Origin: an uncultured delta proteobacterium
Lineage (GTDB): Bacteria > Myxococcota > Myxococcia > Myxococcales > Myxococcaceae
Direction: 5' to 3'
Length of the DNA: 64,000 nt
NCBI GenBank assembly: GCA_963776345.1
Contig: CAVZMH010000014.1
Coordinates: forward strand, 64,001 to 128,000
The notes beneath the pieces are model-generated. The model was not told where the DNA came from. It was given only the letters and a program-made list of their open reading frames with translations, and searched no databases. Each line of letters begins with the position of its first letter. Position 1 is the first letter of the stretch. Shown one piece after another: positions 1 to 64,000 of this stretch. The position numbers and the translations under genes are program-made.

Positions 1-1246
1 CGCCGAGCTGGACGCCCGCGGGCAAGAGCCCGGTCACCACCGCGGTGTCGAAGGTCAGGTAGCGGCGGGCCACCTGCCACACGGCGTCGGGCGTCAGCGC
101 GGCGACCCGGGCGTGGTACCGCTCCTCGGCCTCGAAGCCGCCGAGGCTCGTCTCGTAGTGCCCGAGCTTCCGGGCGAGGCCCTGCACTGTCTCCCGTGCG
201 TACACCGCCTCGCTCTCCACCAGCGCCTGGATGGTCGCCAGCTCCTCCGCGGAGGGAGGCGCCGCCACCAGCTGGGCCAGCGTGCGCAGCGTCTCGGTCA
301 GCGCCGGCCGGACCTTTTCGCCCGGGAGCGTCATTCCGACCCCGAACAGGCCCGGGTCCACCGGGGTGTAGGCGTAGGCGCTGATCTCGTTCACCAGGCG
401 TCCGGCCCGCTTCACCTGGCGGAAGAGCCGGCTGGTCTCCCCCTGCCCGGCGAGCATCGCCAGCACGTCCAGCGCCGGCACGTCCTCGTGGTTGGCGGCG
501 GGAATGGCGAACGAGACGTTGAGCCAGGCTTCCTTCGCCTCGTCCGGCGCCAGGTGGATGCGCCGGCCGGCGCGGGCCGGCTCGGGCGGTCGGTGGCGGC
601 CGGGCGCGCGCGGGCGTCTCCAGTCTCCGCCGAGCAGCTCCTCGGCCCAGGCGCGCACCGAGGCGAGCGGCACGTCGCCCACCGCCACCAGGGTCATCGC
701 CTCGGGGGTGTAGTGCCGCCGGTAGAAGTCCAGGATGCGCTCGCGGGTGGTGGCGCGCACGCTCTCCGGCGTCCCGAGCACCGGGAGCCGGTAGGGGTGC
801 ACCTGGTAGCTCTCGCGGAACAGGTCGCGCGAGGCGCGGCGGGCGGGGGTGTCCTCGGCACGCTTGATCTCCTCGACCACCACCTCGCACTCGCGGGCCA
901 GCTCGGTCGGGTCGAAGCGCGGGAAACGCACCGCGTCGGCGAGCACGTCGAGGCCCTCGCGCGCGAACTGGGCCGCCATCACCGTGTGGTAGACGGTGTG
1001 GTCAAACGAGGTCCAGGCGTTGACCTCGCCACCGTGGGCCTCGATGTCCCGGGCGATCTCCCCCGGGCCCCGGCGCTCGGTTCCCTTGAACAGCATGTGC
1101 TCGTGGAGGTGCGCCAGGCCGGCCTCGTCCGGGGACTCGTCGGCGCCGCCCACGTCGACCCAGATCTGCCAGGCGACGACGTGCGCCGCGCCCTGGTGCT
1201 CGTGGAGGACGGTGAGGCCGTTGTCGAGTCGGTGGCGGGTAGGCAT
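1..1246 (-). CDS. M16 (pitrilysin/insulinase) family zinc peptidase; 3' end runs off the window
   Basis: Manual translation from ATG at 1246 gives MPTRHRLDNGLTV...GLAHLHEHMLFKGT (HxxEH inverzincin motif) and NAWTSFDHTVY. Absent from the ORF track because it has no stop in the window. Confidence 0.93.
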   Translation of the reverse strand, partial: MPTRHRLDNGLTVLHEHQGAAHVVAWQIWVDVGGADESPDEAGLAHLHEHMLFKGTERRGPGEIARDIEAHGGEVNAWTSFDHTVYHTVMAAQFAREGLDVLADAVRFPRFDPTELARECEVVVEEIKRAEDTPARRASRDLFRESYQVHPYRLPVLGTPESVRATTRERILDFYRRHYTPEAMTLVAVGDVPLASVRAWAEELLGGDWRRPRAPGRHRPPEPARAGRRIHLAPDEAKEAWLNVSFAIPAANHEDVPALDVLAMLAGQGETSRLFRQVKRAGRLVNEISAYAYTPVDPGLFGVGMTLPGEKVRPALTETLRTLAQLVAAPPSAEELATIQALVESEAVYARETVQGLARKLGHYETSLGGFEAEERYHARVAALTPDAVWQVARRYLTFDTAVVTGLLPAGVQLG

Positions 1247-1295
1247 GTGGGATGGGCCTTTGGGGCGAAGGACAGGTAGTCTGCCCTGACACGCG

Positions 1296-3602
1296 ATGCC
1301 CGGCGCACCGGAAGACGTCAACCCTCTTCAGGACTTGGACTTCGGGGACGAACCCCTCGCCCCGAAGCCGCCGGCCGCCGCGTCCCCCCGCCGTGCCCCC
1401 CCGCCCCCGCAGCAGGCGGCCTCGGCGGGCTCCCCCGCGCCCCCGCCGCTCCCCCGGAGGTCCTCGGGGAACAAGCCGTCGAGCGCCCCGGCCGCGGCCC
1501 AGCCCGGCGCCCCCACCGGCGGCCTGGTGCCCGTGGCCCAGGTCCCCCCGGCCGTCCCGAGGCCCTCGGGGGACCCCTTCCAGGAAGGGCCCGAGCCGCG
1601 CCCGCCCCGGGGCATCGCCCTCGACGAGAAGCTCGAGTACTTCCGCTCCGTCCTCAAGCTGAAGGAGGAGACGCTCGTCCGGGCGCGCGCGGTCTACGAG
1701 CAGCGAGATCTAGAGGCGGCCCGGCTGCGCGAGGTGGCCGTCGCCCTGAAGGCGCAGCTCGACGAGGTGCTCCCCCAGCTCGGGCAGCTCCGCTACCTCC
1801 CGGCCCGGCTCGAGCAGCTCCAGGCGGCGCTGGAGCAGGAGCGCGCCCGGGCCGACGCCGCCGAGGGCCAGGCCTCGAGCTTCGAGCAGCAGCTCGGCTC
1901 CAGCGAGGCCGACCGGCGGGACCTGGCCCGCGCCCTGGCCGAGGTGGAGGCCGAGCTGCCCGGGCTGAGGGGCTCGCTCGACGAGGAGAAGCTGGCCCGG
2001 GCCGCGGTGGCGGAGGAGCTGGCCACGGTCAAGGAGTCGCTCCAGGCCTCCGAGGAGAAGGCCCGCCAGCTCGAGGTGGAGAAGCTCGAGGCGATGGGCA
2101 GCCTCGACGCGGTCAACGGCCAGTACCACGAGATGGCCAGCGTGGCGGACCGGCTCGAGTCGGAGCGCGACCGGCTGGCCGAGGAGGTGAAGACCCTCAC
2201 CGCCGAGCGGGACGGCGCCAGCACCGAGAAGGACCTGGTGCGCGGGGAGCTGGAGTCGCTCACCGGCGAGGCCGACCAGCTCCGGGGCGACCTCCAGGCG
2301 GCCCGCGGCGCGCTGCACTCGCTCGAGCAGGAGCACGGGAGGAGCAAGGCCTCGGTCGTCGACTTCGAGGGCCGCGTCCGCTACCTCGAGAGCGAGCTGG
2401 CCGAGGCGCGCCAGCGGGCCCAGGCGCTCGAGGAGAGCGCGGCGCAGATGGCCGAGGCCTCCAGCGAGGAGCTGGCCGATGCGAGCGCCGCGCTGGCCGC
2501 GCTGAAGGGCGAGAAGGCCGCGCTGGAGAAGGAGGCCGGGGACCTCCCGCGGCTCCGGCAGGCGCTCGAGGCCCAGCTGGCGAGGGTCCGCGACCTCCAG
2601 ACACAGCTCGAGGAGTCCACCCGCCACGGCTCGCAGCTCCAGGACCAGCTCCACTCCCACTCCGAGGAATCGGCCGCGCTCAGGGGCGAGCTCGAGGCCT
2701 TCCAGTCGCAGATGCAGGCCGAGGAGCAGCGGGCCCGCGCCGAGCTGGACGAGGCGCTGGGGCGTGAAGGCCAGGCGCGGAAGACGCTGGAGACGAAGCT
2801 GGCCGAGCGGACCCAGCAGCTCCAGGCCGCCCAGAAGGCCGAGGCCGCCGCGCGGCAGGAGGGCGAATCGCGGGCCGAGCGGGTGAAGGCGCTCGAGCGG
2901 CAGCTCCAGGCCGAGGTGGAGAAGCGCACCCAGGCCGAGGCGAAGGGGGCCGACCTCCGCCGCACGCTCGACGAGTACCAGGGCGCGCACGACGAGAAGA
3001 GCTCGTTGCTGGAGACCCAGCGTCACCAGTCCAAGCAGCTCGAGGCGGCGCTCGGGGGCGAGGAGGAGAAGCGCAAGGGGCTGGAGAAGAAGCTCCAGAC
3101 GCTGGCGAAGGAGCTGGAGTCGGCGCGGTCGGGGGAGGAGAAGGCCCGGGCGCAGGCCACCCAGACCGGCGCGCAGGTGCAGAAGCTCCAGGACTCGCTC
3201 AAGGCCGAGCAGCAGAAGTCCACCTCGTTCCGCGAGCAGCTCAACGCGCAGCTCGCCGGCGGGTCCGAGGCCATCATCAGGAAGCTCACCGAGGAGCTGG
3301 AGCGGGTCCGGGCCGATGCGATGGCCCTGAAGAAGACCCGGGAGGAGCTGACCGACGCCAACCGCAAGGCCATGGAGGCCCAGGCATCCTTGACGAAGGA
3401 GAAGCGCGAGCGCGAGGCGTTGCAGGCGCGCGTCTCGGAGCCCCCGCCCAAGGGCGCGAGCAGCGACGAGGTGGAGAAGCTCCGCGCGGACGTGGCAAAG
3501 CTGAAGACCAAGCTGGTCGCGGCGGAGAACGCGGCCGAGGCGGCGGCCCTCCTGAAATCGAAGGTTGCAAGGCTCGAGGCCCAGCTGAAGAAGAAGGGCT
3601 GA
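1296..3602 (+). CDS. Long coiled-coil protein with Pro-rich N-terminus, function unknown
   Basis: 768 aa E/L/A/K/Q-rich heptad pattern over about 650 aa; strongly GC3-biased codons. Confidence 0.8.
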   Translation: MPGAPEDVNPLQDLDFGDEPLAPKPPAAASPRRAPPPPQQAASAGSPAPPPLPRRSSGNKPSSAPAAAQPGAPTGGLVPVAQVPPAVPRPSGDPFQEGPEPRPPRGIALDEKLEYFRSVLKLKEETLVRARAVYEQRDLEAARLREVAVALKAQLDEVLPQLGQLRYLPARLEQLQAALEQERARADAAEGQASSFEQQLGSSEADRRDLARALAEVEAELPGLRGSLDEEKLARAAVAEELATVKESLQASEEKARQLEVEKLEAMGSLDAVNGQYHEMASVADRLESERDRLAEEVKTLTAERDGASTEKDLVRGELESLTGEADQLRGDLQAARGALHSLEQEHGRSKASVVDFEGRVRYLESELAEARQRAQALEESAAQMAEASSEELADASAALAALKGEKAALEKEAGDLPRLRQALEAQLARVRDLQTQLEESTRHGSQLQDQLHSHSEESAALRGELEAFQSQMQAEEQRARAELDEALGREGQARKTLETKLAERTQQLQAAQKAEAAARQEGESRAERVKALERQLQAEVEKRTQAEAKGADLRRTLDEYQGAHDEKSSLLETQRHQSKQLEAALGGEEEKRKGLEKKLQTLAKELESARSGEEKARAQATQTGAQVQKLQDSLKAEQQKSTSFREQLNAQLAGGSEAIIRKLTEELERVRADAMALKKTREELTDANRKAMEAQASLTKEKREREALQARVSEPPPKGASSDEVEKLRADVAKLKTKLVAAENAAEAAALLKSKVARLEAQLKKKG

Positions 3603-3618
3603 AGGGCCGGACGCTCGG

Positions 3619-4347
3619 ATGGGCGCAGCTCCCCAGCACATCGGCATCGTCGCCTGCTCGGCGGAGGGCGCGGCCCTCTGCTACCGGACCGTCTGCACGG
3701 AGGCGCCGCGGCTCCTCGGTCGGTACGCCCACCCGGAGGTCTCGCTGCACGGGCAGTCGTTCGCCGACTATCAGGAGTGCATCGACCGGGACGACTGGGC
3801 GGGGGTCGCCGAGCTGATGCTCGCGTCGGCGCGGAAGCTCGCCGCCGCCGGAGCCCGGTTCCTCATCTGTCCGGACAACACGATTCACCGGGCGTTCCCG
3901 CAGCTCGAGGGGCGGTCGCCGCTTCCCTGGCTGCACATCGCGGAGGTGGTCGCCGCCGCCGCCGTCGAGCGCGGGTTCCGGCGGCTCGGGCTCACCGGGA
4001 CGCGGTGGCTGGTGGAGAGCGAGGTCTACCCGGAGAAGCTGGCCGCGCGCGGGCTCCAGTGGGTGCGGCCGGGCGCGGAGGACCGCCTCGAGATCAGCCG
4101 CATCATCATGGAGGAGCTGGTGAACGGCCGCTTCAGGCCCGAGGCCGTGGCCACGTTCCAGGCGGTCATCGGACGGCTCAAGGACGCCGGGTGCGACGCC
4201 GTGGTGCTGGGGTGCACCGAGATCCCCCTGATCATCGACGACGCCAGCTCGCCGCTCCCGACGCTGGATTCCACCCGGCTGCTCGCCCGCGCCGCGATCC
4301 ACCGGGCGATCGAGCCTGAGCCGGCCGGCGTGGCGGGGCGCGGGTAG
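3619..4347 (+). CDS. Aspartate/glutamate racemase family protein
   Basis: ICPDNTIH and VVLGCTEIP motifs matching the two-site racemase fold; DSTRLLA near the C-terminus. Confidence 0.9.
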   Translation: MGAAPQHIGIVACSAEGAALCYRTVCTEAPRLLGRYAHPEVSLHGQSFADYQECIDRDDWAGVAELMLASARKLAAAGARFLICPDNTIHRAFPQLEGRSPLPWLHIAEVVAAAAVERGFRRLGLTGTRWLVESEVYPEKLAARGLQWVRPGAEDRLEISRIIMEELVNGRFRPEAVATFQAVIGRLKDAGCDAVVLGCTEIPLIIDDASSPLPTLDSTRLLARAAIHRAIEPEPAGVAGRG

Positions 4348-4496
4348 CGGCGGGCGAGGCCGACCGGCCCCTGGGCAACGCCGGAGTCGGGGTCAACGTC
4401 GCCCTGCCGGTTCCGGGCGGCCTGCGCGAGTCCCAGCGCTCCGCCGCCTCCGCCGCGGGTCCTGCGCGCCTGCCGTCCGGGGGCCAGCGGGGGCGT

Positions 4497-4561
4497 GACT
4501 CGTCAGGAAACTCACCTGACTATTTCCGAGAAATAGACAGGGTACTTTCCTGACCAGTCCG
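4497..4561. repeat. Nested imperfect palindrome, copy 1 of 2 (other copy 46586-46650)
   Basis: GACT-cg-TCAGGAAA-ctca-CCTG-a-CTATTTC-cga-GAAATAG-a-CAGG-gtac-TTTCCTGA-cc-AGTC. Confidence 0.85.
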
Positions 4562-4629
4562 TGACTCGGGTGCGGACGGGGGAGGCACGCGGAGTCGCCG
4601 TCCGGGTCCCCCCGGTGTACAGGCCCTGC

Positions 4630-5820
4630 ATGGGAGTCGATCCGCTCACCGGGCTCGAGGTCGCTCGCTCCGGGCTGTACGTCCATTTCCCGTACTGCCT
4701 CCGGCGCTGCCCGTACTGCGACTTCACCATCGCCATCGCCCGCTCGGTGCCGGGGGCGCGCTACGCCGACGCGGTGCTGGCGGAGCTGCGCCTCCGGCTC
4801 GAGGAGCGCCCGGCGTGGGGCGAGCGACCGCTCGACTCGGTGTACCTCGGCGGAGGAACGCCCTCGCTCTGGGCCCCGGCGGACGTCGCCCGGGTGCTCC
4901 AGGGCATCGCCGCGGTCCTTCCGCTCGCGCCCGACGCCGAGGTGTCGCTCGAGGCCAACCCGGAAGTGTCCGACGCCGCGCGGCTCGCCGGGTACCGGGC
5001 CGCAGGGGTGAACCGGCTCTCGCTCGGCATCCAGTCGTTCGAGCCCGGGACGCTGGCGACGCTCGGACGCTCTCACTCGCCCTCCGAGGCAGAGGCGGCG
5101 TTCGGCGCGGCTCGGGCCGCCGGCTTCGAGAACGTCAGCGTGGACCTCATCCACGGCGTGCCCGGCCAGTCGCTCGCCCAGGCCGTGGAGGACGCGCGCC
5201 GGACCGTCACGCTCGTGCCCGAGCACGTCTCGTCGTACGTCCTCACCGTGGAGCGTGAGCACCTCGGGGCCGAGACGGTGTTCAGCCGCCGGCTTCGCCA
5301 GGGCCGGCTCGCGCTCCCGGACGATGCGGCGGTGGTGGAGATGGTCGACGCGGTCGGCGAGGTGCTCGCCGGGGCGGGGCTCGAGCGGTACGAGATCTCC
5401 AGCCACGCGGTGCCCGGCCGGCACTCGCGGCACAACGCGCTGTACTGGACCGGAGGAGAGTCGCTCGCCCTCGGCGCCGGGGCGGTGGGCTTCCACCGCG
5501 ATGGAACGGGTGGCGTGCGCACCACGAACCTCCGCAGCACGCCGCGTTGGCTCGAGGCGGTCGAGTCGGGCCGGCGGCCGGACGAGGATCGGGAGACGCT
5601 CGACGCGGAGGCGCTCTACGAAGAGCGGCTCCTGCTCGGGCTCCGGCTGCGCTCGGGGCTCGACCTGTCGGCGCTCTGGGCGGAGCACGCCGTCGCGCCC
5701 CGCGCCGCGGAGCTGGCGACGCTCATCCGCGACGGCTTCGTCGAGAGGGTCGACCACCGGGTCCGGCTCACCCCGCGCGGCGCCCACCTGCACCAGGAGA
5801 TCAGCGCCCGGCTGGTGTGA
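4630..5820 (+). CDS. hemW: Radical SAM heme chaperone HemW (HemN-like)
   Basis: LYVHFPYCLRRCPYCDF (CxxxCxxC), YLGGGTPS, YEISS and HNALYW (HNxxYW). Start placed at ATG 4630. Confidence 0.88.
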   Translation: MGVDPLTGLEVARSGLYVHFPYCLRRCPYCDFTIAIARSVPGARYADAVLAELRLRLEERPAWGERPLDSVYLGGGTPSLWAPADVARVLQGIAAVLPLAPDAEVSLEANPEVSDAARLAGYRAAGVNRLSLGIQSFEPGTLATLGRSHSPSEAEAAFGAARAAGFENVSVDLIHGVPGQSLAQAVEDARRTVTLVPEHVSSYVLTVEREHLGAETVFSRRLRQGRLALPDDAAVVEMVDAVGEVLAGAGLERYEISSHAVPGRHSRHNALYWTGGESLALGAGAVGFHRDGTGGVRTTNLRSTPRWLEAVESGRRPDEDRETLDAEALYEERLLLGLRLRSGLDLSALWAEHAVAPRAAELATLIRDGFVERVDHRVRLTPRGAHLHQEISARLV

Positions 5821-5907
5821 CGTCGCGGTGGAGCCGATGGGTGTGCATGCGGGTGCAACGGCGCGACTGTCGGACAGACGTGGCGAGCGCCAGGCTGCCC
5901 GGCCCCC

Positions 5908-7503
5908 GTGCTAGAAAGTCACTCCTTCGCTCCCGTGCAAGCGCCGCACTCCGTTGCCGAGGCCCTCGGCGAGCCCGCTCCCGGTGAGCGCCTCGCCGGT
6001 CCGCCAGGCGTCCCCGTCCAGATTGCGCCCGCCGCCGGCGCGCCGGGCACGCCCGCGCCGCTGGCGCACGAGACCGTCGAGTTCCGGCGGCTCCTGACCC
6101 GCGCCTTCCTCATCCCGGCGATCCTCCTCGCGTTGCTGGCGGTGGCGCTGGGCGGGGGCGTGGCGCTGCTCGTCCATCAGGCCCGGCTGACCCAGCGGTC
6201 GGACCAGGTGCTCGCCTATTCGGCCCTGCTCCGCGAGCTGCTGGTGGACCGGGAGACCGGCCTGCGCGGGTACCTCCTGTCCGGTGACCGGAGCTTCCTC
6301 GCCCCGCTCGAACGCGCCGACGGGAAGCTCACCGACACCTTGCGGCTGCTGCGGCTCCTCCTCCGCGAGAACCCGGACCAGCTGGCACGGCTGGACATCG
6401 TCGAGTCGATGGCCAGCGACTGGGCCAGCTACGCCGTGCGGGAGCGAGCGCTCTTCGAGACCGGCGAGGACTACATCCGCTACTTCAAGGCCGGTGAGGG
6501 CGTGCAGCGGCTCTCCAGCATGCTCGAGGTGCTCGACACCCTCGGCGAGAGCGAGCAGGCGAGGGGGCGCGAGCGCGCCGAGCAGGCGGCGCTCACCGGC
6601 CGGCTGCTCTTCTGGCTGTCGCTGGGGTGCGTGGGCACGCTGGCCCTGGTGCTCGGGTACGCCAGCCGCCGGCAGCTCCTGGCCCTGGCCCGGAGCCACG
6701 GCGAGGCGGTGACCGCGATGGAGGAGCGCGAGCAGGCCATCCGCGAGCTCAATGCCTCGCTCGAGGAGCGGGTCGCCGAGCGGACCCAGGCCCTCGCGGC
6801 GGTGAACGCCGAGCTGGAAGCGTTCACCTCCTCGGTGAGCCACGACCTGCGGGCGCCGCTGCGGCAGCTGGGCGGTTTCACCCGGCTGCTGGACGAGAGC
6901 GCCGGCTCACGGCTCGACGCCCGCGAGCGCAGTTACCTGACATTGCTCCGGAACACCGCGGCCGAGGCGGTGCAGATGGTCGACGACCTGCTCTCGTTCA
7001 GCCGGGTCAGCCGGGCCGAGCTGCGGAGCCGCGCGGTCGACCTGAACGCGGTGCTGCGGTCGGCGCGGGACGGTCTGCTGCACGAGCAGGAGGGTCGCGA
7101 GGTGGAGTGGGTGGTTCATTCGCTGCCCACGGTGCAGGGCGACCCGACGATGCTGCTGCTGGTGCTGCGAAATCTCCTGGGCAACGCGCTCAAGTACACC
7201 CGGGAGCGCCGGTCCGCGCGCATCGAGGTGGGCACGGTGAACGTCCCCGGCGCCGAGGACATCGTCTACGTCCGGGACAACGGGGTGGGCTTCGACATGA
7301 AGTACGCCCACAAGCTCTTCGGCGTGTTCCAGCGGCTGCACCGGGCCGACCAGTTCGAGGGCAGCGGCATCGGGCTGGCGCACGTCCGGCGCATCGTCCA
7401 GCGGCACGGCGGCCGGGTGTGGGGCGTGGGCGTGCCGGACCAGGGCGCGACGTTCTACGTGGCGCTGCCCCGGCGCGGGCAACCGGGCGAGATCGCGATC
7501 TGA
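5908..7503 (+). CDS. CHASE3-domain sensor histidine kinase
   Basis: Two TM segments around ETGLRGYLL (CHASE3); H-box SHDLRAPL, NALKYT, DNGVGFD, GSGIGLA. Start uncertain. Confidence 0.92.
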   Translation: MLESHSFAPVQAPHSVAEALGEPAPGERLAGPPGVPVQIAPAAGAPGTPAPLAHETVEFRRLLTRAFLIPAILLALLAVALGGGVALLVHQARLTQRSDQVLAYSALLRELLVDRETGLRGYLLSGDRSFLAPLERADGKLTDTLRLLRLLLRENPDQLARLDIVESMASDWASYAVRERALFETGEDYIRYFKAGEGVQRLSSMLEVLDTLGESEQARGRERAEQAALTGRLLFWLSLGCVGTLALVLGYASRRQLLALARSHGEAVTAMEEREQAIRELNASLEERVAERTQALAAVNAELEAFTSSVSHDLRAPLRQLGGFTRLLDESAGSRLDARERSYLTLLRNTAAEAVQMVDDLLSFSRVSRAELRSRAVDLNAVLRSARDGLLHEQEGREVEWVVHSLPTVQGDPTMLLLVLRNLLGNALKYTRERRSARIEVGTVNVPGAEDIVYVRDNGVGFDMKYAHKLFGVFQRLHRADQFEGSGIGLAHVRRIVQRHGGRVWGVGVPDQGATFYVALPRRGQPGEIAI

Positions 7504-7576
7504 GCGTTCGGCGGGCGCTCCCATCGAGCGCCGGTCCGTGCCTAGTCTCCTCGCTCCCGGTCGCGCTGGAGGGCTC

Positions 7577-8044
7577 ATGGCCGAAGCGAAGGTCGTCGCG
7601 CGCTGGCGCAGCTGGGCCCCCCGGCTGCTGAGCGTTCTCCGCATCGTCGCCGCGTTCGTCTTCATCCAGTTCGGGACGGCGAAGCTCTTCGCCTTTCCGG
7701 GCCCGCTGGTGCATGGCGGAGGCCCCGTGCCCCTCGGCTCGCTCTGGGGCATCGCCGGCGTCCTGGAGACCGTCGGTGGGGCGCTGCTGCTGGTCGGGCT
7801 CTTCACCCGCCCCGTGGCCTTCCTCCTCTCCGGGGAGATGGCCGTCGCCTACTTCCACGGTCATGCGCCGAACGGCTTCTGGCCGGTGCTGAACGGGGGA
7901 CACCCGGCGGTCCTGTTCTGCTTCGTCTGGCTCTACGTCTCGGCCGCCGGCGCCGGGCCGTGGAGCCTGGACGCCCTCCGCCGCCGTCCGGACGGAGCAG
8001 CCGCGGAGGGTCGTCCCGGAGGCGGCCCTCCCGGAGGCGTCTGA
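7577..8044 (+). CDS. DoxX family membrane protein
   Basis: LSVLRIV, GLFTRPVAFLLSGEMAVAYF, GAGPWSLD; GGAGG upstream of ATG 7577. Confidence 0.9.
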   Translation: MAEAKVVARWRSWAPRLLSVLRIVAAFVFIQFGTAKLFAFPGPLVHGGGPVPLGSLWGIAGVLETVGGALLLVGLFTRPVAFLLSGEMAVAYFHGHAPNGFWPVLNGGHPAVLFCFVWLYVSAAGAGPWSLDALRRRPDGAAAEGRPGGGPPGGV

Positions 8045-8136
8045 GAGCTCCGACGACCCCAGGGCGTGGTCGGCGACGGGACCCGTGCTCGGCTGAGGGG
8101 CAGCACCACGAAGGCCAGCAGCAGCCACACCAGCCG

Positions 8137-8159
8137 GTAACGAGGTGTTTGGCACCTCG
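8137..8159 (+). repeat. REP-like hairpin, single perfect copy
   Basis: GTAA CGAGGTG TTTGG CACCTCG (7-bp stem, 5-nt loop) between convergent genes. Confidence 0.9.
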
Positions 8160-8212
8160 GGCCGGCACCTCGGGCCAGCGACCGGTCGGGCCCGCCTCCC
8201 CCGGCCTGCGCT

Positions 8213-11200
8213 TCAGCGCTCGGTGCGCCCGGCAGGGTTCTTCAGCGCGCCCTGCTTGATGGCCACCAGGTCGCGCGTCTGGAGCAGGTCCACCTGCCCC
8301 GCGAACCCGGCGAACGCCTCGTACTGCGCGACGGGGATCCGGGCCATGTCGAGCCGGTACCGCTCCTCGACGCGGAACACCTCGCCCTCCACCTCGTCGC
8401 GGGTGAAGAGGCCGAAGGGGCTCTCCAGCTTGCCGCCCTTGAGCGGATCGTCGACGTGCCACCCCCGCGGCAGCCGCAGCGCGACGTGGCTGACGTTCGA
8501 CTCGGTCGAGTCGATGAACAGCGGCGAGCGGCGCGTCCCCAAGGTCACGTACCGGCGACCCACCTGCGCCGGGTAGGTGAGCGGCCCGAGCGTCATCCGG
8601 CCCTCGTCCACCCGGGCGAACCGCGGGGCGACGAAGTGGTAGCGGAGCGAGAGGGGCGCGCCCACCGCCCGCTTCACGTCCAGCCGGAGCTGCGAGAGCT
8701 GCGCGCCGCCGAAGTAGCGCGAGAGCGCCTGCTGCAGCGCCTGGTCCCGCTGCTCGCTGGACACGCCCTCCAGCGTCTCGGCGAGCTGCGCCGCCTCGAA
8801 GCCGCTGTACACCTCCAGCACGTCGCCGCTGAGCGTCCCGTCCTCGGCCAGCGCGAGGTCGAGCGTCACCTCGCGGCCGCCGGACGATTTCTGCGCCGGC
8901 GTCTTCAGGGCGACGAGCGGCCGGCCGGGCTCGGGGAGGAGGTACGCCTCGCGCCCGTTCGTCGCCTGCTCCGGCAGGAGCCCGAACGGTCCGTAGCGGA
9001 TGACCGTGTCCAGCCACACCGGCTCGTGGCCTGGAACGTCGACCCGGAGGCACACGTAGGGGAAGAGCGCCTCGTTGGGGAAGCGGTACGGGCTCGGGTC
9101 CGTGGCGAAGGTCCGCACCATCGCCAGGCGCGCGGGGAATCCCTCCGCCTCGAGCGCCGCCTTGAGCAGCCACAGCCGGCTCCCCCGGTCCTGCGCCAGG
9201 GTGGATGCCGCGCTGAGACCGAGGCCCGCGTCGCGCCCCGGGATGCGATCCATCACCGCGGCGTGCAGCGCGCGAACGGCGTCCAGGCCGGACTTACCCG
9301 CCGCCGCGGCCCGGGCGAACGCCTCCACCTCGAAGGTGCGCTGGGCCCGGGCGGCCAGCGCGTCGCCGGTGGCGGTGAGGAGCCCGCTGGCGCCGGTGTC
9401 GCCCGCGCCGACGACGACGAAGGGGAGCTCCTCGGTCCCGGACGGCGGGGCGTTCGGCTCGGGGACCAACGCCGGCGCGCGGTGCACCTCCACCCGGACG
9501 ATGTCCCGCTCGCCCTCGGTCTTGACCGGCGGCGCGGGCATGTTGTGCGCGTCCACCGTCATCCCCGATCCGCGCGGGGCGACGACCGCGTAGGTCGCCC
9601 AGTCGTCCGCCACCCCGCCCACCTGGAAGTAGAAGGCGCCCGCGGTCCACCCCGGGCTCGCCGCGCGGCGCGACGGATGGGAGAGCAGATATTCGAAGTC
9701 CACCGAGTCGCCCACGCCCACCCCGGGGAGGCTGACGGTCTCCTTGTCCAGGCTCTCGGGCTCGAGCGCCGTCCCGTCCGCCTTGAGCGTGCGCAGCGCC
9801 AGCACCTGCGCGCCCTGCGGCACCTGCACCTCGGCCACGCGGGCCACCGCGCTCTGGTCCAGCGCCCTCTCCACGGTGTGGATCCGGTCCACCATCGAGC
9901 CGTCCGCGTAGGCGCGGGTGGCCGCGGCGTCGACCACCAGAACGCTCGAGCCTTCGACGTTGCTCCCCCGCGCGTCGAAGGCCTTGAGCGCCGCCCGGGC
10001 GTCGATGGCGAACTCGGCGAGGAGCTCCTTCCCCGTGCGGGCGCGCTCCACCATCCGCCGCAACGCGAGGTCCGAGCCGTCCAGGGCCAGCGCCTGCTCC
10101 CGGGCGGCGAGCGCCTCGGCGTCGTGCTTGCCGAGCGCGAGCGTGTCTCCGAGGCGCCTCCACAGCGCCGGGTCGCGCGGGCGCAGGGCGGTGAGGCCGC
10201 GGAGCAGCGCCGCCGCCTCGTCCGTCCGCCGGAGCGAGACCAGGAGGTCCGCCTCCTGGGCGCCGAAGGAGACGTCACCCGGCAGCCGGGCGCGGAGGCG
10301 CCGCATCTCGCTCAGCGCCCGGTCGAGCTTGCCGCGGAACTTCCAGTGGTTCACTCGCCGGAGCTGCTCGCCGGGGCAGGTGGAGATGGCGTCGAGCAGC
10401 CCATCGGTGGTGGCCACCGCGTCGCGTCGCCGGGCGACGTCGTAGCGGACCAGGAGCGCCTCGCACAGCCCGGGCACGCGCTCCAGGCTCTGCCGGGCCA
10501 GCGTGTCGGCCTGGGCGTCCACGCCCTGCGCGAGCGCGATGCGGGACTCGAGCCCCAGCACTGGCGTGCCCACCGGGGAGTGCGCCGCGCGCGCCCGGGC
10601 CGCCAGCGCCACCGCCTGGTCCACCCGCTGGTCGTTGACCGCGAGGAAGCCCCGGGAGAGGAGCGCACCCACGTTGCCCGGGTCCCGCTCCACCGCGACC
10701 TCGAGGTCCCGCGTGGCGCGTCCCTGGCCCACCTTGGTGGGAAGGCTCCGGTCGCGGAGCGCGAGCTCGGCGGAGAGCACGTTCCACGCCGCGGAGGCCG
10801 GGAGCGGCCCGAGCTCGGAGAGGAGGCGCCGGGAGCCGTCCACGTCCCGTCCCTCGCCGTCCCGCGCGGCGAGGAAGGTGGCCAGCGAGCGGCCCGCCTC
10901 CTTCTCCAGCGCCGCCTCCAGGCTCGCCGCGTCCGGGTAGAAGCCGGGCGCATCCTCCACCTTCACCCCGTCCCAGCGCGGCGCCGGTCCCCGCGCGGCG
11001 GAGAAGCGCACGCTCGAGGGCTGCCCATCGGCGCGGGAGACGGTGAAGACCAGCGAGCCGGTCCGCTCCTCCTTCAGCAGCACGGCCATCAGCCGGTGCA
11101 CGCCGGGCTCGAGCCGGACGGCGCGGGCGGCGGTGGTGGAGTCCGGCCGCTCGTAGGTCCGCCGCTCGTCGAGCAGGGCGCCGTCGAGCAGCATCCGGTG

Positions 11201-11995
11201 GGTGCTCGGGCTGATGGCGCGGACCACGTACAGCGCCGCGGTCGGCACCTCCACGTCCACTGCCATCACGTAGAGGTCGCCGACCAGCCCCTCGGCCTCG
11301 AGCGACAGCCGTCCCCCGGGGATGCCCAGCACCCGTGGCGTGACCGCGCCGAGCGGGCCGGTCAGCGAGTCGGGGATTGCGCCGGTGCGCTCGGGCTCAC
11401 TTCGCTCGCCGAAGCCGAGGAGGTGGAGCGCCGAGAGCGGTCCGAGCAGCGTGGCCTCCGAGGGGACTCCGGCGGCGGCCCGGGTCTCGGCGAGCTCGGG
11501 CCGGTCGTGGAGAAACTGGAGCTGGGTCAGCGCGGAGCGCAGGAGCACTGCCGTCTCGCCGCCGGCGCCCGCGGCCAGCGCCCGGGGCGCCTCGGCGAGG
11601 ATGCGCGCGTCGAGCGAGGCGGCCAGCCCGGCCGCGTCCTGGATCTCGCGCGCCGCCGCCGCCGCCAGCGGATGCCTCGGGGCCGCCTGGACCAGCCGGA
11701 GCGCGGCGTCGAGCGCTGCCTCCGGCTGCCCGTCGCGGCGGGCGAGCACGCCCTGGAGCGCCAGCGCGTAGGGCTCGGCCGGGTCACGACGGAGCGCGTC
11801 CTCGGCCAGCGTCCGGGCGCGCTCGGGCTGGTTCTCCACCAGCAGCGCGTGGAAGGCGGCGAGGGCCAAGGTGCGCGGCGGGGCGCCGGTGTCCCTCGCC
11901 CGCCCGGCGGCCTCGTCGAGCACGGTGGTGGGTGAGGGTGGGACGTGGGCGCAGGCGCACAGCGCGAGCACGAGGACGGGGAGGAGACGACGCAT
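8213..11995 (-). CDS. Large lipoprotein with TPR repeats and DUF3857/transglutaminase-like C-terminal region
   Basis: Lipobox-like LALCAC, helical TPR-like repeats, VSLPGVGVGDSVDFEY (DUF3857-like) and VWLD motif. Confidence 0.75.
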   Translation of the reverse strand: MRRLLPVLVLALCACAHVPPSPTTVLDEAAGRARDTGAPPRTLALAAFHALLVENQPERARTLAEDALRRDPAEPYALALQGVLARRDGQPEAALDAALRLVQAAPRHPLAAAAAREIQDAAGLAASLDARILAEAPRALAAGAGGETAVLLRSALTQLQFLHDRPELAETRAAAGVPSEATLLGPLSALHLLGFGERSEPERTGAIPDSLTGPLGAVTPRVLGIPGGRLSLEAEGLVGDLYVMAVDVEVPTAALYVVRAISPSTHRMLLDGALLDERRTYERPDSTTAARAVRLEPGVHRLMAVLLKEERTGSLVFTVSRADGQPSSVRFSAARGPAPRWDGVKVEDAPGFYPDAASLEAALEKEAGRSLATFLAARDGEGRDVDGSRRLLSELGPLPASAAWNVLSAELALRDRSLPTKVGQGRATRDLEVAVERDPGNVGALLSRGFLAVNDQRVDQAVALAARARAAHSPVGTPVLGLESRIALAQGVDAQADTLARQSLERVPGLCEALLVRYDVARRRDAVATTDGLLDAISTCPGEQLRRVNHWKFRGKLDRALSEMRRLRARLPGDVSFGAQEADLLVSLRRTDEAAALLRGLTALRPRDPALWRRLGDTLALGKHDAEALAAREQALALDGSDLALRRMVERARTGKELLAEFAIDARAALKAFDARGSNVEGSSVLVVDAAATRAYADGSMVDRIHTVERALDQSAVARVAEVQVPQGAQVLALRTLKADGTALEPESLDKETVSLPGVGVGDSVDFEYLLSHPSRRAASPGWTAGAFYFQVGGVADDWATYAVVAPRGSGMTVDAHNMPAPPVKTEGERDIVRVEVHRAPALVPEPNAPPSGTEELPFVVVGAGDTGASGLLTATGDALAARAQRTFEVEAFARAAAAGKSGLDAVRALHAAVMDRIPGRDAGLGLSAASTLAQDRGSRLWLLKAALEAEGFPARLAMVRTFATDPSPYRFPNEALFPYVCLRVDVPGHEPVWLDTVIRYGPFGLLPEQATNGREAYLLPEPGRPLVALKTPAQKSSGGREVTLDLALAEDGTLSGDVLEVYSGFEAAQLAETLEGVSSEQRDQALQQALSRYFGGAQLSQLRLDVKRAVGAPLSLRYHFVAPRFARVDEGRMTLGPLTYPAQVGRRYVTLGTRRSPLFIDSTESNVSHVALRLPRGWHVDDPLKGGKLESPFGLFTRDEVEGEVFRVEERYRLDMARIPVAQYEAFAGFAGQVDLLQTRDLVAIKQGALKNPAGRTER

Positions 11996-12028
11996 GGTTG
12001 GGCTTGGTGCTCGGGCGGACGCCCGCGG

Positions 12029-13879
12029 TCACTTCTTGGCGTGGCGTGTGGTGGGTGCCGGGGTGCGCAGGGTCGCGGGCTTCTTGTCCGTCGTGCTCTT
12101 GCGCTTGGTGATTCCCTTGGCACCCGTCTTCGACTTCGAGGAGGAAGGCTCGGTGAGCACCATCGGCTCCGGGAGGTCCGGCGGCTCCCGGCCGACCTCG
12201 TAACCCACCTGCCGGAACGTGCACTCGCCGTCGATGCAGCCGAGGGCGGGCGTGGGCGGCGCGCCGAAGCTGTTGCGCCAGTCGGTGCCCAGATAGAGCG
12301 GCTCGCCGACCGGGCGCTGGTCCACGTCGGTGCCGACGAAGGCCTGGAGCTGCCCGGCGCGATCCACCTCCAGCTTCACGTGGGCGGCGCCGCCGGGCGG
12401 GCTCGGGGGGCCGAGCATGGTGCCCCGGCGCTCGCCGAGCGCCCACTCGAACGCCACCGGCTCGCCGGCGCCGGAGACGACGACCGCCACGTACCGGCCC
12501 GGGCTGCCGAGCAGCACCAGCGCCGACTGGGGCTCGCGGCCGACCCCGAGGAGCTGCTCGCGGAGTCCGGCCCAGAACGACGACGGCGGGGCGCTGGAGG
12601 TCACGTCGGCGATGAAGTGGGCCGAGATGCCGTCGCGGTCCACCAGGTCCAGGTTGAGCCGTCCCACGCTGACGTCGTCGGCGCTGGCGGGGAAGCGGAC
12701 CGTGCGGCCCTCGAGCCCGGGGATGCGGCCCCAGGCGATGAGGGGGATGGCGTCCGGGCCCTCTCCGAGCACCATGCGGCGCACGTTGCTGGTGTCGGCG
12801 ATGCGGCCGGGGGAGGTGGTGGCGGTCTCCAGCCGCAGCTCGGGCGCGGTGAGCGCGGTTCCCGGCGAGGGCCGCGCAGGCGGATGGTACCGGGAGCGGG
12901 CCCAGCTGATGCCCAGGATGGCGAAGGCCGCGACCACCACCGCCACCTCGGCGACCCGCATCGCCTTGCGCAGCACCGCCCGGACCTGGTTCTTCAGCTG
13001 CTCGACGCGGGAGATCTTCCGCGGCACCTGGCTGAACGACACCGGCGCGAACGGCTCGAGGTCGAGCATCAGGTCCATCACCCGCTGGTACCGGTCGGCG
13101 GGGGCGGGCTTCAGGCAGCGGAGGACGATGGCGTCGAGCCGCCGGTCGGTCCCCGGGCGGCGCTGGCTCGGGGGGTCGAAGGTGCCGATGGGGACCTCGC
13201 CCACCACCAGCTCGTAGAGCATCACCCCGAGCGAGTAGATGTCGGCGCGGTGGTCGGCGTTCTTCGCGTCGACCCGCTGCTCGGGCGCCATGTAGCTGAG
13301 CGTGCCCATCGAGACGTGGGTCTCGGTCACGTTGAAGCGGCCGGTGGCCTTGCTGTCGTCGAAGAAGGTGGCCAGCCCGAAGTCGGTCACCTTGGCGATG
13401 CCGCCGGCCTGCTCGTCGAAGAGGATGTTCTCCGGCTTGAGGTCGCGGTGGACCACCCCGCGGCTGTGCGCGTAGTCGATGGCCCGGGCGATCTCCATGA
13501 TGATCCGGAGCGCGCCGGGGATGTCGAGCAGGGGCGAGCGCATCACCTCGCGGAGCGAGGGCCCGTCCACGTACTCCATGACCAGGTAGTAGGTGCCGTC
13601 GGCCTTCCCCTTGTCGACGATGCTCACCACGTTGGGGTGGCTGAGCGTCGCCAGCGCCGCCGCCTCCTTGTCGAAGCGGGTGACGAAGGTGGGGTCCGCG
13701 GCCAGCTCGCCGGAGAGGATCTTCACCGCCACCACGCGGCCGAGGCTGAGCTGGACGGCCCGGTGGACCTCGCCCATCCCGCCCTTGCCCACCAGCTTCT
13801 CCAGCCGGTACCCGGGGATGTGCGGAGGGCCCGGCGCTGGCCGCGCGGGGGTCTGGGTGGCTTCGAGGGAGGCGGACAT
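12029..13879 (-). CDS. Membrane Ser/Thr protein kinase (Hanks type)
   Basis: GKGGMGEV, VAVK, HRDLKPEN, DFG, YMAPEQ, DIYSLG, then one TM segment. Start ATG 13879. Confidence 0.95.
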   Translation of the reverse strand: MSASLEATQTPARPAPGPPHIPGYRLEKLVGKGGMGEVHRAVQLSLGRVVAVKILSGELAADPTFVTRFDKEAAALATLSHPNVVSIVDKGKADGTYYLVMEYVDGPSLREVMRSPLLDIPGALRIIMEIARAIDYAHSRGVVHRDLKPENILFDEQAGGIAKVTDFGLATFFDDSKATGRFNVTETHVSMGTLSYMAPEQRVDAKNADHRADIYSLGVMLYELVVGEVPIGTFDPPSQRRPGTDRRLDAIVLRCLKPAPADRYQRVMDLMLDLEPFAPVSFSQVPRKISRVEQLKNQVRAVLRKAMRVAEVAVVVAAFAILGISWARSRYHPPARPSPGTALTAPELRLETATTSPGRIADTSNVRRMVLGEGPDAIPLIAWGRIPGLEGRTVRFPASADDVSVGRLNLDLVDRDGISAHFIADVTSSAPPSSFWAGLREQLLGVGREPQSALVLLGSPGRYVAVVVSGAGEPVAFEWALGERRGTMLGPPSPPGGAAHVKLEVDRAGQLQAFVGTDVDQRPVGEPLYLGTDWRNSFGAPPTPALGCIDGECTFRQVGYEVGREPPDLPEPMVLTEPSSSKSKTGAKGITKRKSTTDKKPATLRTPAPTTRHAKK

Positions 13880-13945
13880 CGCTGGGGACGAGAACGTCCA
13901 TCCGAGGCTACCCTTCGATGGAACACCCGGACAACCGGACGAGCC

Positions 13946-14623
13946 ATGGCAACCCCCCGGGAACGACTGCAGGAATTGCACGCCCAGCTGGCGGGTTGCC
14001 GCGCCTGCCCGCGGGTGGCGGGGACCCCGGTGCACCCTTCCCCACAACCGGCGCGGATCCTCCTGGTGGGTCAGGCGCCCGGGCCGCGGGAGGCCTCGCT
14101 GGGGAAGCCCTTCGCCTGGACTGCGGGACGGACGCTCTTCGGGTGGTTCGCCTCGGTGCTCGGGGCGGACGAGGAGACGGTGCGGCGCCACGTGTACCTG
14201 TCGGCGGTGACCCGGTGCTTCCCGGGCAAGGCGCCCGGAGGTGGAGATCGGCGGCCGGATCCGGACGAGGTGACGCGCTGCCGGCCCTGGCTGCGGGCCG
14301 AGGTGGAGCTGATGCGCCCGCGGCTGGTGGTGCCGGTGGGGACGCTGGCCATCTCCGAGGTGATGGGGCACCGGGGCGGGCTGGCGGAGGTGGTCGGAAC
14401 CTCGCACCGGCTGGTCTTCGAGGGGCACCGCGCGGACGTCATCCCGCTGCCGCACCCGTCGGGGGCGTCGACGTGGCACCGGACCGAGCCCGGGAAGTCG
14501 CTGCTCGGCAAGGCGCTCGGCCTGCTCGCGGCGCACCCGGAGGTCGCGCGGGTCTTCGCTGCGCGGGGCTCACTGTCAGGCCGCGGACCGCGGACCGGGG
14601 AACGCCAGGTCCGCCGCCGCTGA
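13946..14623 (+). CDS. Uracil-DNA glycosylase family protein (family 4/5-like, Cys-containing)
   Basis: CRAC, LLVGQAPG, RCFPG, LPHPSG motifs. Confidence 0.88.
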   Translation: MATPRERLQELHAQLAGCRACPRVAGTPVHPSPQPARILLVGQAPGPREASLGKPFAWTAGRTLFGWFASVLGADEETVRRHVYLSAVTRCFPGKAPGGGDRRPDPDEVTRCRPWLRAEVELMRPRLVVPVGTLAISEVMGHRGGLAEVVGTSHRLVFEGHRADVIPLPHPSGASTWHRTEPGKSLLGKALGLLAAHPEVARVFAARGSLSGRGPRTGERQVRRR

Positions 14624-14959
14624 CCCGCCGACCAGCGCATCGCCAGGCGTGAGCGCGACCAGGCGCTCGCCCAGCGCAGCGAGGCGTCGTGGGTTGACCT
14701 GGAGCACGGTCCATCGCCCACGCCTCAGCCGGACCACCAGGCCGGCCCGGTGGAGCACGGCGACGTGGTGAGAGACCAGAGCGTGGGGCTGGCCGAGCCG
14801 CGCCTCGAGATCGGAGAGGCACAGGCCCGGCTCACGCTCGCCGACGGGTCCAGCCCGCGGTCCGGGCGGCGAGGAGAGAAGCTGGAGGATGCGGAAGCGA
14901 ATCGGCTGGGCGAGGGCGCGGAGCGCGCCGAGCAGCGGCTCTCTGGGAGAGGGGTTCAC
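14576..14959 (-). CDS. ArsR/SmtB family transcriptional regulator
   Basis: LRALAQPIRFRILQLL, LCLSDL, VSHHVAVLHRAGLV, RGRW; AAGGAG before GTG 14959. Confidence 0.85.
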   Translation of the reverse strand: MNPSPREPLLGALRALAQPIRFRILQLLSSPPGPRAGPVGEREPGLCLSDLEARLGQPHALVSHHVAVLHRAGLVVRLRRGRWTVLQVNPRRLAALGERLVALTPGDALVGGSAAADLAFPGPRSAA

Positions 14960-15079
14960 GCTCCTTCGGACGCCGGTGGGGGACGAGCGGAGCACGGTCC
15001 GTTCGCACCAGTCGCACCGGGTACGGCCATAGAACGATCGTTCTAGGGGGCTTCCGGTGCGTGGTGCGGCTGACCTAGT

Positions 15080-15838
15080 GTGCTTCGTCGCGGGGGCCCC
15101 ACCGGGAGAGGGGAGCAGGACAGGGCTCTCCACGTGTGTTCGGTGGATTCGGCAACCGGATCGTCCTTCCTCTCAGAGATCGCCGCCCTGGCCTGCGATG
15201 CACCCGGGCGACACGCATTCCGGGAAGGGGTCCTCGATCGGCTGACCAGGACCCTCCAAGCGCCGGTCGCAGTCTTCGCCACAGTTCCCCCGCTCGACGA
15301 CGGGAACAGCGTCTCGGCCCGCAACGTGGGCAGGCGCTGGGTTCTCGAAAGGTGGCACCGCACCGCTGCTGATCTCTTGAGCCATCTCCGCCCGCCCCAC
15401 CGCTGTGTCGTTCTCTCGCCGCTCCAGGGAGCTTCGCTTCTTCCCGTGGAGGGCGTCCCGGTCTGTCTGGTCCGCGGCGGCGTCCGCGTTCCCTCGGTGC
15501 TGGCGCTGGCCCGGCCGCGCCCCTTCTCGCCCGAGGAGCTCACCTTCCTGGAAGTGCTGCAGCCGGTGCTCGAGCTCGGCGACGAGCGACAGCTGGAGGT
15601 GGGCGACACGGTGACGGTCCAGCTCTCCCCGCGAGAGCGGCAGATCTTCGAGTACCTGGTTCGCGGGTTTCGCAACGAGGACATCGCCCGCGCCCTCGGG
15701 ACCTCTCCGGCCACGGTCCGCAACCAGCTGGTCCGGCTGTACCGGAAGACCGGCGTGGCCACCCGGTCGGAGCTGGTCGGTCTCGCCACCTCCCGTCTGC
15801 TCGGGTCCGGGGCCGAGCGCAGCCGAGGTGCCGCGTGA
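15080..15838 (+). CDS. LuxR-family HTH regulator
   Basis: C-terminal LSPRERQIFEYLVRGFRNEDIARALGTSPATVRNQLVRLYRKTGVATRSEL. Start uncertain. Confidence 0.85.
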   Translation: MLRRGGPTGRGEQDRALHVCSVDSATGSSFLSEIAALACDAPGRHAFREGVLDRLTRTLQAPVAVFATVPPLDDGNSVSARNVGRRWVLERWHRTAADLLSHLRPPHRCVVLSPLQGASLLPVEGVPVCLVRGGVRVPSVLALARPRPFSPEELTFLEVLQPVLELGDERQLEVGDTVTVQLSPRERQIFEYLVRGFRNEDIARALGTSPATVRNQLVRLYRKTGVATRSELVGLATSRLLGSGAERSRGAA

Positions 15839-16671
15839 CCGGGCAACTGGGGAACCTGCCCGGGCCTCCCCGCCCCGCACCGGCGCCGGAGCTGATGAAG
15901 GAGATCACCCGGCTGGCGCTGGCCAGCAACTGCCGTTCGCAGTTCCGCTCCAGTGCGCTCCTGGCGCTCGGCGGCATGGTGCCCTTCGATCGCGGATGCT
16001 GGGAGGAGCTCCCACCGTCGGGGTCTCTCCGGGTGGTGGTGGCCGGACCGCTGAGCCGCGCCCTGCGCCCGCTCGCGGTCGGAGCCGCCCCTGCCGGGCT
16101 GCTGCGCCTGGAGCTGGAGCGGTTCGGCAAGGTCCGGGCGACGCTCATCCTGGAACTCGACGAGCGCGCCTTCCTCGATGAGGAGGTGGCCTTGCTCGGG
16201 GTGCTCCTGCCCACCCTCATCCTCGCCGACGAGGGAGCGGAGGCGGCGGCGCCCGCCGGCCCGGCGCGCACCCTGAGCCCCCGCGAGGCGGAGATCGTGG
16301 AGTACGTGCGGCTCGGCTACACCAACGCCCAGATCGCGCTGGCCACCGGGCGCTCGCTCGCGGCGGTGCGCAACCTCCTGGTCCGGATCTTCGACAAGAC
16401 GGGGGTGCGGTCCCGGGCCCAGCTGGTGACCGGGCCCTTGACCACCTCGGGGCTGACCCGGCGTGAGCGGCAGATCGTGGAGCACCTCCGCGCCGGGCTC
16501 ACCAACCGCGAGATCGGGCGCACCCTGGGCATCTCCGCGAACACCGTCCGCAACACCCTGGCCCGGCTGTTCGAGAAGGTGGGGGTGTCCACCCGCTCCG
16601 AGCTGATGGGCGCGCTGGCCGAGTCCGTGCCGTCCCCGGACCGGTCGCTGGGGCCCGGTACGGTCTGGTGA
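15835..16671 (+). CDS. Regulator with two tandem LuxR HTH domains
   Basis: LSPREAEIVEYVRLGYTNAQIA... and LTRRERQIVEHLRAGLTNREIG...; GTGA overlap with the upstream gene. Confidence 0.88.
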   Translation: MTGQLGNLPGPPRPAPAPELMKEITRLALASNCRSQFRSSALLALGGMVPFDRGCWEELPPSGSLRVVVAGPLSRALRPLAVGAAPAGLLRLELERFGKVRATLILELDERAFLDEEVALLGVLLPTLILADEGAEAAAPAGPARTLSPREAEIVEYVRLGYTNAQIALATGRSLAAVRNLLVRIFDKTGVRSRAQLVTGPLTTSGLTRRERQIVEHLRAGLTNREIGRTLGISANTVRNTLARLFEKVGVSTRSELMGALAESVPSPDRSLGPGTVW

Positions 16672-16847
16672 GCTGCCCGACCTTCCAGTAACGAATCACC
16701 GATCGTGAAATCTTCATCGTGGGAGGAGCCCCGCTCCCGCGAGGTCCGATCGGTGTCCGACGCGGACGTACCAGCCGCGTACCGGTCGGTCGCACCAGGG
16801 AAGTGCGGGTGACGCTCCGGTATCTCCTCCGCTCCAACGGAGGAGGG

Positions 16848-19800
16848 ATGTTCGTGAGATTGACTCGTCTGGGAAGGCTCGGGGCGCCTCTGGTCGTGGC
16901 CCTGCTGCTCCCGTCGGTGGTGCTGGCGCAGGGTGCCACCTCGGTGCTCACCGGAAACGTCGTCGATGCCCAGAGCCGCGCCCCGGTCCCCGACGTGGTG
17001 GTGACCGCGACCTCGCCCTCGCTCCAGGGCGAGCAGGTCGTGGTCACCGACAACTCGGGCCTGTACCGGATCCCGCAGCTGCCCCCGGGCACCTACACCC
17101 TCCGCTTCGAGAAGGAGACCTACCGGCCCTTCAGCCGGACCGACCATCGAGGTGGCCGCGGACCGCACCCTCCGCCTGAACGTCGAGCTGCTGCCCGAGG
17201 CGATCCAGGGTGAGGTGATCACCGTGACCGGCGCGGCTCCGGTGGTGGACGTGGGCTCGAGCACGGTGGGCGCCACGCTCAACCAGGACTTCATCCGCAA
17301 CTTCGCCCTGAGCCGCGCGGGAGGCATCGGCGGGGCGGTCCGCTCCTTCGACTCGATCGCCGCCGCCGCGCCCCAGGCCGGGGTGGACCTCTACGGACTC
17401 TCGGTCAGCGGTGCGACCTCGCCGGAGAACTCGTACCTGATCGACGGGCTCTCGGTGAACAACCCCGCCTACGGCGTGCTCGGCACTCTTCTCACCGTCG
17501 AGTTCCTCGACGAGGTGAACGTCATCACCGGCGGCTACATGCCGGAGTACGGCCGGACCACCGGCGGCGCGGTGAGCGGCGTCACCAAGTCGGGCGGCAA
17601 CGAGTTCCACGGCAGCGTGTGGGGCACCTTCACCCCCGGCGCGCTCCAGGGCCGCGCGAACACGGTGACCACCGCCGGCGCGGTGGTTTCCGGCACCCGT
17701 GACCTCTACAACATCGGCGACTTCGGAGCGACGCTCGGCGGCTACATCCTCAAGGACAAGCTCTGGTTCTTCGCCGGCATCCAGCCGAGCTTCACCCGCT
17801 ACTCGTACACCCGGCAGTTCTCCATCGAGAACCCGGGTCAGACGGACGCCCAGGGAAACCAGGCCTACTCGCCCATCGCCAACAGCGACCAGCGGCGGTT
17901 CGCGGACGAGAAGTCCATCCAGTTCATCGGGAAGCTGACCTACCTCATCAACCCGGACCACCGGGTCAGCCTCACGGTCATCGGGACTCCGACCACCGGA
18001 GGCAGCGATGGCGCGTTCTCGGTGCGGGTGCCAGGACTTCTCGCTGCACGCGCGCCGTTCAGCCTCGCCGCCTGGACGGGCGGCACCTTCAACTCCAACC
18101 ACTACCTCACCAACGACACGGCCTACGACGTCAACGCCGAGCTGAACAGCAGCTTCCTGGACAAGAAGCTGCTCCTCGAGGTGCGGCTGGGCTGGCACCA
18201 CCAGATCGACGAGGGCGCCCCGGGTGACGGCAGCGGATTCGACAACATCCACAACCTGAACACCCTGGCCGGCATCCCCTCGCTGGCTCCGCTCTACAAC
18301 AGCAACGTCCTGGACTTCGAGGATCAGGTCCCGGCGAGCGTGCGCGAAGCCTGCGGAACCGGCGATCGCACCACCAAGTGCCAGACCAGCTGGAACCTCT
18401 ACGGCGGCAACAACTTCCTCGAGCGGCAGATCCTGGACTCGTTCCAGGGGAAGGCCACGGTCACCTATCTGCTCACCGCGCTGGGCCACCACGTGATCAA
18501 GGGCGGCGTGGAGGGGAGCATCTCGTACTACGACCACCTGAAGACCTACGGGGGCGGGGCCTGGTACTTCGACTTCGGTCCCGGAGCGGTCGGGGCCGGC
18601 AACTCGCTGGGTGTCCAGGAGGCGCGCCGGTTCGGCTACCTCTCGGACATCGACACGCCGGCGGGGAACGGGCTCCTCACCGCCAAGAGCAAGTCGGTGA
18701 TCATCGGCGGCTTCCTCCAGGACAGCTGGAGCATCCTGGACAAGGTCACGGTGAACGCCGGGGTCCGGTGGGACGGCCAGTACCTCTACGACAAGGATGG
18801 CCTCCTGGGGATGAAGCTCGGCAACGAGTGGTCACCCCGCATCGGTTTCGTCTGGGACCCCACGCAGCAGGGCCGCGCCAAGATCTTCGCCAACTACGGC
18901 CGGTACTACGAGGCGGTGCCGCTGGACATCGCCGACCGCGCGCTCTCCAGCGAGAGTCAGATCATCGCCAACCACGACTGCGATCCCAGGGTGGTGGGGA
19001 CGGCCGGATGTGATGCGGCCACCGCGCTGCGCGGCTCGAACATCACCCGGCCCAACGTGAAGTGGCGGAACGTGTCCGCGGACAAGACGGCCGTGGACCC
19101 CAACCTGCAGCCGACGTCGAACGACGAGATCGTGGCCGGCGGCGAGTACGAGATCTTCGCCAACGCCCGCCTGGGGGTCTCGTACACCTACCGGAACCTG
19201 GTCCGCACCATCGAGGACATGTCGGCGGACAACGGGAACACCTACTTCATCGGCAATCCGGGTGAGGGCGCCGCCGGCTCGTTCCCCAAGGCGACGCGCA
19301 CGTACCACGCGGTCACGGTGCAGTTCACCAAGAACTTCAGCGACCTCTGGCAGGCCCAGGTCAGCTACACCTGGTCGCAGCTGCGCGGGAACTACGACGG
19401 CCTGTTCCGGAGCGAGGACGGCCAGCTCGACCCGAACATCAACTCCACGTTCGATCTCGCGCAGCTCCTGGTGAACCAGGACGGGCCGCTGTCCAGCGAC
19501 ATCACCCACACCATCAAGGTGTACCTGGCGAAGGAGTTCGTGATCAGCCCGGTGCTGAGCTTCTCGCTGGGTCTCACCTATACCGGGGCCTCGGGGCCGC
19601 CCATCAGCTACACCGGGCCGTCGAACGAGAGCGGCTACGGCCCCGGGCAGGTCTACATCCTCCAGCGCGGCGAGGGCGGGCGTCTCCCCTGGGTGAACAG
19701 CATCGACGCCCGGCTGGCGGTGAACTACCGCTTCACCAAGGACAGCGTGGTCTCGCTGGGGGTGGATGGTTTCAACCTCTTCAACTTCCAGAACCCGATC

Positions 19801-20088
19801 CGGGTCGACCAGGAGTACGTGACGCTGCCCTCCCTGACCGGCGGCGGCCGCGACCCTGGCCCGATCATCAACGGCAAGCAGGGCAGCGTGCCTTCGCCGT
19901 ACGGGGTGAACGGGTCCCTGCCTCGCGGCGGGGTCGTTGCCGGGCCGAACGGGCCGGAGCTGAAGACGGTGGTCCTGCCCGATCCGGACCAGCAGCCGCA
20001 GACCTACGCCATCAACCCGAACTGGGGCCGGCCGACGCAGTACCAGGCGGTGCGCAGCTTCCGGTTCACCGCTCGCTTCACGTTCTGA
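16848..20088 (+). CDS. Oar-like TonB-dependent receptor with a +1 frameshift at about 17145
   Basis: Signal peptide plus carboxypeptidase-regulatory-like N-domain (16848-17144). Removing one C in GAC-C-ATC joins it to 17146-20088 (ENSYLIDG, GGYMPEYGRTTGG, C-terminal ARFTF). Confidence 0.88.
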
Positions 20089-20102
20089 GGACCGACGACA
20101 CC

Positions 20103-20849
20103 ATGACCAAGCCTTCCTTCCTTGTGGTGCCTCTCCTCGTCCTGCTCGCCGCGTGTGGAGGGGACGTCAATCACTCCTGCCTGGTCCAGCGGCCGGGTCT
20201 GGGCGGGTATCTGTTCGTGATGGACCGGACGGGCGCGGTGACCGGCGGCGCGGGGTGCGACGACACCGTCCTCCCCGCCCGGATGGCGGACAACCTCCGC
20301 TTCGACAAGCTCGGCGCCGACCAGCGCGAGGTGGTGTTCCGGGCGCAGTCGCTGATCCCGCTGGACGCGAACGGGGCTCCGGACTTCCCGGCCACGACCG
20401 GTGACGTGGGCCGGGCGCAGATCGGCGAGTCGCCGGACGCGGAGGGCATCTGCGCGGTCCCCAGCTTCACCACGGCGCAGGCCGTCGCGGCGCTGAGCGA
20501 CGGCACCCCACCGAACCCGCCCCGCTCGGTGACGCTGGCCAACACCCGGTTCCTCAGCGCGCCCGAGTACCAGGGCTCGCAGGCCGAGAGCGACGCCACG
20601 TACACCGTGGGCGCGTGCAGCGCGACGTACCACGGGCTCCTGCTCACGCCGATCGCCACGTGCAGCACCGACGCCGACTGCAACCCCTTCGCCGACCCCG
20701 CCAACGGTCGTCCCGCGGGCTCGGGCGTCAACCCGTTCTATCCGGTGAACTGCAACACCGAGGTGGGAGCGCTCTACGGCGAGGATCCGGGGACGGGCAT
20801 CTGCTGGTTCACGGGGACCACCTTCCCCCAGGTCCAGAAGTCGCCGTAG
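20103..20849 (+). CDS. Cys-rich lipoprotein directly after the Oar-like receptor (MlpA-like by position)
   Basis: LLAAC lipobox, eight further Cys, GAGG RBS. Confidence 0.75.
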   Translation: MTKPSFLVVPLLVLLAACGGDVNHSCLVQRPGLGGYLFVMDRTGAVTGGAGCDDTVLPARMADNLRFDKLGADQREVVFRAQSLIPLDANGAPDFPATTGDVGRAQIGESPDAEGICAVPSFTTAQAVAALSDGTPPNPPRSVTLANTRFLSAPEYQGSQAESDATYTVGACSATYHGLLLTPIATCSTDADCNPFADPANGRPAGSGVNPFYPVNCNTEVGALYGEDPGTGICWFTGTTFPQVQKSP

Positions 20850-20903
20850 GTCCCGCGAGCTCGACGCCGAGGCCCTCCCCCGGGGAGGTGCCGGGGGCGG
20901 TGC

Positions 20904-21187
20904 CCTCGACGGAGGTGCTCGACGGAGGTGCTGCTCGACGGAGGTGCTGCTCGACGGAGGTGCCAAACACCTCGTGACCACCTCGTGACCACCCGGAGGG
21001 GGGAGGGGTGGTGCCGCCCGAGAGGTGCCAAGCACCTCGTTACCCGCCCGAGAGGTGCCAAGCACCTCGTTACCGGCGCCGCTCGCCCGAGCCCGGGGAG
21101 GTGCCCCGGGGAGGTGCCAAACACCTCGTTACCTCCCCCGAGGGGGCCGCCTGGGAGGTGCCAGACACCTCGTGACCACCTCGTGAC
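20904..21187 (-). repeat. REP-like hairpin array: 5 copies plus half copies, all same orientation
   Basis: Copies at 20957, 21022, 21052, 21111, 21155; exact 30-bp tandem 21014-21043/21044-21073; CTCGACGGAGGTG x4 upstream. Confidence 0.9.
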
Positions 21188-21262
21188 CGGCCCCGTGGCT
21201 CGCCCGCGACCCCCCAGGTGGGCGCCGGGGCGGTGCTCTGTGCTACGAGCGGCCGGTCCAGG

Positions 21263-21991
21263 ATGATCGAGGCCCGCGGTCTCTCCAAGCGCTACGGCGA
21301 GGTGGTGGCGGCCTCCGGGGTGAGCTTCACCGTGGGCCGTGGCGAGGTCGTCGGCCTGCTCGGACCGAACGGCGCGGGCAAGACGACGGTGCTCCGGATG
21401 CTGGCCGGCGTGCTCACCCCGACCGCGGGCGAGGTGCGCATCGCCGGCCACGGGACCGAGGGCGAGGCCTTCGAGCTCAAGCGCGCGCTCGGGTTCCTCA
21501 CCGGCGACACCGCGCTGTACCAGCGGCTCACGCCGCGCGAGGTGCTCCGGTACTTCGGGCGGCTGCACGAGATCCCCGAGCGCCTGCTCGACTCCCGGGT
21601 CGAGACGCTGGTCGCGCGGTTCCGGCTCACCGAGTTCGCGGACCGCCTGTGCGGCAAGCTCTCCTCCGGTCAGAAGCAGCGGGCCAACATCGCGCGCGCC
21701 TTCGTCCACGACCCGCCGGCGCTCATCCTCGACGAGCCCACCACCGCGCTCGACGTGGTGACCGGCCGCTTTCTGCTCGAGGCGTTCCGCGAGGCCCGCG
21801 CGGCGGGGAAGGCCATCCTCTTCAGCACCCACGTGCTCGGCGACGCCGAGGCGCTCTGCGACCGGGTGGTGCTGCTCCACCGGGGCCAGGTGCTGGACCA
21901 GGGCACGGTGGAGGAGGTCTGCGCGCGCGCCGGCGCCCGCTCCCTGACCGACGCCTTCCTGGCCCGCGTGGGCGACGAGGTCGCCGCGTGA
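21263..21991 (+). CDS. ABC transporter ATP-binding protein (NatA-like)
   Basis: GPNGAGKTT, LSSGQKQR, LILDEPT, H-loop STH. Confidence 0.93.
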   Translation: MIEARGLSKRYGEVVAASGVSFTVGRGEVVGLLGPNGAGKTTVLRMLAGVLTPTAGEVRIAGHGTEGEAFELKRALGFLTGDTALYQRLTPREVLRYFGRLHEIPERLLDSRVETLVARFRLTEFADRLCGKLSSGQKQRANIARAFVHDPPALILDEPTTALDVVTGRFLLEAFREARAAGKAILFSTHVLGDAEALCDRVVLLHRGQVLDQGTVEEVCARAGARSLTDAFLARVGDEVAA

Positions 21992-24006
21992 GGCCGGGCA
22001 TCGTCTTCCACATCTTCCGCAAGGACCTGGTGGAGACGCTCCGCGACCGCCGCACGGTGGTGATGGCCTTCGTCGTGCCGGCCCTGCTGTACCCCCTGCT
22101 CTTCACGCTGCTCGGCTCGGTGGCCACCGACAAGCGCGGGGAGCTCGAGCGAACGCGCGCCCGGGTGGCGGCGTGGGGACCGGTGCCCGGGGCGGTGCTC
22201 GAGGCGGTGAAGCGCGAGGCCCGGGCCGAGGTCGTGGATCGCCGCGAGGTGCCACCGGCCGAGGCCGAGGCGGAGGCGCGGCGGCTCGTCGCGGCCAAGA
22301 CGGTGCACGTGGTCCTGCTCACGCCGGCCGGTGCCGCCGGGCCGAGCATCCCCATCCGGGTGCTGGCCGACTCGACCAACGTGGACTCGGACGCGATGGA
22401 GCGGCGGGTCTCCCGCGCGCTCCAGGACGCGGGAGCGGCGCTGCTGCGCGAGCGGATGACCGCGCTCGGCCAGGACCCGGCCGCCGCGAAGCCGCTCGAC
22501 CTCCGGGAGGAGGATCTGGCCGACGCCGCCCGGCGGGGCGCCAGCTTCGCCGCCGCGCTCCTGCCCTATCTGTTGCTGGTCCTGGTGGCGACCTCGGGGT
22601 TCTACGCCGCGCTCGACCTCACCGCCGGCGAGAAGGAGCGGGGCACGCTGCAGACGCTGCTCACCGCACCGGTGCGCTCGGTGGAGATCGTCGCCGGGAA
22701 GTACCTGGCGGTGCTCGCGCTCACCCTCGCCGCGACGGTGTGCAACCTCGGGTCGATCGCCCTGGCGCTGGCCCGCGGGACGGCGGCGCTGGAGGCCGGG
22801 GCGCGCTTCTCGCTCGGGCTGGCGAGCGCGGGAGCGATCTTCCTCACCGTGCTGCCGGCGGCGCTGCTCATCGTCGCGCTCCTGATGGCCGTCGGCGTCC
22901 TGGCCCGGAGCTACCGCGAGGGGCAGAGCTACCTGATGCCCCTCCTGCTCCTGGTGATGCTGGCGGGGTTCGCGAGCTTCCTCCCCGGAGCCGAGCTCAC
23001 GGCGGGCACCGCGCTGGTCCCGCTCCTCAACGTGACGCTCCTGGTGCACGACCTCCTGCTGGGGAAGGCCGGGGCATCCCTGGTGATGGTCGTCTGGGCG
23101 GTGAGCCTGGCCTGGGCGGCGCTCGGCATCCTGCTCGCGGCCCGGGTGTTCCAGACCGAGCAGGTGCTCCTGTCGGGCGAGAAGCCGTGGCGCGACGTGT
23201 TCTCGCCCGGAGTCCGGTCGGGGCGAGGCCTCACGCCCGGAAACGCCGTGCTCTTCGCCGCGGTGCTGCTGGTGCTCACCTTCTACGGCTCGGCGCTCTT
23301 CGAGCGGCGGGCCGGGGTGACCGCGCTGATCCTCGGGTCGCAGCTCGGCTTCTTCCTCGTGCCCTCGCTGCTCTGGTGCCGGCTGTTCCGTGCGCCGCTC
23401 GCCGAGACCCTGCAGCTCCGCTGGCCCACCGCGCGGGGATGGCTGGCCACTGTGCTGCTCGCGGCGGGAGGGTGGAGCGTGGGCGCGGTGGTCTGGGAGC
23501 AGCTCCTGCGCTTCCCCGGGGCGCGGGCCTATTCGGACTGGCTCGGCGAGCTGCTCGGGAAGCAGGGACAGCTCGGGGTCGGCGCGGCGCTGCTGCTGGT
23601 CGGGCTGCTCCCGGCGGTGGCCGAGGAGGTCACCTTCCGCGGCGTGGTGCTGGCGGGGCTCAGGCGCAGCGGCTCGCGGTGGATCGCGGTGGTGGGGAGC
23701 GCGCTGGTGTTCGGCCTGTTCCACATCAACCCGTACCACGTGGCCGCGGCGTCGGTGGTCGGGCTGCTCCTCGCCTGGGTGGCGCTGGAGAGCGGGAGCA
23801 TCGTCCCCGGCATGTTGATCCACCTGGTCAACAACGGCGCGCAGGTGCTGCTCGACCGCGTGCCGGACGTGGCCGCCCAGCTGCGGTCGCCGCTGGTGGT
23901 GGCTCTCGCGCTCGGGAGCACCGCGCTCGGAGCGTCGCTGGTGCGCGGCAGCAGGCGACGGACGCCCGGGCCGGCGCAGGCCTCCCCGTCGCTCGGGCCC
24001 GCCTAG
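21988..24006 (+). CDS. ABC-2 permease (NatB-like) fused to a CPBP/Abi intramembrane metalloprotease
   Basis: LRDRRT and AGEKERGTLQTLL (NatB); AEEVTFRG, FGLFH, HLVNN (CPBP); GTGA overlap with the ATPase. Confidence 0.88.
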   Translation: MRPGIVFHIFRKDLVETLRDRRTVVMAFVVPALLYPLLFTLLGSVATDKRGELERTRARVAAWGPVPGAVLEAVKREARAEVVDRREVPPAEAEAEARRLVAAKTVHVVLLTPAGAAGPSIPIRVLADSTNVDSDAMERRVSRALQDAGAALLRERMTALGQDPAAAKPLDLREEDLADAARRGASFAAALLPYLLLVLVATSGFYAALDLTAGEKERGTLQTLLTAPVRSVEIVAGKYLAVLALTLAATVCNLGSIALALARGTAALEAGARFSLGLASAGAIFLTVLPAALLIVALLMAVGVLARSYREGQSYLMPLLLLVMLAGFASFLPGAELTAGTALVPLLNVTLLVHDLLLGKAGASLVMVVWAVSLAWAALGILLAARVFQTEQVLLSGEKPWRDVFSPGVRSGRGLTPGNAVLFAAVLLVLTFYGSALFERRAGVTALILGSQLGFFLVPSLLWCRLFRAPLAETLQLRWPTARGWLATVLLAAGGWSVGAVVWEQLLRFPGARAYSDWLGELLGKQGQLGVGAALLLVGLLPAVAEEVTFRGVVLAGLRRSGSRWIAVVGSALVFGLFHINPYHVAAASVVGLLLAWVALESGSIVPGMLIHLVNNGAQVLLDRVPDVAAQLRSPLVVALALGSTALGASLVRGSRRRTPGPAQASPSLGPA

Positions 24007-25526
24007 AAGGTGAAGCGCGCGGCGAGCCCGCCGCCGCCCGGGCCGAAGACCGGGGTGACCTGGACCCGCGGCTCGGCGGCGGCGGACGAGAGCCGCTTGG
24101 AGAGGTTGCGGTTGTACCCGTCCGCGAGCCGGGCGGTCTCCTCGGGCGTGGTCACCATGTCCGGGGTGAGGGCGGCGATGGTGAGGAGCAGCCCCCCGAC
24201 CAGGACGCCGCCGCCGATGAGCATGGCGCCGTAGAGGCTGGTCTGCGCCGAGCGGTCCACGCACTTGTTGTAGCTGACCGTGCCCTGGGCGAAGCAGGCG
24301 GGGTCGTTCAGCGACTGCGCGTTGGTGCTCACGTAGATGCCGGACGCGACACCGGCGGCGAAGGTGAGGAACGAGAACCCGTAGAGGATGCCTCGCTCGC
24401 CCTTGCGCGCCTCGGAGGCCGTGGCGAGGTCGCCCCGGCCCACCATCCGGTAGAACTCCCCCGCCGAGAGCTGCTTCCCGCCGTGCAGGGTGAAGACGTC
24501 CGTCTGGTGGGGGCGGACGCGGAGCATGTCGCGGTAGTAGATCTCGCGCGCCAGGCCGGGTGGCGGCAGCTCATCCTCCACCGGCTTGCCGGGCTGCGCC
24601 TGGACCGAGTTCGTTCCGGGCGCGGGCGCCGGAGCGGCGGACGGGGCCTGCTGCACCGGGACGGCGCCGGGCGGGAGGAGAGGCTTCGCCGGGGCGCTCT
24701 GGGCGGGCGGGGCAGCCGGAGCGGTCAGCTGCTGCGCGGGTGCGGCCTGAGGTGCCGGCGCCACGAGCGGAGCGGCCACGGCGGCTCCGGCGGCGGGCGC
24801 GGAGTACTGCTGCGGGGGAGGCGCAGCGTACTGCTGAGGGGGCGCCGCGACTTGCTGCGGCGGTGGGGCGGCATACTGCTGCGCGGGTGCGGCCTGGGGC
24901 GCGGGCGCCGAGTACTGCGGCGGCGCGGCGTACTGCTGCACCGGTGCGCTCTGCGGTGGGGGCGCCACGAGCGGAGCGGCCACGGCGGCTCCGGCGGCGG
25001 GGGCGATACTGCTGCGGGGGAGGCGCGGCGTACTGCTGAGGGGGCGCCGCGACCTGCTGCGGCGGTGGGGCGGCATACTGCTGCGCGGGGGCGGCCTGGG
25101 GAGGGGGCGCGGCGTACTGCTGCGGGGGAGGTGCGGCGTATTGCTGCGCGGGAGGTGCGGCGTACTGCTGCGGGCGCGACCTGTGGCGGCGGCGCGACCG
25201 TTGCTGCGGCGGGGCGTACTGCGCCGGCGCGCATACTGCTGCGGGGGCGGTGCGGCGACCTGCTGCGGAGGCGCGGCCTGGGGAGCGGGCGCGGCGTACT
25301 GCTGCGGGGGCGGCGCGGCATACTGCTGCGGCGGCGCGACCTGTTGCTGCGGTGGGGCGTACTGCGCCGGCGCATACTGCTGCGGGGGCGCGGCCTGAGG
25401 CGGCGGCGCGACCTGTTGCTGCGGTGGGCCGTACTGCGCCGGCGGATATTGCTGCGCGGGCGCGGCCTGGGCCAGCGCCAGAGCGGGAAACAGCACACCC
25501 ATCACACAACCGAGCCGACCCAGCAT
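24003..25526 (-). CDS. Exported protein with a long PPQQYAAP repeat tract and C-terminal hydrophobic hairpin; net-compensating frameshifts within about 25005-25230
   Basis: Signal ALALA-Q, GGAGG RBS, many (A)PPQQ(Y/V)AAP units, Cys pair, C-terminal ARFTF. Confidence 0.72.
   Translation of the reverse strand: MLGRLGCVMGVLFPALALAQAAPAQQYPPAQYGPPQQQVAPPPQAAPPQQYAPAQYAPPQQQVAPPQQYAAPPPQQYAAPAPQAAPPQQVAAPPPQQYARRRSTPRRSNGRAAATGRARSSTPHLPRSNTPHLPRSSTPRPLPRPPPRSSMPPHRRSRSRRPLSSTPRLPRSSIAPAAGAAVAAPLVAPPPQSAPVQQYAAPPQYSAPAPQAAPAQQYAAPPPQQVAAPPQQYAAPPPQQYSAPAAGAAVAAPLVAPAPQAAPAQQLTAPAAPPAQSAPAKPLLPPGAVPVQQAPSAAPAPAPGTNSVQAQPGKPVEDELPPPGLAREIYYRDMLRVRPHQTDVFTLHGGKQLSAGEFYRMVGRGDLATASEARKGERGILYGFSFLTFAAGVASGIYVSTNAQSLNDPACFAQGTVSYNKCVDRSAQTSLYGAMLIGGGVLVGGLLLTIAALTPDMVTTPEETARLADGYNRNLSKRLSSAAAEPRVQVTPVFGPGGGGLAARFTF
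24725..25470. repeat. Coding tandem repeat tract (CAGCAGTAC-based units) with an internal duplication about 204 bp apart
   Basis: Recurring TACTGCTGCGG on the + strand; the same 41-mer starts at 24757 and 24961. Confidence 0.85.
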
Positions 25527-25747
25527 CGTCGCCTCCACGCGAGCGGCGCTCCCCTCGTGCCGCCTCGGGACGCCCCCAGGGGTCCCCCATCATCGTCAGG
25601 CGGGCACTTCTTCTCCAGCCTGCCGTCACCGGCTGGACGCCAACCCGGCAAGAGATCCGACACTCGTGGGGAGGATTCGTTGCAGCCGGGAGGCGTCGTT
25701 CGAGTCGCCGCGCGTCCGGCGGGTGACGGATGGGGGGAACGGCCCGG

Positions 25748-26500
25748 TCATCCGACCTGGATGCGCCCGGCCTCCGCGTCGAGGCGGGCCTTCTCGGCGA
25801 TGATCAGCCCCCGGACGTGCTCGCGGAAGGCCGCCACGTCCCCACCGAAGGGAGCTGGATCCACGGGAGGGAGGACCCGGACCCGGCACCGCGCCGTCCC
25901 GCGCATCACCCAGCCGTGCTTGGGGAGCAAGTCGCCGGTTCCGCTCAGGGCGATGGGAATGAGTGGCACCTGCCGCTCGATGGCCATCCGGAAGGCCCCG
26001 TCCTTGAACGCCTTCACCTCCCCGTCGGGGGAGCGGGTCCCCTCCGGGAAGAGGAGCACCGGGACTCCCCGCGCGAGCCAGGCCTCACAGGCACGCACCA
26101 TGGTGGCGATGCTGTCCCGGTCCCCGCGGACCAGGGGGACGTACCGGTTGAGCCGCATGTTCCAGCCGATGAACGGGATGCGGAAGTTGCTCGCCTTGGA
26201 CACCCACTTGAAGGGGCGCCAGAGCCCGAAGAGCACCAGGATGTCCGCGAGCGAGGCGTGGTTGGAGACGAGCACCGCGGCGCCACGCCATGGCAGGTGT
26301 TCGCGCCCCTCGACGCGGAGCCGCCAGAACGGGTTGCTCCAGAAGAAGAGCTGCGCCCAGAAGCACGAGTACAGGTGGAGGAGGCGCCCGTTCCGGTCCA
26401 CCGGCAGTGTGACCAGCCACACCACCAGCGCCCCGAGGAAGAGCGGGACGCAGCCCAGCGCGAGGTAGGCCCAGAACAGCGCGGAGAAGACGGCACGCAT
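25748..26500 (-). CDS. plsC: 1-acyl-sn-glycerol-3-phosphate acyltransferase
   Basis: NHASLAD (NHxxxxD) and FPEGTRS motifs. Confidence 0.9.
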   Translation of the reverse strand: MRAVFSALFWAYLALGCVPLFLGALVVWLVTLPVDRNGRLLHLYSCFWAQLFFWSNPFWRLRVEGREHLPWRGAAVLVSNHASLADILVLFGLWRPFKWVSKASNFRIPFIGWNMRLNRYVPLVRGDRDSIATMVRACEAWLARGVPVLLFPEGTRSPDGEVKAFKDGAFRMAIERQVPLIPIALSGTGDLLPKHGWVMRGTARCRVRVLPPVDPAPFGGDVAAFREHVRGLIIAEKARLDAEAGRIQVG

Positions 26501-26668
26501 CGCAGGCGGCGGTCAGATCTCCCGGGGAGGGAACCCGCGCCGGAGGAGCGCCGGGGCGGTGGCCATGGCGAGCGACCCTAGCACTCCGGCGCCCGCGCCG
26601 GCGCTGCAGGCGCTCGACGAGGCGGAGGATGGGCCGGCAGGATGGGTGCCCCCGAGCGGGAGGGCCAC

Positions 26669-26956
26669 ATGAACTTCCTGGTCATCGCCCACGACTTTCG
26701 CGACCCGGAGGCGCCGGCGCGGCGCCTCCAGCACCGGCCGGCGCACATCGAGGGCGTGAAGCGGATGAAGGCGGAGGGAACCTTCCTCGACGGTGGGGCG
26801 ATGCTGGACAACGAGGGCCGGATGGTTGGCTCGATGGTCCTGGTGGACTTCCCCTCCCGCACCGAGGTCGACGCCTGGCTCGCCGTCGACCCGTACGTCA
26901 CGGGCCAGGTCTGGGAACACATCGCGGTCCGGCCCTTCCGGCGGGTGCAGCTCTAG
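26669..26956 (+). CDS. YciI family protein
   Basis: RLQHRPAH, GSMVLV, DPY motifs; 95 aa. Confidence 0.9.
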   Translation: MNFLVIAHDFRDPEAPARRLQHRPAHIEGVKRMKAEGTFLDGGAMLDNEGRMVGSMVLVDFPSRTEVDAWLAVDPYVTGQVWEHIAVRPFRRVQL

Positions 26957-26968
26957 GCGACCTCGCAG

Positions 26969-27101
26969 GTCACGAGGTGCAGGTAACGAGGGGTAACGAG
27001 GTGCTTGGCACCCCGGTAACGAGGTGCTTGGCACCCTAGGTAACGAGGTGCTTGGTAACGAGGTGCTTGGCACCTCTGGTAACGAGGTGTTTGGCACCTC
27101 G
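26969..27101 (+). repeat. Dense head-to-tail REP-like array: 4 full copies plus truncated ones
   Basis: GTAACGAGGTG(C/T)TTGGCACC at 26993, 27016, 27055, 27079; partials at 26969, 26983, 27040. Confidence 0.92.
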
Positions 27102-27143
27102 GGTCTTGACGCGGACTGCACCGGCGTTCAGGAATGCGGGCCC

Positions 27144-30100
27144 ATGGCCGCGCCGCAGATCCCGCTCCAGTTCGCGTCCGCGGCGGACGCGGTCGACCCC
27201 GCACTCGCCGCGTTCCATCCGCTCGTCCAGCGCTGGTTCCGGTCGACGCTCGGGCAGCCCTCCGAGCCGCAGAGCCGCGGGTGGCCCCGCATCCTCGCCG
27301 GCGAGGACGTGCTGCTCGCCGCGCCCACGGGCTCCGGCAAGACGCTCTCGGCGTTCCTCGCCGCGCTGGACCGGCTCCTGCGGCTCGCGCTCGAGAACCG
27401 TCTCGAGGACCGGACCTCGGTGGTCTACGTCTCGCCGCTGAAGGCGCTGGGGAACGACGTCCAGAAGAACCTCCTCGGTCCGCTGGAGGCCATCTACGAG
27501 CTGGCGGCAGCCGAGGGGCTCCTCCCCGAGCCGATCCGCGTCCAGGTGCGCACCGGGGACACCCCGGCCAGCGAGCGGGCGCAGATGCTCCGCCGTCCTC
27601 CGCACGTCCTCATCACCACGCCCGAGTCGCTCTACCTGGTGCTCACCGCGGCGCGTGGCCGCGAGACGCTCCGGCACGTCGACACGGTCATCGTGGACGA
27701 GATCCACGCGCTCGCCCGGGACAAGCGGGGCAGCCACCTCGCGCTCTCGCTCGAGCGGCTCAAGGCGCAGGTGCGGCGCCGTCCCCAGCTGATCGGCCTC
27801 TCCGCCACCCAGAAGCCGGTCGAGACCTTCGCCTCGTTCCTCACCGGCCGTCCCGAGGGGTGCGCGGTGGTGCAGGTGGGGCACCTCCGGAAGTGGCAGC
27901 TCTCGCTGGAGACGCCCGAGGACGCGCTGAGCGCCGTGGCCACCCACGAGATGTGGGGCCAGGTCTACGACCGGCTGGTGCAGCTGACCTCCGAGCACCG
28001 GACCACGCTCATCTTCACCAACACCCGCAAGCTCGCCGAGCGCGTGGCCCACGACCTCGGAACGCGCCTCGGTCCAGGGACGGTGTCGGCGCACCACGGG
28101 AGCATGGCCCGCGAGCTACGGCTCGCCGCGGAGGAGAAGCTCAAGCGGGGCGAGCTCCGGGCGATGGTGGCCACCGCCTCGCTCGAGCTGGGGATCGACA
28201 TCGGGGCGGTGGACCTGGTGGTGCAGCTCGGCAGCCCGCGGGGCATCGCGCTGTTCCTCCAGAGGGTGGGCCGGGCCGGTCACTCCCTGCACGGGGTGAG
28301 CAAGGGCATCCTCTTCGCCCTCACCCGCGACGAGCTGGTGGAGTGCACGGCGCTGCTCCGTGCGGTCCACGACGGCGAGCTCGACGCGGTGCGGATGCCC
28401 GAGGCGCCGCTGGACGTGCTCGCGCAGCAGATCGTCGCCGCCTGCGCGGTGGATGCCTGGGACGAGCGGGCGCTCTACTCGCTGGTGAAGCGCGCCTGGC
28501 CGTACCGCGACCTCGGCTGGGAGACGTACGCCCAGGTCCTCCAGATGCTCTCCGAGGGCGTGAGCGAGCGGCGCGGCCGGATGCGCGTCCACCTCCACCG
28601 TGACCGGGTGAACCACGTGCTCCGGGCGCGAAAGGGCGCGCGGCTCACGGCGCTGATGAACGGCGGTGCGATTCCCGACACGTTCACCTACCCGGTGGTG
28701 GCCGAGCCCGACGGGCGGCAGGTGGGGACGCTCGACGAGGACTTCGCGGTGGAGACGATGGCCGGGGACGTCTTCCTGCTCGGGAGCACCAGCTGGCGGG
28801 TGCAGGGACTCCGGGGTGGGGTGGTGCGCGTCGAGGACGCCCGGGGCGCTCCGCCGAGCGTGCCCTTCTGGAGAGGCGAGGCGCCGTCCCGGACGGACGA
28901 GCTGTCACGCGAGGTGGGCCGGCTCCGCGACGAGCTGCTCGAGCACCCCTCGCCGGCGGAGTGGCTGCAACGGCTCGGCCTCGGTCCGCGGGACGGCGAG
29001 TCGCTCTCGGAGTACCTGCGCGCGAGCCATCGGATCCTGGGGGCGCTGCCCAGCGCGCGCATGGTCATCGCCGAGCGCTTCTTCGACGAGGCCGGCGGGA
29101 TGCAGCTCATCCTCCACGCCCCGTTCGGCGGGCGCATCAACCGGGCCTGGGGGCTCGCGCTCCGCAAGCGCTTCTGCCGCACCTTCGACTTCGAGCTGCA
29201 GGCCGCGGCGACCGACGACGGCATCCTCCTCTCGCTGGGAGAGCAGCACAGCTTCCCGCTCGCGGACATCTTCGAGTTCCTGCACCCGGACACGGTCGAG
29301 TCGGTGCTGGTGCAGGCGGTGCTCCAGGCGCCGCTGTTCGGGACCCGGTTCCGCTGGAGCGCCACGCGGGCGCTCGCGCTCTCCCGTTACCAGAGCGGCG
29401 GCCGCGTTCCGCCCCACATCCAGCGGGCGCGGGCGGAAGATCTCCTGGCGGCGGTGTTTCCCGCGCAGGTGGGCTGTCAGGACAACCACGGGGGCGCGGA
29501 GATCGAGCCGCCCGACCACCCGCTGGTGCGCGAGGCGCTGCGCGACTGCCTCACCGAGGCGCTCGACGTCGAGGGCCTGAAGAACGTGCTGCGGGCGCTG
29601 CGGGCGGGGGAGATCCGGACCCTGGCGCGGGACCTGCCCGAGCCGTCGCCGCTGGCCCACGCACTCCTGAACTCCCAGCCGTACACCTTCCTGGACGAGG
29701 CGCCGCTCGAGGAGCGCCGGGCCCGGGCGGTGCAGGTTCGCCGCGCGTTGCCGGCCGAGGACGCCGCGGGGCTGGGGGCGCTCGACGCTTCCGCCATCGA
29801 GCAGGTCGTCGCCGATGCCCGGCCGCTGGTCCGTGACGCCGAGGAGCTCCACGACTGGCTGCTCGCGGCGGTGCTGGTGCCGGCCGAGGGCGTTCCGTCG
29901 CACCTCCTGGAGCCGCTCGTCGCCACCGGTCGCGCCGCCACTCTCCACGTCGGATGGTAACGAGGTGCTTGGCACCGCAGGTAACGAGGTGCTGTCCGGC
30001 GGTAACGAGGTGCTTGGCACCGCGAGGGAAGGGCGCGCCTTCGTCGTCTGCGCGGAACGGATCCTGCACGTGCTTGCCCTCTTCCCGGGTGGCCGGGTGG

Positions 30101-31473
30101 TCCCTTCGCTGTCGCCGCTGGCTGGCGATGCTCCCGTCGAACGGGAAGCTGCGGCCCTGGCCGTGGTGCGTGGTCGGATGGAGGTCGCCGGTCCGGTGAC
30201 CGTGGCCGGCCTCAGCCTCGCGCTCGCGGTTCCCCCGGAGGACGTGACCCTTGCGCTGCACCGGCTCGAGTCGGAGGGGCAGGTCCTGCGGGGCACCTTC
30301 CGGCCCGGCGCGCAGGAGCTCGAGTGGTGCGATCGCCGGCTGCTCCAGCGCATCCACCGCCTGACCGTGGGGCGGCTACGCCGCGAGATCGAGCCGCTCT
30401 CGGCACAGGACTTCATGCGGTTCCTCTTCCGGTGGCACCACCTCGAGCCCAGCGACGCGCTGGGCGGTCAGGGCGGTCTGCTCCGGGCGGTGTCGCTGCT
30501 CGAGGGCTGGGAGGCGCCGGCGGCGGCGTGGGAACAGGTGCTGCTCCCGGCCAGGGTTCGCGGCAACGTGCCCGAGCTGCTCGAGCGAGCTTGCTGGGCC
30601 GGCGACGTCGCCTGGGGCAGGCTGAGCCTGCGCGAGCCTCGGGCCGTCGGCCCGCGACGCGGGGCAGAAGCCGAGCCGGTGGTTGCGCGGGCGATGAAGC
30701 CTGGCCGGACTGCCACGCTGACCTTCGTCCGACGCTCCGAGCTGGAGACCCTGCTCATGGCGGCGCGCGGCGATGCGTCGGACGGCTGGCCCGACGACCT
30801 GGGTGACGGGAGCCGCGCCGTGGCCGAGGTGCTTGCCCGGCGGGGGGCGTGCTTCTTCACCGAGCTGGTGTCCGGCACCGGCCAGCCGGTCGAGGCGGTG
30901 GAGAACGCGCTCTGGGACCTGCTCGCCCGGGGGCTGGTCACCGCGGATGCCGTGGACAACCTACGGGTGCTGCTGAGCCCGAAGCGCCGGCGCCAGCAGC
31001 GAGCGCTGAAGCGTGGTGGGCCCGGTCGGTGGTCGCTGCTCCGCGCCGCGGCGGAGGCGAGCGAGGAGGAACGGCTGGCCTGTCTCGGTCGGCTGTTCCT
31101 GGCCCGCTGGGGCATCGTGTTCCGGGACCTGGTGGTGCGGGAACCGCTGAGCCCGCCCTGGCGAGAGCTGGTCCGCCACTACCGTCGGCTCGAGGCTCGG
31201 GGCGAGATCCGCGGTGGCCGGTTCCTGGCCGGGGTCGCTGGAGAGCAGTTCGCGCTGCCGGACGCGGTGGAGGTGGCGCGGACGATCCGGAGGTCCCGGC
31301 CTTCCGGCCAGCGGATCGAGGTGGCGGCGGTGGACCCGCTGAACCTGACGGGCATCGTGACCCCGGGCCCGCGGATACCGGCCGTGCTCGGACAGAAGGT
31401 CCTCTACCTCGACGGCGTCCCCCAGGCGCCTGACTGCACCCCGGTGGAGCCCGAACCCGCCCTGGCGTCCTGA
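27144..31473 (+). CDS. lhr: Lhr-family SF2 helicase (long form), split at about 29953 by a +1 frameshift next to a REP insertion
   Basis: APTGSGKT, SPLKAL, DEIH, LSATQ, SLELGID, QRVGRAGH in 27144-29960; C-terminal part (RIHRLT, GRWSLL, GEIRGGRF, GEQFALP) in the next frame to 31473. Confidence 0.9.
29957..30021 (+). repeat. Three REP-like units inside lhr
   Basis: GTAACGAGGTGCT at 29957, 29981, 30002; spacings 24 and 21 nt. Confidence 0.92.
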
Positions 31474-31484
31474 CGAGGTCCTGA

Positions 31485-31507
31485 CGAGGTGTCAAACACC
31501 TCGTTAC
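31485..31507 (-). repeat. REP-like hairpin upstream of the transposase
   Basis: CGAGGTG TCAAA CACCTCG TTAC. Confidence 0.9.
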
Positions 31508-31559
31508 CCTCGTTGGCCCGCCTCGTGCTGGGGGTCCTCCCCAAAAGGGGGGAACGCGA

Positions 31560-32486
31560 ATGGGTCGGCCACTCCGCGACTTCGTAGCTCTCGGAATCTA
31601 TCTCGTGACTGCCCGCTGCTTTCAGCGGCGGTTGCTGCTCCGTCCGTCCAAGGAGACGAACGCAGTCCTTGGCGGTGTACTGGCGCGCGCCGCGCGTCTC
31701 TACGGTGTGGAGCTCTTTGCGTTCAATTTCGCCTCGAATCACATGCACCTTGTCGTCCGCGCCCCGCGCGGGAATCTGCCGCGGTTCATGCAGTACCTCA
31801 TGACGAACATCTCGAAGAAGGTGGGCGCGCTCGTCGGATGGCGAGGGGCGTTCTGGGAACGTCGGTACTCCGCCGCGCCGATCCTCGACGATGCGGCTCT
31901 GCTCGAGCGAGTCGGATACGTGATGGCCCACGGCGTGAAGGAGGGGCTGGTCCGCCTTTGCTGCGACTGGCCCGGCCTGAGCTCCCTCGAGATGATGCTC
32001 GACGGACAGCCGCGCACAGTCCAATGGTTCAACTGGACGCGGCGATCGAGCGGGAACCGGCACGGCGAGACTCGGGCGCAGCTCGACCCACGCTGGGCCG
32101 AGCCGGAGGAGCTCAGGCTCGCGACCCTCCCGAGTCCTGCCCTGCAGGCACCGGAGTCACTCCGGAGATTCCTGCACCGGGCGGTCAAGGCGATCGAGGA
32201 GAAGGGATCGCGCCAGCACAAGAAGGTGCTGGGAGTCGAGGGGGTCTTGAGGCAATGGCCGCAGCGGAGGCCGCCACCTCCAAGGCAACGAAAGCCGCGG
32301 CCTCCCTGTCACGCCACGGTCGCAGCCCTTCGCGACGGCTATCTCCAGCGCTACCGGGACTTCGCAGCCACCTTCCACGAGGCCTCCAGACGCTGGCGGA
32401 GCGGAGACCCTGCAGCCTCGTTCCCGGACGCGGCCATCAAGCCATTCGTCTGGCCAATCCCAGAAACGCCCCGGCTTGCTGCATGA
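31560..32486 (+). mobile_element. HUH/Y1 tyrosine transposase (IS200/RAYT-like) with C-terminal extension
   Basis: YLVTARC, SNHMHLVV (HUH), FWERRY, YVMAHGVKEGLV (position of the catalytic Tyr, equivalent to YxxxNPVxAGLV); hairpin repeats on both sides; no tnpB. Confidence 0.88.
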
Positions 32487-32523
32487 GGCGTGACCAGGCC
32501 AACGCGAACGAGGCAGCACCGAA

Positions 32524-32574
32524 CGAGGTGCCAAACACCTCGTTACCAAAACACCTCGTTACCGACCTCGTTAC
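32524..32574 (-). repeat. REP-like hairpin plus two half copies downstream of the transposase
   Basis: CGAGGTGCCAAACACCTCGTTAC, then AAAACACCTCGTTAC and ACCTCGTTAC. Confidence 0.9.
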
Positions 32575-32617
32575 CGGTGACCGCAACTCGCCACCAGCCC
32601 GGCCCGAGCGCCGCTTC

Positions 32618-33187
32618 TCAGCGCCCGTAGCTGCTTCGCAGCATGAAGAAGATCGCCACGCCGGTCACCGAGACGTACATCCAGATGGGCCACAGCACGC
32701 GCGTGACGCGCCGGTGCCGCCGGAACTCCCGCCGCAGCGCGAACCAGAACGCCGTCAGCGCCAGCGGGACCACCGTGGTCGACAGCAGCACGTGCGTGGC
32801 CAGCACCGCCAGGTACACCGTCCGCATCGTCCCGGTGCCCGCATACCGCGTGTCGCCGTGCACCGCGTGGTAGGCGAGGTAGCAGATCAGGAACAGCGAC
32901 GAGGCCACGAACGCGCCGACCATGAAGACCCGGTGCACCCGCATCGAGCCGCGCCGGATCGCCACCCACCCCGCGAACAGCAGCAACGCCGCCATCCCGT
33001 TCAGGCTCGCGTTCACCGCCGGCAGGAACCGGAGGTCCGCCGCGGCCGCCCCGCCTCCCCGGCGCACCAGCAGCAGCCACCCGAGCAGCAGCAGCGCCGC
33101 CACCGAGACCAGCGCGTTGAAGGCGAAGAAGCGGCGATCGGCCGCCGGATCCGCGGCCCGGGAGGAGACGGAGGTCAGTTCGCGCAT
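32618..33187 (-). CDS. DUF420 family membrane protein
   Basis: LPAVNASLN, FLICYLAYH, THVLLS, WMYVSVTGV. Confidence 0.88.
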   Translation of the reverse strand: MRELTSVSSRAADPAADRRFFAFNALVSVAALLLLGWLLLVRRGGGAAAADLRFLPAVNASLNGMAALLLFAGWVAIRRGSMRVHRVFMVGAFVASSLFLICYLAYHAVHGDTRYAGTGTMRTVYLAVLATHVLLSTTVVPLALTAFWFALRREFRRHRRVTRVLWPIWMYVSVTGVAIFFMLRSSYGR

Positions 33188-33261
33188 TCCGAGACCGGCC
33201 GCCTAGCACACGGCGGCGCCCCCGTGGGCCCCGGCCCTCGAACCCCGGCGAATGGGTCCGT

Positions 33262-35979
33262 TCAGACGCGGAGCTCGGGCAGCCGCTGCGTGCCGGCGAG
33301 CGCGGGCGCGAACAGGTCCCCCAGCGCCCGGAGTCGCCCCGGCACGGTGCGGATGTTGAACTTCGCCGGGTCGAGCCCCGCGTCCACCTCGTCCCACTCG
33401 AGCGGCGTCGAGACCGGCGCGCCCTCCACCGCCCGGATCGAGTACGGGGCGACCAGCGTCTTCAGCCGGCCGTTCTGGTGCGCGTCGAGATACAGCCTCC
33501 CCCGCCGCCGCTTCAGCGCCCGTTCGGTCGTTGCCAGCTCCGGGAAGCGGGCGGCGAGCGCCCCGGCCACCGCCTCCGCGAACCCGAGCGCCTGCGCATG
33601 CGTGTGCCCCGGCCCGAGCGGGACGAAGACGTGCAGTCCACGCTTCCCGGACGTCTTGGGCACCGAGAGGAGCTTCAGCTCGTCGAGCAGCCCCTTCAGC
33701 GCCCAGGCCAGCGGGGCGATCTGCGCCCACCCGCCCTCCGCGGGGTCGAAGTCGAACGCCACCCAGTCCGGGCTCTCCACGGTGGCGGCGCGGCTCGAGG
33801 TCATGTGCAGGGTGAGCGCGGACTGGTTGGCGAGCCAGGCCACCGTCTCGGGGCGGTCGACGACGATGTGCTCCAGCGGGTGGTCCACGTGCTGCACGGT
33901 CACCCGGGGGATCCACCCCGGAGCCGTGGTCGCCGCCTGCCGGAAGATGCCCGGCCGGCCGATGCCCTGGGGCCACTGCTGCATGGAGAGCGGACGCCCG
34001 CGGAGCGCGGCGATCAGCGCCGGCGCGACCGCGTCCGCGTACGCCCGGACGTCGGCCTTGGTGATCTTCGTGACCGGGAAGAGGACCTTCTCCGGATGGG
34101 TGATCGGAACCTCCGCCGGAGGAGGCTCGGCCGCGGCCCGCAACGAGCCCCCTGCCGCGCCGGCGAGCTCCTCGCCGTCACCGCGACCCGAGTGCCAGGT
34201 CCCGAACCCGTCCGCCGGCGTGCTCCCGAAGAACCCCGGGGCGGGCGCCTCGTCCGGTTCGCCACCGTCGGTGGAGCGTCGCCTCGATGAGCCGTCCTTC
34301 CCGCGCCTCGCGCCGCTCGTCGGTCCCGCGCTCGGTCCCGGGCCCGTCCGCGCCCTCGCCGCCGCGACCGGGCGAGCCGCGGCCCGCCGCCCCGACCCGC
34401 GCGCCTCCGCCGTCGCCGCCGGCGCCTCCTTCCCCGGCCGAGTCACGCCCTCGTCCTGTCCGATCTCCAGCGGTCCCTTGTCCTCCCGGAGTCCCTGGAA
34501 CGACGGATGCCGGAGCTTCCCGTCCCGCGTCCACTCGGTGAACTGCAGCTCGGCCACGTGCCGCGGCATCACCCAGCGGGCGTCGCGCATCCGCGGAGCG
34601 CCGTCGACGGCGGGCTTCGGCACCTCGTCCTTCTCCAGCAGCGTGAGCAGCCGGCGTCGCATCGCCCGGTCGAACCCGGTGCCGACCTTCCCCGCGTAGA
34701 CGAAGCGCCCGCCCCGCAGCGCCGCCACCAGGAGCGCGCCGATCTCGGCCGAGCCATTGGAAATGGGAGTCCAGCCCGCGATGACCAGCTCGTCGGTCCC
34801 GAGAATCTTGAGTTTCAGCCAGTCCGCGCTCCGGGTCCCGGTGTACGGCGAGCCCCGCAGCTTGGCCAGGAGCCCTTCCCACCCGCGCGCCTTGGCCTCG
34901 GCGACCGCGCTCTCCTCGTCGCCGCGGACGCGCTGGGCGAGCTCGAGCGGGGCCCCAGTGTTGGCCATGACCGACTCGAGCAGCTCCCGGCGCTCCTCGA
35001 GCGGTCTCCGGCGCAGGTCCTCCCCGTCGAGCCAGAGCAGGTCGAACACCACGTACCGGTGCTCGGCCCCGGGGTCGCCGAGCTTCTGGAAGCGCGACAC
35101 CCCGGCCTCGTCCCGCGCCACCAGCTCGCCGTCCAGCACCGCCTCGCCCACCACCAGTTGCGAGAGCGCGGGCAGCACCCAGGGGAAGCGCGCGCCGAAG
35201 TCGAGGTCGTTCCGCGAGCGCACCGCGACCTTGCCCCCCGAGATGGCCGCGAGCGCCCGATACCCGTCGTACTTCACCTCGTACACGAAGCGGCTCGCGG
35301 GCGCCGGCGTGCCCTTGGAGAGCACGGCGAGCATCGGCGGCCAGACGCGCGCGAGCAGCGTCTCCGGGTCGGGGTGGCTCCCGCGGAGCTGGCGCTGTCG
35401 CTCGGGGCCGCGGGTGAGGCGGCGGCCGCTGACCACCGACTCGGGGCGCTCGGCCACCACGTCGTAGTCCGGCCGCTCCGTGCCGTCCTTGGCCTTGAAC
35501 AGGAGCCACTGGGCCTTGCCTCCCTGCGGCCGGGTTCGCACCAGGTGCCACCCGCCCTGCAGCTTCTGCCCGTCGAAGACCAGGTGGAGGTGGCCCTTCT
35601 TGCGCTGGGCCTGCATCTGCCCTGGGGGCTCGGTGTCGTAGGTGCCGCGGTCCCAGATGATGCTGTCCCCCGCGCCGTACTCGCCGTCGGGGATGCGGCC
35701 CTCGAAGTCGCCGTAGGCGAGCGGGTGGTCCTCGGTCTCCACTGCCAGCCGTTTCTGCGCGGGGTCGTAGCTCGGGCCCTTGGGGCAGGCCCAGCTGGCG
35801 AGCACGCCTTCCACCTCGAGCCGCAGGTCGTAGTGGAGCCGGGTCGCGTCGTGCTTGTGCACCATGAACCGCAGCGCCCCCGCAGGGGCCGGGGCGGGCT
35901 GCCCGGGCGCGGGCTCCGGCGTGACCGCGAAGTCGCGCTTCTGCCGGTAGGTCTCGAGCGGGTCGTTGCGGCGAGGCAT
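33262..35979 (-). CDS. ligD: NHEJ DNA ligase D (phosphoesterase-ligase-polymerase)
   Basis: HDATRLHYDLRLE (PE domain), EVKYDGYR and EGLLAK (ligase), FDFDP and KTSGKRGLH (primase-polymerase). Start ATG 35979. Confidence 0.95.
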   Translation of the reverse strand: MPRRNDPLETYRQKRDFAVTPEPAPGQPAPAPAGALRFMVHKHDATRLHYDLRLEVEGVLASWACPKGPSYDPAQKRLAVETEDHPLAYGDFEGRIPDGEYGAGDSIIWDRGTYDTEPPGQMQAQRKKGHLHLVFDGQKLQGGWHLVRTRPQGGKAQWLLFKAKDGTERPDYDVVAERPESVVSGRRLTRGPERQRQLRGSHPDPETLLARVWPPMLAVLSKGTPAPASRFVYEVKYDGYRALAAISGGKVAVRSRNDLDFGARFPWVLPALSQLVVGEAVLDGELVARDEAGVSRFQKLGDPGAEHRYVVFDLLWLDGEDLRRRPLEERRELLESVMANTGAPLELAQRVRGDEESAVAEAKARGWEGLLAKLRGSPYTGTRSADWLKLKILGTDELVIAGWTPISNGSAEIGALLVAALRGGRFVYAGKVGTGFDRAMRRRLLTLLEKDEVPKPAVDGAPRMRDARWVMPRHVAELQFTEWTRDGKLRHPSFQGLREDKGPLEIGQDEGVTRPGKEAPAATAEARGSGRRAAARPVAAARARTGPGPSAGPTSGARRGKDGSSRRRSTDGGEPDEAPAPGFFGSTPADGFGTWHSGRGDGEELAGAAGGSLRAAAEPPPAEVPITHPEKVLFPVTKITKADVRAYADAVAPALIAALRGRPLSMQQWPQGIGRPGIFRQAATTAPGWIPRVTVQHVDHPLEHIVVDRPETVAWLANQSALTLHMTSSRAATVESPDWVAFDFDPAEGGWAQIAPLAWALKGLLDELKLLSVPKTSGKRGLHVFVPLGPGHTHAQALGFAEAVAGALAARFPELATTERALKRRRGRLYLDAHQNGRLKTLVAPYSIRAVEGAPVSTPLEWDEVDAGLDPAKFNIRTVPGRLRALGDLFAPALAGTQRLPELRV

Positions 35980-36077
35980 GGGTGGGTCTGCCGGAGCGGG
36001 AAAGTGAGCACGCCGCCCTGCCGCCGCGCAAAGACCCGCCCGGACGGGGTCCCGCCGGAAGGGGGTGCCCCCGTCGA

Positions 36078-36385
36078 CGAGGTGTCTCGACGAAGTGCCA
36101 AACACCTCGTTACCGGACGCCTCGTCACCGCCCGGACGAGGTGCCGCCCGGATAGGGGTCTCTGCCCTCGGACAGGAGTCTCCCTCCGAGGTGCCAAACA
36201 CCTCGTTACCGGGTCTCCCCCTCGCCGAGGTGCCAAGCACCTCGTTACCGCACCTCGTTACCGACCTCGTGACCGGCCGCACGAGCGGCTGGACGGGGTC
36301 TCCCCCTCAACGCGGTGCCTCAACGCGGTGCCAAACACCTCGTTACCACCTCGTTACCGACATCTCGTGACCCACACCTCGTGAC
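36078..36385 (-). repeat. REP-like array (4 copies plus half copies) between divergent ligD and hutF
   Basis: Copies at about 36092, 36187, 36226, 36327; recurring local flank GGGTCTCCCCCTC. Confidence 0.9.
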
Positions 36386-36465
36386 CGCCGCCTCCGGACC
36401 TTCTCCACGCCGCGCCCATCGCTCGCTCCGGCGACGAGCACGTTGCTAGGGTGCCCGCGCGGCCC

Positions 36466-37839
36466 ATGGTTTCCCGCTGGCTCCAGCCCGAGGCCCTCGT
36501 CTGGGGGGGCCGCCTCATGCGCCAGGTGGCGCTGGCCATCGCCGCGGACGGCACCTGCGACACCGCGGGCGCGCCCCCACCGGACGCCGAGGTCGAGCGC
36601 CTCCCCGGCAAGCTTCTGCTCCCCGGCCTGGTGAACGCGCACAGCCACGCGTTCCAGCGACTCCTCCGGGGGCGCACCCAGGCCCCGGCCCCCGGCGGCC
36701 CCCTGGACGACTTCTGGACCTGGCGCGAGATGATGTACCGCGCCGCCTCCGCGCTCGACCCGGACGGCGTCGCCATCGCCTCGCGCCAGTGCTTCCTGGA
36801 GATGGCGCGCGCCGGCATCACCACGGTGGGCGAGTTCCACTACCTCCACCACGCCCCCGACGGCCGGCCGTACGCCGATCCGCTCGAGCTCGCGCTCCGC
36901 GTGGTCTCCGCCGCGCGCGAGGTCGGCCTCCGCATCCACCTCCTCCGCGTCGGCTACGCCCGGCCCGGCTTCAACGCCCCGCCCGAGCCACGCCAGCGGC
37001 GCTTCTACGACCCCGACCCCGACGCCTTCCTCGGCGCGGTCGCGGCCCTCGAGCAGCGCCTCCGCCCCGACCCGCTGGTCACGGTGGGCGCCGCCCCGCA
37101 CAGCGTCCGCGCCGTGCCCCGACCCTGGCTCGAGGCCGTGGCCCGCGCGCGCCCCGCCACCGTGCACATGCACGTCGCCGAGCAGCCGCGCGAGGTCGAG
37201 GCCTGCCTCGCCGAGCACCACCGCCGCCCCGTCGAGCTGCTCCAGGACCTCGGCCTCCTCGACACGCGCTTCACCGCCGTCCATGCGGTGCACCTCGTCC
37301 CGCACGAGATCCCGCTCCTCGCCCGCAGCAGCGTCTGCGCCTGCCCTCTCACCGAGCGCGATCTCGGCGACGGCATCCTCCCCGCCGACACGCTCGCCGC
37401 GGCCGGAGCCACGCTCTGCATCGGCACCGACGGCCAGAGCGAGATCGACCCGCTCGGCGAGCTCCGCGCGCTCGAGGGCAACCTCCGCCTCCAGCGCGGC
37501 CGCCGCCTGGTCCTCCCCCCGACCGGCGAGGGCCCCGACGCGCTCGCCCGCACCCTGCTCGACGTCGCGACCCACGGCGGCGCCCGCAGCCTCGGCCTCG
37601 ACGTGGGCCGGCTCGCCCCGGGCCTGGCCGCGGATCTGTGCGCGGTGGACCTCGGGCATCCCGCCCTGCTCGGGGCGCCGGAGGACGGGCTGCTCGCGGC
37701 GGTGGTGTTCTCCGCCCCGCCCTCCGCGGTGACCGACACCTGGGTCCAGGGCCGTCGGGTGGTGCAGGACGGCCGTCACCCGCTCGAGCACACCGCGGGC
37801 CGTGACTTCACAGCGCTGTGCCGGAGGACGTTCGCGTGA
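36466..37839 (+). CDS. hutF: Formimidoylglutamate deiminase
   Basis: NAHSHAFQR, DFWTWREMMY, GEFHYLHH, HMHVAEQ, CPLTERDLGDG. Confidence 0.92.
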   Translation: MVSRWLQPEALVWGGRLMRQVALAIAADGTCDTAGAPPPDAEVERLPGKLLLPGLVNAHSHAFQRLLRGRTQAPAPGGPLDDFWTWREMMYRAASALDPDGVAIASRQCFLEMARAGITTVGEFHYLHHAPDGRPYADPLELALRVVSAAREVGLRIHLLRVGYARPGFNAPPEPRQRRFYDPDPDAFLGAVAALEQRLRPDPLVTVGAAPHSVRAVPRPWLEAVARARPATVHMHVAEQPREVEACLAEHHRRPVELLQDLGLLDTRFTAVHAVHLVPHEIPLLARSSVCACPLTERDLGDGILPADTLAAAGATLCIGTDGQSEIDPLGELRALEGNLRLQRGRRLVLPPTGEGPDALARTLLDVATHGGARSLGLDVGRLAPGLAADLCAVDLGHPALLGAPEDGLLAAVVFSAPPSAVTDTWVQGRRVVQDGRHPLEHTAGRDFTALCRRTFA

Positions 37840-38972
37840 GCGAGGTGGAGGCAAGGCTGGAGGAGACGCTCCGCGCGCTGGTGGGGTTCGACACGACCAG
37901 CCGGCTCCCCAACCGCCCGCTGGTCGACTGGCTCGAGCCCCGCCTGACCGCGCTGGGCTTCCGCTGCGAGCGCCAGCACTACCCGGACGACGCGGGGGTG
38001 GAGAAGGTGAACCTCCTCGCCTTCAGCCACGGCCCGGACCAGGTGCCCGAGCTCGCGCTGGTGGGCCACACCGACTGCGTGCCCTACGACCCGGACTGGG
38101 CCGACGCCCTCCGCCTCACCCGCGACGGCGATCGGCTCGTCGGTCGCGGCGCCTGCGACACCAAGGCCTTCATCGCCTGCGCGCTGCTCGCCGCCGAGCG
38201 GACCCGAGGCTCGGTCAAGAAGCCGCTGGGCCTCATCTTCACCGCCGACGAGGAGGTGGGCTGCCTGGGAGCCAAGATGCTGCTCGAGGCCCGCCGCGGC
38301 GCCGCCCGGAACGCCATCGTCGGCGAGCCGACCTCGCTCCGCCCCATCCGCGCCAACAAGGGCTACTGCCTCGCGGAGATCGAGGTCTCCGGCAAGGAGG
38401 GCCACAGCGCCTACCCGGACAGCGGCGCCTCGGCCATCTTCCGCGCCGCGCGCCTGCTCAGCCGCATCGAGGCCTACGCCAAGGGCCCGCTGCACGGCGA
38501 GACCGACCCGTCCTTCGAGCCGCCGTACACCACGCTCAACGTGGGCGTGATCCAGGGCGGCCGGGCGAAGAACGTCATCCCCGGCAGCTGCACCTTCACC
38601 CTCGAGTGGCGGCCCATCCCCGCGCAGCCGGTGGACTCGGTGCCCTACGCCATCGAGCAGCTCATGTTCCAGCTCCGCCGCGAGGAGCCGGGCTGCGAGG
38701 TCCGGATGCGCATCCTCCGGACCGACCGCGGCGTGGAGACGCCGGCCTCGGCCGAGGTGGTGGCGTTCCTCGAGGCCCAGAGCGGCCAGCGCTCGGCCAC
38801 GGTAACCTTCGGCACCGAGGCGCCGCAGATGACCGCCCTCGGGGCCCGCTCGGTCGTCTTCGGCCCGGGGAACATCCAGGTGGCCCACCAGACCGGCGAG
38901 TACGTCCCGGTCGCCGAGCTCGTCCGCTGCGAGGAGATCCTCGAGGCAGCGGTCCGGCACTTCTGCGGATGA
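37836..38972 (+). CDS. argE: Acetylornithine deacetylase (M20 peptidase)
   Basis: GHTDCVP, GRGACDTK, DEEVGC, GEPT, GHSA, AHQTGE. Confidence 0.85.
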   Translation: MSEVEARLEETLRALVGFDTTSRLPNRPLVDWLEPRLTALGFRCERQHYPDDAGVEKVNLLAFSHGPDQVPELALVGHTDCVPYDPDWADALRLTRDGDRLVGRGACDTKAFIACALLAAERTRGSVKKPLGLIFTADEEVGCLGAKMLLEARRGAARNAIVGEPTSLRPIRANKGYCLAEIEVSGKEGHSAYPDSGASAIFRAARLLSRIEAYAKGPLHGETDPSFEPPYTTLNVGVIQGGRAKNVIPGSCTFTLEWRPIPAQPVDSVPYAIEQLMFQLRREEPGCEVRMRILRTDRGVETPASAEVVAFLEAQSGQRSATVTFGTEAPQMTALGARSVVFGPGNIQVAHQTGEYVPVAELVRCEEILEAAVRHFCG

Positions 38973-39646
38973 GCGAGCTCGTCCAGCACGCGGACGGGCT
39001 GTGGAGCGCGTCCGCGCCGCACAGCTTCTTCGGGCTTCACCTTGGCACGCGGATGACGGTCCTCCGCCTGCCCGGGGGAGAGCTCTGGCTCCACTCGGTG
39101 GTGGCGATCGACGACCTGCTCGAGTACGCGATCGACGCGCTCGGGTCGGTGGCCCACATCGTGGTGCCGAACCTCTACCACCACCTCTACGTGACCGAGG
39201 CCATCCAGCGCTGGCCCCAGGCCCGGGTCCACGCGCCCGCGGCGATGCGGCGGAAGCGGCCCGATCTGCGCATCGACGCCGAGCTCGGCGAGAGGCCGGA
39301 CCCGGGCTGGGGCGGCGTGCTCGTCCCGGTGCACATCGACGGGTCGATGCTCGACGAGACGGTGTTCGTCCACCGCCCGAGCCGCACCCTCATCACCTCG
39401 GACCTGGTGGAGAACTTCGACACCAGTCCGCACCTCGGCACGCGTCTCTATCTGAAAGCCGCGGGAGTCCACGGGCGCGTGGGCTGGAGCCGGTTCCTGC
39501 GGTTCGTGTATCGAGATCGCCGGGCGACCCGGAGGAGCCTCGAGCGGCTGCTCGGGCTCGACTTCGATCGCATCGTCCTCGCCCACGGGCGCGTCCTCGA
39601 GCACGGAGGACCGGCCGCGGTCCGCGAGGCGTTCGGCTGGCTCTAG
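38969..39646 (+). CDS. DUF4336-like metallo-beta-lactamase-fold protein
   Basis: GTRMTVLRL, PNLYHHL, ETVFVHRPSRTLITSDL, AHG; ATGA overlap. Confidence 0.8.
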   Translation: MSELVQHADGLWSASAPHSFFGLHLGTRMTVLRLPGGELWLHSVVAIDDLLEYAIDALGSVAHIVVPNLYHHLYVTEAIQRWPQARVHAPAAMRRKRPDLRIDAELGERPDPGWGGVLVPVHIDGSMLDETVFVHRPSRTLITSDLVENFDTSPHLGTRLYLKAAGVHGRVGWSRFLRFVYRDRRATRRSLERLLGLDFDRIVLAHGRVLEHGGPAAVREAFGWL

Positions 39647-39664
39647 GTCTCGGCGGGCTCCAGG

Positions 39665-39951
39665 CGAGGTGTCAAACACCTCGTTACCGGCTCCGTGACG
39701 CCCATCGAGCGTCTCGAGCGGTTCAGGATGTTCCTTGTCGGGTCCGAGAACCGCGACACCCGTCCGCGAGGCGAGACGTCCCGTGCGGCAGCTCGTTGCG
39801 CCGCCACGTGCGGTGTCCGGACACAGTGCCCGGACACAGTGCCAAACACCTCGTTACCGCGACCGAGGCGGTGCCCGGACACGGTGCCAAGCACCTCGTT
39901 ACCACCTCGCTACCCCCGACCAGTCCGCCGAGGTGCCAAACACCTCGTTAC
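39665..39951 (-). repeat. REP-like array, 4 copies
   Basis: Copies at 39665, 39839, 39883, 39929; local flank CGGACAC(A/G)GTGCC repeated three times. Confidence 0.9.
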
Positions 39952-40082
39952 CCGCACCTCGCGTGACCCCCGACCGGCCCACGGAACCCACGTCCGCCCG
40001 GGCCTGGATACACGACGACCCGCGGCACCGGTCGAGTGCGCCGCGGGTCGGCGGGTCCGCTCAGTCTTCCGGGGCGGCGAGG

Positions 40083-40910
40083 CTAGGTGCCGACCGCGAC
40101 CTCGACGTTGCCGCAGCCGTTCCAGGTGAACTTCCAGCCAGCCTTGACCGAGACGTGCTGGCCGTTGCTCGCGGTCCCCTCGAGCGCCCGTGCAACCACG
40201 AGCGACCCGCCGCTGATGCAGTGGCTCCCCGAGTCGATCTGGAGGTCCGCGTTCCAGCCCGAGGTCGCCGCGATCTCGACGTGCTCCCCGTTCCCGTCGG
40301 CCTTCACCGCGAGCTGGCTGAGCCCATTCCCGGTCACGGTGGTGGCGGTCCAGGCGAGCTGGCCGGTCCAGTGGAACTCACCGGTGCCCGAGACACCCTG
40401 AGAGTTCGCCGTGAACGTGGCCTTGACGTCCCAGCTGATCGAATTCGTGCCCACGGAGATGGAGCCGTTCAGCGTCCAGCTGAAGCCGTCCCCGGAATAC
40501 GAGCAGTTGCTGTACGAATAGTTGTTCCCCGACTTGGTGACGCAGGCGCTGTCGCCGATGCTCAGCCCTGCCCCTCGGACCGCGCGAGCGGCAGCCTCCG
40601 AGCTGGGGACCGCGAGGCTCTTCAGCGCGGCGTCCGGGGAAGGAGCAGCGACCAGCGCACTGCTCGGGAGGTTTCCCGCGAGCGCGTCGGCCAAGGCCGG
40701 AGCCGCGGTCGGGTCCGCCGTCTGACCGTTCGCACCGGAGGCGCTGGTCAGTCCGCTCTCACCGGTGCTCGCCGCATTGCTCTGATCGGCGGTGAGGTTG
40801 GCGCTCGGCGCACCGTAGTTGAGGGTCGGGAGCGGCGGCGGCGTCGGCAGGCCGTTGCCGCCACAGGCAAACAGGAAGCTGGCCAGTCCAGCCAGCAGGA
40901 CGCGTTTCAT
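40083..40910 (-). CDS. Ser/Thr/Gly-rich lipoprotein, unknown function
   Basis: MKRVLLAGLASFLFAC lipobox, GAGGAG RBS, beta-rich body with four further Cys. Confidence 0.8.
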   Translation of the reverse strand: MKRVLLAGLASFLFACGGNGLPTPPPLPTLNYGAPSANLTADQSNAASTGESGLTSASGANGQTADPTAAPALADALAGNLPSSALVAAPSPDAALKSLAVPSSEAAARAVRGAGLSIGDSACVTKSGNNYSYSNCSYSGDGFSWTLNGSISVGTNSISWDVKATFTANSQGVSGTGEFHWTGQLAWTATTVTGNGLSQLAVKADGNGEHVEIAATSGWNADLQIDSGSHCISGGSLVVARALEGTASNGQHVSVKAGWKFTWNGCGNVEVAVGT

Positions 40911-41197
40911 GTGTCGAGGTCTCCTCCGCACCCGGAGTCGAGGGAGTGAAGCGGGCGCGGTCGACGGAAGAGCGTAGAAAAGGGGATCCCCTCGTTGAAG
41001 ATGGAGCGGCCGCGACCCAGTGGGACGATGGATGCGACCGCAACTTTACACGCGCCCTCTCGGCGCGCCCGGAGTGCGCAGCTCTCGGGAGCACGAAGCG
41101 CGCGCACCACCCGCGCGCCCGCTCGACCACCCCCGTCGCCGCTGTGCGACCCGCGTCCCGCTCAGGCGCCACAACCCCTGCGAGCGGCCGCCGAGAC

Positions 41198-41217
41198 GGT
41201 GCCAGACACCTCGTTAC
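41198..41217 (-). repeat. REP-like copy downstream of mfd
   Basis: GGTGCCAGACACCTCGTTAC. Confidence 0.85.
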
Positions 41218-41257
41218 CTCCGCGCGCCCGCGAGGAGCTCGGGGGGCGCGTTGCCGC

Positions 41258-44200
41258 TCAGCTCACGGCGCAGCCGGCCAGATCGCGCAGCACCTTCTTC
41301 GCCTCGCCCAGCAGTGCCGCCGCCTGATCCGGCCCCTCCCGGCGCGCGACCAGCTTGAGGTCCGGAGTGAGCCGGTACACGCCCTTGCTCTTCTGCACCA
41401 GCGCCGCGAGCTTCGCCCCGTCGAGCAGCGCGTCCTGGCCGAGCGTCACCACCAGCCGCCCCGCGCCGCTCTCCAGCGCCCGGAGCCGCAGCTCCCGCAT
41501 CTCCAGCTTGAGCAGCATCAGCTCGCTCAGCGCGTCCACCTCGTCCGGCAGCTCGCCGAACCGGTCCACCAGCTCGACCCGCAGATCGCTCACCTCGTCG
41601 GCCGACCCGGCGCTGCTGAAGCGCTTGTAGAGCACCAGCCGCTGGTGCACGTCCGGCACGTAGTCGTCCGGGATCAGCGCCGGGATGGGCAAGGTCACCT
41701 CGGGCTCGATCTCCACCCGCGGCGGCTCGCCCCGCATCTCCGCCACCGCCTCCTCGAGCAGCTGGGTGTACAGGTCGAAGCCGATCTCCGCGATGGTGCC
41801 CGACTGGTCGTGCCCGAGCAGATTTCCCGCGCCACGGATCTCGAGGTCGTGGCTGGCGATGCTGAACCCCGCGCCGAGCTCGGTGAACGCCTGCAGCACC
41901 TCCAGCCGCCGCTGCGCGTCCCGGGTCACCGCCCGCCGCGCCGGCACGAGCAGGTACGCATACGCCCGCTCCTTGGCCCGGCCGACCCGCCCCCGCAGCT
42001 GGTAGAGCTGCGACAACCCGAACGTATCCGCCCGGTTCACCACCATGGTGTTCGCCGCGGCGATGTCGATGCCGCTCTCGATGATGGTCGTCGACAGAAG
42101 GACCTGGAACTTCCGGTCCACGAAGTCCGCCATCGCCTTCTCCAGCTGCCCCTCGCCCATCTGCCCGTGCGCCACGCCGATGGTCGCCTCCGGCACCAGC
42201 TCGCGCAGGAACCGCTCCATCGAGTGGATCGACTGCACCCGGTTGTGGACGAAGAACACCTGCCCGCCGCGCTGGAGCTCCCGGACGATGGCCTCGCGGA
42301 TGGTGGGCGCATCGAACTTGGTGACGAAGGTCCGGATGGCCCGCCTGTCCTGAGGAGGCGTGGCGATGATGCTCATGTCCCTGAGCCCGGACATGCTCAT
42401 GTGCAGGGTGCGGGGAATCGGCGTCGCGGTCAGGGTCAGCACGTCCACCTGGGTCCGCAGCTGCTTGATGCGCTCCTTGTGCTTCACCCCGAAGCGCTGC
42501 TCCTCGTCGACGACGAGCAACCCCAGCTCCTTGAACCCCACCTCGGTCCCCAGCAGCTTGTGGGTGCCGATCAGGATGTCGACCTTGCCCTCGCGGGCGC
42601 GCTGGAGCACCTCGCGCACCTCGGCCGGCTTCCGCATCGACGAGACCACCTCGATGCTCACCGGGTAGTCCGCGAACCGCTTCCGGAAGGTGTGGAAGTG
42701 CTGCTGGGCGAGCACCGTGGTCGGCACCAGCACCGCCACCTGCTTCCGGTCCAGCGTGGCCTTGAAGGCGGCCCGCATCGCCACCTCGGTCTTGCCGTAG
42801 CCCACGTCGCCGCAGACCAGCCGGTCCATCGGCTCGGGCTTCTGCATGTCGGCCAGCACGTCCTCGATGGCCTTGGCCTGGTCCGGCGTCTCGTCGAACT
42901 CGAAGTCGGCCTCGAACTGGCGGAAGTAGCGGTCGGGCGGATTGAACGAATGGCCCGGATGCGCGTGCCGCGCGGCATAGAGCCGGAGCAGCTCCGCGGC
43001 CATCTTCAGCAGGGTCTCCTTCACCCGCTGCTTGGTCCGCAGCCAGCCCGTGCCGCCGAGCTTGTCCAGCGCGACCTTCGACGGGTCGCCGCCGGTGAAC
43101 TTCTGGATGAGCCGCATCCGGCTCACCGGCAGGTAGATCTTGTCCCGCCCGGCGTACTCGAGGACCAGGAAGTCGCCCGGGATTCCCTGGACCTGCATCT
43201 TGGTCAGCCCGGCGTAGCGGCCGATGCCGAAGTCGGTGTGGACGATGAGGTCGCCTTCCTTCAGCTCGCGGAACGCCGCGCCGAAGGGCTGGTCCGTCCG
43301 CCGCGCCTTCACCCGCCGGTGCGCCCGGGCGCCGAAGATCTCCTCGTCGCTCAGGACCGCCAGGCCGCCGCCCGGGTCCACGAACCCGTGGCTCACCTCG
43401 CCGGTGAACAGGTGGGCCCAGATGCTGGGGTCGCGCAGCGCCGCCGGGTCGGCGAACGGCTCGGCGTGCGCCCGCACCATCACGTTCCGGTCGAGGAGCA
43501 GCCGCTTCACCCGGTCCACCTGGCCCGCGCTGCCGCAGGCGATGGCCGTGGACACCCGCATCTCCCGCCAGCGCTCGAGCCGCTGCACCAGCGGGGTCAG
43601 CGCCCCCTCCTCGCCGTGATGCGAGAGGATGGCCTGGCGCAGGTCCGAGGTCGTCCCGAACGTGAACGCCACCGGCGCGCCGCTCGCCGAGAGCGACAGC
43701 CCGCCGCCCTCGAGCACCGGGTAGCGCCCGATCCCGGTGAGCAGCGTGTCGTCGTCGGCGAAGTGCTGCTCGGGCGGGAGCGCCAGGTCCTTCCGGGACA
43801 CGGCCTCGGCCCAGACCTGGTCGATCTCGCTCCGCAGCTCCTCGGCCGCGCGCCCGACGCCGAGCGGGTCGTCGACGTACACCAGCGGCTCGCGCGCCCA
43901 GTGCGGCAGGTAGTCGAGCACCGTCGCCAGCCCGCCCGGGAAGAAGCCGGGGAGCAGCGCCTCCATCCCGTAGGCCGGGATGCCCTCGCGGATCTTGTCC
44001 AGCGTCTCGCGGAGCCGGCTGGTCGGGATGTCGATGCGCTCGGCGGCGGCCCGGGCGGCGGCCTCGGCGGCGACGCGCGTCTCCTCGGTGAAGAGCACCT
44101 CGCGCGCGGGGATGAGCGTCGCTTCCTTCAGGAGCTCCGCCGTCCGCTGCGTCGCCGGGTCGAACAGCCGGAGCGACTCGACGGTGTCGCCGAACAGCTC

Positions 44201-44869
44201 GATGCGCAGCGGCCGGCTGTAGAGCGGGCAGAAGACGTCGATGATCCCGCCGCGGGCCGAGAAGGTGCCCAGGTCCTCGACCAGCGGCGACGACTGGTAG
44301 CCCATGTGGGCCAGCCGGCGGAGGAAGGCGTCGCGGTCGAGGTCCTGGCCCACGCCCACCATCTCGCTCAGCGTGTCCAGCACGTCCGGCGGGAGCACCC
44401 GCTTGTGGAGCGCGCGCCAGGAGAGCACCAGCGCCGGGAACCGGGTCCCCTGGCGCAGATGGAACAGCGCGCCGAGCCGCTCGGCGACCACGGTCGCGTC
44501 GGGCGTCAGCTCGTCCCAGGGCAGCACCTCGTCGCCGGGGAGCTGCAGCACGTTGGGCTCCACCAGCGAGCCCGTCCCGCCGAGGAAGAATGCGAGATCC
44601 GCGGCGAGCTGCTCGGCCGAGTCCTCGTCCGCGGTGATGCACAGGAGCGGCGTCCTCAGCTCGCGCGACAGCCGGGCCAGCACGTGCCCCCGCGCCGCGC
44701 CCTGCAGCCCGGTGGTCCGCACCCGCGTCCCCGGCCGGAGCTGCGCCCGCACCACTCCCAGCGGATCGGCCGCGGGGGGCGCCACCTCGGACGTGGGCTG
44801 GGACAGCGAGGCGTGAGGCTCGGACATCGAGGGACGGGAGGCTTTAAGACCCTGAGCTTCCTCGGTCAA
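41258..44869 (-). CDS. mfd: Transcription-repair coupling factor
   Basis: RGGIIDVF, CarD-like HTDFGIGRY, GDVGYGKTEVA, DEEQRFGV, TATPIPRT, QLRGRVGR, DLEIRGAG. Start 44869 or 44827. Confidence 0.97.
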   Translation of the reverse strand: MTEEAQGLKASRPSMSEPHASLSQPTSEVAPPAADPLGVVRAQLRPGTRVRTTGLQGAARGHVLARLSRELRTPLLCITADEDSAEQLAADLAFFLGGTGSLVEPNVLQLPGDEVLPWDELTPDATVVAERLGALFHLRQGTRFPALVLSWRALHKRVLPPDVLDTLSEMVGVGQDLDRDAFLRRLAHMGYQSSPLVEDLGTFSARGGIIDVFCPLYSRPLRIELFGDTVESLRLFDPATQRTAELLKEATLIPAREVLFTEETRVAAEAAARAAAERIDIPTSRLRETLDKIREGIPAYGMEALLPGFFPGGLATVLDYLPHWAREPLVYVDDPLGVGRAAEELRSEIDQVWAEAVSRKDLALPPEQHFADDDTLLTGIGRYPVLEGGGLSLSASGAPVAFTFGTTSDLRQAILSHHGEEGALTPLVQRLERWREMRVSTAIACGSAGQVDRVKRLLLDRNVMVRAHAEPFADPAALRDPSIWAHLFTGEVSHGFVDPGGGLAVLSDEEIFGARAHRRVKARRTDQPFGAAFRELKEGDLIVHTDFGIGRYAGLTKMQVQGIPGDFLVLEYAGRDKIYLPVSRMRLIQKFTGGDPSKVALDKLGGTGWLRTKQRVKETLLKMAAELLRLYAARHAHPGHSFNPPDRYFRQFEADFEFDETPDQAKAIEDVLADMQKPEPMDRLVCGDVGYGKTEVAMRAAFKATLDRKQVAVLVPTTVLAQQHFHTFRKRFADYPVSIEVVSSMRKPAEVREVLQRAREGKVDILIGTHKLLGTEVGFKELGLLVVDEEQRFGVKHKERIKQLRTQVDVLTLTATPIPRTLHMSMSGLRDMSIIATPPQDRRAIRTFVTKFDAPTIREAIVRELQRGGQVFFVHNRVQSIHSMERFLRELVPEATIGVAHGQMGEGQLEKAMADFVDRKFQVLLSTTIIESGIDIAAANTMVVNRADTFGLSQLYQLRGRVGRAKERAYAYLLVPARRAVTRDAQRRLEVLQAFTELGAGFSIASHDLEIRGAGNLLGHDQSGTIAEIGFDLYTQLLEEAVAEMRGEPPRVEIEPEVTLPIPALIPDDYVPDVHQRLVLYKRFSSAGSADEVSDLRVELVDRFGELPDEVDALSELMLLKLEMRELRLRALESGAGRLVVTLGQDALLDGAKLAALVQKSKGVYRLTPDLKLVARREGPDQAAALLGEAKKVLRDLAGCAVS

Positions 44870-44883
44870 CCGCTCCTCGGCGC

Positions 44884-44930
44884 GGTGCGAGACACCTCGA
44901 TGCCCGAAGCGGTGCCAGACACCTCGTTAC
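44884..44930 (-). repeat. REP-like copy plus degenerate copy between mfd and doc
   Basis: GGTGCCAGACACCTCGTTAC at 44911-44930; GGTGCGAGACACCTCG at 44884. Confidence 0.85.
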
Positions 44931-44956
44931 GGCCGGGCCTGGGTCGCAACCAGGCG

Positions 44957-45355
44957 TCACGCCTCGACCACCCGCTCCCGGATGAACTCCGCCAGCTCCG
45001 CTTTGCTTGCCTCTCCCCGGGCGGTGCGCAGCACCAGCTCCGCGAGCTCGTCGGGGTCCGCCTCCAGCCACAGCCCGTTGAGACCGAGAAAGGCGATCGC
45101 CGCCGCGAGGCCGACCCGCTTGTTGCCGTCGACGAACGGGTGGTTCCCGGCCAGGTGGAACAGGTAGGCAGCCGCCATCTCCGGAAGGCTCGGATGGAGG
45201 TACACGCGGCCGAACGTGGTGCGCGGCATGCCGAGCGCCGACTCGAGCAGCCCGAGGTCACGGAGGCCTGGCCGGCCGCCATAGCGCGCGATCTGATCGG
45301 CGTGGAGGGCCAGGACCTCGTCCAGGGTGAGGAAGACCGGCTTGAGTCGGCTCAC
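44957..45355 (-). CDS. doc: Doc/Fic family toxin
   Basis: FLTLDEVLALH, RDLGLLESAL, Fic motif HPFVDGNKRVG; GTGA overlap with the antitoxin stop. Confidence 0.9.
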   Translation of the reverse strand: MSRLKPVFLTLDEVLALHADQIARYGGRPGLRDLGLLESALGMPRTTFGRVYLHPSLPEMAAAYLFHLAGNHPFVDGNKRVGLAAAIAFLGLNGLWLEADPDELAELVLRTARGEASKAELAEFIRERVVEA

Positions 45356-45579
45356 TCGGCGAGGCGGCGGAAGGTTCCCCCGTACCTGGCATGGGCGCGT
45401 GCCATCACCTTGCGCAACCTCTCGGTCCGCCGGGCCGAGCGGACCGGTGAGATGACGATGACCTCGCCGTCGGTCGAGACCTCCAGCGGCGTGGTGGCGC
45501 GGATTCCGGTGGACTCGAGCAGGTCCCGGTCGAGGATCAGAGCGAGGCTGTTCCCGGTGCGAGTGAGCTTCTTCCTCAT
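45352..45579 (-). CDS. AbrB/MazE-fold antitoxin
   Basis: KLTRTGNSLALIL; 75 aa, coupled upstream of doc. Confidence 0.85.
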   Translation of the reverse strand: MRKKLTRTGNSLALILDRDLLESTGIRATTPLEVSTDGEVIVISPVRSARRTERLRKVMARAHARYGGTFRRLAE

Positions 45580-45658
45580 GGTTCGTACAGGATAGCACTC
45601 TTGTACGGACCGCGGCCGGAGGTCGATTCGTGAGGGGTTGGCCCGGGGGGACGGGCTG

Positions 45659-46138
45659 TCAGCGCCGCGTACGGTCGCGGATCACCTCGAGCTCAGCGAT
45701 CGCCTCGAGATCCTTCGGCCTTCCTGCCGCGCGCTTGACGGCGATCAGCGTCTCGAGGTCGAGCAGACGGCACCGGATCCCGAACAGCTCGATCTCGAAC
45801 GAGTGCGGAAGCAGCTCGTCGTAGCCCCCGCCGCCGACGATCTCTCCCAGAAGGTCGAGGGCGCCGAGAGAGGTCTGCAGAGTGAAGTTGAGGCCGTTCC
45901 GGACCGTGCGCTCGTCCCAGATGAACGGGAGTCCCGGGGGCGCTCCGCGGAGGTACGGGTGCGTCGGCGAGAGCGCGGAGACGAGACGGCCGAGGTTCTC
46001 GGGATCTCGAGCGTAGACCACGTCGACGTCCTGCGTCAGACGCGCCGACCCGTGCGCGACCGCGGCGGCTCCGCCGACCAGGATGAAACGCACCCCTTCC
46101 GCGGCGAGCGCGCGCAGGAGAGCGCCGACGTCGGTCAT
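45659..46138 (-). CDS. Pol-beta-superfamily nucleotidyltransferase, putative toxin
   Basis: LVGGAAAVAHG...RLTQDVDV (GG..DxD), KRAAGRPKD; ATGA coupling with the upstream small ORF. Confidence 0.8.
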   Translation of the reverse strand: MTDVGALLRALAAEGVRFILVGGAAAVAHGSARLTQDVDVVYARDPENLGRLVSALSPTHPYLRGAPPGLPFIWDERTVRNGLNFTLQTSLGALDLLGEIVGGGGYDELLPHSFEIELFGIRCRLLDLETLIAVKRAAGRPKDLEAIAELEVIRDRTRR

Positions 46139-46320
46139 CGCCGACCGGCCTTCGCGGTCGCCTGGCGGAGCTCCTCGGCGAACTTCTGCTGCTCCATCCA
46201 CTTCAGAAGCCGCTGCTCCACCGTGAGGCGCAGGTTCTCGTCGATCAGGGTGACGTCGATCCCGCTCCGGTACGCCTCCACCACCGGGTCTGTGTCGCTG
46301 GTGCGGAGCGGGGCCTTCAT
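46135..46320 (-). CDS. Small protein coupled to the nucleotidyltransferase, putative antitoxin
   Basis: 61 aa, GIDVTLIDENLRLTVEQRL; stop overlaps the NTase start. Confidence 0.7.
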   Translation of the reverse strand: MKAPLRTSDTDPVVEAYRSGIDVTLIDENLRLTVEQRLLKWMEQQKFAEELRQATAKAGRR

Positions 46321-46585
46321 GGGCAGAAGAATCTAGCACCGAGCGGAACGCCGGCCCCGACCGGCCTTCCGCACGGGGGGCGCCAGCCGCTCTCCGGGTG
46401 TCCGCTCTCGGGAAACGTCGTCTCGGGACCGCCCGGAGGAAGGCCTGGGCGGACCGGTCCGTGGGCCCCTCCTCCGCGAGGGCCCAGGCGGGGGACTTGC
46501 GCCCGTTCGCGTGTCCAGTCTTGCTCGGCCGGTGAGCGAGCCGGCCCCGTCCAGCGACACTGCCTCGCCGCGCGGCAAGGGGGCC

Positions 46586-46650
46586 GACTACTCAGGAAAT
46601 GCACCTGACTATTTCCGGGAAATAGACAAGAAGGTTTCCTGACCAGTCCG
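46586..46650. repeat. Nested imperfect palindrome, copy 2 of 2
   Basis: GACT-ac-TCAGGAAA-tgca-CCTG-a-CTATTTC-cgg-GAAATAG-a-CAAG-aagg-TTTCCTGA-cc-AGTC. Confidence 0.85.
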
Positions 46651-46880
46651 GACTTCTCGGGTTCGTGAGCGCCCGATGGATCCGTGCCCCTGACGCGGGC
46701 GGGTCCGGACCACGCCGGTACCCAGCGCGCGCAGGATGGTGCCGCGACGCCGGTCATCGCCGATTGGCCTTCGCAACACCGGGGCGGTCACCCAAGCCCT
46801 GGGGAGGGGGCCTGCCTCCCATTCGCTCGAGTGTCCACTCCCGGGACACGTTGTCCCGGGACCGGCAGACGGTGCCGGGG

Positions 46881-46902
46881 GAGGTGCCAAACACCTCGTT
46901 AC
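46881..46902 (-). repeat. REP-like copy upstream of the ABC permease
   Basis: GAGGTGCCAAACACCTCGTTAC. Confidence 0.9.
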
Positions 46903-46971
46903 CGACCCTCTACCCGGCCCTCCGCCCCCGCCCCCGGGCACTGGCACGCCCGTTGAACCGTGCCCCACCCC

Positions 46972-49401
46972 ATGAGCGCCCTGGCCCAGGACCTCCGCGA
47001 CGCCGTCCGCCACCTCCGGAGCCGGCCCGGCTTCGCCGCCGTCGTGGTCCTCACCCTCTCCATGGGCATCGGCCTCAACGCCGCCGTCTTCACCGCGGTC
47101 GACGCCGCCCTGCTCCGGAGCCTCCCCTACGCCGAGCCCGACCGTCTGGTCCACGTCTGGCAGGTCCACGACAGCCACGACCAGCCCTACTTCGAGCTCG
47201 CCTGGCCGACGCTCCGCGAGCTCCAGGCCGACCCCTCCATCTTCGCCGCCGTGGGCGGCTACAACGGCTCGCCGGTCACCTGGCACGACGGCGCCGAGCG
47301 CTCCCAGCTCCCCGCGCTCCAGGTCACCGCCAACTTCTTCGACGTCCTGGGCGTCCGCCCGCAGCTCGGCCGCACCTTCCTCCCCGGCGAGGACGTCAAC
47401 GGCGGCCCGCGCGCGGTCGTCCTCACCGACGCGTTCTGGAGGACGCGGATGGGCGCCGACCCGGGCGTCCTCGGCCGCTCGCTGATGCTCGACGACCGGC
47501 CGTACACCGTGGTGGGCGTGCTCCCGCCGAGCTTCCCCTTCGCCCCGGGGGCCGGCGCCCGGGTGGTCCTCGCCGTCCAGCCGCAGGACGACCTCGAGAC
47601 GCGCCGGAGCCTCAACTGGATCAACACCATCGCCCGCCTCCGCGACGGCAGCACCCTGAAGCAGACCCAGCAACGCCTCTCGGCCTTCGCCGCCGCCGTG
47701 CACGAGCGCTTCCCCGAGGCACAGCAGGGCGTCTCGATGGAGCTGGTGCCGCTCCGGGACGTGCTGGTGGGGAAGGTGGAGCCGGTCCTGGTCCTCCTCT
47801 TCGCCTGCGTGAGCCTGGTGCTGCTCGTCGCCTGCGCCAACGTGGCCAACCTCCTCCTCGCCCGGGCGCGCTCCCGCGAGCAGGAGATGGCGGTCCGGGC
47901 GGCGCTGGGGGCCCCGAGAGGGCGCATCGTCCGCCAGCTCCTCACCGAGAGCCTGCTCCTCGCCACCGTGGGCGGTCTCCTCGGCCTGCTCGCCGCGCGC
48001 CTCACCCTCCCGCTGCTCCTCGCCGGCATCCCCAGCCGCGAGCAGGCCGGCATGCCGTTCCTCGAGCACCTCGACGTCGACGGCCGGGTGCTCCTCTACG
48101 GCGGGGGCCTCATCCTCCTCACCACCCTGCTCTTCGGCCTCCTGCCGGCGCTCCGCGCCTCCCGCCCCGACCTGCACGACGCGCTCAAGGATCCGGACGG
48201 GCTCGTGCGCACCGGCGAGCTCCGCCACGGGCTCCGCGGCGCGCTGGTCTCGGTCGAGGTGGCGCTGGCGGTGATGCTGCTCGGCTCGGCGGGCCTGATG
48301 GGGAAGAGCCTGCTCCGGGTGCTCTCCACCGACCCGGGCTTCCGTCCCGAGGGCGCGCTGGGGGTGACGGTGGTCGCGCCCGACGCGATGGTGGAGAAGG
48401 ACGAGCTGGCCATCGCCCTGAACGCGCGGCTGCTCGAGGCGGTGTCCGCGGTCCCCGGGGTGACGGCCGTGACCCGGGTGAACGCGATGCCCGGCGCCGG
48501 CAACGGCGGCACCCAGCGCTTCCTCCGGATGGACCGGCCACCGCCGACGGGCGCGCAGCCCGAGGCGACCGTCCGGACCGTCGAGCCGTCCTACTTCCGG
48601 GTGCTCGGCATCCCGCTGCTCGCGGGCCGCGCCTTCGGTCCCGAGGACACGCAGAAGTCGCTCCAGGTGGTGATCGTCAACCGGGCCCTGCAGCGGCAGT
48701 TCTTCCCCGGCGAGGACGTGGTGGGCAAGCGCATCCACCCGACCTACGGGGCCGACGCCCCGGTCCTCACCATCGTGGGCGTCGCGGCGGACCAGACCTT
48801 CGGCGCGCTCGACCAGCCGGCGCCGCCCATTCTCTACTACGCGGACACGCAGTCCACCGGGTATCCGGTCACCTTCGTCCTGCGCTCGAGCCGGACCGGA
48901 GTGGGCACCGAGGTCCGCCAGGCGCTCCAGGGGGCCGTGCCGGAGGCCACGGTGCTCCCGGTGCGCGCGCTCACCGAGGTGCTGGACCAGGCGCCGTCGA
49001 TGTTCCTCCGGCGCTACCCGGTGTTCCTGCTCGGCGTCTTCGCCGCGTTCGCCCTGGTGCTCGCCGCGGTGGGCATCTTCGGCGTCGTCTCGTACGCGGT
49101 GGTGCAGCGCACCCGCGAGTTCGGCATCCGCATGGCGGTGGGCGCGGCGCGGAGAGACATCATCCGCCTGGTGCTCCGGCAGAACCTCCCGCCGGTGGTG
49201 GCCGGCGCCGCCGCGGGCGTCCTCGGCTCGGTGGTGCTGGCGGCGGTCTTCCGCGGGCTCCTCTTCGGGGTCACCGCCTCCGACCCCGGGGTGCTGGGCG
49301 GGGTGGTGGCGGTCCTGGCGCTGGTGGCCGTCGCCAGCGCGCTGCTCCCGGCGCTCCGTGCCTCCCGGGTGGACCCGGCCACGGCGCTGCGGTCGAGCTG
49401 A
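46972..49401 (+). CDS. MacB/FtsX-type duplicated (ADOP-like) ABC permease
   Basis: QDLRDAVRHL, LLVACANVANLLLAR, REFGIRMAVGA, ASRVDPATALR; no ATPase gene adjacent. Confidence 0.9.
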   Translation: MSALAQDLRDAVRHLRSRPGFAAVVVLTLSMGIGLNAAVFTAVDAALLRSLPYAEPDRLVHVWQVHDSHDQPYFELAWPTLRELQADPSIFAAVGGYNGSPVTWHDGAERSQLPALQVTANFFDVLGVRPQLGRTFLPGEDVNGGPRAVVLTDAFWRTRMGADPGVLGRSLMLDDRPYTVVGVLPPSFPFAPGAGARVVLAVQPQDDLETRRSLNWINTIARLRDGSTLKQTQQRLSAFAAAVHERFPEAQQGVSMELVPLRDVLVGKVEPVLVLLFACVSLVLLVACANVANLLLARARSREQEMAVRAALGAPRGRIVRQLLTESLLLATVGGLLGLLAARLTLPLLLAGIPSREQAGMPFLEHLDVDGRVLLYGGGLILLTTLLFGLLPALRASRPDLHDALKDPDGLVRTGELRHGLRGALVSVEVALAVMLLGSAGLMGKSLLRVLSTDPGFRPEGALGVTVVAPDAMVEKDELAIALNARLLEAVSAVPGVTAVTRVNAMPGAGNGGTQRFLRMDRPPPTGAQPEATVRTVEPSYFRVLGIPLLAGRAFGPEDTQKSLQVVIVNRALQRQFFPGEDVVGKRIHPTYGADAPVLTIVGVAADQTFGALDQPAPPILYYADTQSTGYPVTFVLRSSRTGVGTEVRQALQGAVPEATVLPVRALTEVLDQAPSMFLRRYPVFLLGVFAAFALVLAAVGIFGVVSYAVVQRTREFGIRMAVGAARRDIIRLVLRQNLPPVVAGAAAGVLGSVVLAAVFRGLLFGVTASDPGVLGGVVAVLALVAVASALLPALRASRVDPATALRSS

Positions 49402-49410
49402 GCTTCGGCC

Positions 49411-49656
49411 TCAGGAGAGAGGCGGTGGCCGATGAGCACCTGGGGGATGAGCCCGGGACTCCTGGGTGCCGCCTCGCTGCACCTGCGACTCGAGCTCCTG
49501 GATGCGCCGCGCGACGGCGTGGAGCCGCTACTCGACGTCGGCGGTGGCGCCTCCGTGCGGGTCCTCGCCCGGAGCGAGCAATGCGGCGAGGACGAGGGCC
49601 GCGATGACTGCGGACAGGATGCGCCGCGATCGGCGAAGCCAGGAGCGGTTCTGCAC
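49411..49656 (-). pseudogene. Small membrane-anchored ORF with an internal TAG at 49528-49530
   Basis: GTG after [27 protein letters not shown], then TAG, then in-frame RLHAVARRIQELESQVQR to TGA. Confidence 0.4.
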
Positions 49657-49807
49657 GGGGGTCCCCCTCTTCGAGTTCCGGGAAGGGCCCCTGTGCAGCG
49701 CCGGTGCCGCGGGTCAGAGGCGCGGAAGCACGGGAGATCCGAGCGCGGAAGGCCCCCGGAATCTGTGGGACGTTCGTTACAGTCGAGCGCGGCGCAACGC
49801 GCGCCGG

Positions 49808-50020
49808 TCAGCGCCCGTGCTTGATGCCGTGCTCCACGGTGACCGCGTCGAGGATGGAGTCGAGCGACCCGGCGTCGGTGGGCGGCGGCACCACGGCAGC
49901 GGTCTCCGGGGTCGAGCCGGCCGGAGCGGGCTCCACGCGGACGTGGTGGTTCATCCCCAGCGCCGTGACGACCGCGAGGATCGCCAGCGCGAGCAGCGCG
50001 ATCAGCCCGAACGAGCGCAT
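49808..50020 (-). CDS. Small membrane/exported hypothetical protein
   Basis: [22 protein letters not shown]; start overlaps the amidohydrolase stop. Confidence 0.55.
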   Translation of the reverse strand: MRSFGLIALLALAILAVVTALGMNHHVRVEPAPAGSTPETAAVVPPPTDAGSLDSILDAVTVEHGIKHGR

Positions 50021-51624
50021 CACCGTGCCTGCTCCGCGGTGCGCGCGTCGTACACCACCCGGCCGGCGACGACGGTCATCAAGATCTTGCGCTGCACGAT
50101 GTGCTCGGGCGTGTCGAGCGGTCCATCGAAGACCGTGAGGTCTGCGGTCTGCCCCGGCCGGAGCTCGCCACGCCACTCCTCCTCGAACGCAGCGTAGGCG
50201 GCCCCGACGGTGAACGCGTGCAGCGCCTCCTCGACCGTGAGCCTCTGGTCGGGGAGCCAGCCGCCAGGCGGCCGCCCGTCGAGGTCGGTCCGGGTCACCG
50301 CGGCGAAGAGGCCGAGCCGTGGGTCGCTGAGCTCGACCGGGAAGTCGCTCCCGAAGGCGAGGTGCACTCCGGCGTCCAGGAACCGGCGCCAGGCATAGGC
50401 GCCCGCGAGCCGCTGTCGGCCGAGTCGCTTCTCGGCCCACGGCATGTCGCTGGTGGCGTGGGTCGGCTGCATCGAGGCGATGACCCCGAGCTGGGCGAAG
50501 CGCGGGATGTCCGCGACGTCGACGATCTGCGCGTGCTCGATCCGGAACCGCGCCGCGGGCGTGACGCCGGCCCGGGCGTAGGCCTCGAGGACATCGTGGT
50601 TCGCGGCGTCGCCGATGGCGTGGGTCGAGACCTGGAATCCGGCGGCCAGCGCCCGCCGCGAGATGGCCTCGACCTCCTGCATCGGCGTCACGACGATCCC
50701 GGTGTTGTGCGGGTCGTCGGAGTAGGGCGCCTTCAAGTGTGCGCCCCGCGAGCCCAGGGCCCCGTCCGCGTAGACCTTGATCGACCGGAGCGTGAACAGG
50801 TCATCGGCTCCGGCGCGGAGCGGACCGCGGCGAAACGCCTCCTCCAGGGTGGCCGGATCCGAGGTCCAGTGCGCGTAGACGCGGATCTTCAGCCGGCCGG
50901 ACCGCGCGAGCCGCAGGTAGATGTCCGCCACCAGCGGCGAGATGCCCATCTCGTGGACCGAGGTGAGCCCCTGCGAGACCAGGAGGTCCTGGGCCCTCAG
51001 GATCGCCTGCTCGATCTCCACCTCCGAGGGAGGCGGGATGGCCTTCTCCATCAGGTCCTCGGCCCGGTCCACCAGCACGCCGGTGGGCTCGCCAGCGGCG
51101 TCGCGGAGGATCCGGCCGCCCGGAGGATCGGGGGTCTCCCGGGTGACGTGGGCGCGCCGGAGCGCCTCGGAGTTGGCCCAGCCGGCGTGTCCGTCCACCC
51201 GGCGCACGAAGACCGGCGTGTCCGGGGCCACGGCGTCGAGCGCGGCGCGGGTGGGGAACTGCTGGTCCGGGTAGAGGTTCTGGTCCCAGCCGCGGCCCTG
51301 GAGCCAGGCGCCCGGAGCGAGCTTCGGGAGCGCGGCCTCGACGCGGGCCGCGCAGTCCGCGGGGGAGCGGCAGCCGCGAAGGTCGACCTTGACCAGCGAC
51401 AGCCCGAGCCCGACGACGTGCCCGTGCGCGTCGGTCAGGCCGGGGACGACCACGGAGCTCGGCGCCGATCTGGCCGGCTCGACCCGCACGATGCGCGAGC
51501 CGGCGAGGGAGATGGCCACGGCGTCGCCCTGGGCGGTCCGGGCGACCAGCGGGGGAGGCGCGTCGGATGGAACGGGGAGCACCGAGGCACAGCCTCCGAG
51601 AAGAAGGGCGGTCAGGAGACGCAA
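50020..51624 (-). CDS. Amidohydrolase 3 (YtcJ-like) lipoprotein
   Basis: [45 protein letters not shown] lipobox after TTG 51624. Confidence 0.9.
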
Positions 51625-51741
51625 GGCGGGGCAGTGTGCGCGGAGTCGAGGCCGTGCCTCAAGCGCGCCGGTCCGGCAAACGCGAGGTGGCGGTCGTTCT
51701 TCCTGGACCCCGGGCCGGAATTGCCGGACGTTGCCGCCGCC

Positions 51742-52209
51742 ATGCGAGGGCGGGGCAGCGTGCAGGTGGCGGTGATCGCGGCGCTCGCCGTGGGTCTGGT
51801 GGGCGGCCTGGGCGCGTTCACCTTCCGCTACGCCGAGGGGCTCTCGTACTTCAGCGCCGACCCCCGGGCCTGCGTGAACTGCCACATCATGCGGGACGAG
51901 TACGCCTCCTGGCAGCACTCGCCCCACCACGCCGCGGCCACCTGCGTGCAGTGCCACCTGCCGCACGCCTTCGTGCCCAAGTGGTGGGCCAAGGCGGTGA
52001 ACGGCTGGAACCACAGCAAGGCGTTCACGCTCCAGGATTTCCCGGAGCCGATCCACATCACCCCCCGGAACGCCCGCGTCCTCCAGGACAACTGTCTCGC
52101 CTGTCACGGAGCGATCGTGTCGGAGCTGGTGCACGGGAGCACCACGGACCAGGACGCGGTGCTCTGCGTCCATTGCCACCGCGGCGTCGGGCACGGCGCG
52201 CGGAACTAG
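51742..52209 (+). CDS. nrfH: Cytochrome c nitrite reductase small subunit (tetraheme quinol dehydrogenase)
   Basis: N-terminal TM and four CXXCH motifs (CVNCH, CVQCH, CLACH, CVHCH). Confidence 0.95.
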
Positions 52210-52220
52210 AGGGACTCTCG

Positions 52221-53753
52221 ATGGAACCGACCGCTCCGAAGAAGCGCTGGCCGATGCTGGTGGTGGTGGCGCTGGTGGCGGCGGTGGCCGCGGCGGGCAT
52301 CACCGCGCTGCTGGTGAGCATCATCCAGCGGAAGACCGAGGCCAAGCAGACGTTCGTCCGGCTGGTCGAGGTGGACGAGAACACCGTCGACCCCAAGGTC
52401 TGGGGAACGAACTGGCCGCGGGAGTACGACAGCTACTTGAAGACGGTGGACCCGAGCCACACCAACTTCGGCGGCGGGGACGCGAGTCCGGCCGAGAAGG
52501 CGGACCGGTTCCCCTGGCTGACGCGCGTCTTCGCCGGGTACGCCTTCAGCCTGGACTACCGGGACCGGCGCGGGCACGCGTACATGCTCCTGGACCAGGA
52601 GAAGACGCGGCGGGTGACGGAGAAGCCGCAGCCCGGGGCGTGCCTCCACTGCCACGCGAGCATCATCCCGGCGTACCGGTTCGTCGGGAAGGGCGACGTG
52701 ATGAAGGGCTTCGAGGAGGTGGGCGCCATGAAGTACCAGGAGGCGCGCGCCTTGAAGGACGCCGCGGGGAAGCCGCTGGTGGACCACCCGGTGAGCTGCG
52801 TGGACTGCCACGACGCGAAGACGATGGCGCTGCGGGTGACGCGGCCGGGGTTCCTGGTGGGGATCAAGGTGCTGAAGGAGCACCAGGGGGTGAAGGACTA
52901 CGACGTGAACCGGGACGCGAGCCGGCAGGAGATGCGGAGCTACGTCTGCGGCCAGTGCCACGTCGAGTACTACTTCCGTGGGGACCGGAAGACGCTGACC
53001 TACCCGTGGAAGAACGGGCTGAAGGCGGACGAGATCGAGGCGTACTACGACGACGGGGCGAACTTCGCGGACGGGAAGCCGTACAAGGACTGGGTGCACG
53101 CCGAGTCGGGCGCGCCGGTGCTGAAGGCGCAGCATCCGGAGTTCGAGCTGTGGAACCAGGGCATCCACGCGCGGAGCGGGGTGGCGTGCGCGGACTGCCA
53201 CATGCCCTACATCCGCGAGGGGGCGCTCAAGGTGAGCGACCACTGGGTGCGGAGCCCGCTGTTGAACGTGAGCCGGGCGTGCCAGACGTGTCACCCGTAT
53301 GCGGAGAGCGAGATCCAGGCCCGGGTGGCGCAGATCCAGTTGCGGAACTACGACCTGCTCCAGCGGGCGGGCGGGGCGATCTCCGAGATGCTGGACGCGC
53401 TGAAGGCGGCGAAGGCGGCGGGGGCGACGGATGCGCAGCTGGCCCAGGCGCGGGCGCTGCAGCGGAAGGCCCAGTGGCGGCTGGACTTCGTGGCCGCGGA
53501 GAACAGCATGGGGTTCCACGCCCCGCAGGAGGCCGCGCGGCTCCTGGGCGAGGCGGTGGATTACGGGCGGCAGGCGCAGATCTCGGTGGAGAAGCTGCGG
53601 CTCGGTGAGGCGAAGCCCGCGGCCGCGAAGAGCGGGCCGTGGCGCTCTTCATCATCGCCTTGGGTGAGCTGCAAGGGCTCGAGGTGCCGGCGAGCTTTAA
53701 CCGTCCATTCTTCCAGCCGAACATCGCGGAGTTCTGGGCGCGGTGGAACATGA
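52221..53753 (+). CDS. nrfA: Pentaheme ammonia-forming nitrite reductase; native stop replaced by about 37 codons of island sequence
   Basis: [53 protein letters not shown]. Confidence 0.95.
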
Positions 53754-54055
53754 CTGCGACTGCGGTCTTCAGGGAGTACTTTTTTTATAATCGATGGGGT
53801 CGCCGCAGCTTCAACCCGTACCTGAACGCGGTCATCGTCTTCTTGGCCGTCGGGCTCTGGCACGGATCCAATCTCTACTGGATCTCCTTTGGCCTCATTC
53901 ACGGGATCTACTTCTGCTCGTACCTCTGGTTGCGCCCTCACCTCGGGCGATTCCGAAGTCGGGTCCTGAAGCCGGCTGGCGCCGCTTTGACCTATGTCTG
54001 CGTGTGCATGGCCTGGTATCTTCCTTCGAAGATTGTGGCGCTGCTGCGCCTCTAG
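53639..54055 (+). pseudogene. 3' fragment of an MBOAT (DltB/AlgI-like) acyltransferase
   Basis: FNRPF, EFWARWN, GLWHG...FGLIHG; only 138 aa and begins exactly at the nrfA repeat boundary. Confidence 0.85.
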
Positions 54056-54070
54056 TCGGAGGGTGGACGC

Positions 54071-54313
54071 GTGGATGGACAGTCGACGCAGGACCGTGTG
54101 AGGGCGGCCATCGTGCGGGCACTCGGCCTGACGAGTGCTGCACCACACCTTCCGCTCCGGATGGGTTCGACTCCTGGATGGGATTCCCTTGGACACATGA
54201 CGGTCGTGATGGAGCTCGAGCGCGAGTTCGGCGTTCGTGTCCCGGTGACGCGCATCTCGGACTTGGTCGACGTCGATGCAATCGTCCGTGCAATCGCTGC
54301 TGGGATGAAATGA
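54071..54313 (+). CDS. Acyl/aminoacyl carrier protein
   Basis: 80 aa with GWDSLGH phosphopantetheine motif and ELEREFGV. Confidence 0.9.
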   Translation: MDGQSTQDRVRAAIVRALGLTSAAPHLPLRMGSTPGWDSLGHMTVVMELEREFGVRVPVTRISDLVDVDAIVRAIAAGMK

Positions 54314-54320
54314 GGGAGCA

Positions 54321-55498
54321 GTGACGCTCCGGGGTGACGTTGCGGTCGAGGTGCCAGACGAGCTCTCGGAGGAGTTCGAGAAGAAGCTGGCTTACGTGGC
54401 CGAAGGCGTGACCTCTGCGAGTTACGACCCGGTGATGAAGCGGGTCACCTTTGCACTCGCGCACGGGGCGGCGAAACGGACCGATCAGGTGGCGGCCACG
54501 ATTCGCGAAATCGCCGCGAAGCTCGTGACCTCGTACCGTCCTGGCCTGAGGCGGCGCGTTGCGAGCAGGGAAGCATCGAGCCCCGGCGCAGCGGACCCTC
54601 ACCCGATCCTGAGTGACGAGGGGGAGCTCAAGGAGTTCGGGCGGGGGAGGTTCGGCCTGGGACCGAAGATGACGGCTTTGGTCCGAGCTCTCGACGACCT
54701 CATCCTCGCGGAGTTCGCCGAGTTCGCGGCGTCAGTCCATCAGTTTCCGTCACTCATCTCGGGAGAGGTTCTCGACCGGTGCCGCTACCTCCGGAACTTC
54801 CCCGCGTCCCTGAGCCTGGTGACGCACCTGCGTGAGGACCTCACGGTCCTGCAGGGCTTCGCGGCGGCAGTGCGCTGGGACGCCGACCACTTGGAGTTCC
54901 CGAAAGAGGCCTTGAGCTCGTTCGACGTCCTCCTCGCGCCGTCGGTATGCTTCCACTGGTACGCCTGGCTCCAAGGTGAGCGACTCGTCCGCGAGCGGGT
55001 CATCACCGCCATCGGGAAATGCTTCAGATACGAGAGCACGTCCCTTTCCGGGCTCGAGAGGCTGTGGGACTTCACTATGCGTGAGGTCGTCTTCGTTGGC
55101 GACCCAGCTGACATCGCGCGTCGCCGGGACGCAGCACTCCGAGCCGGTGAGTCGCTGCTCGAGGCGCTGGACCTCTCTTACGAGATCGTGACGGCAACCG
55201 ACCCCTTCTTCATCGACTCGTATGCGGTCCAGGCCGCGTTTCAGCGCGGCTTCGAGCTGAAGTACGAGTTCCTTTGTCCCCTTGCTTATCGAGGCAAGCA
55301 GCTGGCGATCGGCTCGGTGAACTACCACCAGGACTTCTTCGGCCGCAGTTTCGACATCACGCTGGCCGGGGTTCCCTGCCATACCGGATGCATCGGCTTC
55401 GGGCTGAGCGGCTCGCCCTCGCGGTGCTCGCGCAACACGGGACGGATCCGAAGCACTGGCCCGGTGCGTTGCAGGAGGCTGTGAGTCGATGGATGTGA
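54321..55498 (+). CDS. Class II aaRS-like (SerRS paralog) amino acid:carrier protein ligase; frameshift at about 55406
   Basis: PSVCFH, motif 2 GKCFRYE...ERLWDFTMRE, SVNYHQDFFG, motif 3 HTGCIGFGL-ERL restored by adding one G; adjacent to the carrier protein. Confidence 0.8.
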
Positions 55499-55965
55499 AG
55501 GCAACGGTGACGGTCCGCCAGGCCGTAGCCAGCGAGCTCGAACGGCTTCACGCGCTCTGGACCGCGCTCTACGAGCACCAGGCGGCGCACGGCATGCGGA
55601 TTCGCCTTCCACCGAGCGCCTTTGAGGCTTGGGTCGAGGGTATTCGCCCATTTCTGGGTCGCTTTGCGGTGGTAGTCGTCGCTCAGTCTGCCGACGCGCT
55701 TATCGGTTTCGTGGCGGGCCGGGTTCGAACGCTGCCGCCCTACTTCGGCTCGGAGCAGGTGGGAGCGATCAGCGAGGTCTTCGTCACCGAGCAACGAAGG
55801 TCCGAGCGGATCGGGGAGAAGATGCTCGACGCAGCGGTGGCCTGGTACCGTGGGAACGGGATCCGGCGGATCGAGCTCCAGGTGGTGGCGAGGAATCCGC
55901 ACGCGCTGCGGTTCTATGAGCGGTTGGGTTGGCAGCGGGAACTCGTGCAGATGGTCTTGGACTGA
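55489..55965 (+). CDS. GNAT family acetyltransferase
   Basis: VFVTEQRRSERIG and NPHALRFYERLGW motifs. Confidence 0.88.
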   Translation: MDVKATVTVRQAVASELERLHALWTALYEHQAAHGMRIRLPPSAFEAWVEGIRPFLGRFAVVVVAQSADALIGFVAGRVRTLPPYFGSEQVGAISEVFVTEQRRSERIGEKMLDAAVAWYRGNGIRRIELQVVARNPHALRFYERLGWQRELVQMVLD

Positions 55966-56099
55966 CACCGCGGAAGGCCCCGCAACGCTCGCCTTTCAAG
56001 GCCCCGGAAGAACACGGATGGTGATCGAATCGGGCTGCTGGCTCGGAGGCGACGCGTCCTACTCCCACCAAGAGCGAGCCCTGGTCGCGCCGCCAGCGA

Positions 56100-56855
56100 G
56101 TGAACGACTACGACGTGAACCGGGACGCGAGCCGGCAGGAGATGCGGAGCTACGTCTGCGGTCAGTGCCACGTCGAGTGCTACTTCCGTGGGGACTGGAA
56201 GACGCTGACCTACCCGTGGAAGAACGGGCTGAAGGCGGACGAGATCGAGGCGTACTACGACGACGGCGCGAACTTCGCGGACGGGAAGCCGTTCAAGGAC
56301 TGGGTGCACGCCGAGTCGGGCGCGCCGGTCCTGAAGGCGCAGCATCCGGAGTTCGAGCTGTGGAGCCAGGGCGTCCACGCGCGGAGCGGGGTGGCGTGCG
56401 CGGACTGCCACATGCCCTACGTGCGCGAGGGGGCGCTCAAGGTGAGCGACCACTGGGTGCGGAGCCCGCTCTTGAACGTGAGCCGGGCGTGCCAGACGTG
56501 TCACCCGTATGCGGAGAGCGAGATCCAGGCGCGGGTGGCGCAGATCCAGTTGCGGAACTACGACCTGCTCCAGCGGGCGGGCGGGGCGATCTCCGAGATG
56601 CTGGACGCGCTGAAGGCGGCGAAGGCGGCGGGGGCGACGGATGCGCAGCTGGCCCAGGCGCGGGCACTGCAGCGGAAGGCCCAGTGGCGGCTGGACTTCG
56701 TGGCCGCGGAGAACAGCATGGGGTTCCACGCCCCGCAGGAGGCCGCGCGGCTCCTGGGTGAGGCGGTGGATTACGGCCGGCAGGCGCAGATTTCGGTGGA
56801 GAAGCTCCGGCTCGGTGACGTGAAGCCCGCCGCGGCAAAGAGCGGGCCGCAGTAG
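56100..56855 (+). pseudogene. nrfA: Duplicated 3' half of nrfA (hemes 3-5) ending KSGPQ-stop
   Basis: Near-identical to 52890-53639; lacks the anchor and hemes 1-2; VEYYF changed to VECYF. Confidence 0.9.
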
Positions 56856-56889
56856 AGCTCAGCGCTCGTGATTCAGCGCGCACTGACTT

Positions 56890-57699
56890 CTAGAGTCTGA
56901 GCTGAAAGTGGCGGTCTCCAACTGGTCCCAGCAAGAGCGAAGCAAGCCACTGGCCAGGGCTCATGTCCCGGAAGCCGGCTCGGACGAGATCGGACGTGAC
57001 CGCCGCGGGAGAACTCCGGGCTCTGCCCAACCAAAATTCATCCAACTCAATAATGATGTTCTTCACTATGCCTCTTTCGAGTGTTTCTTTCGCGCCATGA
57101 AGCACTCGTGTTTCAAATCCGTCGACATCGATCTTGAGCAGATCGATTTGATTCAAGCCCCACTCTCTTACGCAGCTGTCTAGTGTCCGAATGGGGACGG
57201 CGATTCCGGCCCCCGTCTCGTCTGCCATCGTGGCTGTTCTGTTGTTGAAGACGTTCTGGTCCGCTTGTGAAACTCGCCCGGAACCTTCGAAGGAGCCGAG
57301 GCCAAAACCGAACACCGAGACCTGAGATAGAGAATTCGACTCCACAAAACGGCGGAGAAGAGCGAGGTTGGGAGGCCAAGGCTCGAACGCAAAGACTCTA
57401 CCTGACACGCCGACCAGCGATGCAGCGAGCAGTGTGAAGTAGCCGATATTGGCTCCCACATCCACGGCAACCATGCCCCGTTTCAAGATCGTTCTAAATC
57501 GGTAAGTATTTAAAGGTTCATAGCAGCCCATATAGATCATACGGTCTATAAAGTTGGACAAGTCGACTTCTATTCGACTGCCAAACAATCGAGCAGGACG
57601 GATGCCGTGTCGTGGAGTGACGTGAGTAAATATCCGAACCTTGCCACGGAATGGCAGCGGACGCGCAAGTCCCAGAAGGAGTTCTTGTACATTCGCCAT
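56890..57699 (-). CDS. FkbM family methyltransferase
   Basis: DVGANIGY, FAFEP, LLKIDVDGFE; low GC. Confidence 0.92.
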   Translation of the reverse strand: MANVQELLLGLARPLPFRGKVRIFTHVTPRHGIRPARLFGSRIEVDLSNFIDRMIYMGCYEPLNTYRFRTILKRGMVAVDVGANIGYFTLLAASLVGVSGRVFAFEPWPPNLALLRRFVESNSLSQVSVFGFGLGSFEGSGRVSQADQNVFNNRTATMADETGAGIAVPIRTLDSCVREWGLNQIDLLKIDVDGFETRVLHGAKETLERGIVKNIIIELDEFWLGRARSSPAAVTSDLVRAGFRDMSPGQWLASLLLGPVGDRHFQLRL

Positions 57700-57867
57700 A
57701 TGCCAACTCTAGCGCGGTAACGGCTGGCAGAGCAGTAAGAGCCTGATCGGGCCGAACTCCTTGGTCGCGCTCTGTTGGGGTCCGGGTTGAGCGGGCAGGC
57801 GAGCGACAACGAGCTTGCTCTTGGCGATGAATCGTCTGTCTTTCGCTCCAGTCGGAGCTTTGAGAGG

Positions 57868-58608
57868 ATGCGCGAGTGGAGCAACGTCTTCATCCGGTCG
57901 TTCCGCGCAGCCGGTCGGCGTGCGCTCTTCCGGGCCCTCCCGCCAGGAAGCCGTTTGCCGTTCGAGTACTGGCTTGCCCGGGTCCGGGGTTCGATCGAGC
58001 CCGAACTGCGTTACCTCCATCTGTTCTGTCCACATCAAGGCTGCGCCGTTGATGTAGGTGCGCACCGCGGCCACTACGCCTACCGCCTCTCGAAGCTTGC
58101 CCGGAGTGTTGTGGCCTTTGAGATAAACCCAGAACTTCTGGTTGACCTCGAAGCGTACAACCCGGGGAATTTGCGAATCATCCCAGTCGGCCTCTCTTCT
58201 ACTACGGCTGAATTGCCGCTGTTCATACCAATCCGTGATGACAGACCTCTGACCGGCTGGGCAAGTCTCGATCCGGCCAACCTCCCTGGCGCGTCGAGCT
58301 ATCTCACTAGACTCTCGCGCGTAACTACCCTGGACAGCTTCGACCTCGATCATGTCACGTTCGTCAAGATCGATGTCGAAGGACATGAGTTGGAGGTGCT
58401 TCGAGGAGCTGAAAAGACCCTCGCAAAGTGGCGACCGATGCTTCTGGTCGAAGTTAAGTCCCACAACTCAGCTGTTGTCGAGGAGTTCCTGACGAACAGG
58501 GGATATTTGAGGCGAAACCTTCAAGACTTGATCGGTGTCCCCGGTTCCCCGGAAAACGCCATCTTCGTCGCGGCCGGAATGGTCAACACTCACAATGAAC
58601 CAGAGTAG
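57868..58608 (+). CDS. FkbM family methyltransferase
   Basis: DVGAHRG, VAFE, VKIDVEGHE. Start uncertain. Confidence 0.9.
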   Translation: MREWSNVFIRSFRAAGRRALFRALPPGSRLPFEYWLARVRGSIEPELRYLHLFCPHQGCAVDVGAHRGHYAYRLSKLARSVVAFEINPELLVDLEAYNPGNLRIIPVGLSSTTAELPLFIPIRDDRPLTGWASLDPANLPGASSYLTRLSRVTTLDSFDLDHVTFVKIDVEGHELEVLRGAEKTLAKWRPMLLVEVKSHNSAVVEEFLTNRGYLRRNLQDLIGVPGSPENAIFVAAGMVNTHNEPE

Positions 58609-58614
58609 CTCACT

Positions 58615-58772
58615 GGCGAGGTGCACCCCGGCCTCGAGGAACCGCCGCCAGGCGTAGGCGCCCGCGAGCCTTGCGCGTCCGAGTCGCTTCTCGGCCCACG
58701 GCATGTCGCTGGTCGCGGCCGGAGCGACGCCAGCCCGGGCGTACGCCTCGAGGACGTCGTGGTTCGCGGCGT
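58615..58772 (-). pseudogene. Remnant of the amidohydrolase gene with an internal 96-bp deletion
   Basis: 58615-58713 matches 50356-50454 and 58714-58772 matches 50551-50609 ([27 protein letters not shown]). Confidence 0.88.
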
Positions 58773-58892
58773 GACCATGGCCCGTAGGGCTCTCGAGCCC
58801 GCGAAGGAGATGGCCGACCGGTTGGGACCACGGGCGTTGAGGCACGCAGCCGAGCGAGACACCGCGAGACGCAGGGGCGGAACAAGCATGGA

Positions 58893-60404
58893 ATGGCGGC
58901 TGTGCTCAATTGGTTCGTTCCAGTACGATCGGCCACGGTGGCTCGCAGTCGACCTCCGCGCATCCGACTTGCACCCGTGCCCAACGGGGGGTGGCTGCTG
59001 CTGGTCGTGAGCGCAGGGGGTTCTTATCCGCTGCAGCTCGGTCCTGGGACGACCCGGTTACCGTCAGGAGCCGAGATCCTCGTCGAGGGCGACCGGCTTC
59101 AGCTTCGTGCAGGGAGCATCGGGGCAACGGTAAACGACGTCGAGGTACAAGCTCCGACGTCCCTGCACGTCGGTGACTTGCTCAGCCAGGCCGAGCTTCA
59201 GTTCCTCGTACTGCCGGCGCCTGCCAGCGCCCCGCCGTGGGAGCCTGCGCTTCTTGAACACGGGGTCTGGCAGCGTAGGCTCGAGGAAGAAGTGGAAGCA
59301 GCAGACGAGCCCTTTGCAGTCCTGCTAGGGCGTTCGGGGGCCTTTGCACCGGCATTCCTGTCCTCGGCGCTCGCCGACTTCTCCCCGGTGCGAGGGGTTC
59401 GTCAGATCGCGGGGGTCTTCGGTCGGAATGCGCTCGAGGTCCTTGTCATCGGTGACCTCGAGGGCGTCGACCGTTTTCGGCAGTTTGTCTCCGAGCGTGC
59501 CGCCAGGGAGGAGGAGACGGTACGCTGGGGCGCGGCGTGGTTCCCCAGGCACGGGGCGACCGCAGAGGAACTCTGGTCCGTCGCGGTGGACCGACTTCTC
59601 GGTCTGCAGGCGCTGGAGCCGCCGGAGCTGGTCTGGAGCGACCCGTGCATGACCCGGCTCCGTGCGTTTGCCGATCGCTGGTCCCGGCGGCGTGCCCTTG
59701 CCCTGGTCGGGGCGGAGGGAGTCGGCCGCGAGAGCCTCGTGCGACTCATCCGCGCCTCGGCCGCACCTGGAGCTCCGTTCATCGTGCATCGAGGATCTCG
59801 GTTTGAGCCAGCGAGGTGGAGGGAGGACGTGGCCCGAGCGGCCGGCGGCTCCCTTCACGTGCGGCGTCCCGAAGTGCTTCCCGAGGGAGAGCGGCTCGCC
59901 TTTTGGAGCGCGACGAGTTTCCGGCCTTCCGGCGGCGTCGCGGTCGGCGTGCGGGCGTCGCAACTACCCGAGGACCGAATTGTCATCCCAGGGCTGGCGG
60001 ACCGTCCAGCCGACGTCGCTCCTATTTCAGAGTTGGTACTCCATGCCGTCGACGCGCAGCTCGGACGCCGAAGATCGAGCCTGCGCTCAGAGACGCGCTC
60101 GCTACTCCAGGGAATCCGAGCGCGGGAAAATGTACGCACCCTCAGGAATATGGTCATCAGAGCAGCCCTGACCGCGACAGGCACAGAGGTTCGTCCCGAG
60201 CACCTCGACCTGTCTTCGGAAATTACAGAGTTTTCCGGGGTACGCGCAAAGCTGCGCGAAACCGAGCGACGAGAAATCGAAGCAGCGCTCCACGGAAGCG
60301 GATGGAATGTGACGGAGGCAGCGCGCAGAATGAAACTACCGCGCAGGACCCTCGTGTACCGGATGGCGCGACTGGGCGTGCGGCGCCCAGGAGGCACCAT
60401 CTGA
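58893..60404 (+). CDS. FHA-like / degenerate sigma54-AAA / Fis-HTH regulator
   Basis: GATVND...LHVGD (FHA-like), GAEGVGRE, ENVRTLRN, GWNVTEAARRMKLPRRTLVYRM. Confidence 0.75.
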   Translation: MAAVLNWFVPVRSATVARSRPPRIRLAPVPNGGWLLLVVSAGGSYPLQLGPGTTRLPSGAEILVEGDRLQLRAGSIGATVNDVEVQAPTSLHVGDLLSQAELQFLVLPAPASAPPWEPALLEHGVWQRRLEEEVEAADEPFAVLLGRSGAFAPAFLSSALADFSPVRGVRQIAGVFGRNALEVLVIGDLEGVDRFRQFVSERAAREEETVRWGAAWFPRHGATAEELWSVAVDRLLGLQALEPPELVWSDPCMTRLRAFADRWSRRRALALVGAEGVGRESLVRLIRASAAPGAPFIVHRGSRFEPARWREDVARAAGGSLHVRRPEVLPEGERLAFWSATSFRPSGGVAVGVRASQLPEDRIVIPGLADRPADVAPISELVLHAVDAQLGRRRSSLRSETRSLLQGIRARENVRTLRNMVIRAALTATGTEVRPEHLDLSSEITEFSGVRAKLRETERREIEAALHGSGWNVTEAARRMKLPRRTLVYRMARLGVRRPGGTI

Positions 60405-60878
60405 TCGCCACCGGGTCGGAAGGCCACGACTGTGCGCAAAGAAGCGTGGCTCTCCGATGTGCCGAGTCTCCGATCGCCGAACCCCACGGCGGAGGAAAGT
60501 GACCTGACCCGCGTCCAACAACGCGCGGATCTGATCTAGGGTTGCGGCGTGGATGCCCCTGTTGTCCGAGAGCGCCCGGAAATGACTGAAAAGCCCTTGC
60601 GCGGCATCACTCGCGAGCGCGATTGGACATACATGGTCGGAGCGTCCCGGGCACCGGCCCTTCACAGTGAGTCTACGTCTCCGGGCATCTATTGAACGAA
60701 TGCGGAACATAGGTTGGGCAGTTCGACTTACGCCTCGTAGATGGCTCGTACGAGGACGCGTCCTCTCGTGAGACCCGACTCGTGGTGGGTGCGCCCTGGC
60801 TCTAGCCGGGCGGATACCGCGTGGTGCTGGCGGATTACGAATGGCGCAGCTGATCCAGCCCGGTGGGGCGGCTAGCCT

Positions 60879-61985
60879 GTGAAGCGGTTTCGTTTCTTCT
60901 CATCGCGAGACTGGCTTCCGGCAGGGACGCCTCACGTTCCTTACTTGTCGCCGTTCTGGGGAGCACCGGCTAGAAGACCCACGCGATCCACAGCGGGCGC
61001 GCACGACCGGTGGCTCGCAGTCGGGCGAGAGGTAGCCGAGGAATCGGCGCTGGGGGTTGCGGAAGCGGCGATGCTCCCGTTCGACTGGACGGAAGCAACG
61101 AAGTCGAGGCACCACCGCGAGGTTGCCATGCGGGCGCTATCGGAGAGCCGAAAAGCTGGAAAGCCGCTGTTGGTCTTCTTCTGGAACGACGATTCCCAGG
61201 ACCTCGGTCTGGACGGAGCGATCATTCTCAGGACCTCCGCGAACCGGGGACCAAAGTACGGCGTCGTCGAGTTCGCATGCCCGAGCTGGCAAGAAGACCC
61301 CAGACGTTGGGTGACGGAGCGGGGTTCCGTTGAGGAGAAGTCCCACATGCCGCCATCCATATCCTTCTGCGGTTACGTGGGGCGGCCGTCAGGATGGCGA
61401 GCCACGGCAAAGGAACTGCTCCGGACTTCGCTCGGTCGCTTTCATCCCATCGTTCCCCAACTTCGTCAAACGCCCCTCGAGCTTCGCCGCGCCGCCCTCG
61501 CGGTTCTCGGCCGCGACCGCCGGTTACGAACCCAGTTTATCACTCGCCAGTCCTTCTATGGAGGGGCCCTTCGCCGACGAGCGAAACTGGGACTATGAAC
61601 AGAAGGCGCTGGTAAGAGCCGAATACGTAGAAAACATATGTTCCGCAGATTACGTACTGTGCGTCCGTGGCACAGGAAATTACTCGATGCGCTATTTTGA
61701 TACTTTCGCACTCGGGCGGGTGCCTGTGGTCTGATCGACACTGGGGGGGGCTTCCCTTACGACTTTCGAAGTGAACTTGGCACTCGCGTGGACCGTGGAT
61801 CTCGGTAGACGAGCTTGCTCGTCTTCCGGAGGTCATTGCTCGAGTTCCATCATCGCCACACAGCAGAAACGCTCCAGACGCTAAAGGATGAGAATCGCGG
61901 GCTTTGGGAACATTGGCTGTCTTCGGAGGGCTTCTTCCGTGAACTGCCTCGCCACCTCGAGCGCGCGAGAGGTCAGCGCGGATGA
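60879..61985 (+). CDS. Exostosin (GT47)-like glycosyltransferase, several frameshifts
   Basis: ISFCGY, then in shifted frames YVLCVRGTGNYSMRYFDTFALGRVPV and LWEHWLSSEGFF, ending in ATGA overlap with the next gene. Confidence 0.68.
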
Positions 61986-63171
61986 GCGGGCTCAAACTTC
62001 GCATCGCAATCGACTTTACCGGATTCGAAGAGTTGAGTGTCGCCGTAGGACAGTTCCGGTATCTCTTGAGTTTGGTACATGGGCTCGCTCCGCGACTCTC
62101 TTCCGGGGAAGGATGGCTCTTGAGTCCGGCGTCCAATCTACCGGATGAACTGCAACCGTACTGCGCGCCGAAGGGACCGTTCCGATACCGTAAGGTTGCA
62201 CGCCCGTGGCTTCGCGAGCCGCTTAGTCTCACGCACATCTCGCGCTATGCCATTGCCCAGGAACTCCGGCTTGACGTGCTGCACGCAGTTCACGCCTTCC
62301 TGCCAATCATCGCCCCCTGTGCGATGGTGTTGACGATTCATGATCTCATGCCAGAGATCTTTCCGGAGTACGATACTTGGGCACGGGAGCCGAGCGTACC
62401 GGTATTATCGTTACCTTGCCCGCGAGCGGGCTGATGCCTTGGTGTGCGTGTCAGAAACGACCGCAGAGGACGTCCGGTCGCGATGGAGGGTTGCTGAAGA
62501 AAGAATCTTTACCGCGCCACTGGCTATTGCTGCTTTCCCTCGGGAGAATATCGCCCTTCCTCCAAGTGTTCCGACAGACCGGTCGCTGGATCTTGTCGCC
62601 CTACAATCTCGAACCGCGAAAGAATCTGCGTCGGTTGCTCGAGGCGTTTGCGCAGGTGCCGGATCCCCGGGATGAAATGCGACTCGTGCTGTTCGGCCGT
62701 GCAGCGCATACTCCAGAGCGGGAGCGCGAGTTCGACGACCTCCTAGCGCGCTTGTCTATTGGACGAAAAGTGATTCGGACTGGATTCGTTTCGGATGCGG
62801 CGCTCGCAACGATGTATCGCCGGTGCACAGTGTTTGTATTCCCCTCGCTCTACGAGGGCTTTGGTCTGCCGGTTCTAGAGGCAATGGCGAATGGCGCCTG
62901 CGTCGTCGTCGGGGATCGGAGCGCGATGAAGGAAGTCGTCGATCAAGCAGGCGTGTTGATGGACGTCGACTCTCCTTCGGCCATGGCGAGGGCGATCATC
63001 ACAACCCTCGCGGATGAGCGCGGGCGCCAGAGGCTCTCCGAGAAGGCGCGCGCCCGGAGTACGGCGTTCACCCTCGAGCGCTTGGCTGACCAGACAATCG
63101 CCGCCTACCGCTTTGCCTCGCGCCAATTCGTGAGTCGTATGGGAAGTCGCCTTGATAAGGCGCCGAAGTAG
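61982..63171 (+). CDS. GT4 family glycosyltransferase, frameshifts at about 62390 and 62585
   Basis: LTIHDL, ADALVCVSETT, EPRKNL, FPSLYEGFGLPVLEAMA spread over three frames. Confidence 0.85.
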
Positions 63172-63267
63172 AAAGAAGAGCGGCGCCGACCGAGGCAGGT
63201 TCCTGCCCCCGTGGCGCCGGAACCTGTCCGGCCCCGACGGCCCGGCCCCCCCCATCCCTGGGCCGAG

Positions 63268-64000
63268 TGTAGTGCTCCCCTGAGATCAAGCCACACGTGA
63301 GACTTCCGCTCGGTACTCCCTCGGGCTCCTGTAGCCGAGTGCTTGATGAGGCCTGCCGTCGTTGTACCAGTCGATCCAGCGCGCGATGGTAGCCCGCAAG
63401 GTCCCGAAGCGGGCGATGCACGCCTCCTCGATGGCTCGCTCCGCCTCCTTGGCGCGCCCACGAAGCGCAAACTCGTAGCCGATGACTTCCCGGTCGTGGC
63501 AGTCAATCACCGCGGCCAGATGCGCCCAGCCGTCGCCGCCGCAGGGCACGTGCGTCATGTCCATCGCCCAGCGCTGGTTGCTCTGCTCAGCCTGGCTCCG
63601 CTTCCCATGCACGCGTGGCCGGGGCGTCCAGGTGCGCTGATGGACAAACCAACGCTTCTGCTCCAGCACTCGGTAAACGGCCTTCCGGTTGATGCGGACG
63701 CCTTGGCGAAAGCGCAGCATCGCCCAGATGCGCCGGTAGCCGAACGTCGGGTGCTCGTGGATGAGCGAGCCGATTCGGGCAACCAGGAGCTCGTCGAGCA
63801 CGGGCGCGGGCGCACGCACTAGCCGACGCGGTCGTGACCGCGCCACGTGGAGGATGCGGCACGCCTGACGTTCGGACAGGTCCGGCATCGCCGCCCTCAC
63901 TCGTCCGACGTCTTCGGCACAAAAGGGCGGTCCTTGGTCGCCTCCCGCAGAACGTCGTTCTCGAGCACCAGCTCGCCGACCTTCTGCTTCAGCTTCCGGA
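63268..64000 (-). mobile_element. IS3-family element, partial and internally deleted
   Basis: Terminal TGTAGTGCTCCCC at 63268; OrfA tail LKQKVGELVLENDVLR with CCCTTTT slip-like site; OrfB follows. Confidence 0.88.
63286..63900 (-). pseudogene. IS3 OrfB lacking the central part of the DDE core
   Basis: FGYRRI, WAMDMT, VIDCHDRE, then FGTLR joins directly to ATIARWIDWYN...RPHQALGY; no SDNG or ER segment. Confidence 0.8.

Follow-up and report, generated by a model that had tools for sequence, protein, structure and literature searches.

A TnpA-REP-like HUH transposase and its halo of repeats in Myxococcaceae: a candidate cis-acting system predicted to nick GGTGYC|A

The DNA analysed here, referred to as the window, is a 64,000-nucleotide stretch from an uncultured soil member of the Myxococcaceae, in which an open reading frame at 31560..32486 on the + strand encodes a 308-aa Y1/HUH tyrosine transposase with the motifs NHMH and YVMAHGVKEGLV. 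Its putative catalytic residues are H61-x-H63 (31740-31748), Y120 (31917-31919) and H124, four residues after the tyrosine (Y+4), and the HUH-to-Y spacing is 57 aa. The original prediction of a Y1/HUH gene with an NHMH motif and a long C-terminal extension is borne out: the protein passes Pfam Y1_Tnp (PF01797; 30.5 bits, cut-off 23), and its Y1 core is followed by a tail of about 170 aa without a Pfam HTH. It scores below the cut-offs of both the NCBIfam RAYT profile NF047646 (50.1 vs 80 bits) and the IS200 profile NF033573 (17.9 vs 55). The gene lies between lhr and a DUF420 gene, with no tnpB beside it, and a ligD gene lies about 0.8 kb from its stop codon.

Hairpin repeats on the - strand stand on each side of the gene, at about the distance originally noted, one at 31485..31507 (52 bp before the start codon) and one at 32524..32546 (37 bp past the stop codon). 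On the + strand the upstream repeat reads GGTGTC|AAACACCTCGTTAC, where the bar marks a predicted nick at 31493/31494; the corresponding predicted nick in the downstream repeat is at 32532/32533. Outside the upstream repeat, a partial tandem copy made of flank and part of an arm (31469..31479, +) overlaps the lhr stop codon, and the downstream repeat is followed by two partial tandem copies of its own inner half (32548..32575, +), a stretch that is 12 nt shorter in the contigs of two other sequencing runs. A pattern search also places a predicted sigma-54 -24/-12 promoter (GG-N10-GC) at 31514..31529 on the + strand, 30 bp before the start codon.

The repeat matches 24 times in the window at three mismatches or fewer (0 in 100 shuffles), at 10 loci from 8137 to 46902; the eleventh of the loci originally counted for the 23-mer is present only as a looser copy at about 41195-41217. 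Repeat scanning gives arrays of five copies at 20956..21176 (-) and of four at 26993..27101 (+), the latter upstream of lhr and shortened by a 96-nt skip in one contig, an array inside the lhr helicase gene at 29957..30024 (+), and single copies at 8137..8159 (+), 44908..44930 (-) and 46880..46902 (-). The scan and ortholog loci together give arrays of four copies at 36091..36346 (-), upstream of ligD, and at 39665..39951 (-), and ortholog loci also mark the more diverged single copy at 41195..41217 (-). Rfam has no match in positions 20000-48000 of the window, a phage collection gave no match, and a plasmid search gave two weak ones.

The repeat family is thus real, but forms gene-centred halos rather than an even genome-wide spread. 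The genome carries three Y1 genes, all of the same family and mutually 60-64% identical, and each of them (gene A in the window, B and C) is surrounded by a halo of its own repeat variant. Within 50 kb of gene A lie 12 of 31 loci where 0.6 are expected; for genes C and B the counts are 9 of 12 (expected 0.2) and 5 of 8 (expected 0.1) loci of their own variants. The same pattern is seen in the congener G007, where 12 of 20 loci fall in the halo on a 3.66-Mb contig, and in a second congener, G004. The other 19 of the 31 GTMAC loci are more than 50 kb from gene A, nine of them on contig C17, two sampled stretches of which correspond in G007 to positions 200-440 kb away from gene A. Since part of Nunvar 2010 (PMC2817692) already describes local accumulation near rayt genes, we do not claim the halo itself as a novelty.

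Gene and repeat also occur together across genomes, a check that the original prediction had proposed. The core AGGTGYYTGRCACC is found in 27-156 copies in all 13 genomes of the genus and in 0-4 copies in 28 others; six of the latter have distant homologs, and several of these show different end variants. The C-variant repeat is present in 7/7 genomes with gene C (one of them with a broken copy) and in 0/4 without it (95-100% complete), while two less complete assemblies, G011 (68%) and G012 (75%), have C-type repeats with gene C not detected; all of these genomes are kin, and the counts are not independent. A syntenic 20-kb stretch holds five copies here and none in the congener G003.

A central element of the original prediction was that GTAA acts as a guide, analogous to the GTAG of canonical REPs, in front of a hairpin. 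Both flanking copies do fold (z -4.6 to -6.1), but the 9-bp stem takes in the last A of GTAA and leaves GGTA as the unpaired foot. The GTAA positions also differ between paralogs (GTAA/GTCA, ATTA/ACTA/ATGA and CTCG), one ortholog has GGAA at both flanks where GTAA is expected, and a GTAA foot has been catalogued before, for a subclass-2.2 REP; the reading as a GTAG-like guide is therefore not supported. A GT[AG]G foot 5' of the hairpin, the canonical RAYT/REPtron mark, is absent in the repeat copies.

On the gene's strand the unit instead reads flank-GGTGYC|A[AG]ACACCTCGTTAC. Among centre-anchored copies of halo A, GGTAACGAG is 92-100% conserved and the outer 3' arm 54-81%; the upstream repeat retains the exact core at 9/10 ortholog loci, and a core match occurs in the 3' intergenic region at 10/10. 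Relatives in Cystobacter and Archangium have ends of the form GGTGTC|AAAG[AG]A[CT]TCG, one of which was folded and gave no hairpin (z +0.35), and distant family members have GG[TG]G[TC]C|A upstream of the gene, including one (L122) with an exact GGGGTCAC where this genome has GGTGYCA[AG]. Judged by these comparisons, the family-wide constant part is the putative end motif GGTGYC|A, on the strand opposite the GTAA reading. The GGTGTC(A/T)GACACC core recurs in the inverted ends of two 2.1-type references (L167 and L171), and four other 2.1-type genes have ends of the GGGGWSAS type, which is the TIRYT end consensus given in part of Di Nocera 2013 (PMC3733652); the predicted end motif thus resembles TIRYT ends, not GTAG REPs.

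The repeats carry a second signature, tandem partial duplication. An adjacent partial duplication is found at 80 of 107 core sites, a count that includes whole-unit repeats inside arrays; the corresponding figures are 153 for 2000 random positions and 22 for 243 other hairpins of the same genome. For periods of at most 30 nt, the end of the outer copy coincides exactly with GGTGYC| in 8/16 and 16/27 cases in this genome, where palindromic sites are scored on both strands, in 30/49 cases at genus loci and in 45/78 cases in Cystobacter/Archangium. Among 3513 other GGTGTC sites, only 6 are accompanied by a copy of this kind; about 40% of outer half-copies end elsewhere, and endpoints are blurred by microhomology. 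Part of Corneloup 2021 (PMC8266576) gives the cut sites of TnpA-REP enzymes as C|T and C|A, from which we infer a nick at GGTGYC|; the half-copies ending there are likely the footprint of that nick. Neither the tandem partial duplications nor the array inside lhr had been mentioned in the original prediction.

The arrays also vary. A GTGCTTGG variant occurs in nine copies over five arrays of halo A and in 0 of 84 copies at 10 orthologous loci, and the spread of this lineage-specific variant over pre-existing sites points to transfer between loci. The halo sites themselves are syntenic over 10 genomes at about 80% identity, with a near-invariant core and unalignable flanks; because the sites are ancient and syntenic, the activity seen would be mostly a rewriting of old sites, not new insertion. 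Contigs from four runs in four studies, in pieces about 98-99% identical, show indels at the arrays, including (among the indels listed, 12 of 72) -1 and +15 near 29955, -12 at 32551 and a 96-nt skip at 26981. The lhr array is in frame (NEV[FS]GT) in 8/8 orthologs, with hypervariable flanks; it is out of frame in this assembly, whereas at 29951 the contigs of two other runs are one base shorter, and the frameshift may be an assembly error. REPs inside genes have precedent in parts of the published work. No clean empty/filled site pair was obtained, the flanks of two Cystobacter copies being absent from four other genomes searched and the intergenic empty sites of G003 too divergent for alignment, so the true ends and the target of the family are given here as predictions.

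The transposase gene is vertically inherited. Matches number 1-8 per genome in 12/12 congeners, and in 10 of these an ortholog sits between lhr and DUF420. These orthologs are 63-72% identical, vs 78-95% for the lhr and DUF420 neighbours, with dN of 0.20-0.27 and dS of 1.0-1.6; by the resulting dN/dS estimates of about 0.15-0.23, the gene is under purifying selection. Synteny and low copy number, as far as genome comparison can tell, are RAYT-like domestication and not IS behaviour.

Across an alignment of 119 family members, H61, H63 and Y120 are retained in 118, 113 and 116, respectively. At Y+4, 67 members have H, 27 have N and 24 have Q, and positions Y+4/+5 are HG, QG or NG in 92 members and NP in 13; the 308-aa protein itself has YVMAHG, so that HG replaces NP after the catalytic tyrosine as originally noted, and departs from the class 2 signature Y---NP. 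Part of Quentin 2018 (PMC6006769) assigns the Y+4 position to metal binding, and a histidine there is therefore plausibly a conservative change. The tail has its own conserved motif, KRSPxPxCH ... FP..FPP, and Pfam finds a DnaA_C/HTH tail in 0/119 members, though 2.1-type references match. An AlphaFold2 model built on the 119-row alignment (pLDDT 95) shows no evident short three-helix motif in the tail. In structure searches, whose matches barely extend beyond residue 219, E. coli TnpA-REP (4ER8) is the best hit (Z 17.2, rmsd 2.4 over 155 aa) and IS608 TnpA is weaker (Z 10.4, rmsd 6.0), the IS200/IS605 TnpA matches (IS608, ISDra2) having rmsd of 6-9; an Atlas comparison returned unnamed clusters only, all under 0.9. 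The modelled fold is TnpA-REP-like, nearer to that enzyme than to IS200. A candidate zinc site at C20/C134/C250/H251 was dropped, as C20 occurs in 47/119 and C134 in 18/119 members, and a single-sequence model of the 2.1-type reference L167 was unusable (pLDDT 47).

The family comprises 689 clusters at 50% identity (E<=1e-30) and occurs in 94 of the 301 genomes sampled from the phylum; its named members come from Myxococcaceae MAGs, Cystobacter, Archangium and Vitiosangium. Two quick trees of the core, with SH-aLRT support, were built from 62 and 61 rows; both omit six references whose starts are uncertain or whose cores are partial, and the second also omits one long row. The family is one side of a branch with support 96 and, in the first tree, joins the 2.1-type references with support 95. 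Those references were assigned by motif, with a DnaA_C/HTH tail as a further criterion for some, rather than taken from Quentin's own set. NP-bearing members in the tree branch first. The anticipated distinct myxobacterial clade is recovered as a branch of its own with mainly myxobacterial membership. Its placement as intermediate between IS200 and RAYT fares less well, as the fold is TnpA-REP-like, the gene is syntenic and the mobile-looking relatives have inverted ends. It is still conceivable, since a grouping of the family with IS200 was not rejected by an AU test on quick-search trees (p 0.417).

Of 27 loci in those relatives, Cystobacter and Archangium, 17 have both strict inverted ends and 25 have the left end. 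Within one genome, copies are 79-95% identical and non-syntenic, strain Cbf 10 has at least nine among the 80 loci listed, and only one pair of the 27 loci has flanks in common. Mini-elements of about 52 bp with two inverted ends were read by eye at more than a dozen places. These family members thus appear to be multi-copy, mobile-looking elements with inverted ends. In the literature searched, mostly outside subscription journals, we found nothing on the clade, its half-copy stutter or its sigma-54 site, and the term TIRYT itself in only two works; we consider this clade of about 300-aa TIRYT-like enzymes, mainly myxobacterial by its sequences, to be apparently undescribed, although Figure 9 or Additional file 5 of Di Nocera 2013 could contain members.

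Upstream of the family's genes, the pattern TGGC-N9-GC[AT], which we take to be the sigma-54 consensus, lies 15-60 nt before the start codon in 86 of 109 distinct upstream regions, compared with 0 on the reverse strand, 1.1 in shuffles, 44 of 2419 other ORFs in this genome and 0 of 14 2.1-type references. A relaxed pattern, chosen after viewing the misses, raises this to 105/109 (shuffles 2.5). A search for rpoN in this assembly found none, although a contig ends before the place where the gene would be expected. It is present in 3/3 congeners tested, and its position in G007 is 14 kb past the point that corresponds to the end of contig C14. The conserved sigma-54-type site suggests host control of the transposase.

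Combining these observations, we favour, with somewhat better than even confidence, a reading in which a vertically inherited, TIRYT-related enzyme of TnpA-REP fold nicks GGTGYC|A and re-copies the motif mostly near its own gene, over tens of kilobases. Metal would be coordinated by H61, H63 and H124, and the attack of Y120 on the C|A bond would give the flank a free 3'-OH and link the inner half to the enzyme through a 5'-phosphotyrosine. The tandem half-copies could arise when that 3'-OH slips and is extended again, or when strands are transferred between sister copies. If the inner half were passed on to GTGYC-like sites or existing copies in the vicinity, the repeat would both spread and be homogenised in cis. 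Specificity would reside in the inner 14 nt or so, the hairpin being a secondary feature of the single end in this genus. The predicted sigma-54 promoter would bring expression under host control, and the Cystobacter/Archangium copies, with their inverted ends and mini-elements, would represent a still-mobile state.

The reading closest to the original prediction, with a REP-type GTAA/GGTA guide and hairpin and with the two direct copies releasing the gene as an IS200-like single-strand circle, is in our judgement improbable, but it keeps a real share of the probability because the direct orientation is conserved. The flanking copies point the same way at locus A throughout, as predicted, and also at locus C in two genomes; adjacent GTMAC pairs are same-strand in 15 cases and inverted in none, leaving no REPIN/BIME doublets. 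The strong conservation of GGTAACGAG in halo A, the stable hairpins, the AU result and the presence or absence of gene C at one locus among the genomes compared are likewise compatible with excision of this kind. Against this, the foot varies across paralogs and orthologs, the Cystobacter end that was tested is unfolded, the outer 3' arm is poorly conserved, and the breakpoints fall in the loop, not next to the foot. The gene-free site in G003, moreover, has no leftover repeat, which single-copy excision would be expected to leave.

Less probable still is that the protein merely binds the repeats, which would be selected for a structural or regulatory role, with polymerase slippage or LigD repair at hairpins changing their lengths. 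That the repeat sites are ancient and syntenic, that ligD is so close by, and that G004 has a broken gene C and still 14 repeats would all suit such a role. The rarity of adjacent duplications at other hairpins of the same genome speaks against it, as do the concentration of endpoints at one bond even in the non-hairpin Cystobacter ends, the near-universal retention of the catalytic residues, and the halos around paralogs B and C. We give little credence to the notion that the repeats were left behind when full inverted-end elements or mini-elements inserted and later excised, the three genes now being passive remnants: the elements in relatives, a perfect centre-less palindrome upstream of paralog B and the fact that some paralogs are broken are in keeping with it, but purifying selection, the new variant spread over pre-existing sites and the differences between strains at arrays are not.

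Returning to the favoured reading of a nicking and re-copying enzyme, a broader version is speculative and in our view rather unlikely as a whole. In it, a phylum-wide, sigma-54-wired HUH transposon family would be mobile in Cystobacter/Archangium, with inverted ends and mini-elements of about 52 bp, and would here have been domesticated as a cis-acting, host-regulated local mutator that nicks GGTGYC|A and diversifies intergenic spacers and an in-frame loop of Lhr. The genomic footprint points to one phosphodiester bond, which provides a testable handle. One family appears in two states, as multi-copy inverted-end elements in cultured myxobacteria and as fixed genes with paralog-specific halos, and could show how such transposons become domesticated; it also suggests that much of the superfamily (689 clusters) has TIRYT-type ends, not GTAG hairpins, as its substrate.

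Among known systems, the family is most usefully set beside the TIRYT/TIRtrons, which parts of Di Nocera 2013 (PMC3733652) describe and which correspond to Quentin subclass 2.1 and Bertels RAYT group 1. The two are tree neighbours and share a Y1 HUH core with NHxH and a serine after W-x-G, apparently also a GGGGWSAS-like end motif, moderate repeat families and several diverged paralogs per genome; inverted ends are found in the Cystobacter/Archangium relatives, with direct ends in this genus. The differences are that Y+4/+5 is mostly HG, QG or NG rather than NP, that the C-terminal DnaA_C/HTH of subclass 2.1.2 gives way to another conserved tail, and that the sigma-54-type site is confined to the family in this comparison. 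Part of Quentin 2018 (PMC6006769) also states that no REP-like repeats were found for subclass 2.1. With E. coli TnpA-REP/RayT (subclass 2.2, 4ER8) and the group-3 RAYTs with REPINs, where the best structural match lies, the system has in common vertical inheritance, low copy number, paralog-specific repeats, a predicted C|A cut and accumulation near the gene. It differs from canonical RAYTs (2.2, 2.5) in having no GTAG/GTGG foot, 0/15 inverted adjacent pairs and a score below the NF047646 cut-off, and from E. coli TnpA-REP in the inferred position of the cut inside the motif and in length (308 vs 165 aa).

The IS200/IS605 TnpA enzymes share with the family the HUH/Y1 core, same-strand hairpins on both sides (in this genus) and, in a minority of members, Gln at Y+4, but the fold match and NF033573 score are weaker and no tnpB is adjacent; and where those elements have Y---Q, about 150 aa and near-identical, non-syntenic multiple copies, the present protein has YVMAHG, 308 aa and syntenic single copies. 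Parts of Quentin 2018 (PMC6006769) propose class 3 as an IS/REPtron intermediate and describe subclass 2.3 as long (325 aa) and multi-copy with a 55-aa insertion. Compared by description, the family has neither the CnGA foot or Y----Q motif of the former nor, with its 57-aa HUH-to-Y spacing, the insertion of the latter. What emerges is a system that, on present comparisons, appears to work like a TIRYT/RAYT, yet by its membership features is outside the canonical RAYTs, subclass 2.1 as defined, and IS200.

Upstream of paralog B of the transposase gene lies a perfect 26-bp palindrome (G000:C23:5883-5908, in the source genome), at whose centre GGTGTC adjoins GACACC directly, without the central base; it is possibly a scar of excision or hairpin resolution. 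In congener G004, paralog C is broken into two pieces (G004:C21:633056-633953), yet the genome holds 14 cognate repeats, mostly around that paralog. In congener G007, the region near locus C (G007:C4:1847-1883 kb) lacks gene C, with other DNA in its place, yet retains a few repeat copies.

The window's transposase gene adjoins a full LigD gene (phosphoesterase, ligase and primase-polymerase; 33262-36282, minus strand) with a repeat array upstream, inside which the called LigD start falls. A frame change beside an internal repeat array splits the lhr helicase gene (27024-31473), whereas lhr is unbroken in eight orthologs; the split is possibly an assembly error. Long ORFs (22173-26468 and 40946-45595) have no Pfam match and may be wrong-frame calls; around 24.8-25.5 kb, blast against relatives reveals internal repetition.

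A sigma-54-type GG-N10-GC site is predicted at 31514-31529 and is kept 5' of the gene in family upstream regions; none occurs in 14 subclass-2.1-type references.

In Cystobacter/Archangium relatives, mini-elements of about 52 bp carry two inverted GGTGTC ends (L083:4885-4960, with similar places in loci L078, L081, L090, L096 and L106). Their outer flanks are also partly complementary, and the whole folds as one long hairpin (z -4.7). In locus L134, directly 3' of the gene, unrelated sequence appears to interrupt the right end; it may be a further mobile element. HTH-tailed Y1 genes of subclass-2.1 type (TIRYTs; loci L167, L171 and L155) have inverted ends in their flanks that share the GGTGTC/GACACC core. 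Because the flank of one of them, L155, shows the same stutter of tandem half-copies, this footprint may be common to TIRYTs generally.
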